A DNA stretch of 64,000 bases, from the NCBI GenBank assembly GCA_048013815.1, contig CM106586.1, forward strand, positions 13,578,001 to 13,642,000. Direction: 5' to 3'. The translations under genes were made by a program, and so were the position numbers. Positions 1 through 64,000 of this stretch are shown here, piece by piece. A model generated the notes under the pieces. The model had not been told where the DNA came from, did no database searches, and saw only the letters and a program-made list of their open reading frames with translations. Numbering within the stretch: position 1 is the first letter of the stretch; every line of letters starts with the position of its first letter. This stretch comes from Setoptus koraiensis (taxonomy: Eukaryota; Animalia; Arthropoda).

Positions 1-2301
1 ACTTCCTGTCCCGTTGGGACGCATGTGAGCGCGTTCGCAAGCTGGCGTCAATTGTGGCCCGAATTGGGCACTCTAGTGAGCGGTGCGCCCATGGTGTGCG
101 GCGGCCCAGCGGCGCCCGTGTCCGCGACAGCGCTCTCGGGTGGCGCTAATGAGTCATCGTCGTTGAATCGTTGTTTCGCCCAGTGCCCCAATTGTCACTA
201 TTCGTTTGATTGGCGCCAACAGCAACAACAACAACATCGCAGCCAGCAGCAGCAGCATCAGGCCACAAGTCACCACGAGGACAACTCAATGATGACGCAA
301 CAGGATGAATGCAAGCGACCGTCACTCACCTATAGTGATTATTCATCCTCTTTCGATGACAACACCAGCGCCAACGCCAGCTCTATGCTGTCCATGATCA
401 ATCTGGCGACGCCTAGCTCGCTCAGTCTGAGCGCCAACGTGGCCACAATGTTTGGCAAGATCGCTGCCGCCAGCGCCACCACCGCCAACAACAACAACAA
501 CAACAACAGCAGCAACAACAGCAACAACAACAACACCGCTGCCGCCGCTTGCTGTAACCGGTACCATCAGCGGAACAGCCAATCGTGCCTGTTTCGTTCT
601 GGCGATCACCATCAATTGCGCCGCCAGAGCACCATCACCAATCAGCAGCACCGGCAGCAGCAGCCCTACCTGCGCAATAGGGCGCCCCGGTCGTCGTCGC
701 TGTGCGCCATCACGGCCGGTCAGCTGCCCGGCACCAACAACAGCAACGGCAACAACAACAACAGCAACAACAGCGGCAACAACAGCGGCAACAACAATAA
801 TAGCGGCAACAGCAACCACGACTACAGAAACGACGCTCATTATCAAGCGACGCACCAGACGAATCAGACGCAGCCGACGCTGGCCATAATGCGCCAGCAA
901 CTCGACCAGCACCGCACAAACCCGACCAGTCCGCCCGGCACGCCCGTGCCCGGCTCGGACAACTCGTCGCGGGCCATATCGCCGCAATCGTGGTCGGCCT
1001 CGTCGACGCCCTCGCCCACAGTGGGCTCAATAAATGGCTCTATCGTGCTCAACGGCAACAACCGCCAACAACAACAACAACAGCAGCAGCAGCAGCTTAA
1101 TTTCTCCTCTAGCTCGCTGTCGAACAGCGCCAGAAAACAACAACAACAACAACAGCAACAACAGCGCACGTTGACAAACCACTCGGTCAGTCGATCCACG
1201 TATCACCACGTTGGCGGATACGCTCGTCATGTGGGCCCCGCACCGTCGTTGCCGGCACCGACAACGGTCAAAAACAGCAACCTCGTTATGTCCAATTCGT
1301 GGCATCAGCAGCAGTTCAGCATCAACGACGCCACAATGTCGCAACAACAACAACAGCAGCAACAGCAGCAGCAGCAATCGAACTATGCAAATGCGGCCCA
1401 AACGACGCTGGCCGAATCGCTCGAGTCGCAATTGTCGCTAGAGTACTCCGCGTCCAATATAAGCTCCAGCGGCTATCAATCGAGCGCCAGCGCAGCCATA
1501 GCGCACAGCAGCCGCACAGCGGCCGTTGTTGGAAACAAATTATTCAATAACAATTATGGCGGCCTATTTTGCAATCAGGCAACAACAACAACAACGAACA
1601 ACAAACATTTTGCCAGTGCCCTGGCGAACGGGCCCGGCCAACAGCCATTGTCCGGCGCCAGCCAATTAGACAGTGTTGGCTCGACGAGCAGCGGTGCCAC
1701 GAATTATCTGAAGCATCTGGCCCACTTTGTACCTCAGCAAGCTCAGTGCTACCAGCAGCAACAGCATCAATATAAATCTTTTCATCAGCAACAACAGCAC
1801 CAATTACTGTTTCAAGGTCGCGCATCGCTGGCGCTCAATAGCAACACCGCCGGCCTATCTGGCCTCAACCAGACGGGCGTGTATTATTTCTTTTGTTGTT
1901 GCTCGCCCCAACAACAACAGCAACAACAGCAACAACAGCAACAACAGCAACAACAGCAGCAGCAACAACAGCAGCAACAGCAGCAACAGCAGCAACAACA
2001 GCAACAACAACAGCAGCAGCAACAGCAACAACAGCAACAACAACCAAGTCGACAGCAAGACGAAGAAACTCCGCTGCTGCGAGAACAAAGAGAACGAGAA
2101 AATCGTCGCGCACAAGAAGAGCCACAAGCGCCCTCTAGCTCGGGCCCCAACCGGCAGCGAGCCAACAGTTCAGACAACCGGCAAGTCGCAAATCAGGTGA
2201 CGAGCGCAGCCAGTTCCCCTGGGCACTTGAGCTCGCGGCCCGCGGCCGACTGCGCCAGCAGCGGTAGTGGCAGCAAGACAAGCGGCAAAGATCCGGACAA
2301 G
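1..2301 (+). CDS. PDE3: PDE3-type phosphodiesterase, probable 5' coding exon (open to the window start; Q/N/S-rich)
   Basis: Frame is open from base 1 to a strong phase-0 donor AAG|GTGAGT at 2301/2302, matching the phase-0 acceptor at 21541. RSSSLCAITAGQL (688-726) has the same spacing as the PDE3A regulatory motif RRTSLPCIPREQL (recalled). Linkage across a 19-kb intron is inferred. Confidence 0.55.
1909..2043 (+). repeat. Coding CAA/CAG tract, 45 Gln
   Basis: 135 nt of uninterrupted CAA/CAG codons in the exon-1 frame. Confidence 0.95.
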
Positions 2302-5300
2302 GTGAGTAGGCCAGTATGAAACGTCGCATAAATAAATGGGAGAGGGGGTACCTAGCGCCGTTGGCGAGCTGATGACATTGTGTTTTGGTGCAAGTGTGGC
2401 GCTACGGTAGCGGGCTGCGTTCGTTGCCGCACCGGCGTGGCTCGTGCAAATCTTGCATGCACGCGCCACACAACGCGTTGGGGCCCGCCGCTGACAGCAA
2501 CTTAAAAACTTTGCAACCAGCTCCCTCTCCGACAAGCGAGTGCCATCTAAGCGACCCTAAGTAAACAAGTCGCCCCACTAGCGACTGGCGCGACACAGAT
2601 ATAAATCTCGGCAACACGCTGACACCGAAGCGTTCACTGGGCCGCAGCTTGTCAGCTGATAAATAGAGGCCCAAACAAGGTGGCGCTTGTCGTCGTTGGT
2701 GCTCGTTGCGATGCGCCATGTCCCGCCAGCGTGATATATCATTGGCCAGCCATATATTTCGAGCCAGCCAGCCAGCCAGCCAAAGATAGTGCAAGTGAGA
2801 TTGACAAGATTGAGATGACAGCGCCGCGGCCGCGGTGGCGCCAGCAGCAGCCACTAGTCAGACTAGTCAGACTAGTCAGAGGTTTATTTAAAGTTTCGCC
2901 AGAATCATTATAATGGCGAGAAATGGGCGCCACGAGGCCCCCTCGCAAACGCTGCGCGCCATGTACACAGATACGGATATATACGGTATATCCGTGTATG
3001 CTGCTGCTCGGCTGGCCCATTATCCGGGCCGACGGGCTGATGATGATCGCGAGGCCGCCCGCTCAGTTCAACGCAAACACACGGCGCACACAATGAGCGG
3101 CGGATAATCATTTGCCGACAATGATAGAGTGATGCAATTTGGATTTTGTTATAGTTCACTCTGCGTGCCAGTAACTTATGAATTATGAAAATTCCAGCCA
3201 GCCCGTCAGCCCAGCGGCCCGGCGGCCCGGCAGCCAGTTAGGCGCCGGCGGTATGCAAAATTACGGCCGTCACTCGTTGCGGGTGTTGCGGGCGATACGC
3301 TCAAATATGCATTTAAGTCAGTGGCAAATTGCGATAATGGAGCGTGCGCAATATCCAATTATGTCCGCTGGCTGGCTGGCTGTCTGTCTGATGGCAACGG
3401 GCGCCGATGCTCGACGCTCAGCCGGAGCCTCATAGGGGCCCCACAGACCGCACAGATCTCTCGGCGGTTGGGGCCCGCAGTTGAGCCGCCCAGGCGCCAG
3501 AGTAGTGGCTGTAAGTAGGGGATTATGCCCGCGCAATAGCATCAATAATCAAACGACTTGCCAGACCGATCGATTTTTGAGGCGGCTGTCAATTTTGTAG
3601 ATTCAATTTGATGATCACGCTGGCTCACGCTGGCCCCCACTGGCACCGCCAACAATTGTACTTGTATTACTACCGCTGGCATTGAGTAATATATTTAATA
3701 TTTAATATAGAATATATAATATTTATTTATCAAGATGAAGAACAACATGGTCACAAATTACTGCGCCATTGGCGCGCAAAATATCAATCTTGGGGCCCCG
3801 TGCTGCATGGATATATGAACTCATATGCTCATGTATGGGGCCAGATGTTGTTGTGCGTTGTTATTCGTGTTTGTCGTGTTTGTCGTGCTCGGGCCCCGCT
3901 CGTCAAACCCAAGAAAAAAGAAAAACTCTGGCCAATCGAGTGCGACATGCAACGGCTTATCCAGCGACATTGATCATAGTGGTCGTGCAAGAAACTATTG
4001 AACAGTATAAACGCGATTGAAGAGGCCCCTGCCGGTGTGTGCGTATGTCAGATATTGGAGCAGATTTATGGAGCGGCAGAAACAGAATGCGAACACAAAA
4101 TACACAACAAAATGCATAACAAAATACAGAGCGCAATACGCAAAACGAATTGCAATACGAAATGCACAACAAACTGCAAAACATAATACCAAACAAAATA
4201 CCAAACAAAAATACAAAACAAAGATTTCAATTACAAAATGTCCATATCTCATTCCCGTCATATTACACATAACGGCATGTCAGACACATGTTTGCATAAT
4301 GTGTCTTGCCATAATTTTGTTATTCAACAACCGGGCGCCGTGTGTTCTCTTTGACAGGGCCCACTGTGTGCTCCGGCCAGCGACAAGCTGCAATTTCTGG
4401 GTGGAGAATTCAATTTGGGAGCCGCACGAGCGTCGTCTCGAATCGTTTGCGATGGTCGCAGATCGCTACGGATCGCTCGAAATCGGCGCCAAGTGCCCGA
4501 AATCGGCGCGAAATCGCTCCGAATTGCTGTGAATCGCTCAAGACGATTGCAGATGGCGAGAAGCTAGCGGCGCGCGCGCGAACACTCCACAATAATCGGG
4601 CCCCAACGAGCAACAAATAATCTACATAATTTATAAGGCACCTTGGCTGCAGCGACGGGGCCGAAGCGCTAGTGGCGCTGATGAGCGGGCCGCGTTTTGT
4701 CGCGTCTCACCTCGCCACGCGACACAAAATGGGGCCCCATATATATTTGCCAAACAAACGCTCGGAGGCCACCGCAATTGTCACAAACATGGCACAGTGG
4801 ATAATGGCCGCAGCGATAAAAGTTGCATTGTTGCTGTTTTTATGCGCGTGTCCGAATAATAGCCAGGCGGCCGGCTGGCATTGCCGGCGGCTATTTGTTT
4901 CGGATATCCGATTGAGTTTTTTTGCTGTGGCGCTGTGGCGCGCGCGTTTTGCACCAACTTAACCGTTATAAAGTCATAGGATGAGGCGCCTATTTGGCGG
5001 GCGCTTATCGCCGGCAAGTTGCAATAAACCGCCAGCCAGTTGCGACAATAGTTGCGCGATTTGTGTTCGTTGGGGCGCCGTTCAAACGCCCCACGAGCAC
5101 TGGCGAGCCTGTGCGAGATAAGATGGCCGACATAACTGCATAAATAGATAATAAATAATTGGGCCGGCCGTCTTGATTTCACCCTAAAGGCTCATTTAGG
5201 CCGTGTGTGTGTGCGTACCTGTCTCTGGCTGGCCGCTTCCACTTGTGACACGGTTGTTGCTGCTTGACCGTTTCATCCTGCCAACGTGATACCACCGGTC

Positions 5301-5974
5301 GGCCAATTTGGCGCCATCATTTTCGCCAGCCAAGCTTACGTATAATGAAATTTGTATATCCAATCACAAGCGCCCAAGTGGAGCCGCCAAGCGAGCCAAA
5401 CGGCGCCCTCACTTCGGCGGGCCCAATCGATGCATTATTGATGCACTGTTGGCGCTATGTTGGCGCTATGTTGGCGCACTGTTGGGGCCCCAATTGGGGC
5501 CAGTTGGCGCTGTTGACGACGAGCAAAGTGAAAGTGAATGGCACAGGATGGTGGCTGTATCGGCTCGCCGACGGTGATCGGACCGGCGCTCGCCGGCCAG
5601 CTAATGCTTACGGGCGCGATAAGACACACACACACACACACTATTTATTAGCTTGTCTTGGCAAAAATGTCTCGGCAAATGTTACGCAAACACTGGCTAA
5701 TATCGACTATGAATAGTAAATTAGTTGAAGAGGCAGAGAGAGCAAGTTTTATGCATCACGTGCCGTATTGTTGATTATTTGCAAACACACACACACAATC
5801 GCAAGTGTGTCAGAGCGCCGCCAGATACGTGATACAGCCAGACACGGATGGCTTGCCCACCCAACACACGATATTTCACCTGTCTCGCCTCACCTGCGGG
5901 CTAGACAGCGAGCAAGCGAGCCCGAGCGACATGTAGATCTATCAGAGCTTGTTCAACTGCCATTCATCCGGCCT

Positions 5975-6119
5975 GCTCTTTTCGGGCTCTTTTCGGGCTC
6001 TTTTTGGGCTCTTTTCGGGCTCTTTTTGGGCTCTTTTTGGGCTCTTTTTGGGCTCTTTTCGGGCTCTTTTCGAGCTCTTTCGGGGCCCTTCGGGACTCTT
6101 TTGGGCCTTTTTCGGGCCT
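5975..6119. repeat. Degenerate 11-12-mer minisatellite (GCTCTTTTCGG)n
   Basis: Tandem copies with variable T-run length, read directly from the sequence. Confidence 0.9.
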
Positions 6120-6427
6120 GTTTAGGGGCTATGTTTGGAGTGGCACACGGCGGGCCGTGTTGTGGCAATGTTTTTAGTGGCAATTTGCAGTTGTTTGCAT
6201 TGGTAAATTGCAGTGCCGGCTCTTGATTTGTAACCGACTACAATAACTAATTCTGGGCAACATTTGTAAGCCGGCATCAGCGACAACAGCGACAGCAACG
6301 ACAACAAGGGCGCCCATTTAAATTCAAGAATGCACCCCACGGTTCGTGGGGGGGGGGGAGGCAGGCAGGCAGGCCGGTATGACGGTTCCGTATAATGGTA
6401 GCGTCTGACGACCATCAGCAGCCCGCT

Positions 6428-6540
6428 AACAAGCCAACAACCGACAACCAACAACCGACAAGCGACAACCAGCGACCGACAACCAGCAAGCGACAACCGG
6501 CAAGCGACAACCGGCAAGCGATAACCAGCGACCGACTAGC
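6428..6540. repeat. 7/14-mer ACAACCG/ACAAGCG minisatellite
   Basis: Tandem degenerate copies. Confidence 0.8.
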
Positions 6541-6785
6541 GGCTCGCTATTGCGAAATAATGCCGGCCAAGGATTGATTTTTCGTCTGGCCTTGTCACCC
6601 CCATTTGGCCCGTCATTGAGCCGGCTTGTCGGCGGCGCCCATTGGGCCCCTCATACTCGCAAGCAAGTGCTCGACAGTGCGCGACTCGCTACTAGCAAGT
6701 CGCTAGTTGTGCGCGAGCCTTCCGGGTGCCAGGTTATGTTATGTATATTATGTAACCATGTCAGAAGATGGCTGGCTGCAGCGGC

Positions 6786-6932
6786 GGCAACAACGACGCC
6801 AACAACAACAACAACATCAACAACAACGACAACAACAACAACGACAACAACAACAACAACATCAACAACAACGACAACAACAACAACGACAACAACAACA
6901 ACAACAGCAACGACAGCAACAACAACAACAAC
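6786..6932. repeat. Intronic (CAA/CGA)n trinucleotide tract
   Basis: Read directly. No splice context supports coding use. Confidence 0.9.
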
Positions 6933-9708
6933 ATTAGCATTAGGCCGACAGGCAGTAGATCGTTATTGGTCGTTGCTCCCAGCTATGCGCCTCCGCCGGC
7001 CTGTCCGCTAAGCTCGCGTTGTGTCGCGTGCAAATGAGACACGCGCACACTGACACGGACTGGAAATAGCGCGCGAACGACCCTAGGTGCTCGAATTCTC
7101 GCAAGCTCGGCTCGTTGGCCGGCGCGCCTTGCCAGTTAAGCGCGCCTTGCCAGTTAAATTGGTCGCCAGTTTAGATGGTTGTTGCTGGCACAAGCTGGCA
7201 CAGTAGCAGCAACAACAAGCCACTTGGCACAGTTATGTATCACATATCATGCCGGCGCTCAGGGGCCACAATTGGGGCCCGCTTGCATCCAGGGCCAGGC
7301 CTCAATGGAAGTCACATCCGTTTGCCAGTGGGCCAACGAGAGGCCGGCTTACATTGGCGGCGCTCACCTCGTTGCCGGCGGCTTATCTGGCGGCAACAAG
7401 GCCGCGCGGCGCCTTGGGCCGCCAATGTAAATGAGTCGCAACCAACGCAGCCAGCCAACGCAGCCAGCCAAAGTGTACTGTGCACTGGGGCCGCACCAAT
7501 ATTATCCGGATTATCCCCATTGTTGCTGGGGCGTCTTCTATCGTTAAGTTCCGGTAGCAACAATAGCAAATCATGTGTGGCTGCTGGCTCTCTAGTGTGC
7601 CAGAGCACACACGAGCTGGGGCCCCAGCCCCGTTTTTACCAATGAACACGGGGCTGCATAATTCATCATTTGGTGTGCCCTCTAGTGGCGCCATAGGTGC
7701 TGTTGTTATTGCTTGTTTTGCGTACAGTTGGTGCCCTTGTCGTCGCCGTCGTCTTGGTATGGTCTTTGTATCTCTGGCATTGTATCTGGCATTGTATCTC
7801 TCACCAGCGAGACAGCCAGCTAGACAGACAGTCAGACAGACAGACAGATAGGCTGGCTATTTGAACACTGGGCACAATCTGACAAGTCCAAATAGATGGG
7901 GCCCGCACTCGAGCACTCGCTGCCGTGCGGGCTAAATAGAAAGAATGGCCCCCCCCCCTGTCAAGAGATTTAACGCAAACATCACTGTGATGGGCCGTGT
8001 TTATTTAGTTTATTTCACGACAACTTCAAGTCTTGCCAGCACTCGCCCCCCCCCCGTTCACCTGTGCCGCTGTTGAGACTGTTGAGGCTGTTGGGGCTGT
8101 TGGGGCCACGCTCTAACTAGCAGCTAGCAGCGGCGGCAATTGTCAGCGATGTGCGAGGCACCACAGCAAAAAGAGGGCGCTGCTGCCTTCGTTTTTTTTT
8201 CTGCTGCCTAAACCCACGACTCGACGAGCCACGACGACGGCCAAAAAAGAATACTAAAATGCCAATATACACCTGTCTGGTTCCGTGCCGTTCCGTTATT
8301 ATTTCCGTATGAAAAGCAGCTTATTTTTGGCGTGGCAGCGCTCCTTTTTATATTCAACACTATCTACATATTCACTTCCTCCATTCAGTCCACTTCAACT
8401 GCTGCCACTGGCCGCATCCAATAGTCAATTTATGATCTATCTATCCGCCACTATAAATACTGCTCACCTGTTCAGTACAGTACAGTATACAGTTTGGGCG
8501 ACAATTCGGCGCGACTCGCGAACACAATAACAAACAACAACAAACAACAACAAAGCCTCTTTTTCCTTTTTAATCCCGCTCTCTCTCTCTCGCTCGCTGC
8601 CAGCCAGCCAGAGAAGGCCGCTGATGGCCTGACATGGGGCCCACTGGGCACCGCTGGGCCAATGTCGGCATCGCTGAATATATTAGTGGTTAGTGGCGCT
8701 CTTTTCCAATAACAGCTTGCAGTTTCAATATGGCCTCTCTTTTGTCCACTCTCGCGACGCACCTATCAATTGTGTTGGTTCACACTGTGAAATTAAATTT
8801 TTCAGCTGGCCAGTCGATCAATTGATCATTATTTGTCCTGTTGCCATTAGACCGAGCCGAGATTTATTCTTCTGCCAATTTCCACGTGCCGCTTGCTGCT
8901 TTGGTTGCTGCTTTGGACAGTCTACTCTGCCAGTGGGGCCCGCCGCATGAACGCCAGGGGCCCCTCGCAAGCCCCAATTAATTGATCGCGTCCAACACAA
9001 TTCAGTTCGCGTCGAACAAAATTCAGTTGTGGCCGACGCCGTGTTTCACGCGGCGCAATCTAACGGTGCGTTGCCAATTCAGATTTCGGCTCTGGCGCTT
9101 TTTTCTCCCTCATATCCCTCAATTATTGAGGCTCAATACCATTACGCCATTATTGGTGATGACTGCCCCAGATGGAGTGGCAAAGAGACGAGTGCTAGCG
9201 ATCATTAGATCATTTAGAGAAAAAACACTAAAACACAGCGAACAGAGCGCGACCGAATACAGTAACAGGAAGTGGTCTGGTTTTAGTGGTGGCCGACAGG
9301 TATATAACGGCCCGTTATTAACGGGTATTGGGCGGCAGATATTAGAGAATTTAGTGGAGGATAGCGACAAAAATTGTATCATAAGTAATGATCGAAAAAT
9401 AAAACATACAACAAAAAAGTCTGAGACAAGTCGCAGTTAATCTTTATAGGGGTTATGGTCGGTTTATAACACGCGTGAGCTGCAGCCGGAAAAAGGGTAA
9501 CGCTTATGGTGACTCGTTTGAGAAATTTCCACCCGGTCCACATATTATATAACATAATATATAACATATTATATAACCGGCAGCGGTTATTCAATGCCGT
9601 CGCAAGTAGAGCTGGTATGTTTTTTTCTCTAAATATCATACTAAGGAAAGGCGACCCGTCAACCTGTCTCAGCCATCCAGTTCCAGGTAGCTGGATCTGG
9701 CTCGAAAC

Positions 9709-10210
9709 TAGAGAGCTCCATGGGTAATCAGTTCGTTTTACCGAAACGAACCCAACCCAACCGAATATCTAACCGGATATTTTTTCCCACTAAAAGCCGA
9801 CACCGGAGCGAAATCAAAAAAGTGACCACTTATCGGGCTTACTTTAAGCTTTCCGTTATCGAGTAGGTGTCGTTAACTTTAAGCGACCCCTTTGAATATG
9901 CTAGTTGACATTTACAAATGGCTCAACACCAATCAAGCTGCTTATGCTGTGCAAGGCTCGTTTATTTGTGGGACAGATTCTATCGAAAAACTAGCTGTTT
10001 CAGCCAATTTTTCATTAGCTATAACAGAATATGCGATAATGCCGTCGGTTATCTAACAAATGCGCTTAACACGATTCCAATGAACGTGCCAGTTAAATAG
10101 GCGTCCGCTTTCGGTTCTCTTTCAAACCCAACCGACACCGGACCGAAATCGAAGCCGTCACGCTCAACCGAACGGTTAACGGCATTTTCCGTGCGGTCTC
10201 GCCATCTCTA
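9709..10210. mobile_element. Non-autonomous hAT-type DNA transposon (MITE), 502 bp
   Basis: Exact 8-bp flanking duplication CTCGAAAC (9701-9708 and 10211-10218). Ends are TAGAGA.../...CCATCTCTA, many AACCG/CGGTT subterminal motifs are present, and there is no transposase ORF. Confidence 0.85.
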
Positions 10211-10632
10211 CTCGAAACTTTGCATTTTCACCCTTTTTGCGTTTGATTTATTTCTCTCGAGATGCGCGATATAACACCACAGCACTGACCACAGGCTAGA
10301 CTCGCCAAACAACGAGACTCTCGTTATGAGAGGCCAATTCAAGCAGCCACTCTAATATCGTCACTTTGCCCCTTCTCTTTGTAAATGATTCAAATTTATA
10401 AATGAATGATGTAATCAATCTGCAATTATCTTGCGTGTGAGTGTGTGTGTGTGAGCTATGAAAATTGCTAGATTATTATCCGCGCGTCAGTATAAATCAT
10501 ATCAACGCGAATCACGAAGCTTTAACAGTTTGACTCATTTCATATGAGGGACCGATTCAAGATTGACTGTAACTTTAAAATGACTTTATTGGCCGCTTTC
10601 CTGGTCGGCTGAATATCACTATTCTGTCGTGT

Positions 10633-10753
10633 AATAATGATAACATCCAGTCGGATAATAATCATGATATCCAGACGGCTAATAATAACAACATCCAGTC
10701 GGATAATAATAACAATATCCAGTCGGATAATAATAATGGTAGCCAGTTGGATA
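10633..10753. repeat. 24-bp minisatellite x5 (AATAATAACAATATCCAGTCGGAT)
   Basis: Five contiguous degenerate units, no spacers. Confidence 0.9.
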
Positions 10754-11929
10754 GTTGCATCGAGTGCTCGATGAGCTGTTGCTGCCAAAGAGTGACTACT
10801 CAGATGTATCAACTAGCTGGTATATAAATCACACAACAATTGCCATTGTTTATCGGGTTTATTTCTTCATTTTTTTATTGCCTGCATCATTGGGTGTATT
10901 GTGGGCCCCATTGTCGTTTGAATTGGCTTGTTATACTGCAGCGATCCTGCTGAATGATGGCAACAAACTGACTCAAGCGGATCAATTATGGCCCCTTAGC
11001 GTCACATGAGGCGACAATCATTGCCGCGACTCGGTATGTGCGATATGTCGAAAAGCAGGAATGAGCAGTTATTATTATTTATTACTCGATGCTCGCTTGC
11101 TATTCTTTTTATCTCTAGCCACCCGATACATAAGCCAATTTTGTGACATTACGTCATGTATCACACACACACACACTGTAATACTGCACACTAGATTGCA
11201 CGTCAGTGCACGTGATTTAAGTGATTGAGAGATAAGCCAATAACAAAACACAAAATTGATGCCTGCTCCGTTTAATCCATCATAGCCAGCCAGTGAGCCA
11301 TTTAGTTGGTGCCGGCAAGCGAGCGAGTTTGTTGGCCCCATGGCCCCATCCGCCGCCATCCGCCGCCATCCGTTATCCGCCAGCCAGCCAACGAGCGAGC
11401 GAGCCAGCCAGCGAGCGAGCCAGCCAGCCAGCCTGAGCCAGTCAGCAATGATGCAACAACAAACTGGGTCAATTTTTCAGTCTTGCTCGGCCCCGTTTAA
11501 AGGCAGGGGTGGGGGCCCCTTTTAAAATGGCTGCTGCCACAAATTCGCATGCTTGTGGCAAGCTGTCTTTTTTTCTCGGCTGTTAATTTTTGCGCTGGCT
11601 TCTTTTTTTCATCCGGCCGCCACTTATCCTCGCTCGGCATCGCCACTCGCCTATCTGGGCCTAATTGAATTTGATCATCGTCATAACAAGCAACTCGCAA
11701 GGTGATTGTGTGATACACCTACAGCAATCACCGGCTGCATCTACCTGGCCTCGGTTAGATTCGCGCTAAATTCGCGCTAGATTCGCGCTAGATTCGCGCT
11801 AGATTGTTGTTGTTGCGCGCCACCGCCACTCATGTGCGCGACATAAGTCGCCCCAAAAACCAGTTCTTGCCGATCCGTCCTCGAATCTCTCAATTCACTC
11901 TTGATTTCTCAGCGCTGTTGCCATTGTTG

Positions 11930-12025
11930 TTGCTGTTGTTGTTGCTGTTGTTGTTGCTGCTGCTGTTGGCGTTGTTGCTGTCGCTGTTGTTGTTGTTGCT
12001 GTTGTTGCCGCTGTTGTTGTTGCCG
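11930..12025. repeat. (TTG/CTG)n trinucleotide tract
   Basis: Read directly. Confidence 0.9.
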
Positions 12026-12716
12026 TTGTGTTACCGTTGTTGTCGGCGGCCACCATTATTGCCTAGCCAATTGGCCGCTATTATCGGCTGGCGCCATCGG
12101 CGCAGCGTCGGTACTCGCGGCGGCGCGCTGTCTCCGCTTGACCTGGATTTGGCTCAGTCGGGTGTTCATTGCGCCCCCACTGGCGCTCCCATCAGGCGAG
12201 TTCAATCGAGTTAACGGGGCTCGGCACGGATCTGGCTGCAAATGGATCTATTAGAATAGAACGTGATATGACCGAGTAATCATTGGGGCGCCGCTTGTTG
12301 GCATGAGGCCGTATGAGGAACAAGAGCCAGCCAGAAGTGATCAGTCAGCTTGACACTGCTCACCTGTTCTAAGTGTCAGTCAATTTTTATTATCGACGCG
12401 CTCACATCATCTTTCATGCGGGCTCCCCGCCAGCCAGCCCAAACTAGCGCCAGCCAGCCAGAGCTAGCCAGCGCTTGTCAGGCCGTGTCAGGTGCATCCG
12501 CTAACTGCGTCGCACAACAGCCAGCGGATAGAGCGGATAGAGCGGACAGAGCGGATAGAGCGGATAAAATGGATAAAAGGGGCCAGAGTTGGTGCGCCAG
12601 TTTGTACGTTTGAGCGAGCACACACGTTGTTTGTGCCGGCGATGTTTATGCCGATGTTGTTTATGCCTTGTTATGTTAACTTTTATCCCTTTCTCTCAAC
12701 AATGTGCATCCACTGG

Positions 12717-12766
<50 letters not shown>

Positions 12767-13090
12767 CACACAGACCAAAATACCCCAACAGGCGCCCTCA
12801 ACGCTCTAAATGGGCCCCATTCAGACACGTTAAGTTTTGGCGTGAGAAGCTCGCTGGCAAGCTCACTTGTTAGTGCAACAAACTAACAAGCGCCCACTGG
12901 CGAGCTTAGCGAGTGCCACGAGCGGCGCTTAGCGCAAACATAACGTGTGTCGAGTCGCAACATTGTATTTTGGCACCTGGGCCCCCCCCCCAAAGTCCGA
13001 CGGCGCCGCACCTTGGCCGCACAAATGAGCCAGCGGGCGGAAGCGCGCCTTTGTGTGCCAGCGGGCGGTTTGCGCAACCTCGACCGGGCC

Positions 13091-13160
13091 CGTCTTGTGC
13101 GGTCTTGTGCGGCCTTGTGCGATCTTGTGCGGCCTTGTGCGATCTTGTGCGGTCCTGTGC
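13091..13160. repeat. 10-bp tandem repeat x7 (GGYCTTGTGC-like)
   Basis: Read directly. Confidence 0.9.
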
Positions 13161-14911
13161 GCCCTCGTGTGCCCTTGTGAGCGCCTCTTTTCAGTCTTAT
13201 TTATTGGCGCGCATATTGCAAATTGCATTTTGCAAGTTGCGCGCCGGACATTGAGCGCACGGGCCAGGGCAGAGGCCAAGTGTGGACGCGCTGCGGATTG
13301 AGCGCCAGTGTGCGGCGGCGGTGCTCACTGAAGCTGCAACGAGATGAGAATAAAACAAATACTTTGCGCGGCGCCGGGCCCCATTCGCGTGGCCCGCGCG
13401 GCATTAATGATGTCGCCCCAAGAATTCCTCTGCCGGCTCGCCGGCCTGTCAGCCTGGCCGCCAGCCAGCCAGCCAGCGCGCCACGACCGAGGGCGCCAAG
13501 ACCGGCCACTCAATCACACAAACACACAAACACACAATGCTGGCTGGATAAAATGCTGGCTGGGGCCCGGTCATTAGTGTGAAACCGTTAGTTGCATTGT
13601 CTGGCGCTGCTGGCAGCGGTGCGTTGCCGTCTGGGCGACTTGTATCGCGCGGCGGCGGGCCGGAGCGACGGCTTGTTAGTGCCAATGTCAAGCTTGGTTT
13701 GCTTTGTTTACTCTGGGCGCTGGGCGCCATTGAGCTGTGGGTCGTTGTTTCTTTTGTTAGTTTGTTAGTTTGCTGTCGCTGGCGGTTGCTGTTTCTATTT
13801 TATTTTGTTATGTATGTTTATTGTCGTTGATCTTGCCATTTAGCGCCAGGCACACGACAAAAGTCGTCGGGGGCCCCCGTTGCCGACTCGACGATTGTGT
13901 CCGCCAATTGGGCCCGTGTGCTCAGCCGTGCTAACACGCGCCTGACACAACTGGCGACTAACGAGCCGGCGCTACCTAACCAAACAACTGTTTGGCAAAC
14001 TGTTTGTTGCAAACACCAGCGGGGCCTCATCAATTCTCACACCGCCACTGACACCATTTATCTATCTGTGCGTTGGCGCGTTTGCGGCCGGTCGCCCGCT
14101 GCCCGTCGTCGGCTTCCTGTGTCACTTTTCGCTGATTTAGAACGGGGCCCGTCCCCTCGGATGTTTCGCTGCCACCAGCATCTTTGAGACACTCGACCGG
14201 CCGCTCAACTTGCGCCAGCTTGCACGCCCACGCCCGACAACCGGCGTTAACCGGTGACTGGTGATTGAAAACGATAATTGTGACAAGCCAGCAATTTATT
14301 AATTATTTATTTGCACTGGCCACCGACATATAGAGGCATATAGAGCGTTTTTTCGTCACTCGCTGCTATTGTCGCTCACTCAACAATATGCACAACAAAA
14401 ATACATGACAATTTGCACAATTGCGCGCCTTTTTACCCACTTCCGGTATCATTGGTATTTTGTTCATTAGTGTCTGGTGCAGTCACTGCATAACAGTGTG
14501 TGCTGCAGTGAGTGTGCTTATGTAAGACGTGTATGCGAATGTTACGTAACGAGTTTTGTTAGTATTTTGATCGCGCTTGTGTGTGTTATCGGCCGGCGAA
14601 ATCATGACAATTTCCACGGACAAACACGCCAGCAAGACACATTGGTAAAAATACGAGCATAGATATATCCAAGATGTGAGTTAATAAGCTTGTAAATAAC
14701 GTGTACACAAAATTGGTTTGCCGATACACAAGATTGGCCTGTTGTGGCTAGACACACAAAATAAACACATACACACATGTATGTATATTTATGATAAATG
14801 CAAACACCGCATGCACACACATGCACATCCGACTCCACTTCCGGCCGCCACCCGTATCTTGTCGGTGTCGTTGAAGTTGTTGCGTCTTGGCTTGTTGTGT
14901 GGCTTTGTGGA

Positions 14912-15000
14912 CACAACAACAACAGCAACAACAACAGCGACAACAACAGCAACAACAACAGCGACAACAGCAACAACAGCAACAACAGCGACAACGACAT
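14912..15000. repeat. (CAA/CAG/CGA)n trinucleotide tract
   Basis: Read directly. Confidence 0.9.
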
Positions 15001-16380
15001 TGCTTTGAAATTCTCAAGCCAATGCTGCATCTTGCAGGGATGGCGGGCCTCGTGCATCGGGCCGGCCGGCCATTACTCTTCTTATCTGCTCCTCTCATAT
15101 GCGGCCTCAACAAGCAGCCGCGCTGATAGAGTGCAGCTAATGTTATAAATATAAATAAGTAAATGGATTATGTAGCAGCACATTTAGACAATAAAACAAC
15201 AACAAGATAAAAAGCAAAGATAAAAAAGATACAACTTACAATAGTGGAGCAGCACATTTATCTAGGTTAGCGGGCAAGCTGGCGTCTTGGCGATACTGGC
15301 ACCGGCCTGCTTTAAACAAAACTAAAAATAAGAATAAAATCCAGAACAGAAATTAGTTTAGACATTAGTAAGCGTTGCGCAACTATAATGCCCGCTAATG
15401 GTATAATGGCGCCCAAAGAGAGAGTGGGCCCCAAAAGAGGCCAAAGAGATTCACTTATATTTTCGATTTGCTCGCTCGATTTTCGCGCTGTTACTTGCTA
15501 CTTTCTGTGCTGCTGTTGCTGTTGTTGTTGTTGTTGTGCTGCTGTTTGATGTAGCAAATTTTATTATTTATTATTATTATAAACTTATTTAAATGACTGA
15601 ACACGATGTTGCCCCAAACAACAATTGAGGCCCGTGAGCTGTTGTGCGCGGGGTCGCTCAGCATTTTGGGGGTGGCGAGCAAAAGCGCAAAGCCACAATT
15701 TGCTGGTCGTGTTGCCAAATGGCGTCTGTTGTGACTCACTGAGGCCCGTCACTTGTCTGAGCAGCGAATCGTTTTGAGTCGAGTAGAGTTGAGTTGAGTT
15801 GTGTTGTGTTGCGTTGTTGTTCAGTTTAGTGGCCGATGATTGATGAATTATTCGTACCTGATGACGCTGCCAGCGGGCCCCACATGCGCCAAGTAACAAC
15901 GCGCCAGCACCGCACCATTGGCACTTACAACTGGCTAAACAAGCCGCTGAATAATCTGCTGCTAAATAATTCAATGAGCTTTAGTGCGTGAAATAATTCA
16001 GTTGAGTTCACAGGTAAATAAAGAGGCTCCCATCAATAATTGTATTAATGAGATACACAGACAATTGAGTGAGTGTATTGCGCAAACAATTGTTTGTTTG
16101 TTTATTTCCCTGGCTGCATAATAATAACTGCAATAATAACGGTTAATGGTGCAACGAGGAAATAAGAAATTTGTTGATTATGTGATCAACAAAAATTAAC
16201 TATTGCCACACGTCCATATATCTATATATCTATATATCTATATATCTATATAGATGTGCAACCACTGGCGGTGTTGCGTTGCCCCCGGCCCATGGGCCTA
16301 TGGGCCTATGGGCTGTCCGCCGGGCTGACCATTGCCACCAATCGCATTGCGCCATTTTGTTTACCTTCTCTCTCCTCCCC

Positions 16381-16560
16381 GGTTCTCCCCGGTTCTCCTC
16401 GGTCCTCCCCGGTCCTCCCCGGTCCTCCCCGGTCCTCCCCGGTCCTCCCCGGTCCTCCCCGGTCCTCCCCGGTCCTCCCCGGTCCTCCCCGGTCCTCCCC
16501 GGTCCTCCCCGGTCCTCCCCGGTCCTCCCCGGTCCTCCCCGGTCCTCCCCGGTCCTCCCA
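16381..16560. repeat. (GGTCCTCCCC)n minisatellite, 18 units
   Basis: Near-perfect 10-mer array. It explains the overlapping shadow ORFs in the track. Confidence 0.95.
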
Positions 16561-19500
16561 CCAATTGTGCCAAACTGGCGCCAATTCACGCCCACCTCCC
16601 TGATTAGCGTCCAGTTTGAGCTGGGCCCCCGCCATGGGGATCAATGTCGCGTCAGTTGTGAGAGGCAGCCAGCGAAATGACGGCGCCACACATTTAATTT
16701 TTCTGATATAAAGCGCAATGGTGAGATTATTATTTTGATTTGCATGGACTATTATTATCATGCATATGCCATGCATATGCATGCGGCGTCTTGACTCACA
16801 ACTCGTGACTCACAACTCGTGACTCACGTGACGAGTCGTGCGTCAAACACGGATCAACGACCGTTTGAAAGACGCCATCAGCTGAGCTGAACTGTCAATC
16901 TGTTCAGCGGTGCCTGGCGGTCAGGTGCGCAAACTGATGTGAATAAAACTGAGCTGGTTGCTGGTGCGCCAGATTGTTGGCGAGTCGACAAACTTGTGAA
17001 TGGGAGCGTGCCTAAGTTGTGGTGATTAAAATCAAAATTACAGCTGCCAAAGTATTGATACATGCGCCCCAGAGATGACAGGCAGCGCAAACAGTGTGAT
17101 AGGCATGCGAGTGGGCACATTTGACCTGTTTACTGGGGGGCGCTGTCACCTTTTGATTTAACTGGCTTTGGTTGTCGCTTGTGTTGGTCATCGCACACAC
17201 ACACACAATCTAGTAAAGGGGAGAAAATAAAAGAAGAAGTGAAATAGCCAGCACGCACAAACATTTACATCCGACACGCGCGACACACACACAACAAGCT
17301 TGGCAAGCTAGCGCAAACTGACAGACTGCCAGCTTGCCAGTTAGCGATCAGCTGACAGGCTGGCAAGCTTGGCACAAGTGGCGCCAAGCGAGCTGGTGGC
17401 CAGCCAACACTAGACAAGCTTGCCAAAATTGTGTGGTGTGTGGCGCTGGTGAGCGTGGTGGCACAAAACGAAAGGTTTCGTGTGTTTGGCATGTTTGCAC
17501 ACGAGCGAGCACGTACACACTCGCCGGGTACGTAGTGGCCAGTATGTACGGTTTGTTGTGGCCATGATATACATATCGTGTGTATATGTTATATCATGGC
17601 CAGAACTGATTGTTATTATTTTCATTATTATGATGGGCAAACTATCATTGCATTGAGAGCCATTGGCACGTATCTTGGTCCCTCTGGCCGGCATGTCCGG
17701 TAGTTGGCCAGCTCGCCCAATAGCGGGCGCTCCAGTTAGAATGGTGGCTGGGCAAACATGCAACTATATGCAACTACATGTTTGTGTGTGTGTCGCAATG
17801 CTGCATTGTTATATCGAGATCCACGACCCAAACTGACCAGCTGACCACTTCCGAGAAATAACGGTCTTGTTTGTGTGGCTGTAGGCACCGATGGGCACCG
17901 ATGGGCACCGCCAACGCCGCACAAACAAAACAAGTGCCCAAGCGGCCGACGAGCGCATTTGTTTCGAGCAAAGTGACAACGCACACGCACAGCAAACAAG
18001 CGTCTGGCGAGCATATTGTCCTGCACGAGCTCGCCACGAGCTCGCCACGAGCCCGCAAGTGGGCCAACAGCTGATCGGTTTATTATTGTTATCATCATCA
18101 TTATTATTATTATTACTATTATTTTAGAGTCGGCGTTGGTAGTTCGCTCGGTTGGCAGTGTGTCCGAATGAGCGCCGAGAATTGATTCAGCGCATCGTTG
18201 CCATCGACGGCCAGCCAGTTGCTGTACGGGTTTACCTGAGTTGGCGAACCCGTAAAGCTAATTAACTATCGGCCTGATCAACTTGACAGTATCGAGTGGG
18301 CGCTAAAAGCGCCAAGTAGCGGCCAACACCGTACACATTTGTTGGGCTGACCTGATTCGATGTGTTTGAATTGAGTGACTCGAGCCCGGCACTTGCCAGC
18401 GCCCTCTGACACGGGGCCACACAAGAGAGAGAGAGGCCACAAGATGATCAACTATTTCGTTGTAGTGACAGCGACACGCAACAACAACAACAACAACAAG
18501 CGCCCCGTTATCATAACCTTACATAGCGGCGTTACGTAACCTGGCGAGCCAACAACGGCAACAACTGGCCATCGCGCCGTAATAATTTTCGCGCCGCCAG
18601 AGCACGCGTCAGAGCGGGCGCCCCAGTGCGCGCTATTCATCAATGCAAGCGCGTCAAAGCCAAAGCTGTGTGTGTGTGTGTGTGTCATGCTCACCCGATG
18701 GTCCAGTTTAAACAGTTTCGACAGGTGAGCTGGCCGTGTTGTTACTGCTAGCACTATTGCTATTATCATTATTATTACTATTATTATATAACATAACGTG
18801 CCATATATAATGTATGGCACGTTATGTAATATAATTGCTAGTGTATGCACTGCCGCCGCCGCCACCGCCGCAAACATAGAGAGTGGGCATGTTGTCAAGT
18901 AAATACAATTACGCGCCCGAATTGCACATATCGCACACTGGTGCACAGGGCCAGTGTGTTGCGTAACCATATATTGTGTTATTATATATGTATGGTGTGC
19001 ACACTAGTGGCACATTGCGAGTCTCTCTATCTCGGCTATCTCGGCTATCTCGGCTATCTCGGCTAGCGCCAGCCAACGGCCAACGTGTTTGCACGTGTTT
19101 CGAGCTGAGCTGTCTCACACTGGCCCGCTCGCTCAATCTCTAGCTCGCCAGCAGGTAACGATGTAACAGCACGCGCACTTGATTCATTTACCTGCCTTCG
19201 CTGGGCTCGTGTGTTACAGAGTAACCGCGCTTTGTGTCAATACTTGGCTGGTGCTCTATGGCTCTATTGTTGGCGCTCCAACGTTCCAAAGTTACGTAAC
19301 GCACACACACACACACACGTAAATACACGGGACGTGGACGTGTGTGCAGAGTGAGCGGCCAATTGCAAAAATTAGACAAAAGTTAGCCAAATAAACGGCC
19401 AAATATGGCTCATGTCGCTTATAAATCAAACTACTACACCTACCTACTCAATTGTGGACATGCTGGCATGCGACGAGTGAGCGCCGTGCAAAGCGAATTG

Positions 19501-20544
19501 TGCACAATGGACAAAAAGCACAAAATGGACACAACACAAAAAAGGGGCCCCACTTGCCCACTGTTCTGTCCGGCACCAGTGAGCCAGAATATTTCATCAT
19601 GCACTGTGCACATTTTCTGGCGACAGCATGCACGCGCGCGTGCTACAAATTGAGGCCACCAGAGCCAGTGCATTCGAAAACGACACGTATTCTTGCATGC
19701 CTGTTCAACTATTTCTACTATTTTTTCAAATAGTTGCAACGGATATTTGAGGCAACAATTGATCAAGTCACAAGATGCTGGCTTGATCAATCGGATTGGG
19801 CCCCTCGCTCACAATAACGCCACATCTTTTCGCCAGTGGTCACTTTTGAGTGAAAGGTTTTGACTTTGCACAATTTATTACAATTTATACAGTTAATGAG
19901 TCATGCTCAAATTACGCACAATTGATGGTAAAAACACAACTGTCCATACTGTTTGCAAGTATGGTTAGACAGTGTTGTGTTTAGCGCGACAAACAATCGA
20001 GTTGCATGGCAAAAGTAATCAACAAATACAATTTGTATACTGTGATGGGCCAATTGTATACAACTTGCACTTAAACTTATCACTTTTGCAGCTCACCGAC
20101 ACCCAATGCAATGTTACCGTTACATACTGTGGCTATCATTGACACGATGAGCGCAAAGTCGTCTCATGATACAAGTGACCCATAGAAATATATACGCGCT
20201 GCCATGCTATAACTGTCATATATTATATAATATTGTATAGTTATATACAGGCGATGTGTTATGAGAGTCATATAAGTGTTGCTCGCTGGAATACAAATGA
20301 GGCCAGTGGACAGTTATTACAGTGCCATTGACAATAATCTCGGCTGTGTCGCATATGCGCTCACTCTAAACAAACAAACATTGCCAACTAGGTGCCACAC
20401 AAACGGGCCCCATGTCTCAGCGGCGCCAGATTGAGGTCAGCAGCGAATCAGAGTCACACTGCATCTGCATAATGCGCGCAAATGTGCCAAGATTGTCGAG
20501 GTCGAGGTTTTTCTTGGTCTCATTTGACTCATATATATATATAT

Positions 20545-21396
20545 TTGATAGTGCATCTAACACCTTGCACAAGCAAACAGTTTCGTGCTCATTTAATCGG
20601 TGAAAAACCGTCGAAATCTTGTTGCCGACCAGCAGACAATTGTATTGCATATTATTGGTTCGTTTCTTCGCTTCGGGGAACCATTTCAGGATTTCTGGTC
20701 ATTTCCAACGCTAACCACTGACACTGATCACCGCCATCTGCGGCCATTGGTCAGCCTTCGACCAAGTGCGGCGCAGATGGCATGTTACCCGTGGGTACAC
20801 TTGCGGCTTGTAGATGACGCTGAAACCGATAAATTACTCAGAACTCTATCTGCACCGCTGAGTAGGTCCAAAACCGATCCAATGTCTCATTTCAGGACAC
20901 GAATTGGAAACAAAAAATTTCGGTGCAACCGAAAAATTGACAAACTGAAAAAATGAAAAACCGGAAGTAGATCGACGAGCGATACAAAGCTGGCTGAGCT
21001 TAAAAAAAGACAGCTGATTCATTGTGGTCATCGGCGAAACTACAACACAACTCGTCAGTCTGAGTGGACGCATGAACACATATGTATATTTGCAATGATC
21101 CTTTTTGCCGATAAAACTCGACAGATGAAGCTCGACATAATGAGGGGCGAAATTTTTGAAGAAGAATGAAATCTCTCGAAAATTTGTCCGCCTTTGGTGT
21201 CGAGCAGCTACTCGATATTTTCAAGCTGGAATCCGCTGTTCGGACAAAGCAAAACGTTCATTTCGGACTGATTTTTCTGGGTTGATTTTTTCGGACTGAT
21301 TTTTTCGGGTTGATTTTTTCGGACTGATTTTTTCGGGTTGACTTTTTCGACTGATTTTTTCGGGTTGATTTTTTCGACTGATTTTTCCGACCAGTG
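20545..21396. mobile_element. TE-like patch with alternating TnCGGACTGA / TnCGGGTTGA subterminal-type repeats (21262-21390)
   Basis: Composition differs from the surrounding intron (A/T runs, no GGGCCC), and there is a roughly 30-bp higher-order repeat at the right end. No matching TIR or TSD found, so boundaries are approximate. Confidence 0.35.
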
Positions 21397-21540
21397 ACTA
21401 TTAGTCAATTGCGCATCCACTATCGCACAAAGCTCAAATTAGAGAAAAAACCGACAACGATCATCTTGTTCGCATTATTTGCTGACGCAATTCATCTCGC
21501 CATTTATATCCATATCTATATATTTATCCATTATTTACAG

Positions 21541-21975
21541 GCACTGGTTAACTCTGGCAGTGCAGACGAGAAGAGCGCCGAAGATCGTCTACTGGAGTTG
21601 TTGGACCAACTGGAGGAGGCTATCACCTCGATAGGCCAATCGGGTTTATTTGAACAAAATCTGAACCAACAGATAACCACGTCGGAACGGGCGGCATTGT
21701 TATCGGGCATTGATGAGGTGAATCAGGTTCGAGCCAGATCGGCGAGACAACAGTCTGTGTTGCAATTAGTCTATAATAAACTGCACGAGGCCAATAAATT
21801 TTTTGAGGACCGCATGGGCGCCCTATCGTCGAACAGCGGCAACAGTAACAGCAACCAGCAAAACAGCGGCACAATTCCAATTGGGGCCAGTGGGACCAGC
21901 GCAGCAGCGGCTAATTCGCCATCTAGACGCAATTTATCATCGACTTTCGACAATTTCATGCAGCGTTCCTCGAAG
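21541..21975 (+). CDS. PDE3: PDE3 exon 2 (helical N-terminal region)
   Basis: Acceptor TTACAG at 21540, open frame ALVNSGSADE...QRSSK, donor AAG|GTAACT. Phase 0/0 joins to RLKRASG as in PDE3A PK|RLRRS. Confidence 0.7.
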
Positions 21976-23206
21976 GTAACTACCATGGCCACATTTGCCA
22001 TAATAGTAATAATCTATTCTCTTTTGGTTGCTGTTCTTTTTTCGTTTCTTTCCAGCCAAACATTGTGTTGTTTTGTTTGCCACCCACTTGGGCTCCATTT
22101 ATTTAATTAACCTGATTCTCATTTGGTCGCTCGTTCGCTCACTTGTTTCGTAGTCTCGCACACTTTGCTAAATCAATGTTATCTACACCCGACAACCATA
22201 CAGAAAAATACGCTCTGTTGCCAGCATATACAACATTGATATTGCACCTTCTCTTTTCCAAATTGCTACCTAAAATCAAGCTAGCCAGACAATGAGTCAG
22301 ACAGTGTAATGGGCAGGCACGTAGCTGGCGGTTTCGAGCGATAATGTATGTGTGTTCGGTTGCAGTTAGTAAGTTAATTCTCACTTGATTAACTTGCTGA
22401 TTTGTGCCACTACAAGTGCCGCTACGTCGTTAGTGGCTCGTGCTCGTGCAGCCTCTCAGGCTCTCGTGGTCTAGTGGTCGCTGATTGAGCCGACTAGATG
22501 TGGATATTAATCAAGATACCAATCAAGATATCAGAGAACGAAAAAAAAAAACAAAATCAAAGCTTGCCCATCGTGTTCGAGCGCTCTCTCCCTCCCCCAC
22601 AAAAACCAAAAAGATACCAATCAACTAAATTAATATTTGACCGATTTCTGGTGCACGCTTTGTTCTCGTGTAACCTCAATTGAGAAACCCATCGATCGAG
22701 TAATTCAATCTTGTCCGTCTTATTAGATTAACGGTTTCGCTCTGCCGACCTATCTCTACCAGCAAACCTATCTTTATATATGGCATGTTTAGCCGGATTC
22801 ACGCAAACAGTTGCTAATGAACTGAATGCGAAACAGTTGCGCTGCCACACAAAAGTCAATTAGCCGTCATTTTATTTTGTTGTACCACTCAATCCACTTT
22901 AGTTCAGTCCAATTTAACTCAGTTGAGTTCAATTTAATTTAATTTAATTCAACTCAATTCAATTCAATTCAATTTAGTTCGGTTCAGTTCAATTGTGTCG
23001 CGAATGTTTATTTTTGCCGGTTTGTTACTAAAATGGCCGCCCGAAATTATTTAGTTGCTCGTTGACTACTTTGAAAGTGGGTCTACAGCTGGCGCTTTTA
23101 GCTAAAACTCGCCATGAAAAAACTCGCCAACACTAACCTTTCAACACGTTTGATACATTTTGAATATGAACCAAAAACGACGCCATTTGCAACATGCTCT
23201 ATTTAG

Positions 23207-23612
23207 CGACTAAAGCGGGCCTCAGGAAACACTTCTCTAGACTCTGGCGGCACAAGTGCTGCCACCAACGGAAGTGGTGGCTGTTTGCTGGCCAACACTT
23301 CCGTCGATTCGTCGTCACACAATAATAATGGGCAACCAGCAAGCGAGCCACAACAGTCGCGTCGTGCATCGTCAAATTTTACCCGCTCTTTATTGCGAAA
23401 TTTGACCAACTTATCGGGTGGTTCGTTTGACAAGTCGCCTAGTTCGTCCAATTCCAGTTCCAATCAGCAGCAGCAACAACAACAACAGCATCGTAACAAA
23501 TCCACGAGGCCGGCCAAAAGTGACATCGCAGCAAGCAAACAGGACAAGCGGCCAGGGGCCAGCGCTAGATGTCAGGATGAGCGCCGAAAACAATTGTCGG
23601 AGCAAAATAGGG
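23207..23612 (+). CDS. PDE3: PDE3 exon 3
   Basis: Acceptor ATTTAG, frame RLKRASG...SRRASSNFTRS (compare PDE3A RLRRS...RRVSSTWT), donor G|GTAAGT in phase 1. Confidence 0.75.
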
Positions 23613-25070
23613 GTAAGTTTTGTGTTTGTTTATACGTTTTTATTTGTACACTTTATTGATTCGCAACGAATTGATTCATTTGGCCTGTCGCTGTGTTGAC
23701 AGGCCATCAGCTATCGAGCAAATTATATTTTGTGTGCCCAGCCAGTGACAGACTGTCTTGCCAGCGAGTCGGTGCTAGTAATTGCATCATCGTCGCCTCT
23801 TTGGGCCGCTCAATCGGTCGCTGACAATGGCGAGGCGACCCCAGAGCAGTTAGTGCCTGCAACTTAGTAGGTCATTGGTACTACCAATTTGGTGGGTCGC
23901 GGCTATTTATACAGCTAGTGAGAGAGAGAGAGAGAGTCGGAAATCTTGGCCACTGGCTGGCTCGGCAAACAGACGGCGAGCGATGATGCGAAATCGATGC
24001 CCGAGCGGCCGCTCTCAGTGGGTCAGTGGGCCCCCGAAGAAGCACTAAGAATCGTATGATACAGCGAGACACCGCATTAGCGGAGGCCGGCGCCATTTGG
24101 ACGGTTGGCAAGTGGCGACGGAAACGAAACAACGGCCAGCCACGAGAATGACGCGTGATCTGGCACGGCAACTCGGTTAGGCGAAAATGGAGATTTACTT
24201 ATCTAATGAGATGAGATTGCGTCAGACGCTGCTCGTCTACGTGCCGCATTTCGCTGGTGGCCGCTGGCTAGGCCCGGCGAGTTTGCAATATATAATTTGC
24301 AACGACAAATACGGCGAAATAGTAGCAACAACTTTAATGACACACACACGATAATAGTAATGACAATGGCACCCGTTGTTGTTGTTGCTGCTGTTGTTGC
24401 TGTTGTTGTTGTTGCTGTTGTTGTTGTTGGCGCTGCCGTTGGCGAGTGTCGCTCGGCCAACGACAACAAGTGACGGTTATTATTTGTTTTTGTTGTTGCT
24501 CATTCAAGTGTAAAGTGGCTAGCTGGCTACGACGGCCAATCTATTGGGGGCATCTATTATCAGCGCGCTTATCCACGTAGCCAGCAACGCAGTTGCAAAT
24601 GGGGGGCCCACCGATGATAGATATAGTGCAATGCAGATGATGTGCAGATAAAGTGAAAAGTGAGCAGCTTGCCAGATTTCAATTGAACCCGCTGGCTGGC
24701 TGGCTGGCTGGCCGGTCGACGGGCCGGCTCAGAGGCAGCCAGCCAGCCAGCCAAAAATCGCTGACCAGCGGAGCCCCACACTCGAGCACAGCGGCAACAA
24801 CTGACTCATGTAACTGTTGTCGCGGGCCCACTGATACGGCCCCATACAGCCCGATAGAGCGGTCGAATTGGCTTTGATTCTCTCTATCTCTTTGATTGTA
24901 TCATTTAACTACAACTACTTCTACTATTTCAACACCATTCTATTGACGCGATGTAATATGATGTGTCGCGCAATATGCCCTGATATATATATATGCCCTG
25001 CCTATGATACGTCCCTGGCCGTGCCATCTGATCGGGGGCTCGATTTGCGATGCATAAATGATGAGTCCAG

Positions 25071-28000
25071 TGGCGACAATTTCCACCGCCAGAGATACCA
25101 ATCGAGACGAGCCCGACACTGTGTTGGCCGGCGGCCGACTAATGGCCGCAGCCAGCCACAGCGGTCAGTCAGAAGGGGCCCGTCAAGACATTGGAGGCTG
25201 TGGCCCGAACAAGACAGCGCCAACTTCAAATCGCGAGCCCGCCAACAATTTGAGCAGCTATGCAACGACCACCAGAGGCAGAGTGGCAAAATATCAATGT
25301 CGCGATGGCAACCACGACAGCGGCAACAGCAGCAGCAGTAGCAGCGACGACGACCACCACCACCACCACCATCACAGCCGCCGCCAAGCCAAGGGGGGTG
25401 CGGGCGGCGGCCCAGCGGACGACGGACAGCATATTAATCGCTCAAACAACTCGTCTGGGGAGCGCGATTTGCGCCGCGTATCGGCCGACAGCAATAAACG
25501 CAACGAGCCTTCAAAAGGCGGCGAGTCGGGGCGCGCTCGGTCGGACGGGCTCGAACAAAGCGCGCCTCGGCCCAAATTGGCGGCGGACAGCAGCGACAGC
25601 GGACAATTGCGTGAAGAAGAGGCCGCCACGAGAGGAGCCAGTGGAGGGCATAATTGTGATTTAGATGCCAGTGGCGCCGGGGCCAGCGGACAGGTAGAAG
25701 AAGACATAGATAGAGCGAGCAATAAGAGCATCAGAGGCCATTGTAGTGAGTGCGCCGATACTGCTGACATCCAATTAATGTCCACTGTTGGCGAGCGGCG
25801 CCCGCCGTGTTGCCAGTGCGGCCGGGGCGCCGCCAGTGTTGCCAGTGGCGAACCGGTCACTGGGAGAGAAAGTGGCCAGGTAAGGCCATTGATTATTGGA
25901 GCGCGAGTTGGCGCCGCGAACCAGGTGAGCGGCGAGCGGGCCAAACCAATTATAAGTTGTTCCTCGGCGACTGCCACATCAACATCAACAGCGGCGGCGG
26001 CGCTGGCAGCAACAGCAACAACAGCGACAGCAACAGCAACAGCAACAACAGCGACAGCAACAGCGAGCGGCCTCGACAATAATAGAGGGGCCAAGGGTAG
26101 AGCGGGCGCCCACAGAGCGGCGCCGGGCAACTTGGACGGAAACGCGCACGAGGACGCGCGCGACGGCCAGCAGATTAGCGGCCAGCGGCCAGCGGGTGCA
26201 TTATCAAAACGCGATCAACTGAGCAGATCGACGGTCGCCGCGACAACAATGACAGCGGCGGCAGCGGCAGCAGCAGCACCGGCCAAGGCGCCCCCAACCA
26301 GCAAGGCGAAGCAAGCGCTGCACGAGCCACCCATTAAAAGCGCCACGAGCAGCCGAATTTCGGCACCTTGCGGCCAAGCAGCCCGCCAAGACAGCGCCAA
26401 GACAGCGCACGCCATTGGTCAGCTGGCCGCGGCCCGACCAATGGCTGCCGGCCCGCGGTCGATGGAGCGGTCATGCCGACAGGTGGATGCGGCGACCCTA
26501 GGTGACAATTCCAATCAGCAGCAGCAGCAACAACGGGCCAGCCAGGTGAATCAGCGACAATTGCAGAGGTCGCTGTTGCGACAGCAACGACAACAGCAGC
26601 GCATCAGTAACACGGCCTCGTTGTTGGCGCGCTTTGCTGAGAACAAAAGCGTTGCCCAAGCGCAATATCTCTACTCTACATTGGCCACAAACAACGCCAC
26701 CACCGCTAATAACAGCAGCAACAATAATTGCGTAATCACTTCTACACAAGCAACAACAACAGCAACAACAACTACAACCGTCACGACAAGCGACGCCAAT
26801 AAATCGGCCAGCAGCGACCAGGGGGCGCAAACAAGTGGAACGTCGATCAAACCAGACGCAGATGCCGCCGACGCAACCAGAACCGCGACAACAACAACAA
26901 CAACGGCCACAGCCGCAAAAACGTCACACCAACAACAACAACAACAGCAGCAGCAGCAGCACCAAAAGGTGACAGCTCGCAGCACGGCGCCCAGACACGA
27001 CCGCTATGTCCAGCTGGCTATCAGGGCGCCCTCTATTGTGGAGGTGGACGACGATGAGGCAAGCGACAACAACAACAACGACAACGACCACGACCACACC
27101 GGCGGCCAAGACAACGCAAACAAGCAATCATCCATGACGCACCAGCAACAACAGCAATCACAACATGGCGACATGGCCCTTTTATCGGGTGGTCAAACGG
27201 GTTTGCTGGCCGCATCCGGCGATTGCAGCGACCAGGCGCCGACAACGGGCAAACAATTGAACTATGAGCATCAGGTAACGGGCAGCGAAACGACGGCGCC
27301 CGCAATTTGCGCGCCCGCCACAATTAATCAGGCGGCCCGTTTCAAGCCGTGGACGCGGAAGGGCTCGCTAATTAGCGGCCGTCCGGGTGTTGCAGCGGCG
27401 CCGGGCCAGCAGCAGCCGGCAGCAGATAAATCAATTATTTGCCCGGCCGTGGCCAGCAGCACCAGCAACAACAATGGCGCCAACAACCGACAGCAAGAGC
27501 AACAACAGTGCACAAGCGTGAAAGTGTCCTCTAACGACAACATACTGCAACAAACGAGCAACAATCAAGAGCTCGACATGAACGATCTAGACTCGGCAAA
27601 GCACGCGCTGCGAGCTCAAGGCGCCGACCTGGACACAGGTAACGGTAATTTTATAATGGCCACCAGGCGGAGGAAATCAATTCATGTGATGCACCAACAT
27701 CAGCTGCAACAACTGCAACAACAACAGCAGCAGCAACAGCAACAGCAGCAACAACAACAACAGCAACAACACAATCGCTCGGTGACTGCGTCCGTGGGCG
27801 GCCTGTTCCGGTGTAAAACAAGTGCCAGTATGACACCGTCGGCGTCGCTGTTGAGCGCCTCATCAATTGGCTCAAATCAACTTGCGTTTGCGGGATTGTC
27901 GTCTGATTGCGACTCAACAACAACAACCAGCCAAGATGCCATTCCTAGCAGCGTGACAAGCCGACAACAACGGCACAGTATTGGCAGCAACGACAGTGAC

Positions 28001-28703
28001 GCAATGGGCCATTTTAAACTGGGGCCCACTGGCGGCGCTGCTGCTGCTACTGGCGCCAATGCCGGCCAGGCGGCCATCACGACCACGACAACGACCACGC
28101 CAGACCAACAACAACCACAACATGCTTTATCCATTAGGGCGCCCACTGGCACGTCAATGTCATCGACGGGCAAACGGCAGGCGAGCGCCGACAGCAACGA
28201 GGTGCAACTTGTCACCGACGACGCTGATAACAATTCCCAGAAACAACAACAGCAACAACAAACGGAAGCGGATAAATTATGTAGAGTGTCCTATCACAGC
28301 GACGACACTCAATCTATTTTGAAAGGATTCTCGTTCTCGTCGGACCATGACGCCGAATTAGCGCCAATAGTCGATGTCGATATTAGCGCCATGAGCGACA
28401 ACAACACAAAACAACAACACCAACAACATACGCTGCCGGCCACAACAATAGCTACGACAACAACTTATTTAGACGGCCAGCACCACGACAAGCTTGCCAG
28501 CACAGCCAGCCAACAATTTTGCTACACCATAGGCGACATATTGTACGATTTAAAAGAATTGGAATCGCTAAACACAAACGAGTGCCTGCTGGCCTCATTA
28601 GACGATTGGAATTATCCCATATTCGAGCTGGCCACGCGCTACAGCGACTCCATACTGTCCAAGCTGAGCTATAGGATATTCCACGATTCGGGCTTCTTCG
28701 AAT
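25071..28703 (+). CDS. PDE3: PDE3 exon 4 (about 3.6 kb low-complexity linker plus the start of the catalytic domain)
   Basis: The first phase-compatible CAG after the upstream stop is at 25070. The exon ends LDDWNYPIFEL...ILSKLSYRIFHDSGFFE, then T|GTAAGT. The 5' boundary is less certain than the 3' boundary. Confidence 0.85.
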
Positions 28704-28891
28704 GTAAGTTTCCCCCCCCCCTCTGGCCCCATTCAGTAGAGCCTCTGCTGTGGGCTGGCCCCAGCGCAAAAATGCGGCCTCTTGTGACTCGCCGGGTACC
28801 AAGTGCCGTCGCGTCGTCTGGCCCGACCCGCACACCCGGCCACGCCGCCAATTGCCGGCGTGTATTGGCGACGTGCCGGGCCCCAATTGGC

Positions 28892-28966
28892 CTCAGTATC
28901 GCTGAGTCGAGTCAGTATCGCTGAGTCGGTATCGGTGAGCCGAGTCAGTATCAGCGAGTCAGTGAG
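28892..28966. repeat. Degenerate 19-mer repeat (GAGTCAGTATCGCTGAGTC) with an internal CTCAG/CTGAG palindrome
   Basis: Read directly, inside the PDE3 intron 28704-29177. Confidence 0.75.
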
Positions 28967-29177
28967 GCCGCAATTCATTTCGCGCTCGAGTTGCCAGTCG
29001 GGGTCAGTCGATTGTGGCCATCGCACGCCATTCATCAATATTCATCCTGCCAGACAAGTGTCACTCACCCCTGCCGTCTTATCTGCTGTGTCCCCTTTAT
29101 CCCTTTATCACTGTGTATTCATATATCGCGCTCACTACTCATTATGTCGTCACTATCTGGTGTGCGCTCGAGTGCAG

Positions 29178-29249
29178 CCTTCAAAATACCCAGACAGCAA
29201 TTCTTCAACTACTTTCACGCTCTCGAGGAGGGCTACCAACGAAAGCCTT
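29178..29249 (+). CDS. PDE3: PDE3 exon 5
   Basis: TGCAG|CC...CCT T|GTAAGT, encoding (S)FKIPRQQFFNYFHALEEGYQRKP, the PDE3 FKIP..F.NYFHALE.GY motif. Confidence 0.95.
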
Positions 29250-29488
29250 GTAAGTATCAACTGTGCAACTACTAATTAACTGGCCCACTCTTAATGGGGC
29301 CAAGCTGAGCGCCGTCAGTGCTGTCAGTGCGCCAACTGGTTCATTATTGAGCCATAATTAGCATACGCTCGTGCAGGCCGAAAACTAGATTAGACTTAAT
29401 ATTCACTTAATATGATCATGTCATCCGTCTCCCACTACCCCGCACCGCACCATCCCGTACCACCCCGCGCTATCCGCGCCCGCCGGAA

Positions 29489-29625
29489 CGACCGACGCGA
29501 CCGACGCGACCGACGCGACCGACGCGACCGACGCGACCGACGCGACCGACGCGACCGACGCGACCGATGCGACCGACGCGACCACCGCACCGAAACGACC
29601 GACGCGACCGCCGCACCGAAAACGC
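29489..29625. repeat. (CGACCGACG)n 9-mer array abutting a splice acceptor
   Basis: About 10 near-perfect units plus degenerate ones, ending just before the CAG at 29630. Confidence 0.95.
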
Positions 29626-29630
29626 ACCAG

Positions 29631-30193
29631 ATCACAATCGGCTGCACGCCGCGGACGTTCTTCACGCCGTCTATTATCTGACCTCGCAGCCCATTGACGA
29701 CTTTTGTCAAGTGCCATTGGATCTAATTGATCATTATGACGATTTGTTGAACTCGACCAAACGAAACTACACGCCCACGACGGCCGCAAATCTGTTGCGG
29801 GCCGCTACGGGCCCGAGCACCCCAAACGCCGACTGCAATCAGCAACAGCAACATCATTTGCTACAAGACGAGGAATTTGTTAATACGCTCACAAATCACG
29901 TTGTGGCCGTTGTAGTTGCAGCGGCGGCCGCCGCCTCAGATTCGGAATCGCCATTTGGCATAATGGGGGCCAATTTAACAGCATTAGAAGTGATGGCTTT
30001 ATATACGGCCGCAGCCATGCATGATTACAATCACCCAGGTAGAACCAATTCGTTTCTCGTCGCCACTAGCTCCCCATTGGCGCTTCTATACAACGATAGG
30101 TCAGTTTTGGAGAATCATCATGCGGCCGCCGCTTGGGCGCTATTCTATTCGGAGAAGAATTTTAATTGGTTGCAAAATCTTGATAAGGATGAG
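29631..30193 (+). CDS. PDE3: PDE3 exon 6 (metal-binding core and PDE3-specific insert)
   Basis: (Y)HNRLHAADVLHAVYYL, HDYNHPGRTNSFLV, LYNDRSVLENHHAAAAW, donor GAG|GTAGGT. Confidence 0.95.
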
Positions 30194-30388
30194 GTAGGTG
30201 CCCTATTAATATGTTTCATTACCTGTTTGCTCTATACACTTTATTTGGCGTTGTCACTGGCGCTGTTGTTGGCGCTCTCGGCGCTTTTGCCGCTTTGGGG
30301 CCCAACTTAGCTTAGCCGGGCCCCCAACGCTCGCCACTCCACTGATAGTGCCAACAAGCTGGCCACTCGACGCCGATAATCCGCCGCC

Positions 30389-30510
30389 GCCAACAACAAC
30401 AACAGCAACAACAGCAACAACAGCAACAACAGCAACAACAGCAACAACAGCAACAACAGCAACAACAGCAACAACAGCAACAACAACAGCAACAGCAACG
30501 GCAACAGCAC
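30389..30510. repeat. Intronic (CAA CAA CAG)n tract
   Basis: Read directly. Confidence 0.9.
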
Positions 30511-31905
30511 CAACATGCTATGGCAATTTTCTAGATTGATATGGCTGAATATAAGCCAAGTTTGTAGTTGCCCGTTTGCGCGCTCGCTTCTCGCAAGCGA
30601 CCCGCTGTAGGCAGGGTAACTAGAGGGGCCCGGAGTAGTAATTGCCCGCTACCTCTCAATCCCTTCCGCCTGAACAATGTTGCCAGTTTGCGCCCAACTG
30701 GCTAAATTGGCAATCAGCCAGCCAGCCGGGCTTACCGGCTGGCCTGTTGGTAGGCCCGGCGAGCCGCTGAGCCAACGCGCTAGATGGGGGCCTCCACGCG
30801 GCCCAAACGCTGCAACCCGCGGCCGCCATCGGAGGTGGGGTTGGCGATGGCCATCGGCCGGCCTCTGACGGGCAACGGCCCGAGCTCGGCGGGCGGGCCG
30901 CTGCACTAAACTAACTTTAGAGTTTGAGCGCACGTTGGCGGAAACTGCTCAGTGGGCTCCCTCAAATAACGGCAATCGCTCGCGTGTTATCCAAAGAAAA
31001 ACACTCAAACACAAAGAATGTATATATATATATAAATACATGATACAGCGAGATTGGCCAATGAGATTGGACTGGAGCGGAGTTTTATTTTATTTCGCTC
31101 ACAAGTTGCTGCCAAGTGGCGGCCATTGTTCGCTTGGAGAGTGCTGGCAGTGCATTGTTGATGAGAGAAGTGAACGAGAGTACCAGTGAGGCCATTATAA
31201 AATCAATTGACAATGTCGACAATATAACTGGTGTAAATGTCAATATTTGATTTACTTTTGCCACTACTATTGCAGCTCTCGCAAACCTGAATGGTGCATG
31301 CCAGCCAGCCAGTATGAGTGCGCTATACGTGCCACTCTCACCAAGACCTCTGAGGCATGAAAGAGGATTAAAAAGCATGGCTCAGACGAAAGCGCGAGAG
31401 GGCTGAGGGCCAACCTATAACATGGGCGCTAACGAGGGCACAACAATGAACAATCAATTATCCAGAATTAAAATTTAAAACTTTCGCGAGATTCGCGAGA
31501 TTCGCGAGATTCGTGAGATTCGTGAGATGACGCCCGTAGTGTTGGGCGCAAATAATGATTTCACTAGCCCTCAATACTGGCCTCAATATAATAGATGGAG
31601 ATATGACGGCAGGTGAATTGGGTTTCGTGTGGTTTGTGGGGCCATTTGTGTTGATATTGCCATTGTGTTGAATGCGGTGCGATGGAAATTTTGATCGAAT
31701 AGTGTCCTCTCGATCTGTAGGGATGCTTTTCAATTCAATCGTTATAAATATTTTTATTAACACCCTTTTCTTTTCTATACCACCCATCACGACCAATTAT
31801 AACAATATGATGTAACACTCACACTATATGGTGCCAACAACCGGATAAAACCGCTACAAAAAACACACGTTCACACTATCATTGCGAATTATCATTTGTA
31901 ACTAG

Positions 31906-31995
31906 TTCAAGAGATTTAGATTCATGATAATAGAATTAATCCTGGCAACTGACTTGATGCGCCATTACGAGCTCGTGGGCGCTTTCAATAAGAAG
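31906..31995 (+). CDS. PDE3: PDE3 exon 7
   Basis: ACTAG|FKRFRFMIIELILATDLMRHYELVGAFNKK|GTAAG, phase 0/0. Confidence 0.95.
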
Positions 31996-32175
31996 GTAAG
32001 CTCACGTAACAATAACAATAATAATACATGTAAAATAACTCACAATAATGATACAATAATTGACTGGCGTGCTGCGAACAAAATTCTGTATCATTATTCT
32101 CAACATCATCATTATCTTGCTCAATTGCAACACTAACAATATATATATATATATATATATAACACATATATCCAG

Positions 32176-32429
32176 CTCAATGAATACGGTGGCCATAATA
32201 TAGATTGGTTTTGTGAAAGTGATCGATTACTTGTGATGGAGATTATTATTAAATTGGCAGATGTTAATGGACCCATGAAGGCGCATCACATACACAGCCA
32301 ATGGACAGATAGAATAGCGGATGAATTTTATGAACAAGGCGATGAAGAGAGGGCTCTCAATCTACCTGTGTCCCTCTATATGGACAGAGCGGATCCTCGT
32401 CTACCGGAACTGCAAAAATCTTTCATCAA
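32176..32429 (+). CDS. PDE3: PDE3 exon 8
   Basis: TCCAG|[11 protein letters not shown]...IKLADVNGP...QWT...EFYEQGDEE...LQKSFI (invariant Gln), donor AA|GTGAGT. Confidence 0.95.
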
Positions 32430-32555
32430 GTGAGTATTATTTTCAAACAGCTAAACGCTCATTTTACTCTCAATCATTTTTGCTATGGCCAATATCCGCC
32501 AGTTTGTTTTTGTTATTATTTCATTGATTTATTCTTGTCCACGCCAGACAAGACT

Positions 32556-32603
<48 letters not shown>
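32556..32603. repeat. (ATG)16 microsatellite
   Basis: Read directly, intronic. Confidence 0.95.
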
Positions 32604-32605
<2 letters not shown>

Positions 32606-33463
32606 AAGCCTACATCACTGATTAGGTGACAATAGACAACAACTAGACAAACTGCACAAAATTTGTGCTCTCGTCACGGCAGTCTCGCGTCAGCCAGAAG
32701 ATGATCAAATCTCACTGATTGATGAGACCGTTTTATCCTGTTGTTGTATTTGTACCTGCTGTATTCTCACCGAGCCAATACAAGAATAACAAGTTGAGAA
32801 AAGAAAACAATTTGAGGTACCCTACACTTGAGTGTCAATACAACACTGGCCAATATCAAATCCTGTTCTGTTATGTTCAGTTCGGTCGAGCTCAGATGCC
32901 ATCCGATTCAATTGCTTCGAATGCAGCTCAGTTCAACGTATCCATTTATTTCTATCTAGTTGAGTAGTCACAGTCGGTTGACCTCATAAATAATTCAGCT
33001 TGCCCTCTAGGGTGGAGAGGGCGGACGTCGAGTTGGCTAGTACGCCATTGCCAGAACGCTTTTGCGAGGTATACAACGATAACAGAGAAACTGCTCTTCA
33101 ATCTTTTTCTTCGCCCGTTAGTCGACTAGTTCCTCTGGTTATTGATACGATTATATAGACAGGCAACGTGTGTGGGGCGATTAACACAAATAATAAACCA
33201 TCTAATGAACTAGAGGGTTGACAATGTCATGATGTGGTATTATCCACTTATATATATATATATATATATATATATTGATTGCTGCATGAGAGATACATAT
33301 ATACAAATGTATCTCATGCAGCAATTAGCGATGACGCAATAATGTTAGTTCTAATTATTATTTATGCCCACTTTAATTTGTGCATATGTACTAATAAGTG
33401 CTCTTCTTATAACAATTCAACCTCTACTTTCACCTATTCTGCCTATTAACTGTTCCCCGTCAG

Positions 33464-33938
33464 TCATCTTGTTGGTCCGTTGAGCTATTCGTACGCATTA
33501 GCGGGATTCTTTCCTGGCAAAACTCCGTCTGGTTGGAGTAGGCAAGACATGGACAAGTTGCAAGATGACGAGGATAATGAGAGAGATAGAGATAGACCAG
33601 CAGCAACAGCAACAACAATGTCAATGAACAGTGATAACATGGATTGGTCGGCCATTTATACAAATAATACCGATATCGACAACAATCAACAAGATAATGG
33701 CATGATGGGCGACATTAAAGAACAAACCAAATATTGGGTTATAGAGGATAAAAGAAAACTCAATAGTATGCTCACTAACAGCATACAAACAATTAATTTA
33801 AGAAACAACTTTCTATTTTGGGACGCAAAATCAAAATTGGACGCAAATAAGAACAGTAGTCAAGTGACAGCAGCCAACAGTGATACAAGCGATCAAGTTT
33901 GCATAGACGATTGCAAAGACGACGAATTAAATGACTAG
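33464..33938 (+). CDS. PDE3: PDE3 terminal exon 9
   Basis: The phase-2 acceptor CCGTCAG gives NHLVGPLSYSYALAGFFPGK (compare [20 protein letters not shown]), followed by an acidic stretch and stop TAG at 33936-33938. Confidence 0.9.
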
Positions 33939-34685
33939 ATTGTAAATTGTTACATAATCGTTGTTATAACGCCAAATGAGGCCATGAAAAGAAGATAACG
34001 TTGCAGATGCATTACATAGAGATTGCCGAGATCATTATGTACATAACAAGAAGTGCCCATTATTGTCAATAGTACTTATTTTTGTTATTTTATCGTTGTC
34101 ACTTCTAGAGGACTCGACACACATAAACATGTGATCTGATCTGATGAGATGTAAATTAGATCAGGACTCCTTTGAGCGGACTTTAGTCAAACACTTTCTA
34201 GTCGCAACTATCACAAGTAGCTATTTATACATAGGTGTGTTGCGTCAGACTCAACGGGGATTGAGCCGATTGTTTTTGGCGGAGCCCATTCAAATGATTC
34301 TATTCATGTTTTACTCATTATCATTATTATTATTATTACTATTATACGCTCATGCCAAGCCTCACATTCGGTCCGGTCATGGTTTGTCACTTGAAGACAA
34401 TAGATAGGACATTGATTATTGTAAAATAAATACACACATTGTGAACAACAACTTATCTAGCCGATTTGTTTTCGCCACCATCGATGTCAGATTATTTGCT
34501 TTGAGTTTAAAACGGATCACAACATCTTTACAGTCTAAAGTCACCTGGTCTATGAGTTGTTTTAGCTATTCATGTAACGATGACGAGTGTCGGCATCAAG
34601 AGTCAGGCAAACTTTTACAGGAAGCGATAATCTAACAATTGTAAGAATGGCAATTCTAACAAAATTGTTTTGTTGACCACACAAA

Positions 34686-34850
34686 TTTGGCGCGTAAACA
34701 TCAATGCGCATGCGCCGTAAAGTGAATATACGGAACGTCCGCAACATGGAAATATTCACTTGTACGTCTGTCATTACAGTCAGGTCTTCTTAGAAGGTGC
34801 GTTTGTCTACCATGATTCTCTGTGTGGATGGCATGCTAGAGGCATGCATG
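34686..34850 (+). promoter_or_regulatory. Segment X1: candidate promoter with E2F-like TTTGGCGCG (34686) and NRF1/Ewg-like TGCGCATGCGC (34705); inverted homolog of 52765-52885
   Basis: Motifs seen in sequence. Reverse-complement homology to the region upstream of the intact OPRT was found by eye. Function is inferred. Confidence 0.45.
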
Positions 34851-35024
34851 GTCGGAAAAAGTTGATCGTTTTACGGAATCATAACTGGAAATATCTGTCC
34901 TATCCATACTTGTCAATTGGTTTATCCAATAATCAAGCCACACCATATTCAAGTGTCTACTCTAGATAATATTTTCAAAATTATTGTGTCCATCATTAGA
35001 AATCATTTATTAAAAAACTAAATT

Positions 35025-35237
35025 ATGCCTAAACAAATCAAAGAGATCAAGGATTTCCTTATTAAGGCCAGACAACCCCAGGCCAAATCCGTCAAAATCA
35101 AGAAGAACGAGGACAACTACAAATTCAAGCTAAGATGTAGCAGATATCTGTTCACGTTGGTTGTCGAGGATAAGGAGAAATCCGAGAAATTAAAGCAATC
35201 TCTGCCCCCTGGACTGCAAGTTAAAGAGCTAAAATAA
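35025..35237 (+). CDS. RpL38: 60S ribosomal protein L38 (eL38), copy 1, intronless
   Basis: 70 aa [16 protein letters not shown]...VKIKKN...[15 protein letters not shown]...[16 protein letters not shown]. Confidence 0.97.
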
Positions 35238-35308
35238 ATGGAATAAGAATGCGTATCGTTCAGACAGGATTTGTGTGAACGAACAAACATTCGACACTAC
35301 AACTCCAC

Positions 35309-35940
35309 TCATCGATCTAGTTTAATTTTATTTTCATCGTTCCATTTGAGACCATTCTTGTAAGTTTCACTACTGATACGACCACTTCGTCTGAGGGTGT
35401 CAAGTACCTCAGAGATCTTAAAGAGGTAATTGAATTGTGTGTCCCTATTATTCAGTCTCAACTTTTCTAAACCGTCTTGTTCTCTGTCTATTATCACAAA
35501 AACGGACTTGACAGTCCAACCCTGTTCCTTGCATTTGTCTATCATTTCCTGAATACTGCTGCCTGATGAAACAGCGTCATCAAAGATGACTAGTCGAAAC
35601 TTATGCTTGTCGAAATCGGCATAGGGATCTTGCAGACCGTAACTTTTCTTTTCCTTGGGCGTGTATATATGTCTGAGGTCTGCTTCATAAGCAATAGAAT
35701 AGCTTAGGCAAAGAGCACCCTGAGGTACGCCAGCCAAAGCAACATTTTCTCTGTTCTGTGGGAACGGAAGAATTCGCGTACAACTATCTGGCATAAAGGT
35801 TCACGTAGTTCGAGGACCAAATCTCTGAGATTGATGAAGAAAGGTGCCTCAACACCTTACTTGATGGTAAAGTTGCTGAATTTCACGCATCCTGTTTCGA
35901 ATAGTAGGCTGATCACAACGAGCTTCAGCCTCTCGGTCAT
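35309..35940 (-). pseudogene. OPRT pseudogene (paralog of 51969-52601)
   Basis: ATG at 35940. In-frame TAA at 35857-35859 where the intact copy has TCA. A 1-bp deletion near 35760 (TCC CA CAG versus TCC CCA CAA). Upstream homology to the intact copy stops 7 nt from the ATG. Confidence 0.92.
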
Positions 35941-36237
35941 TTCTATTCCATTCCGTATCAAATAAGTGCCTAAGAGATGCGAGAGTAGGTATGACGATGA
36001 TGCAGTCAGTCCTAGTGTCGTCGTCACAAGTTTGGCATTTTTGAGCTCATTAAGCTTTTCCAGGAAGCGTTACATCTTAGGCAATGAAAATTGAATGAAA
36101 TTGTTGAATAAATGTTGCTTCATTCACAACAGTGAAGACATAAAAAACGCTAAACGATTGGTTACATGCAAAACGTACCGATTATGTCGACAGGGATTGA
36201 TAAGATAGAGTGAAGATTACAAAAAGCCTAAACTTTA

Positions 36238-38355
36238 TTAAGAATATAACCTGATTGTCTTGTCAGCGCCACATGTGAAGATCCAAGGCTGGCTTGGGTG
36301 AAATATACAATCAGTCACAGTCTTCGAATCGTGATGCTCGTGGCCATGAAGCAATTTTACAGGAACTATAAGAGGATTTTGTAACAGATCATCGTAGACC
36401 ATACCATGACTCACGATAACGTGTCCATCCTCTGATCCGGATGCAAACAAGGGGTAACTTCTATGATAACAAACTGATCTTATAGCGCCTTTGTGATATC
36501 TCATAGTCTTATACGGTTTAGTGGAAAGATCTGTATCAAACCAGACCAACCTCGGGTCGAAGCTGCCCAGAAGTAGATTGTCTCCTCCAGGGTGGACGGC
36601 GATGCTTGAGGTACTTTTTAAACCAGTGGTTAGCTTTTTGATCAGTTGTTGCTTCACAAGATCGTAGATTTGCACGGACCTATCGTCGGCAGCGAAAAAT
36701 TGTGGTTTTTTGGGATGAAATGCGACCCTCTGGTAAGTCAGTTTTCCTTTTTTGAAAGGAATTTGACTCTGTTTTTTGATGAGATGATTGATTACAACTG
36801 ATGAACTTCTGGCAGTAGGCATGACTACAGCAAAATAGTCTCCTTTGTTGTGCCAGGTTATTTGTTCTATTTCATGAGCATATTCTACATATAATCTGTA
36901 TCCCTCACGCCACTTTTCATCATCTTGCTTTTCACTTAAAGTGATCCATTCAACAAGTGATTTTGACGTGGAGGCCTTCTGCTTCTCATCGCTTTGTGCA
37001 TTGCTCAATTTGAACATTAAATCCGTCTCTTCGGTTATATTTGAGTCACCAACTTTAGGATTGATCATCCAAACTTTTTTGCCTGTCACTACAGCCAGCA
37101 CTCCCAAAGACACGTTGGGACACCAAGACACAAATTTCACAGTCTCTTCGAACTGGATCGTTCTCCAACATCTTGCGGTAGAAGTTTCCCATATCTTCAC
37201 AGTGCAGTCCTCACTTCCTGAAGCAAAGAATTGGCCTCTTAGTTCAACTGTAATAGAGTTAACAGTATCTCGATGACCCTTGTATACCAAAGCTTGGGCA
37301 GAGGGGAAGGGCTGTAGGTCTTTGGGTCTTGGTAATTGAGGTATCAGTGAGTCAGGGTCTACATCTGCACGCTTCCTGCGTTGCCTGGGGGCCAGGTAGA
37401 GTTCGAGGCATCGTTCGAAGCGCTCACGAACATAATTCTTATAGAATGGTACGGATCTGAGATTGCCAAATCTTTGTGGAAGGAAAAATGAGTCGCGTTC
37501 CTCTTCTGACAGAGACTCCCATTTTTTAACATCGTCAGTTGTCAATAAATATTCAGGTGGCGGATTGTATGACTCTGCATGACCGGGCAAGCTCATTTTT
37601 GGTGCAGCAATGTGGCCACGATGTCTCCTGTCATTGATGTCTCCATCTTTTAGCCAGAGATCGTAGGAGAACTTGAACTGATCTTGCTTTTTGGGCTTAG
37701 GTTTTGTAGGTTTGATTCTACCAGTTTTAATCATTTGCACTAATTTTGTGATGGCCCTTTTCTCGGACAAGGAAGGAATAAACGACGCCTTGGTCTCGGG
37801 TCTGTTTTGCACGGGATGAATGGAGACCTCTCTACTAAAGAAGTCAGTGTATGGTTCGTAGGCATCATATGAGGAATCTGGATATGTAGCATTCCTTATT
37901 CTATTGATAACGTCAATGTCTTCGTCGGAAAGTACCACCTTCCTGCCCGTGAGTTTATCATAGACCGTCCTGAAGTAGTTTGGATCGTCGCACTGTGCAA
38001 GGAAGTCGTCAATGGCGGTGCCAAGACTACCGGGAGGCTTCATGATCTTCTTTCCATCTCTGTCGTAACCCAAATGCTCGTGATCCTTGTACCAGTCTAT
38101 GTCTATGTTTCCTACTGTATTTTCCACATCCTCTTCATCGGATGTATCAGTGGCAAACTCACTCGACGAATAACCGTCTGCTTGATCTGAATCCTCGAGG
38201 GAATTACTGTCTTCTTCTTCGGATTCCCACTCTTCGTCGTCCGATTGTGTGTCGCCATTGGTTTCGGAGGAATTATTGGTAGTTTTGGCTAGCTCTTTTT
38301 TGCTGACCGCCTCGTTGAGCTTTTTACCGGTCGACGTTTTGGTTATGCCCACCAT
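36238..38355 (-). CDS. BOP1: Ribosome biogenesis protein BOP1 (Erb1), intronless
   Basis: NTVGNI..DWYKD..HLGYDRDGKKI, IAAPKMSLPGHAESYNPPPEY, then a C-terminal WD40 propeller. Confidence 0.97.
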   Translation of the reverse strand: MVGITKTSTGKKLNEAVSKKELAKTTNNSSETNGDTQSDDEEWESEEEDSNSLEDSDQADGYSSSEFATDTSDEEDVENTVGNIDIDWYKDHEHLGYDRDGKKIMKPPGSLGTAIDDFLAQCDDPNYFRTVYDKLTGRKVVLSDEDIDVINRIRNATYPDSSYDAYEPYTDFFSREVSIHPVQNRPETKASFIPSLSEKRAITKLVQMIKTGRIKPTKPKPKKQDQFKFSYDLWLKDGDINDRRHRGHIAAPKMSLPGHAESYNPPPEYLLTTDDVKKWESLSEEERDSFFLPQRFGNLRSVPFYKNYVRERFERCLELYLAPRQRRKRADVDPDSLIPQLPRPKDLQPFPSAQALVYKGHRDTVNSITVELRGQFFASGSEDCTVKIWETSTARCWRTIQFEETVKFVSWCPNVSLGVLAVVTGKKVWMINPKVGDSNITEETDLMFKLSNAQSDEKQKASTSKSLVEWITLSEKQDDEKWREGYRLYVEYAHEIEQITWHNKGDYFAVVMPTARSSSVVINHLIKKQSQIPFKKGKLTYQRVAFHPKKPQFFAADDRSVQIYDLVKQQLIKKLTTGLKSTSSIAVHPGGDNLLLGSFDPRLVWFDTDLSTKPYKTMRYHKGAIRSVCYHRSYPLFASGSEDGHVIVSHGMVYDDLLQNPLIVPVKLLHGHEHHDSKTVTDCIFHPSQPWIFTCGADKTIRLYS

Positions 38356-38699
38356 ATCTAGACGATCCCTTATAAAATAATTGACTAATGTATGATAAAT
38401 ATTTGAATATATGATAATAGTAATAGACTAATAGGATATTGATTTAGAAGAGAAGAAATATTTATTGCATGAACACGTGCCTTTTTTCGAATGAACATGG
38501 AATGATAATTGGGCGGCACGCTGAGTTACTTTTGAGCGGTATATTCAAATACAAAAAAAGTTTTTCGAACTTGAAAGAACATGGTTCTTTTCACAACAGA
38601 AAAACAACAAGCAAACAAATTCTTTTACTTAGTAATAATGAACTTATGTCTTATTTATTCATCAAAAATCTAATCACCATAAGCAAGTAAGTGTATAAT

Positions 38700-39983
38700 T
38701 TAGCGAGAGTCAGTATTTGATTTGTTTGAGGTTGGTGTTGGTGTTGGTGTTAAATTATCATCAGTACAGACAGTTGTTGAGGGCATGGAATCATCATGAC
38801 AGTCAGTTGTGGTTGATTCTGTTTGGCCTGTTAGAATCGAGATGGTGTCACTGGGCGTAATAACGGTTGTGGACGGCTCACTTCTCGATGTATCACAAGA
38901 ATAAATTGACCTGTTATCGTCTCTAAAGATGTCGTTTGTGTCGTGTTGCAAGACCGCATCATTATCAATTTTGTTTGTATCTTCATAAGCGGCCATAACA
39001 CGATGACAGGTGCCTATTGCATTATTGTCACTGCTGCTGCTGATATCGTCTTCGGCATCCGAAGAATCAGAATTTTGTTGCTGTTGTTGTTTGTTTTGAT
39101 AACAACGGGAATATTTGGCTAGATGTTGTGCATCTTGTTCAATGTTCATATGAATAGCAGTGCTATCTTGGCTTGTCAGGGTGTTGTCATATTCGACCCT
39201 GGTGAATTGTCGTTGCTGTGAGCGAGGTGTGGGTGATGCTGGATGCGTTGAGTTAGAATCACTGGTTGTTAGGGCATTTGTAGCGTTGAACGTTGTCCAT
39301 TGAAACCTGTTGAAGCAGGCACCGTCTATGTGATCGTGCTGATTCAACGGTTGACATTTTCTAAAATCGAAATTCCACCTTCGACAATTGTCTCGATGCA
39401 ATCGTTCCATTTGATCATTTAACCATATTCTATTTGATTGGCGATAGCTGCGCCGATGCGCCTCTTCACGTTGAGCCAAGGTGGGCAAGCCACTTGTGTA
39501 TGACGATCTTCGCAATAATAGTGGCCGTGCACTAGTGCTGCTATCGGCAGGATTGTTTCTGTTGTTGCGACGATGGAGATGGTCGTCGTCGTGGTGTTGA
39601 TCGTCGAACAGTCGCCTGGTGACTCGTCTACGTTGAGCTGGCCTCCTCAGATGTTGCAGTTGGCACAGTGGCGATTGTCTGGTTGCGCCGTCGCCAAATT
39701 GATTGCTGCTGCTGTCAACGATATTGTGTAACGGTGTTGTTAAGACGGCTTGAGCTGTTGTTGTTGTTGTTTCTACTGCGAATTGCTGGCGCTCTGTTGA
39801 TGGCGACAAAACAGTTTGTTGCTGTTGTTGCGTGTCGCTCATAGACACCAATGAGGGCGACGGGCTTGTCGGCGGCGACGCTGGCGATGCAGATGACGAG
39901 CTGGTCTGATGGTGCTGACGCTGATGCATAATATTCAAATCGGCAGCGATTAAATTGATAATGATGTGCACCAAGATGGACAT
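38700..39983 (-). CDS. Cip/Kip-family CDK inhibitor (dacapo/p27-like)
   Basis: Cyclin-binding RRLF motif (about 39606-39617) and RRWNFDFRKCQPL...RFQW kinase-binding motif (about 39295-39385). The remainder is disordered S/T/D/Q-rich sequence. Start codon uncertain. Confidence 0.85.
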   Translation of the reverse strand: MSILVHIIINLIAADLNIMHQRQHHQTSSSSASPASPPTSPSPSLVSMSDTQQQQQTVLSPSTERQQFAVETTTTTAQAVLTTPLHNIVDSSSNQFGDGATRQSPLCQLQHLRRPAQRRRVTRRLFDDQHHDDDHLHRRNNRNNPADSSTSARPLLLRRSSYTSGLPTLAQREEAHRRSYRQSNRIWLNDQMERLHRDNCRRWNFDFRKCQPLNQHDHIDGACFNRFQWTTFNATNALTTSDSNSTHPASPTPRSQQRQFTRVEYDNTLTSQDSTAIHMNIEQDAQHLAKYSRCYQNKQQQQQNSDSSDAEDDISSSSDNNAIGTCHRVMAAYEDTNKIDNDAVLQHDTNDIFRDDNRSIYSCDTSRSEPSTTVITPSDTISILTGQTESTTTDCHDDSMPSTTVCTDDNLTPTPTPTSNKSNTDSR

Positions 39984-40149
39984 TTGGCGCTGCTGCTGCT
40001 GCTGCCACTGACTGTGCTGAACAATGCTGAGAATGCTGCTTCAATGAGATAATTGGCGATGATTATATAATTATAATTATATGAAGTGAGTTGCGCAATC
40101 ACGTGTGCGATCTGAAGGAGCCGGCGCCGATCGTCAGCGAATCCATGCG

Positions 40150-40262
40150 ACCAGTCTGGTCACGTTCTGGTTGCACTCTGTTTACGCTCTTGTTGCGCTC
40201 TGGTCACACTCTGGTGTCGCTCTGGTCACACTCTGGTCACACTGGTTTCACTCTGGTTTCAC
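40150..40262. repeat. 11-mer CTCTGGTCACA tandem repeat upstream of the CKI ORF
   Basis: Read directly. Contains TGGTCACACT three times. Confidence 0.85.
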
Positions 40263-41007
40263 CTGAGCCTGGGGCCCGTTGTTGCTTGACGCTATTGCAC
40301 TGTCGCCAACTGTTTGTTTTTTCTTGTGAACTGACGTGTTGCCTCTCGCGTGCCTTTTAACAAACTTATCACAGGCAAACTGAAAGAATAGCCTTCGGCC
40401 TTGTTTACCATTCGCAATTGGCTCGTGTGACGTTACCGCTACCACAATTGGCAAGCTACTATACACACACACACACACACACACGCTGCGCGACAATTGT
40501 AATTGCAACCGTCAAATTGGTTCCTTGTTAGGCCCTGAGTTTGCCCGACTTTGCGGCCGTTGTAATTTGCGTGCTTGCCGGCACATATAGAATATATTGT
40601 GAGCTTGGCTATAGCAACTGGTGGCTAGATTGAGCTCAGTTTGGTTGAGTTTCAGCCACTTAGTCACTCAGTCACACAGGCAAAGTGCGAGCACTACGAG
40701 CGACAAGTGCATCGCGTTGCGCATCGTCGTGCTATAATTATCGAGTAGAGCAAGCAGCAAAAACGACCGTTGCAATAAACAATCATGGCCGATACGCAAA
40801 CTGATGCGCTATTTCCAACTGACGGAACACACACACACACACGCACGCCAACAGGTGCCTTAGCCGACGACTGTGACACACACACAGACGCACACGCCAA
40901 CCACTTGCTGACGCATTCGCGCACAGAGACGCTTTTAGCAAGCTGATGTGTGTGTGTGTGCGTGTGTGTGTGTGTGTGTCTATCAGACGCAGTATGTGCG
41001 CTTGTCA

Positions 41008-41046
<39 letters not shown>

Positions 41047-42381
41047 GTGTGTTGCTGTGCACTTGTTTCGCCAATGGCAAACAAGTGCAGCGATCACTGT
41101 CAGCAAAAAGACGTTGGATTTCGCCATTGGGTGTGCGTGTGTGTGTGTGTGCGCTGCCTTTTGCGCAACATGCTCGCAACAGTGAAAAATAAGCTCGGCA
41201 CAGGCACAGAAGTGTGGTTAGCTCGTGCTTTGCGGGGGCGGAGCCTAGCCTTTTGCTAGTCTAGTGCTGGCAGTGTGACAGTTGAGTCTGTCCAATTGTG
41301 CCGATGCACAGACTCAACTGTCAGACTAAACTGTCAAGTCGGTTGGCTCGCTCCGGTCTGACACAGCAATCTCATTTTTGGAGCGAGCAATTGTTTCGCC
41401 ACTTATACATACTTTTACATACTTAATAATTAATAATCACGAATAACTCAAAAATAATTCACGAATAAGATAATTCTGTGGGCCGTGATTGGCGTGCGGT
41501 TTTGGCTGTGCCGGCCAGCGCTCGAACGCAACACCGACTGTCAATTGTTCACCGTACTCATGACAGTCAACACTCTCTGACCGTCACAGTCTGACGTACT
41601 GACACAGGCCAGTAATTGGAGCTACAGCCACTGACAAGTGCTGGCCCAGTGTTGGCCGTTGCATAATTGTCACTGTTGTTTACCAGTGGCCAGTAGAACT
41701 TATTGTGAGCTCTCGACAAGCAAACAAAATTAAACTTAACGACCTCGGGAATAAATTAAATAAATGTATATTTTTTAAAGAACAATATTTTATTAGCAAT
41801 TAATTGTTGTAATTGTTGTTGTTTCTTACATTCAATACTTAAATAATACTCACACACAGTGCTAGTATTATGACAACTGTGCTGTAACAGGTGCCGCCCG
41901 CTTTCGATGAAGGTTCTATAAAGTTGGGCGCTCATTTATTCATATGAACTGTATATAATTAATAGGAGGAGCATCGATTTAGTTTTATAAATGAATTGAT
42001 GGAACATTGTTGATGTGTGTTAAGTTGTATGCTGCATTTAAAATTAAGAATACGGGGGAGAGACAGAGAGAAAAAACGATGATTAACCAGCGCCAGTGAG
42101 ATGGATGATGGCCAATGATGAACGATAGTGCTTGTGGTTGTGGTTGTGGTAGTGGTTGCATAATAATTGTTACTCGTCGCCTCACTCACAACTACCACTC
42201 GCTTGGACGAGCCACCTCGGACCGGAAGTGGGTAAGTGCGTGTCATTGTACAAAATTTTGTTGCACCTGTGTGATTGACTGATCACCTAGATATAACTGT
42301 TTATAGCGGACGCAACAGTGGCTAGTTATTATGTGAGCTACAGATTATACAGCCGAGGTTGATAACAGAGACAAATAACAA

Positions 42382-42436
<55 letters not shown>

Positions 42437-42855
42437 TAAATAACAATAGATATAGTCTGTGAGTTTAGTATAGTCTAATCTGAGTTAATATCTAATTAAC
42501 CTATAATAGGCAATGGGCGATAGTTATGTAACATAACATGAGTTTGTGTGTGTGTGTGTGTCCTTGTGCGAGGCGCATCGAAATGCAGATTCGGGCAGCT
42601 TGTTGTTGTGGGGTCTTGTTGCTTGATTATTGTTGGTCAAATTAATTAATTAATTGTGGTCTCTGTGTGTGTATGTGTATGCGTGATTATATGGCTGCAT
42701 GTCGAATCATCAAACCACCATCATGTTTCTTTAATTTATCTTTTGATTATCCTATGAGCGATCATCATGGAATAATCATGGTTACATTCATGCTTGATTA
42801 AATGCTGGCATCCAATTGATAGCATCTAGCTAGGCGTCCATTGATTGCTGGCCGA

Positions 42856-43743
42856 TTATCTCTTCCGTTTTCTGTCCACCAGAGCCATTATGCTTCCGTC
42901 GCTGGTCACTGAGGCCGCCGCTGCCTGAACTGCGGCCGCTACCTGTTGTTGGTGGTGTTGCATTTGGGCCTGTTGGACGGCCTGTTGGGCGGCCTGTTGA
43001 AATTGCTGCTGAACAGCCTGCTCATGTAACTGTTGAGCATGCTGTTGTTGTTGCTGCTGTTGCTGTTGGAGGTGCTGCTGTTGTTGTTGTTGCTGTTGTT
43101 GCTGGTGTTGTTGTTGTTGATACTGTTGTACCTGTTGCGCCTGCTGAGCCTGGTGATGGCTATTAAGAACGGCAACCGCATTATTTTGATCAGTCCCTGT
43201 TGCGGCCGCTATTAAATCTTGCGCCGTTGTTGCCGATACCTGAACAGGCGACGGAGCTAATATTGAGGGAAATTCCTCTGAGCCAACGGGCTTAGGTTCG
43301 ACAAAACTAGCCAAATGGTGCGCTATGGAAGGCGATGCCCAAGTGTCCCAATAGTCGGCGGCTATTTGGTTGGCCGAAGTAGATGCTGCCGCCATATATG
43401 TGGCTTGATTATTTGATGGTGCGGCCACTGTCCAGGCATGAGGTTCGCTAGCGGCATGCTTACCATGATGCTCCTCGACGAAAGTGTATTCTTCTTTTTC
43501 CTCTTTTTGCGGAATTTTCACTACCATTGATTTCTTGAACCATTTCTTCCATGGTTTTTCGCCCTTCTTCTTCTTAAAGAACACCTTCAACACCTTTACT
43601 GGCACCTTCTTATAAACGGGCACCTTCTTATACGTGGTGCCCACCTCTTTAACAACAACATACTTTTTACTTTTGGCATCAACGTGTTCATAAAATTCAA
43701 ATAACGCCATTGTAAGCAGTAATAAATTGAATATATTTGTCAT
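42856..43743 (-). CDS. Hypothetical, probably secreted Lys/Val-rich, polyQ-tailed protein (295 aa from Met 43743; ORF is open to 44139)
   Basis: Single ORF with a signal-peptide-like MTNIFNLLLLTMALFEFYEHVDA, then KKVPVYKKVPVKV...KKPWKKWFKK, an Ala/Ser-rich middle, polyQ and C-terminal RKRKR. No family recognised. Confidence 0.65.
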   Translation of the reverse strand: MTNIFNLLLLTMALFEFYEHVDAKSKKYVVVKEVGTTYKKVPVYKKVPVKVLKVFFKKKKGEKPWKKWFKKSMVVKIPQKEEKEEYTFVEEHHGKHAASEPHAWTVAAPSNNQATYMAAASTSANQIAADYWDTWASPSIAHHLASFVEPKPVGSEEFPSILAPSPVQVSATTAQDLIAAATGTDQNNAVAVLNSHHQAQQAQQVQQYQQQQHQQQQQQQQQQHLQQQQQQQQQHAQQLHEQAVQQQFQQAAQQAVQQAQMQHHQQQVAAAVQAAAASVTSDGSIMALVDRKRKR

Positions 43744-46700
43744 GGTGGTTATGTAAGAGTAGGCTGTTGGTGATCTAGAAGACGTGAGCGACGATCGTTT
43801 GTAGTTTTTCTTCGTTGTTGTGATGGGTGCTGACATATCTGACATATTGTTGTTAATTGTTGATGATATCTCTTGTTGTCCGTCTTGTTGCTCGTGTGAC
43901 AATATCATTGTGGCGTTTTGTTGTTGTTGTTGTTGTTGTTGTTTGGTGGTGCTTATGATATCATTAATATTACTATTAGTTGTGCTATTGGCGTGACAAT
44001 ATTCGAGCAAGTCTTGCTCTTCTCTTCGCTCTTTGTGGCTTCGATGTTGTTGTTGCTGCTGCTGGTTTACATTATGATGATGATGGTGGCCATCGTCATG
44101 GTCGCTATAACCATTAAACATTGTGTATAAGATGTGCATCTTGATTATCTGCTTTGCTATTCGTTGATGGCCTTAATGAGAATTCTCTTCGTTGACAAGC
44201 TACTCCAATATATATGTTGCTTATATATTGGATTAGATATTTAATATATAACATATATATATAGAGATATATATATTATATATTAAATAACAGTGTTGAT
44301 AGTGCGATTAAGGTGTCTATGCTTCGTTTTAGTTGTAACAGTGCAGTGCAAATTATACCAACAGCGCCGGCTATCTAATCATGTCTTGATTATTTGCTTA
44401 TTTGGTTGTTGAGCAATCTTAACACTCTGGCAATTTGAATCTGCGAAATATGTGTCTTGTTGTTAGTGATGGCCCTGCAGTAGTAGCAGTAGTGGTAGCG
44501 GTAGTAGTGGTGAAAGTGGATGTCGGAGAAACAGAATTAGGCTGGACATTGCTCTAGTCCAACGAGCAACAGACTGATTAGTTTTTAATGGGGATATTTG
44601 CTTTTATATCGACCAGTATAAAATTTGTTTTGTGCACTATTGTGCTGTTGCGCAACTAACTAGGTGGAGATTGAAATCACCTCATTACAATTACAAGCGC
44701 CACCCCTATTTGACAGCACCCAATACTTATCCAACGGTAACCTATCCTACAAATGCCTACTGCACACTATTGGCTTCTCGCCACACACAGCTGACCATTC
44801 TTTGGCGAGCTCTTATTGATAATTGAAATGTTTTGTATTATCAATGTATCAATGTATCATTATTATTATTATGTCGTTGTTGTTGTTGCTACTGGTGCTG
44901 CTGTTGTTGTTGTCGCCGTTGTTAGGAGTAGCTCAACGAAACGGTGGTTAGCTGTTGCTGCTTGCCAGCGACGACCCAGTGAACAAGCGGTCTAGTAGCG
45001 GTAAGCCAGACCGCATCCAGGTAGTCAGTGTATATCACTTATCAATAATTGGTAGATCACTATCAACAGGTTATGTAACAACAGTAAGTAGTAGCGGTAA
45101 CAACAACTACTAGTTTCTTCTTCTTATCTTTGATTGTGTTGCTCTTATAGACTCTATAATACAGAGTGCATCGGCTTGTCGTCGGCATCGTTATCGTTGT
45201 GTTTGTTTAGACACATACGCACAATACACATATTATATGCTCACTGTTGCGTAATTGGTCTTCCTTCCAACAAACCCATTCACAACAACAGCCATCAGTA
45301 GTATAACATGCTATTCAGAGATTCTTTCTATCTTAATCGTCGCTCTTTTTTGTCAACCATCATATCATTCAATCATATTGGTGATGCCAATCCGTTCCGA
45401 CAGTGTCTATGCGGCCAGTACACCTGTAAGTTTGTTTGTGAAACAAATAGCATGATAATGTTTGTTTGCTTTGTTGTTATGATCTCCCTTTCACTCTTTT
45501 TCTCTTGTAACAACAAGTTTTGTAACAACACTACTAGTAGTTCGTGTGTGATTCTTTATGTTATTTTCCCTTAACTGCACTACTTGTGTCATCTTGTTGT
45601 ATATGACGGTGCCTAATACTCATTTATTTATCCAAATTGATCGCGGTCATAAGTTCATCACTGTCATCATCATTGATCGACTTGGTCGCAGTTGCAAGTT
45701 TATAAGCATGCATCTTCTCTCCTGATTAGGCCTAATAACGACCTGCCGGTATAATCAATAGATATCACGACCAGCGACGATTTTAGGTCACATAGAAAAT
45801 CTCGTCGTTGCCAGATCTCATATTGACTGTTACGTAACTATAGCAATGCTAATGGTAGGCCAAGGTTTTGTGAATTCCCTTTTTAATGTATCATTACATT
45901 TTATATTTTGTATCACATGTCATTTTGAAATTTCGAAAAAATATAAATGTTCTCGTGAGAGATCTCCAAGTCGATCGTTCATTGACCACACTTGAACCTG
46001 AATTCGACAGCAGTATATCCACAGTTTCTTAATCCCTCTTTGTACTTGGTTATATTGCGAAACTAGAAAATCGCTCTATATTTAACATAGATATTCATTG
46101 TCGACGTTGTCAATTACTGTTCCACCAGTCATTATGCCACTCGAGAGCCACAAAAGACTAGTGAATGGGTAATTAATCTCATACAACAATCATCGTAGTA
46201 TGCGATGAATAATAACTGGCCAGTCTGTAGAGTCCTCGCATCTATCTACAAATTTTAGACCATTCATGAAGTGCACAGCATAGCTCTCAACTGATTTATC
46301 TAACTGAAAAGATCATTTGTGTTTGGACTCGATTAGTCGGTACAGTTGTTACATCACAATTGATCCGTTGTCCTGTGTTCCGTCGGTCAGTAGAGGCTAT
46401 GATGGGCTAGAAATTAGTGCTGACCATTGAAAATATCAACGAAATATGACGCTTGGACACCTCGAATAGACATTGTAGGTAACTGTCTACATAGGACAAG
46501 TAATACCTGGTTTTCAATATCATGACCAATGAGGCCATCAAGCAACTATTGACACCTACAACAACTAAACAATCATAAGCTGCAATTGGCATTTTACCTG
46601 AGCAGTGACATCTAAGCCAGACAATTGACCAGAAATAATAATTGCACTATACCAAGCCGGCTAAGAAAGATCAAGTTTAATGGGATTCATGGAAGCATGA

Positions 46701-47685
46701 AATGAGTTTGAGGCAAGTTGTTTGTTCGAAAACAATTGATAGTCAATTAACTTGTTGTTTTCTGTCTACTGTCTGTATCATAGACACTCGTCGACTACCA
46801 GACGGCAGCAACAAATGTGTTTTTCTTAGTATCTCTAGAAAGGTAGCAACGAAACAAAAGAACATGTAACACACTTCCATTACTTTCCATGTGATCTGTT
46901 CTTTCTCTGATGAAGTTGCTCTTGTTTTACCCCTAATCTTACGTGGTAAGCCGTTCAGCGACACAAGCCAATGAGAGAGAAGAAAGAGAAACTGTGGAGA
47001 TAGAGAGAAAGAAAGTGTTATGTAACATGATCTTTATTCCTTGCATTTATATTTGTTTCCCCCACTGTAAAAATTTCTTACTGTTGCCCTTATTAAACAA
47101 ACAACTCTATCCTTTGTTAACTTATATCAGACACGATTCATGACCGCAACAAATGTGTTCGATGAGCCATATAAACTTGACAGTAGATCCGTGGAATGTG
47201 AAATTTGACAAAAATATTATTGCGTTTGTGATTGTCTGAAAAAGGGCGTGATGTTGTTCGACATCCTAACAATTGATCTTCTCTGAATTTGAATCATAAC
47301 TTGACGCTTGACAAACAACTATCATGTTTTTATTATTGTTGTAGTCTCAACAAAAGAAACAAAAACATACACCAATACCTGTACAATGACACGAGGAAGT
47401 CGATGCCCAGTTGTTTTCATCTATTCAAAAAAGGTTGACAGAGATCAACCATGCTCCTTTAAACTATCAATAGTACCACAATAATAACAAACGGACAATT
47501 GTTATAGATCGAATAGACATCAACAATAAGGTTCATCCCGATACATCTATTCAAATAAGTTTGATTAAATTATAAAGAACGAATTTTGAATAAGCGCCCA
47601 CTGATCAATTGTTAGATATTAGGAAAAAAAATCTATGTAGAAACACAATCGTTATAACATGTACAATATGGCACTTGGGATGATT

Positions 47686-49670
47686 TTAATCCTGCATCCA
47701 AGACTTTGGCAACCATTGAGGTTCACACTCGATTCTGTTGATCTCTTTCAGCAATTCTTCACATGCTCCTTCAATATCGCTGACCGATAAAATCATATCG
47801 ATATATGGTCGGTACTGAGATTCGATGAATTCTGCTTCTTCACTGATTTTTCGGAGTGGTTTGACGAAAACAAAGTATGGCTTGAGTTTTGGCCCAGCAG
47901 GTCCTTGTCTCAAGATGAGAATAGATGGCACATGAAGGTTCAAGACACAGGTCTATAAGAAGGGATGGAGAGCAAAACAAGATGAGGATTAGTAAGTTAT
48001 CTTGGTAATATTCTACTTAGTTGCATAAGACAAAAATTCTTAAAACTTACCTTTCCTGACTGCACAACAGCATCTATCGCTTCGAAAGAGGTACCATAAT
48101 AGTGTTTCTCGTATTCTCCGTGTTCAACAAATTTACCTGCTTTTACATCAGCTTCGAAATGTGCCCTGCTCACATAAAAGTAATCTAAACCATTTTTCTC
48201 TCTATCTTTGATAGGTCGAGTTGTATGAGGTATTGCAGCAGCAAACCTATCGTGTTCTTGGAGAAGCCTATGTCTGATTTCCTGTCTACCAATATTTGTA
48301 GGGCCTATCATAACTATAGGTCGTTTCATATTACCTTTCGGATAGTAACAACAAACTTCCTCGTAAGCGGGTATCTCTTCGGGAGTCATTGGAATGTTGA
48401 GAGATTTCTTCCTTCGTCTAGGGGACGTTCCTTTCCCACAATTCAGCAGGATTGATGCCGGCGATCGTTTATCTGTTCTATTGTACCTCCTGTAGGCATC
48501 ATTACTATTTGTTGAGTCTGACAATACTCTCTCTTTACGAATGTGAAAGCTTTGTGAAGGTATCAAGCCGGCAAGAGAATTTTGACTGTCAGCCTCTCTG
48601 TATGCTTGCCACCAATCAGGGTCACTTCTATCAATTATCTGAAGAATTTCGCCTTTATCAAAGCTCATACCCAAGTCTTTACATGGAATGTATTCATCTT
48701 CGTGAGCTTTGTATTCGAAGAGAGCCTTAACAAAAATTCTCTGCTTCGACATGGGTTCTATAGGACGTGGATAGTTTCGGACTCTGATCATAAAGGTTAA
48801 TGTTCCCTTCATTTCGTTGAGAATATCGAACACTTCATTTACGTTTTTACCTCTCATCTCTATACCATTCACTTCCAAAATTTCATCGCCTTCATGTAGG
48901 AGACCAGATTCTGCTGCAGCACCTCCGCTGACAACCCTACCTATGACAACACTGCCATCTAGTTCGTTTCGAACTGTTGCTCCTAAGGGTTGACAAGAGG
49001 TTTTTTCAACTTTAGCCAATATTACGCCATCTCCCATGTCCATTACATGACTCCTATTGACTGTTGGATTCCTATTGGGGGAACTTGTAGGGAAGTTAAA
49101 TGATTGAGAAATTCTCTCAAATGCTGAGCAGACTCCTTGAATTGGGTACTTCGTTAATATAGCCAATAATTCAGCTGCATCCTGAGACATATCACCTTCT
49201 TGGAGGATAGAAATTACTGAATGGAGAAGATCTGTCGCTTTGATAGGTTTGAGTTTTGGTGATTCGAAAGGTATTTTTTGCTGTTTCATGAGAGTGCTAT
49301 AAATTGATAAAAGTTTACACAAGTTGGCATCGTTAGCTACATCAGAGAATTGATTATTTAAGTTACGCTGTAACCTGCTATGAACAGAGCACAAGTCAGG
49401 AAGGGGTGCAACAGGGGCCTGAGCAGATTCATCTTCGTCTGGTTCGAATGCCTGGTTGATGGCAGGTTGGATGACATGATGTTGCTGCTCTAGTTGTTTC
49501 AATCTTTTGCTATCTCTCAGGCTATGAGGTTTTGGCGGTGGATATCTGGGCGACTGCTTAGCCACTCCGATGAATGAATCAGGCACATCTACTGGCAGTT
49601 CCCTGTGTTTTGTTTGATTTGTGCTACCATACAGTTCTACCAACTCCATTTTGGTTGATTCCACTTTCAT
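47686..49670 (-). CDS. sdt: Stardust/PALS1 (MPP5) MAGUK; exons 49670-48051 and 47952-47686
   Basis: ECR1-like HRELPVDVPDSF...PRYPPP, two L27-like regions, PDZ, SH3, HOOK and GK. A 98-nt GT-AG intron (47953-48050) restores GK|TCVLNL...LKPYFVFV...EPQWLPKSW. Confidence 0.95.
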
Positions 49671-50391
49671 CGTGATATTGGGGTTTTCAGATTATCTCGC
49701 ATAATTGCTCTTATGCGTTTGATCTAATAACGAATGTGTCCAACGAAGAAACTTTCAGATTTCCTGTGAAGCGCCTCTTGACTTGTAAACAAATAGTTTT
49801 TGATTTGATGCTCTTTGAAAGAATAGAAAAAATAGCAATCGATTTCGATTTTGCATTTATCCGATACTTGTTGTCCCCTCAGTCAGGTGGACTGAGATAG
49901 GGAGAACGCAGGTCGGTAGGGTGCCGATGTGTTAAACTACCTCCCAATTTTTCACTCCCATCTCCCCATACCTCCCAAATCTTCGACAGAATAAAAAGAA
50001 AAAAAAACAGCTGACGAGAAAAAAATGTGACCGGTCAATGGTGTGACATTTCTCCTTAAAGTATAAAAATCTACCTCCGTAACCTCCCTACGATATATAA
50101 TAACATTATTTTTTTCAATTTATTACATAAAGCGTGGTTGCGATTAGAATTGCATTTGAACTGAAAAGGCTACACTAGATTCCACAATACATTTTCCAAG
50201 GAGTAGGATCCGACTTTCTGTGGTAAAATTTATCATTTTATGGAATCGTAGTTCGAAATATCCATCTGACTTGTATTTATCAGTCGGTTTATCTAATAAT
50301 AAAGCCGTACTATATTTAAGCATTAACTTCAGATAACCTTTTCAAAATTATTGTATCCATCATTAGAAAATATTTGATAAAAAACTAAATT

Positions 50392-50604
50392 ATGCCTAAA
50401 CAAATCAAAGAGATCAAGGATTTCCTTATTAAGGCCAGACAACCCCAGGCCAAATCCGTCAAAATCAAGAAGAACGAGGACAACTACAAATTCAAGCTAA
50501 GATGTAGCAGATATCTGTTCACGTTGGTTGTTGAGGATAAGGAGAAATCCGAGAAATTAAAGCAATCTCTGCCCCCTGGACTGCAAGTTAAAGAGCTTAA
50601 ATAA
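50392..50604 (+). CDS. RpL38: 60S ribosomal protein L38, copy 2, intronless
   Basis: Protein identical to copy 1. TCT-like CCTTTTC at 50337-50343 and downstream AATAAA. Confidence 0.97.
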
Positions 50605-50927
50605 ATGGAATAAGAATGCGTATCGTTCAGACAAGATTTGTGTGATTAAATAAACATTTGAAACTAAAAAATTTGAATTTTTTGTGTTATTCTCAATTCT
50701 CATGAAATCATGTGAAAAAATCTCCACTCAAACGCTGGCCTCCTTCATCATTGCTGGGCCTATACGCATGATTATTTTACCATCATATGTTCAACGCGCG
50801 CCACTGTGCGAAAAAGAAAAGCATTGATCCCGGTCAATGTTACTCTTGATCATTCATTATTTTTGCGTAAACTGCCCGATTGATCATTCATTGTAATCGA
50901 ATTGCTAACAAGATCCGCTGTTAAAAA

Positions 50928-51959
50928 ATGAATCGGGTCTTGACTAGTAGTTTACGAGGCAATTGGTCGCAATATTTACTTCCCGCCGCCGTTCTTATAG
51001 GTCCGTGTTCATACATGGCCTACCATGACTTCATGCTACCAAAGACCAAGAAATTTCACTCAATCAAACAAGGGGATAACGAGAAACAATTGAACGCCAG
51101 AGTAGTAGAACTCACCATTGAAGCCATCTTGGATACCAAAGATGAGATCTCTGTGATCCAAGGTGTTAAGGATCAAGGAAAACCTAACCCATTGGCGTTC
51201 TTCTATTCACTAAGTCCATTCTATGCTGGAAAGAGTGGATCCAGTCATGGATCTCTAATTGGATTGCCCCTTTATGTGGACTACGAAGTTGCTAGCGATA
51301 TTCCCAAGGATCACTTGAACATCAGAGTTCTACCATCTTTTATGATCACTCAGGAAGCTGTGGTCAAAGTAGATGAAGTAAATTTAGACAAATACTTGGA
51401 AAAACTTTCTGCGTTGTCGAATGATTTGCACAAAAGTTTTCAAGTCGATACTGAAACAGAAGATGGCCAAAATTATGTCAACTCCTTATTACTATCGGAG
51501 AAAGCGAAAAAATTCCTCATAGCCAGACAGATTTTTTACACTGACACTAATCAAGTCATGATCAACTACTGTCTGTTTGCACTTGGTGGGCTGATACCGA
51601 TGACTCTGGTGAAACTGTTAACAGCGCTCAAGGTGCGACGTGTTCTGAGGATACCGTTGCAATCAATTATTCTCACACTTGGTTTAGTTCAATGTGTGAT
51701 AGTTAAGGATATTGTTCAGAACTACTATGATGAAAAGAGTGATAGATTGGCGGGTGGCCTGAGCCAAGACTACATAGAAGGCGGAATTGAGTATTACTCA
51801 AAATGCATTCAGAGGAACTTGGCTATAAGAAAAATGGACAGGATATCCGCCCGATACATAGACGCTAAAGGGAACATAAGAAATCATTTGAGTATGCTCA
51901 CGTTCAGAGAAATGCCCTTGACAGAGAGATTGCAACAACTGATAAAATTAAAATCCTAA
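50928..51959 (+). CDS. TMEM177: Mitochondrial inner-membrane protein TMEM177, intronless
   Basis: SLLLSEKAKKFLIARQI, two TM helices, and DRLAGGLSQDYIEGGIEYYSKCIQRNLAIR...GNI...MPLTER, matching the TMEM177 pattern as recalled. Confidence 0.85.
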   Translation: MNRVLTSSLRGNWSQYLLPAAVLIGPCSYMAYHDFMLPKTKKFHSIKQGDNEKQLNARVVELTIEAILDTKDEISVIQGVKDQGKPNPLAFFYSLSPFYAGKSGSSHGSLIGLPLYVDYEVASDIPKDHLNIRVLPSFMITQEAVVKVDEVNLDKYLEKLSALSNDLHKSFQVDTETEDGQNYVNSLLLSEKAKKFLIARQIFYTDTNQVMINYCLFALGGLIPMTLVKLLTALKVRRVLRIPLQSIILTLGLVQCVIVKDIVQNYYDEKSDRLAGGLSQDYIEGGIEYYSKCIQRNLAIRKMDRISARYIDAKGNIRNHLSMLTFREMPLTERLQQLIKLKS

Positions 51960-51968
51960 ATCAGTAGA

Positions 51969-52601
51969 TCATTGATCTAGTTTAATTTTATTTTCTTCGT
52001 TCCATCTGAGAGCACTCTCGTAAGCTTCACTACTGACACGACCACTTTGTTTGAGGGCGTCAAGTACCTCAGAGATCGTAAACAGGCTATTGAATTGTAC
52101 GTCCTTATTGTCGAGTCTCAACTTTTCTAAACCACCTTGTTCTCTGTCTATTATCACGAAAACGGACTTGACAGTCCAACCCTGTTCCTTGCATCTGTCT
52201 ATCATTTCCTGAATACTGCTGCCTGATGAAACAACGTCATCAACGATGACCAGTCGAAACTTCTGTTTGTCGAATTCAGCATAGGGATCTTGCAAGCCGT
52301 AACTTTTCTTTTCCTTGGGCGTGTATATATGTCTGAGGTCGGCTTCATAAGCAATGGAATAGCTTAGGCAAAGAGCACCCTGAGGTACGCCAACCAACGC
52401 AACATTTTCTCTGTCTTGTGGGGATGGGAAGAATTCGCGCACAACTAATTGGCATAAAGGTTTACGTAGTTCGGGAATCAAATCTCTAAGGTTCATATAG
52501 TAAGGTGCCTGAACACCTGATTTCAGGGTGAATTTGCCAAATTTCACGCATTCTGAATCGGATAGTAGATTGATCGATTTGAGCTTCAGTTCCTGGGTCA
52601 T
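51969..52601 (-). CDS. Stand-alone orotate phosphoribosyltransferase (UMPS N-terminal-like, 210 aa, no ODC domain)
   Basis: KFGKFTLKSG..APYY.NLR, GVP, KEKKSYG, PRPP loop VIVDDVVSSGSS and IIDREQGG, then a stop after KIKLDQ. Confidence 0.9.
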   Translation of the reverse strand: MTQELKLKSINLLSDSECVKFGKFTLKSGVQAPYYMNLRDLIPELRKPLCQLVVREFFPSPQDRENVALVGVPQGALCLSYSIAYEADLRHIYTPKEKKSYGLQDPYAEFDKQKFRLVIVDDVVSSGSSIQEMIDRCKEQGWTVKSVFVIIDREQGGLEKLRLDNKDVQFNSLFTISEVLDALKQSGRVSSEAYESALRWNEENKIKLDQ

Positions 52602-52889
52602 TTCTATTGCTGGTGCCAGTAATTATGAAGATATTACCTAGAGTTGATTCTTAAATATGGTATGGCTCAATTATTGGATGAATCGACAGGTGAGTAGATG
52701 AAGAGGTAAGGGAGATGTTGATCGAGACACGCGCACGTTTCACGTTAGGTTCCCATGCCCAGACCATGCCTTGAGCACGTGATCTTGACCGAGAATCAGC
52801 ATAGACAAACGCAAAAGTGGATCTTTCGCGGCGAATATCTTCCATGTTGCGCACGTTCAGTATATTCACTTTACGGCGCATGCGTACTG

Positions 52890-53389
52890 NNNNNNNNNNN
52901 NNNNNNNNNNNNNNNNNNNNNNNNNNNNNNNNNNNNNNNNNNNNNNNNNNNNNNNNNNNNNNNNNNNNNNNNNNNNNNNNNNNNNNNNNNNNNNNNNNNN
53001 NNNNNNNNNNNNNNNNNNNNNNNNNNNNNNNNNNNNNNNNNNNNNNNNNNNNNNNNNNNNNNNNNNNNNNNNNNNNNNNNNNNNNNNNNNNNNNNNNNNN
53101 NNNNNNNNNNNNNNNNNNNNNNNNNNNNNNNNNNNNNNNNNNNNNNNNNNNNNNNNNNNNNNNNNNNNNNNNNNNNNNNNNNNNNNNNNNNNNNNNNNNN
53201 NNNNNNNNNNNNNNNNNNNNNNNNNNNNNNNNNNNNNNNNNNNNNNNNNNNNNNNNNNNNNNNNNNNNNNNNNNNNNNNNNNNNNNNNNNNNNNNNNNNN
53301 NNNNNNNNNNNNNNNNNNNNNNNNNNNNNNNNNNNNNNNNNNNNNNNNNNNNNNNNNNNNNNNNNNNNNNNNNNNNNNNNNNNNNNNNN
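52890..53389. other. Assembly gap (500 N)
   Basis: Run of N. Confidence 1.
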
Positions 53390-53421
53390 AATGTAGCGAG
53401 CAAGATGCACAATACACACAC

Positions 53422-53812
53422 TATGAGAGAAGTTGAGTTGGGACTATGTATGTTTACTATAGAATAGATATGTTTATTGTATAGATGTTAGCATACAGGC
53501 AGACAAAAACATACTAGTCATGTCTATGGGATTTTGCACAGAATTTATAGTGCGAGCCGAACATGATGGAACTTTCTATGATAAGCTGTGATTTACATTA
53601 AGGTGTTCTGTAGACATCATTGACATATGATATTTAGCTTATTACTCAGGTGGCATCGTATTGTCTAGACGATATTGTCTAGCTATAGTTAACACATCTG
53701 GTTGATATATTATCAACTCTCTAAAGTGGTCTTCCACATTGTGTTATGGGAGCAGGCTCATGTTCATGCTGCGCATGTATGTATTAGTCATAGTCAGTTT
53801 GTATTTCTCACA
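53422..53812 (-). repeat. 3' LTR (391 bp)
   Basis: Direct repeat of 55905-56297, preceded by the PPT on the minus strand. Confidence 0.92.
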
Positions 53813-54289
53813 CTCCCACTCAAACCAATATGACTAATGCCGTTTAGTGTTGATGATGATAATTTTCGGTATTGCATGATATTGTATGATAATCATACTA
53901 CATGATTATTTGTTGATGCGATAACTTGATGATAAGTCGTCATCGTCCTATATTTCATTTCTCCCACTTGATGATGATTTTTTTTGATAATGGGTTATAT
54001 TTCATGGGATTCCATTGCAGTGTAGTAATTGTTGAACATTCGAGGTTATGTTGATTAACATTCCTGGTCATGTTTCAAACATTGTTTTAGCTATTGAATT
54101 CCATATTGTGGGATCTGTATTGTAGGATGCGGATATTGGCTGATATTATAAGGTGGAGTGCGAACAGTATTATTGCCAGTGAATCTGTTATGAATGAGCA
54201 ATGTGCTGCTGCAATGCGAGGTTTGATTTCGTACGATGCGATATTTTCCTCTATTATATTATTGTCCTGCGATGAGACAATATCACCTA

Positions 54290-55456
54290 TTAAGTTGATT
54301 TTAGGTTCTTCATTTTCTGATCGATGTCAGATGTATTTTTTTCATTATCGATTTCTCCCACTGTTTCCTGTGAGATTTGGCATTGTTCGCATATTTCGCA
54401 ATTTCCACAATTTGGTGTCTGTGAATGATTTGCAGACATGAAGAATTGGTTCATCCATTGATTTGGATCGTCACTACTCATTGAACCATTTGAGATGTCT
54501 CCTTCATCTTCAGGATCTATCAATGATGCACTCAGTGCTTCAACAAAAACTGATCCTGATCCTTCTCTATTGGGCCTTGTTTCTCTCTTTTTAGAGTTTG
54601 ATTTTTCCGGACATTTGTCGGCCCAGTGTCCTTCCTTTCCGCATTTAAAGCATTTTGTCCCTTTTTTGTTATCATATTTGCGGAATTTGTTATTTTCGTG
54701 ACTTTTATCGCCATCCTGTCCTTTATTCTTGCTATAAAAAGCAACATTATCGCCAGTATTTCCTCTAAAACCTTCTTGAATTAATTGTTCTTCAGCCATT
54801 AATCTCGGGAGGAGGACTGCCAGAGTTTGCTCTTGGTCAGTGGTGGCATTCCACTGGTGTCTAAAGATTTTGTATTGATCTGTCAAGCCACATATAAGCT
54901 TATTTACCAGTGTCTCTTCAGGATAGACCAGTCCAGCTTCTTTTAACTTGCCATAGATGTATTCGCCACGTGAGACGTAATCGCTACTATTTTCATTGTG
55001 TTTCATTCTCAGATTGAAGAACTCGGTTTGTAGACTTATTTTATTGTTCTTAGAGGTGTTTTCATGTATTTGGGAAAGTCTATCCCACATATCTTTAGCT
55101 GTTGTACAATTCATGATGATTTTGGCGTGTTTTGTATCAACATTTGTAGCTATAAGGGCTCTTGCTTTTTCACATTTTGTTTTGAATGCTGCTTGTTCAT
55201 TTGCAGGCAATGATGTTATACTCTTGGTAAGAACATCTTTCAAACCTTTGATTTGGAATATCTGTTCCAATTGAAATTTCCAGACTCCAAAGTCTGTACC
55301 ATCGAAAATTCTAATGCTGTATGTATCTCTTTCACCCATTGTTCCTGATTGCTCGATTTTTGGATTGATTACCAACGATGGATTTTGTTGAGCTATTTCT
55401 ATTTCTTGATCGTTTTTGACGATTATATTGCTTGCTGAATTGCTTGCTTTGCTCAT
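54290..55456 (-). CDS. Copia-type Gag (capsid-like region and CCHC zinc knuckle)
   Basis: FDGTDFGVWKFQL, AKDMWDRL, KLICGL..QYK, LLPRLMAEE and CFKCGKEGHWADKCP. No DSG protease, DDE, RT or RNase H motifs. Confidence 0.9.
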   Translation of the reverse strand: MSKASNSASNIIVKNDQEIEIAQQNPSLVINPKIEQSGTMGERDTYSIRIFDGTDFGVWKFQLEQIFQIKGLKDVLTKSITSLPANEQAAFKTKCEKARALIATNVDTKHAKIIMNCTTAKDMWDRLSQIHENTSKNNKISLQTEFFNLRMKHNENSSDYVSRGEYIYGKLKEAGLVYPEETLVNKLICGLTDQYKIFRHQWNATTDQEQTLAVLLPRLMAEEQLIQEGFRGNTGDNVAFYSKNKGQDGDKSHENNKFRKYDNKKGTKCFKCGKEGHWADKCPEKSNSKKRETRPNREGSGSVFVEALSASLIDPEDEGDISNGSMSSDDPNQWMNQFFMSANHSQTPNCGNCEICEQCQISQETVGEIDNEKNTSDIDQKMKNLKST

Positions 55457-55904
55457 CTAAGAAAGACGAAGTCGATTTCTTGATGTATTGATTTCGGGTG
55501 AAATTTCAATCTGTATTGTCCTATTAAATTGTATTGGACTCGATCTTGTATGCTCAATTCGTGATCGATTGAGTCTGATGATTTCCACAATTCGTGATCG
55601 ACTGTGTATGATGACTCAGTTAGATGGATTAACTAACTAATTAGTCTTGATTATGATTTCGGTTTGAATTAACTATTTTCATGCGATGATGATGATCATA
55701 ATTCGAGATCGATTATGATATTTGCTGTCGATACTTCTTCTCGTTGAAGATATCGGCTATTTTCTCATGCGATATTCGTTTTACTCACTGGTGTCTATGG
55801 ATGGACCTCGCAAGTGATACGAATGCTGCTAGCTAGTTATTTCACTGGGGTTCTTTTGATGAACCTCCGAGATGATAAAAACTTTGCTATTTTGGCTGTT
55901 AACC

Positions 55905-56297
55905 TATGAGAAAAGTTGAATTGGGACTATGTATGTTTACTACAGAATAGATATAAGTTTATTGTATAGATGTTAGCATACAAGTAGACAAAACACACTA
56001 GTCTATGTCTATGGGATTTGGCACTGAATTTATAGTGCGAGCCGAACATGATGGCACTTTCTATGATGTGCTGTGATCTACATTAAGGTGTTCTGTAGAC
56101 ATCATTGACATATGATATTTAGCTCATTACTCAGGTGTCATGGCTTTGTCTAGACGATATTGTCCAGCTATAGTTAACACATCTGGTTGATATATTATCA
56201 ACTCTCTAAAGTGATCTTCCATATTATAATATGGAAGCAGGCTCATGTTCATGCTACTCATATATGTATTAGTCATAGTCGGTTTGTATTTCTCACA
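55905..56297 (-). repeat. 5' LTR (393 bp)
   Basis: TGTGAGAAA...TTTCTCATA on the minus strand, immediately followed by the PBS GGTTAACAGCC. Confidence 0.92.
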
Positions 56298-59200
56298 GTG
56301 TGTGTGTGCATTATGTATGAATTATCTATTTAAAATAATGTTAGCCAGGTAGAACAGGAATACACAACTGGCTTGATGGTTACATAAGAGCTTGCACAAA
56401 CAACAAATGGAATTTGTATCGTGAGTAATGTTGAAGCTAACACTGTCAGGCACGCACCCACATGGGTCATAGGTGTGTGAAAAGCGAAGTGTGACACGCA
56501 ACAACCGCTGGCAAGTTGCTATTGGCGGTCGCGTAGTAGTGACAAGTAAATATTGTAAGCTGACATAACTGACTAGAGATAAAGAAGTGCCAGTTTTGAT
56601 TTGGTTTTTGACATAATCTACTTAAGCCCATAATGAGATGAGGCGAGGCGAGGTGAAGTGAGACGAGAGGAGATGAGAGGAGAAAAAGGGGAAAATGGGT
56701 AAAAAGGCGAGACGAGACGCGACTATTAGATAAGGAAAAATAAAATGAGCAACGAAAGACGAAATGTAATGAGATCTCTGTCGCAACAAAACGCAACTAT
56801 GCGTGCCTCTGGTCGCCTCAGTCCAGCGTACCTGGCAAGCTAACAAACAGAGCACTTTTGCATAACTTGAAACGTTGCCAGACGTGGCAAACTGCAAGTT
56901 ATGCAACGGTAAATGTGAGACGCCCACTTGATAATGAGCAGCTTTCACGGGGAGACAGAAAATTAGTTGTGGCGAGCAGTCGCGATTCAATGGCCCCAGC
57001 TCTATTAAGATTATCCGTTTGGATTATGCACCACGAGAGTTTGCAACAACATTATGCTGTTACTGACGATACCGCTGGCCTGTTATAGGTGCCGGCGCGC
57101 AAGTCGATGGCGCGATGGGGCCCCGGACGTCATCGAGGCGTGTTCTGCTCTTGCAATAATATCACCAGTGCCAGCTAAATTGCTGAATTGCCAGTGGGTG
57201 CCGAATGTAGCGAACGCAACGCAAACAGCGCTCACTAGACACATCAGCTAGGCCAAAAGTACTCACAAACTACACTACACTCGCTGTGTAGTCACTGCTT
57301 AGTTTATAAGCTAAGTATAGAGAGATAAACACAACAAACAGACAGCGCCTAGCTGGAGAAATACAAACACACGAGCGAGCGAGACAGACAGAGAGAGGGG
57401 CCCAAATATAAACAATGCAGCAACGGCGCGACGATGCCGGCGAGAATCTCCGATGAAGTTGCAACTTTTATCATGAGCCAGCATCACCTTAAAAAGCTGG
57501 CTGGCTGGCTGCTCGTGTTGCTCAGACGGGCCGGCGGTCGGACAGCCCGACAGCGAGCACATTAGGGCGCGTGCCGGACAACGGACGGCCGGGCAACGAA
57601 GGGCTGACATGAAAGGTGCGCTCCTGTGACGAATCGTTATTATCTCTGCACTTGCCACTCTGGCGCGGCTCTGGCGCGACTCTGGCGCGACTCTGGCCAG
57701 TTAGTCACTGGCTCGCCGGTTGGCAGCTCGATCGATGGCCGGCCGCTCGATGGCTGGCTATATGGCTCGTTAGACGGCTAGCCGCTCGTTAGATGGCCAG
57801 CTATCCACTTAAAACAGCCGGAGCAAACCAGCTAATGGGCCCCTGGACCGTGCAAGTGTGCGAGTGTGTGTATATGCGCATGGGGCGCGTTGGATACTGG
57901 TAGCGAGTGTCGTAAAGTGAGTTTAAATTGAATTTATGTCACTAATGTACAACGGCAGCATCAGCAACAACTGCGTCGCCAGTGCCGGCATGCAGTTGAG
58001 TGCAGCGCCAGCGGTGCTAATAATACAATAATGGAGCCGGATAAACTCAAAGATTTTGGGGCCCAATTGGGAGCTTGATTTCACGCACACTAAAGTGACA
58101 CAGTGTGTATTCATGTGCTTGTCCACTGACAAACAGGCTGCCCGTGTGAGTGGACCACTCCATGCTGCCGGCCTGGCCAGTTAATCTGGAAAGTAATCTC
58201 TCATTTGACCCAAATCAGATGAGATAAGATTATCAACTGGAGGCCAACTGGTTCCCAACTGGTGGGCACACTGTGCACCAGTGCTGATAGAGTGTACAGT
58301 GTGTTTCCGATAAACAGCCAGCCAGATACACGGCGAGCCAGATAGACAGCGAGCCGCGACTTTGCAGGGAAACGCCCGAGGTATTTAATGGACCATTAAG
58401 GCGAAACAATTTGGTCGCTGCTCGGATATTTATATTGATATAGATTGTTAAAAGTGGCCTGTGTGTCTGGCAACACGTTAGCATAACAAGCGAGCGACAG
58501 TGAGGCTAGTTTAAGTCAGTTAGTTAGTTAGCGAGCGAGCGAGCGAGGGTGTCGCGTACTCTGTACCTGGCTGGCAAGATAAGAGTGAGAAGAGCAACAA
58601 CAACAACAACAACAACAGCAGCAACAACAACATCAACAACAACAACAACTACGACAACGACAAGAGAGCAAATTACGCCTTTTAATGACACCAGCGCGCC
58701 AACGGCACCAATAGAGTGAAATGAACCGCGACAACCACAATATAACAGCAGCAACGACAACATTGTCATTAACAGCTAACAGCCAACAGCCAACAGCAAC
58801 CAGTAACTAGCAACAACCAACAATAACGCTAATGGAGAGAAGAAAAGTGAGAGGATTATACACAGACACAAGTAGTGTTATTATACAACAGTTATATAAC
58901 TGCGCCGCTGCTGCTGTCGGCCTGCTAATGAGCAAATAATGGCAAACAATGGCAAGCCAACTAACGGCTAACTGTAAGCTAACGGCTAGTGTCACGGGCG
59001 GCCACTAGTCGACCGGTTGTAAAAATACGTACGCATGACGTAATTTTCCCAGAGAGAGAGAGAGAGAGCGAGAGTAATAAATTATTGGATTGCTCTTTGG
59101 GCTGGCTCGCCATCAAGCTTGATTATGTTGATGCATGCAAAGCGCGTATGCAGCTAAAGTTATCTCCAGTTATAACTGTAACTCGCTAGCTCGCTGGCAG

Positions 59201-60517
59201 CTTGCGATCAGCTATCACTATCAATAATATAAACATACCCTCGCCAACGCCGCCGCAACCACCGACAAAAGCAACAACCGCGCCGACAAAAGCAACAACA
59301 ACGACAACAACGCCAATGACAATGACAGCAGCAACAACAACAACAACAACAACAACAAACACACCACCACTTACACAGTTGGCGCTCAGTGGGGCCCACA
59401 CAAGTTTGTTGGCTCACAGGTAATATTGTCGGCAGGCGATATTATTTAGTACACAAATAGGGCGTGCGCTATTTGCGCCTAAATAGGCTCTTTAGATTTA
59501 CCCGAGTGCTCTCAATAATGAATTGCCTGGCTGGCTCTTCGATGGTCAGCAAGCCAGCAAGCCAGCCGGCCAGTTCATACCCACTCGCACCGGCTATCGA
59601 TGGATATCGACGGATGGGTGCAGAAATGGCTTGCACAGAGCAGGAAATTGATTTTCACGCTGGCTGGTCAACGAGCCAGCGAGATAGCGCCCAATTGGCA
59701 ATACGACGACCTTTGTTACCACTGGCGCCACAGCGAGTGGCGCCAGTATTAATGAGCAAAAATTTTTATCACGCCGATAGCGGGGTGCGCCGATGGGTGC
59801 GGCCATCGGCGCCATGATAATCAGCGCTCTCGGGTTATCGGGCCACGGGGGCCCTGGGCATCTGGGGCCCGTGTGACTGTGGGCTACATTGGTTGGCGGT
59901 TGACAGCTTGAAACCAACTATGGCTGCCAGTGGGCCGCCAGTGACATTGATTGGCCAGAATTGATATTTGGACACACACACACAAGCGGGCCCAACTGGC
60001 TACACTAGCGACTTGACAGCGGGTGCACACTCCAAGCAATGATAATAAAAATGACGCCACCAGGTGAGTGACGTAACACAGGGGCCTGGCCCAGCGGGTG
60101 ACACACATAACAGTGAGTGTGGCGCTGTGACAAGTGCGTGGTTATCTAGGTTATTATCAGTCAGTTATTATCAGTCGTCGGTTGCGTTCACAGTTGATCG
60201 ACAGCATTTACGCTGACCAGGTATTGCCAGTTGATAGTGGTAGTCAGTTGACTTGTTTGGCTTACCATCACTCACGCCATGAGGCCACATATGAACAACG
60301 GATCAACAAATCATTTAGCCGGCAGCGCAGCGCCGCCAACTAATGATAAGATTACGATAGCACACTGCACTGCCAAGCCGGGGTCCCGTCTTGCGCCGGA
60401 CAAATAATAGCATTAATCTAACAAGCGAAAAGCTTCCATTAAGTGGACCAGCTCAAGTCAGTGAGTCTCGATAAGACGATCGCGTTCGCAAGTGAGATCG
60501 TTGAGGCTCCTAGTCAC

Positions 60518-61372
60518 GCGGCGTGACAAAATTGCCCCAAAGCGACAATTGTCTGACAAAATCTGACCAAATATTCAATGGTACTCGAATCTTTTCGTCT
60601 TTTCGCCGTGCTACAGCCGCAAAACTCCGCAAACTCACCATAAGCTCACCGGACACTGTTCCAGCTAATAGTGACACAAACATGTTTGGCATGTCATTTT
60701 TCCAACATCCACACGAGAACGTATAGCAACTTTCCAGTTGGCGAATAGTTCCAGAAACAGAGAAAATCAACTATTATTTGTGTTTTCGCGTGTCGCAGTT
60801 GCTGAGCATCACCAACTCGAACACATTTGCTCGATTGGCCAGACCATCGTTTGGGCCGGAAAGATCGCTGGAAAAATCCTTGTTCGTCTTTTTTCGGTTC
60901 TTTTCCGCATTTTTCGGCCCACTTCGAACTCTTGCAGGCTTTTTCGCCCCTTTTTTGGCCCCTTCCAGAATCAAAGAAAGCTAAAAATGTGTGCCCAAGC
61001 AGACAGTGATCACACGGAGTCGCCTCAGCCAAAACCTTACAATTTGAATGTTTTCATCTATTAGGCCGCCAATCAGACATCCGGCAACGTTTCGTCGGAA
61101 AATTTCGCGTCTAGGATTTGAATGAAAAAAAAGGCATTGCTGCATCTCTTTTTTCAAGGACAATCCAAGCGCTCCGATGCAAGCTGTCTAGGCTGCAACT
61201 TGTAAGGATTCTGAGTAGATCTGCGCCGAGCGAAATATCGGTAGAGAATACGCGAAAAAACGTAAAAATGAAAAATATTCGAAAAAATTGCGTTACGCCA
61301 ATTTCGCCACAGTTTTCGGGCACACAGTTACCGATTCTTTTGTCATCGAAAAGCGCAAATGTTTTTCTCTCG
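60518..61372. mobile_element. TE-like insertion flanked by an 8-bp direct repeat CTAGTCAC
   Basis: CTAGTCAC at 60510-60517 and 61373-61380 brackets a compositionally distinct A/T-run-rich patch. No convincing TIR. Confidence 0.35.
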
Positions 61373-64000
61373 CTAGTCACATTTGGTGAGCATTAGTGGT
61401 ACAGAACAAAATTTCGGAGTGACAGATGTCGTTGCATGTTGTTCATATTGTTGTCATTGGGCTTTTGGTCGATCAGCTCGCTCCCTTTCACTCTGGTGAG
61501 TGTCAAGCCGAAGCTCAAGCGCAATTAGAGCCTTGACTGTAGCAGGGCCACAAGGGCTCCTGGAAAAGGGACTGTTTACGTTGGCGTGGGTGTAAGGATT
61601 CCATGAGCACGGTTAGACAAAGATCACACAATAACAAAGATGTTCGAACTACAGTCACAAAGCCAGCCGCACTGACGGCTAAGTGAAGCCAGGTAAAGCA
61701 AAAATGGAGCCATTGTAGTTGCCATTGTGAGCTGGCACTCATGTATGCAAACCTTCGAGGGGCCCACCCGATTGAAATGTTATCCAAAAAAATTATCTGC
61801 GGATCTGGTTTTCTTTTTGTTCTTTTTGTTGCCGGTGCACGCACAGGCCAGGCGTAGCGAGTTATCTAATATATATGACACGATACGAGTTACATGTATG
61901 CCATAGTTGTATCACCATGATTGTATTGTTCGGCCAGCATTGTATTGGCTAGACACACACAGAGAGAGAGAGAGCCATTTCCACATTTGGTTGCTGCTTA
62001 TCCAGCTCATTTCACCAGCTCATGTATAATATTCGTTCCACCTGATCTCACCTGATTCCAGCTGGTCACAGGTATATACTGTACTATTGCACGCCCAATG
62101 AATTCAGCCATTTGTTTTTATCTGAATTTTGCTGGCTTCTGATTAATCGACCATGAACGTGTGTCTCTTTATTTCTAACTCGCTTGGTGTCTGTGAGAAT
62201 CATGCCCGAGACAATGAGAGATTAAACTCGCTCTCACAGGTCATCTAGTTGCCGCCATCAGTCTAGTGCGCCATCAGTGCTAAACTGGGAATTATTTATA
62301 TATTTCATCATGATAATATTAGCGATAGCACACAGATAGAGAGACGTAATGTCCACACACTGTGGAGCGACATTTAGATCCATCACCTCTGGTGTGCTTA
62401 GAATCGCTGGCAGGGGGAGCTGGCGGAGCAGATCAACAACAATCGATAGTCATCAACGAAGCGCCCCCTTGCAAGACATACACGTTTGTGGGTCCAGTTT
62501 GCGCGTCCTGGGCGCAGCTAGGCGATAGTTGAAAAAACAAAACGACAACTGTGAGTCGTGTGGGCCGCGATCCGCGGGCCCCAAAAGAATATTAAATCTA
62601 TCTGAGCATGATGACTATGCAAGTTTGTCTTGTCAATGCAACAAACTGGCATCTCGGCCATGCAACAGTAACAGCAACGCCAACAAATTTCTTGTATTTG
62701 TGTTGTTTGCCAGTGGGCAGCGAGTTTCGAGTTGCCAGTTGCGAGCAACGAACAGCAAAAAGGAGACATCATCAATCAAACAACTACTTGCTTCATATCA
62801 AAAGTAACGGGCTCGGCACCCAATCATCTGATATTTATGAGATAGCTGCACTCGCTCGCTATCATTTATCTGCTTACAAGCTCGCTGGCTGGCCCAGCAA
62901 GCTAGCCAGCGAGCTTGTAAGCGGGCTCGCCGAGAGGGGCGCTTCTAACGAGCCTCTTCTGGCTGGTTGGACGGGCGCGACACACACACACAATATGTAG
63001 AAACAACAAGGCAACAATGTACAAGTGCAACCAACAACAACACCTATCATCTCACACACTTATCGAATCTTATCTAGGGGTTATACATTCCGCCGACCTT
63101 AACTTGGCCAGCGACTAACACAAAACTACAAGTGGGCCCCACTCTGCCCCCGCGCCGCCTCTTACCTGGGAATAGCGGCAAGATAATCGATTTGCAAGAC
63201 GCTGACGGTGCCGACGGTGATTCGACAATGGCCCACGAGAAGCCCCACGAATGCTGAGCTCGGTTCACAGTGATACGAGCCCATTTGCACCGGTGCATTC
63301 GTTTGTTTACAGCGGCCCCAGCGTTTATTCACAATTTGGCTGCTAGCGTTTAGCGCATTAGCGTTGCTGGTTGGTTGCAATATTTCGGCTCGCCACCTCG
63401 CTCATAGAAAAGTTATGAGTTGAGGCCGCTTGCCACTCAAAACCCGTTTCGCTAGCGACCAGATTAAATGAAATTCTCGCCACTTTGCCCCCGCGTGACA
63501 AGCCATCAAGCGCCATTATTCAATATATCACCATGTATGGCCGATATGACATGATGCGATGCATGGCAAACCTAAAACGAGATCCGAGCTGATTCGTGTC
63601 GTCTTCGATTCGCGTGATACGCACCGCATATCAGCAACGTGTTTCATCGGTGGCCGCTTGCCAGCAAACACGTACAAGTTGCGTGGTGGACTGTTCTCAT
63701 TTTCATGAATACGACGCCACGAGCTGGAGTTTGTCTTGTTTGTGGGCCGTGTGCTCAATTTGGTATTTGTGTATGTTGGCTTCGGTCACTGGATAGCCGT
63801 GGAATTTGCAAGGCTTTCGACAGGCGCGACAAGTTTGCGCGCATTTGTGCATCAAACAGAATAAAAAGAATCGTGGGGCCAATAGCGGCCAAAAGCCGCT
63901 GTCTGGCGAGCCGCAAAAATCAACGGAAACGCTCATTATGGCGTTTCCCGTTGAGAGTGACAGCAAAGAATTATTATTGTTATTTGCAGTACAAGTGACC

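Follow-up and report, generated by a model that had tools for sequence, protein, structure and literature searches.

The locus analysed here lies in a 64,000-nt stretch of DNA from the mite Setoptus koraiensis (the window) and raises the question of where branch points lie in introns whose 3' ends are free of AG over long distances. An earlier note on this DNA had proposed that such stretches, counted before eight acceptors of a PDE3 gene, reflect a lineage that routinely defines its 3' splice sites by scanning from a remote branch point. AG-exclusion zones (AGEZ) and distant branch points are already known in vertebrates, where only ~1% of introns have them and they go with regulated exons. 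Our literature search on branch points or AG exclusion in eriophyoids and other mites found no eriophyoid splice-signal paper, and an arthropod search had the same outcome.

Gene model and host lineage

By its domain content and its closest relatives alike, the gene is assigned to PDE3 (cGMP-inhibited 3',5'-cyclic nucleotide phosphodiesterase). The modelled exons, lettered by our own numbering, are as follows.

21541-21975, + strand: PDE3 exon A, open frame
23207-23612, + strand: PDE3 exon B, frame links exons A and C
25071-28703, + strand: PDE3 exon C, 3.6 kb, mostly low-complexity; single stop-free frame whose 3' end aligns with relatives
29178-29249, + strand: PDE3 exon D (SFKIPRQQFFNYFHALEEGYQRKP); intron position common to all relatives
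29631-30193, + strand: PDE3 exon E, opening the catalytic domain and holding the PDE3-type insert; Pfam PDEase_I, E 3e-27
31906-31995, + strand: PDE3 exon F; PDEase_I profile positions 99-127, E 7.7e-5
32176-32429, + strand: PDE3 exon G; PDEase_I, E 1.7e-18; 86-89% identity to relatives
33464-33938, + strand: last PDE3 exon, including the stop codon; split codon AA/T gives SFINHLVGPL, conserved in relatives

The eight acceptors join these exons into a single 1975-aa open frame. The PDEase_I profile (PF00233) matches exons E, F, and G, covering profile positions 24-213, and the best named matches of the protein are all "cGMP-inhibited PDE 3A-like" (tardigrade, Limulus, tick, and spider); those of exon E are likewise cGMP-inhibited PDE3A-like proteins. 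About 110 residues separate HNRLHAADV in exon E from the next Pfam-matched block, an insert after the YHN...HAADV motif of the catalytic domain that we take to be specific to PDE3.

Five acceptors are supported by PDE3 homology and two further ones by a sister species; the acceptor at 25071 was set by frame continuity alone (phase 1). Independent protein-to-genome spliced alignment recovered the five catalytic-domain junctions exactly, the split codon T/AT of exon E rebuilds the conserved YHN motif, and the exon F junction DE/FKRFRF is common to relatives. In the spliced alignments, the introns after model residues 1492, 1516, 1703, 1733, and 1818 occupy the same positions in most relatives with covering contigs, and seven relatives repeat the intron positions with GTAAGT donors. 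Further upstream, the start of exon A is homologous in the sister-species contig L011 (GVTNS...EKSAEDRLLELL), with divergent sequence before it; L011, the sole sister contig covering the position, also has the intron after residue 145 (between exons A and B), and the donor (AAG/GTAACT) and the start of exon B (CGACT) both recur in it. A tblastx comparison of positions 2300-25200 with the relatives' loci yielded no conserved upstream PDE3 exons. "Introns" placed by the spliced aligner in the relatives' low-complexity N-terminal regions were rejected as artefacts, having poor donors and non-conserved positions. The public sequencing runs that contain the locus are all DNA; their reads over 27701-33700 form contiguous genomic contigs that show no splice joints and carry four SNPs, none inside an AG-free zone, which leaves a polymorphism test powerless. 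One "joint" in these reads, with a 21-nt side, is probably a repeat artefact.

The BOP1 protein encoded in the window has its best named match in Fragariocoptes setiger (68%), compared with 51-54% for other acariform mites, which places the host among the eriophyoid (gall or rust) mites. Several eriophyoid mites are crop pests. Eriophyoids are intron-poor, with 75-80% of genes being single-exon (PMC7738191; bioRxiv 10.64898/2026.08.24.746826) and ~0.5 introns per gene (bioRxiv 10.64898/2026.08.24.746826); in the window, BOP1, RpL38, OPRT, and a CDI-like ORF each read as a single ORF.

AG exclusion before the acceptors

The AG-free zones of the eight introns, with the most prominent sequence elements in them, and a control intron are listed below; positions with a minus sign give the distance to the acceptor.

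21445-21538, + strand: AG-free zone, 94 nt; TGCTGAC at 21480-21486 is the best branch candidate (A at -56)
23102-23204, + strand: AG-free zone, 103 nt; CACTAAC at 23131-23137 (branch A at -71)
24860-25068, + strand: AG-free zone, 204 nt, then GAG at 25063-25065, then the used CAG
29059-29175, + strand: AG-free zone, 112 nt, then GAG at 29170-29172, then the used CAG
29394-29628, + strand: AG-free zone, 235 nt; block ATTCACTTAATAT at 29401-29413, straight after the last AG, kept in sister L001
31721-31903, + strand: AG-free zone, 183 nt; TATTAAC at 31755-31761 (-146) plus pyrimidine tract, and a weaker CGTTCAC at -33
32001-32173, + strand: AG-free zone, 173 nt, the entire intron past the donor; CACTAAC at 32131-32137 (branch A at -40)
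33399-33461, + strand: AG-free zone, 63 nt; TACTAAT at 33389-33395 (-70) and TATTAAC at -15
47953-48050, - strand: control intron of a MAGUK gene, 98 nt; donor GTAAGT, TACTAAT with branch A at -37, 46 nt AG-free

Our counts reproduced exactly the lengths given in the earlier note (94, 103, 204, 112, 235, 183, 173, and 63 nt), which had ignored a GAG just before the acceptors at 25071 and 29178. Strictly counted, the AG-free lengths are 94, 103, 3, 3, 235, 183, 173, and 63 nt; disregarding the two GAGs, at -7 to -5, gives 204 and 112 nt (209 and 117 nt to the acceptor). This is permitted by the published AGEZ definition, of which bypassing AGs no more than 12 nt from the 3' splice site is a part (Gooding et al. 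2006, PMC1431707), and splicing at either GAG would disrupt the reading frame. By this definition, six of the eight zones reach at least 100 nt (103, 209, 117, 235, 183, and 173 nt), the others being 94 and 63 nt. Beyond the one MAGUK intron, all splice evidence comes from one gene family, PDE3.

Base composition predicts 31 AGs in the final 100 nt ahead of the eight acceptors, and 5 are present (z -6.1), while neither GA (39 versus 31 expected) nor CT (50 versus 57) is depleted. GG is depleted too (8 versus 20 expected), owing to the low G content of the zones (14.6%). AG frequency is normal upstream of the zones, at 5.6% in the window and 6.5% in relatives versus 6.1-6.2% expected (6.1% for the window). 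Only 1.6% of 304 internal AG-to-AG gaps in the seven complete introns reach at least 90 nt; of the eight terminal gaps, five do under strict counting and seven when the AGEZ rule is applied. Mononucleotide shuffles, together with the comparisons for GA and CT, ruled out pure base composition as the cause. Simple repeats do not account for the whole pattern either: tandem repeats occur in only two zones, and the 235-nt zone, which includes a T-free 9-mer tandem repeat at 29489-29619 (131 nt), still measures 104 nt with the repeat removed. AG exclusion at these acceptors is thereby confirmed as real and specific to AG. Zone length is nevertheless partly compositional, since the zones are G-poor (12-14% G versus 23% upstream) and GG is scarce in them, with GG-free runs roughly matching AG-free runs in length. 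Between 20 and 35 kb, 5 of 12 AG-free runs of at least 90 nt do not stand in front of a modelled acceptor.

Among relatives, introns were counted only at conserved positions, and L003 and L004 (duplicates of L002) as well as L008 (a duplicate of L007) were left out. Median AGEZ length is 145 nt in the window (n=8), 68 nt in the orthologous introns of relatives (n=35), and 34.5 nt in PDE3 of the tardigrade Hypsibius (n=16), with Mann-Whitney p ~5e-5 both for window versus tardigrade and for relatives versus tardigrade. Every eriophyoid relative sampled shows the trend to long zones, which reach at least 100 nt in 9 of the relatives' 35 introns. The claim that zones above 90 nt are routine thus holds for PDE3 in this species (7/8) and fails for the lineage, with its median of 68 nt, and for the MAGUK intron (46 nt). 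AG exclusion is kept in related species even where intron sequence has diverged; in sister L001, two orthologous acceptors are preceded by 136 nt and at least 141 nt free of AG, in sequence that has diverged save for a conserved ATTCACTYAATAT block directly after the last AG.

Candidate branch sites

Within the final 200 nt of the PDE3 introns there are 28 copies of CTAAC compared with 9.3 expected (z 5.2), and across the 43 orthologous introns a strongly enriched, branch-like CTAAC/CTAAT motif lies at the 5' edge of the AG-free zone. Although picking CTAAY motifs "within the zone" is partly circular, a binomial test of inside versus outside provides the non-circular version: 28 of 30 CTAAC copies lie within the AGEZ plus 15 nt, where 7.3 are expected inside and 5.1 outside (1.5e-8). 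CTAAY is found within the AGEZ plus 15 nt in 30 of 43 PDE3 introns across species but in only three of the eight in the window, the other window introns having only degenerate YTNAY candidates. For the CTAAY motifs, the candidate branch A is a median of 50 nt (IQR 36-68) from the 3' splice site, with the closest upstream AG lying a median of 10 nt 5' of the motif. We infer that CTAAC is the putative branch site; its place at the zone edge, with an AG just upstream, would be the signature of scanning from the branch point to the first AG. Of 40 introns, 31 have a GTAAGT or GTGAGT donor. Intron-poor eukaryotes have arrived convergently at strong WCTRAY branch sites, and the criterion of Irimia and Roy, that a majority of introns share one WCTRAY-type motif within their final 200 nt (PMC2483917), describes what was found for the PDE3 family across species.

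Within the window, the motifs that the earlier note had placed at the far 5' ends of zones were all found (CACTCAC at 29062 with a pyrimidine run, ACTTAAT at 29405, and TATTAAC at 31755 followed by CCCTTTTCTTTTCT). A branch motif and pyrimidine tract sit at the zone's 5' end at 29631 and in many introns of relatives, and plausibly do so at 29178, 31906, and 33464; at the last of these, TACTAAT (33389-33395) sits 3 nt 5' of the AAG that bounds the 63-nt zone. In the intron before 29631, the final 140 nt hold no YTNAY because they hold no T, the tandem repeat being devoid of it. The zone before 25071 has candidates at 24903 (ATTTAAC, -163) and 24941 (TATTGAC, -125). Before 29178, the far candidate CACTCAC (-111) is accompanied by near ones, CGCTCAC/TACTCAT at 29129-29142 (-44/-37), in a block partly conserved in sister L001. 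Near-acceptor candidates, of which the criterion of Gooding et al. allows none, were also seen at 32176 (-40), 31906 (-33), and 21541 (-56). The perfect CACTAAC at -40 within the 173-nt zone of 32176 indicates that a long zone need not mean a branch point at its far end. In this intron and in the L005 intron after residue 1703 (CTAAC at -39 and -75, zone of 183 nt), the zone extends more than 100 nt past the nearest strong motif, and scanning from that motif is no explanation for it. RNA structure bridging branch point and acceptor, known from some yeast introns, found no support: folding of three of the zones was no better than that of shuffled sequence (z -0.15, +0.45, and +0.72).

Splice-site definition and known systems

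We consider it fairly probable that the 3' splice site in eriophyoids is the first usable AG past an unusually distant branch point, and we infer that the modelled acceptors are those used in vivo and that scanning is the mechanism. Introns would carry strong signals, namely a donor of the form GTAAGT/GTGAGT and a CTAAC/CTAAT branch site resembling that of yeast, together with a weak polypyrimidine tract adjoining the acceptor, and the first usable AG 3' of the branch point would become the 3' splice site. Skipped AGs would be those within ~10 nt of the branch point or a poor GAG a few nt ahead of a CAG. Since a new AG between branch point and acceptor would be a premature acceptor, selection would hold the stretch AG-free, while AG-free sequence such as microsatellites could be inserted freely. 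In the lineage the candidate branch A would usually lie 36-70 nt, and up to ~100 nt, from the acceptor; in PDE3 of the host species the spacing would have grown further, giving the zones of 63-235 nt. The earlier proposal of remote-branch scanning is supported in part, and for the lineage largely so. The AG-specific exclusion, its persistence in relatives, CTAAC at the zone edge, and the short zones of the tardigrade (19-55 nt) all speak in favour; a good branch candidate at -37 to -56 in at least four of the eight introns speaks against it.

The main alternative, which we regard as unlikely though worth weighing, is that branch points lie at an ordinary distance (~15-45 nt) and are not marked by the extra AG-free length, whose source would be intron ends poor in G and low in complexity. 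As polypyrimidine tracts in the lineage are weak and branch-like sequences many, a broader selection against cryptic acceptors may contribute as well. CACTAAC at -40, TACTCAT at -37, CGTTCAC at -33, TATTAAC at -15, and TGCTGAC at -56 agree with that reading, as do the low G content of the zones (12-14% versus 23% upstream), their about equally long GG-free runs, the 131-nt tandem repeat and an (AT)n tract within two zones, and the zones that reach more than 100 nt past the closest CTAAC. However, AG is 6-fold depleted even after correction for composition and GA is not, and the AG ~10 nt 5' of CTAAY in most relatives is a link that would be unexpected if the zone had nothing to do with the branch site. 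The 29631 intron, with neither T nor YTNAY in its last 140 nt, and the block shared by the window and L001 at the far end of its 235-nt zone likewise argue against this alternative.

That the pattern is an artefact of picking AGs that end long AG-free runs, with the true acceptors or small exons elsewhere, is very improbable: the frame-based choice of 25071 and the five further long AG-free runs at the locus would fit it, but the exactly matched catalytic-domain junctions, the recurrence of intron positions with GTAAGT donors in seven relatives, the restored YHN and SFINHL, and the homologous starts of exons A and B do not. Hardly more credible is the view that long zones mark regulated, alternatively spliced exons and no general property of the lineage. 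Distant branch points have indeed been tied to exon skipping (Gooding et al. 2006, PMC1431707; Taggart et al. 2017, PMC5378181), yet here all eight consecutive acceptors show the pattern, including those of indispensable catalytic-domain exons. Skipping of exon D (72 nt) would lose conserved catalytic-domain sequence and skipping of E or G would break the frame, and the trend recurs in every eriophyoid relative sampled.

Whether scanning to a distant first AG extends to eriophyoids as a clade, in the form of a remodelled, yeast-like definition of 3' splice sites after massive intron loss with spacing drifting to hundreds of nt, is a more tentative proposition, which we hold to be possible but short of probable. 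If true, eriophyoids would be the first animal lineage with distant branch points as the rule and not a rare regulatory device, and matching changes would be predicted in U2AF, SF1, or second-step factors. A whole animal lineage with this default and a yeast-like branch consensus would represent a natural experiment on splice-site definition during intron loss. Gene finders trained on ordinary arthropods, which look for a pyrimidine tract and for a branch point no more than 40 nt away, would mis-score such acceptors, and a "first AG after CTAAC" rule could aid annotation where RNA data are scarce.

The mite introns resemble vertebrate exons with distant branch points (PMC1431707; PMC5378181) in the long AG-free stretch up to the acceptor with normal AG upstream, a branch-like motif with pyrimidine run that in part of the introns sits at the zone's 5' end, the bypassing of AGs very near acceptor or branch point, and conservation of the zone between species without conservation of its sequence. 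In humans, however, AGEZs of at least 100 nt occur in 838 of 67,334 introns (1.2%) and show an association with alternative exons (Gooding et al. 2006, PMC1431707), and vertebrate distant branch points show enrichment upstream of exons that are skipped (PMC1431707; PMC5378181), whereas such zones precede 6 of 8 acceptors in mite PDE3 and 9 of 35 in relatives, among them, it appears, those of constitutive catalytic-domain exons; the candidate branch motif of the mite is also much nearer to the TACTAAC consensus than vertebrate motifs are. PDE3 of Hypsibius exemplaris shares the gene family and GT-AG introns with the mite, but its 16 introns have AG-free zones of 19-55 nt (median 34.5), T-rich acceptor tracts, and degenerate donors, and 11 of the 16 have no CTRAY in the last 200 nt. 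The strong donor, (A)CTAAC branch consensus, variable distance from branch point to AG, weak polypyrimidine tract, and loss of most introns recall intron-poor eukaryotes such as Saccharomyces cerevisiae (PMC2483917). The mite nevertheless differs from the intron-poor set of Irimia and Roy 2008 (at most 0.1 introns per gene; PMC2483917) in having ~0.5 introns per gene and in being an animal, and while several intron-poor yeasts have very short, fixed distances from branch point to AG, the candidate distances in the mite are long.

Gene model and placement of the acceptors

The eight exons and their donors, all GTAAGT-like, were read from the sequence and join into a single open frame of 1975 codons with a stop at its end; exons E, F, and G (acceptors at 29631, 31906, and 32176) match Pfam PDEase_I, and the conserved residues YHN and SFINHL are restored over split codons. 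When exon E was searched against the whole library with HMMER, exon-sized ORFs of unassembled relatives came first and named proteins next; as the named matches are PDE3A-like proteins of a tardigrade, a horseshoe crab, a tick, and a spider, the gene is PDE3. A custom-written protein-to-genome spliced aligner, used for junctions in the window and in related eriophyoids, recovered the five catalytic-region junctions of the window exactly and placed introns at the same positions, with GTAAGT or GTGAGT donors, in seven related contigs. Exons A and B (21541 and 23207) begin with sequence that is homologous in the sister-species contig L011, and the acceptor at 25071 is the only one of the eight assigned solely from reading frame. 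Public runs that contain this locus derive from DNA, and contigs from them pass uninterrupted through the introns.

Exon C (25071-28703), a single 3.6-kb exon, is mainly low-complexity (poly-Q, poly-T/A, and poly-N/S), and gives the protein a much longer regulatory region than that of named PDE3 orthologues, whose full lengths are 784-1136 aa. A phase-0 intron after residue 1665 of the joined protein model (...SPL / ALLYNDRS) is present in six relatives (L002, L005, L006, L007, L009, and L012) and missing from exon E of the window (29631-30193), which looks like intron loss within the catalytic domain; L001, the closest relative, was read through residue 1665 without an intron, but the alignment beyond it ended in a spurious intron. 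Tandem acceptors (GAGCAG/AAGCAG) occur in several relatives, at L007 9884-9889 and 11203-11208 and at L009 6714-6719; since the frame is preserved at either AG, they are candidates for alternative 3' splicing of the NAGNAG type. In the intron between exons E and F, four of four compared DNA runs carry CAGC inserted after 30714 relative to the window, and in two of them the TTCGCGAGA repeat at 31483 is shorter by 9 nt; both variants reflect differences of assembly or strain.

AG-free zones in the window and in other species

An exact recount of AG on the + strand confirmed an earlier note's observation that long AG-free zones precede the PDE3 acceptors, including its lengths of 94, 103, 235, 183, 173, and 63 nt, and the motifs it named were found where it had placed them.

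AG-free runs before the eight acceptors (+ strand, AG recount), with CTAAY (CTAAC or CTAAT) motifs and the position of the putative branch A relative to the acceptor
21541, +: 94 nt
23207, +: 103 nt; CACTAAC at -71
25071, +: 204 nt with a GAG ignored (strict run, 3 nt)
29178, +: 112 nt with a GAG ignored (strict run, 3 nt)
29631, +: 235 nt
31906, +: 183 nt
32176, +: 173 nt, the entire intron past the donor GTAAGC; CACTAAC at -40
33464, +: 63 nt; TACTAAT at -70, 3 nt 5' of the bounding AAG

The strict runs at 25071 and 29178 are short because a GAG sits 5 nt ahead of the used CAG; the AG exclusion zone (AGEZ) as defined by Gooding et al. 2006 (PMC1431707) disregards AGs at most 12 nt from the acceptor, and splicing at either GAG would shift the downstream exon out of frame. 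A further AG-free run of 143 nt (21250-21392), ending CCAG/TGAC about 150 nt 5' of the acceptor at 21541, shares the open frame 21382-22107 with that acceptor and may correspond to an alternative or extra acceptor; no PDE3 exons were found further upstream.

Among 304 internal AG-to-AG gaps in the seven complete window introns, 1.6% reach at least 90 nt, and five AG-free runs of at least 90 nt elsewhere in the locus are not followed by a modelled acceptor. Over the 100 nt that precede each of the eight acceptors, a total of 5 AG was counted versus 31 expected from local base composition (z -6.1), with no depletion of GA (39 versus 31 expected) or CT (50 versus 57 expected), and AG is back at its expected frequency 5' of the zones. 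The zones are low in G (14% versus 23% upstream) and GG is also scarce; base composition therefore contributes to the depletion of AG without explaining it. No unusual RNA structure was found in the three zones that were folded, and tandem repeats are confined to two of the eight zones, as an (AT)n tract and a 9-mer array. The array (29489-29619), 14.8 copies of CGACCGACG within the AG-free zone of intron D, is missing in the sister species, and DNA-run depth goes up across it; it resembles a recent expansion, free of AG, by which branch-to-acceptor spacing was stretched.

PDE3 contigs of relatives (L001-L012) were taken from Logan and ENA assemblies, and 35 introns at conserved positions were tabulated.

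AGEZ lengths in PDE3 introns
Window: n=8; median 145 nt; 6/8 at least 100 nt
Eriophyoid relatives: n=35; median 68 nt; 9/35 at least 100 nt
Hypsibius exemplaris (tardigrade): n=16; median 34.5 nt; range 19-55 nt

Zones are longer than in the tardigrade both in the window and in the relatives (Mann-Whitney, each p ~5e-5), and longer in the window than in the relatives (p 0.001). The closest relative, with ~87-94% protein identity over the catalytic exons, has AG-free lengths of 136 nt and at least 141 nt (the latter at a contig end) at two orthologous acceptors, where its 3' intron sequence is mostly diverged and lacks the 9-mer repeat, and 49 and 59 nt at two further acceptors. One MAGUK intron of the window, at 48050-47953 on the minus strand, combines TACTAAT at -37 with a zone of 46 nt, so that zones in Setoptus koraiensis do not always exceed 90 nt.

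Candidate branch points and choice of the acceptor

CTAAC ranks among the 5-mers most strongly enriched over the final 200 nt of the 43 window and relatives' introns (28 copies versus 9.3 expected, z 5.2). Over the final 400 nt there are 30 copies, and 28 of them fall within the AG-free zone plus 15 nt, against composition-based expectations of 7.3 within this interval and 5.1 beyond it (binomial 1.5e-8). CTAAC or CTAAT lies within that interval in 30/43 introns, at a median distance of 50 nt between the putative branch A and the acceptor (IQR 36-68, range 16-102). Going 5' from the motif, an AG is first met after a median of 10 nt, approximately background spacing, and the AG-free zone therefore starts at the branch-like motif, which Gooding et al. 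described as the hallmark of selection of the first AG 3' of the branch point.

Only three of the eight window introns (before 23207, 32176, and 33464) carry CTAAY. Before 29631, the final 140 nt contain no T and hence no YTNAY; the sole candidates, TATTCAC and ACTTAAT, lie at -221 to -232, immediately past the last AG, within ATTCACTYAATAT, a block conserved in the sister species, unlike the remainder of the 235-nt zone. This intron is the best single case for a genuinely remote branch point. The distal candidates and pyrimidine runs described by the earlier note also exist at 29178, 31906, and 25071, alongside weaker proximal candidates at 29178 (-37/-44) and 31906 (-33). The intron before 32176 has a perfect CACTAAC at -40 yet a 173-nt zone, as is also seen in L005, which shows that a zone can reach far past a probable branch site; zone length therefore overstates branch distance in some introns.

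The earlier note took the long zones to mean that this lineage routinely finds 3' splice sites by scanning from a remote branch point. On comparative and statistical grounds only, the main line of this reading is supported: in eriophyoids as a lineage, the 3' splice site would be the first AG past a branch point farther off than in other animals. "Routinely remote" should be read as distances of typically 40-100 nt in the lineage, stretched to 60-235 nt in S. koraiensis PDE3. We found no paper on eriophyoid splice signals in the literature searched. The present analysis adds the link of CTAAC to the zone, the tardigrade outgroup control, and the taxon test.

Intron-poor genes and comparison with known systems

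Eriophyoids have been stripped of most introns, with 75-80% single-exon genes (PMC7738191; bioRxiv 10.64898/2026.08.24.746826), and the majority of genes in the window read as single ORFs, including the following.

36241-38427, minus strand: BOP1, 729 aa, one uninterrupted ORF
35022-35234, plus strand: RpL38, one uninterrupted ORF
51972-52622, minus strand: OPRT, one uninterrupted ORF
38703-40040, minus strand: CDI-domain (dacapo-like) gene, uninterrupted ORF

These four genes fit the massive loss of introns reported in eriophyoids. The best named relative by the intronless BOP1 ORF is the eriophyoid gall mite Fragariocoptes setiger (68% identity), followed by other acariform mites (51-54%), which confirms the window as eriophyoid.

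Donors are GTAAGT or GTGAGT in 31/40 introns, and pyrimidine content near acceptors is modest (60% pyrimidine, 22% T); H. exemplaris PDE3, by contrast, has T-rich acceptors and degenerate donors. Eriophyoid PDE3 introns pair strong donors with a yeast-like branch consensus and a branch-to-AG distance that varies; Irimia and Roy (PMC2483917) found that this combination evolved repeatedly in intron-poor eukaryotes, but not in animals.
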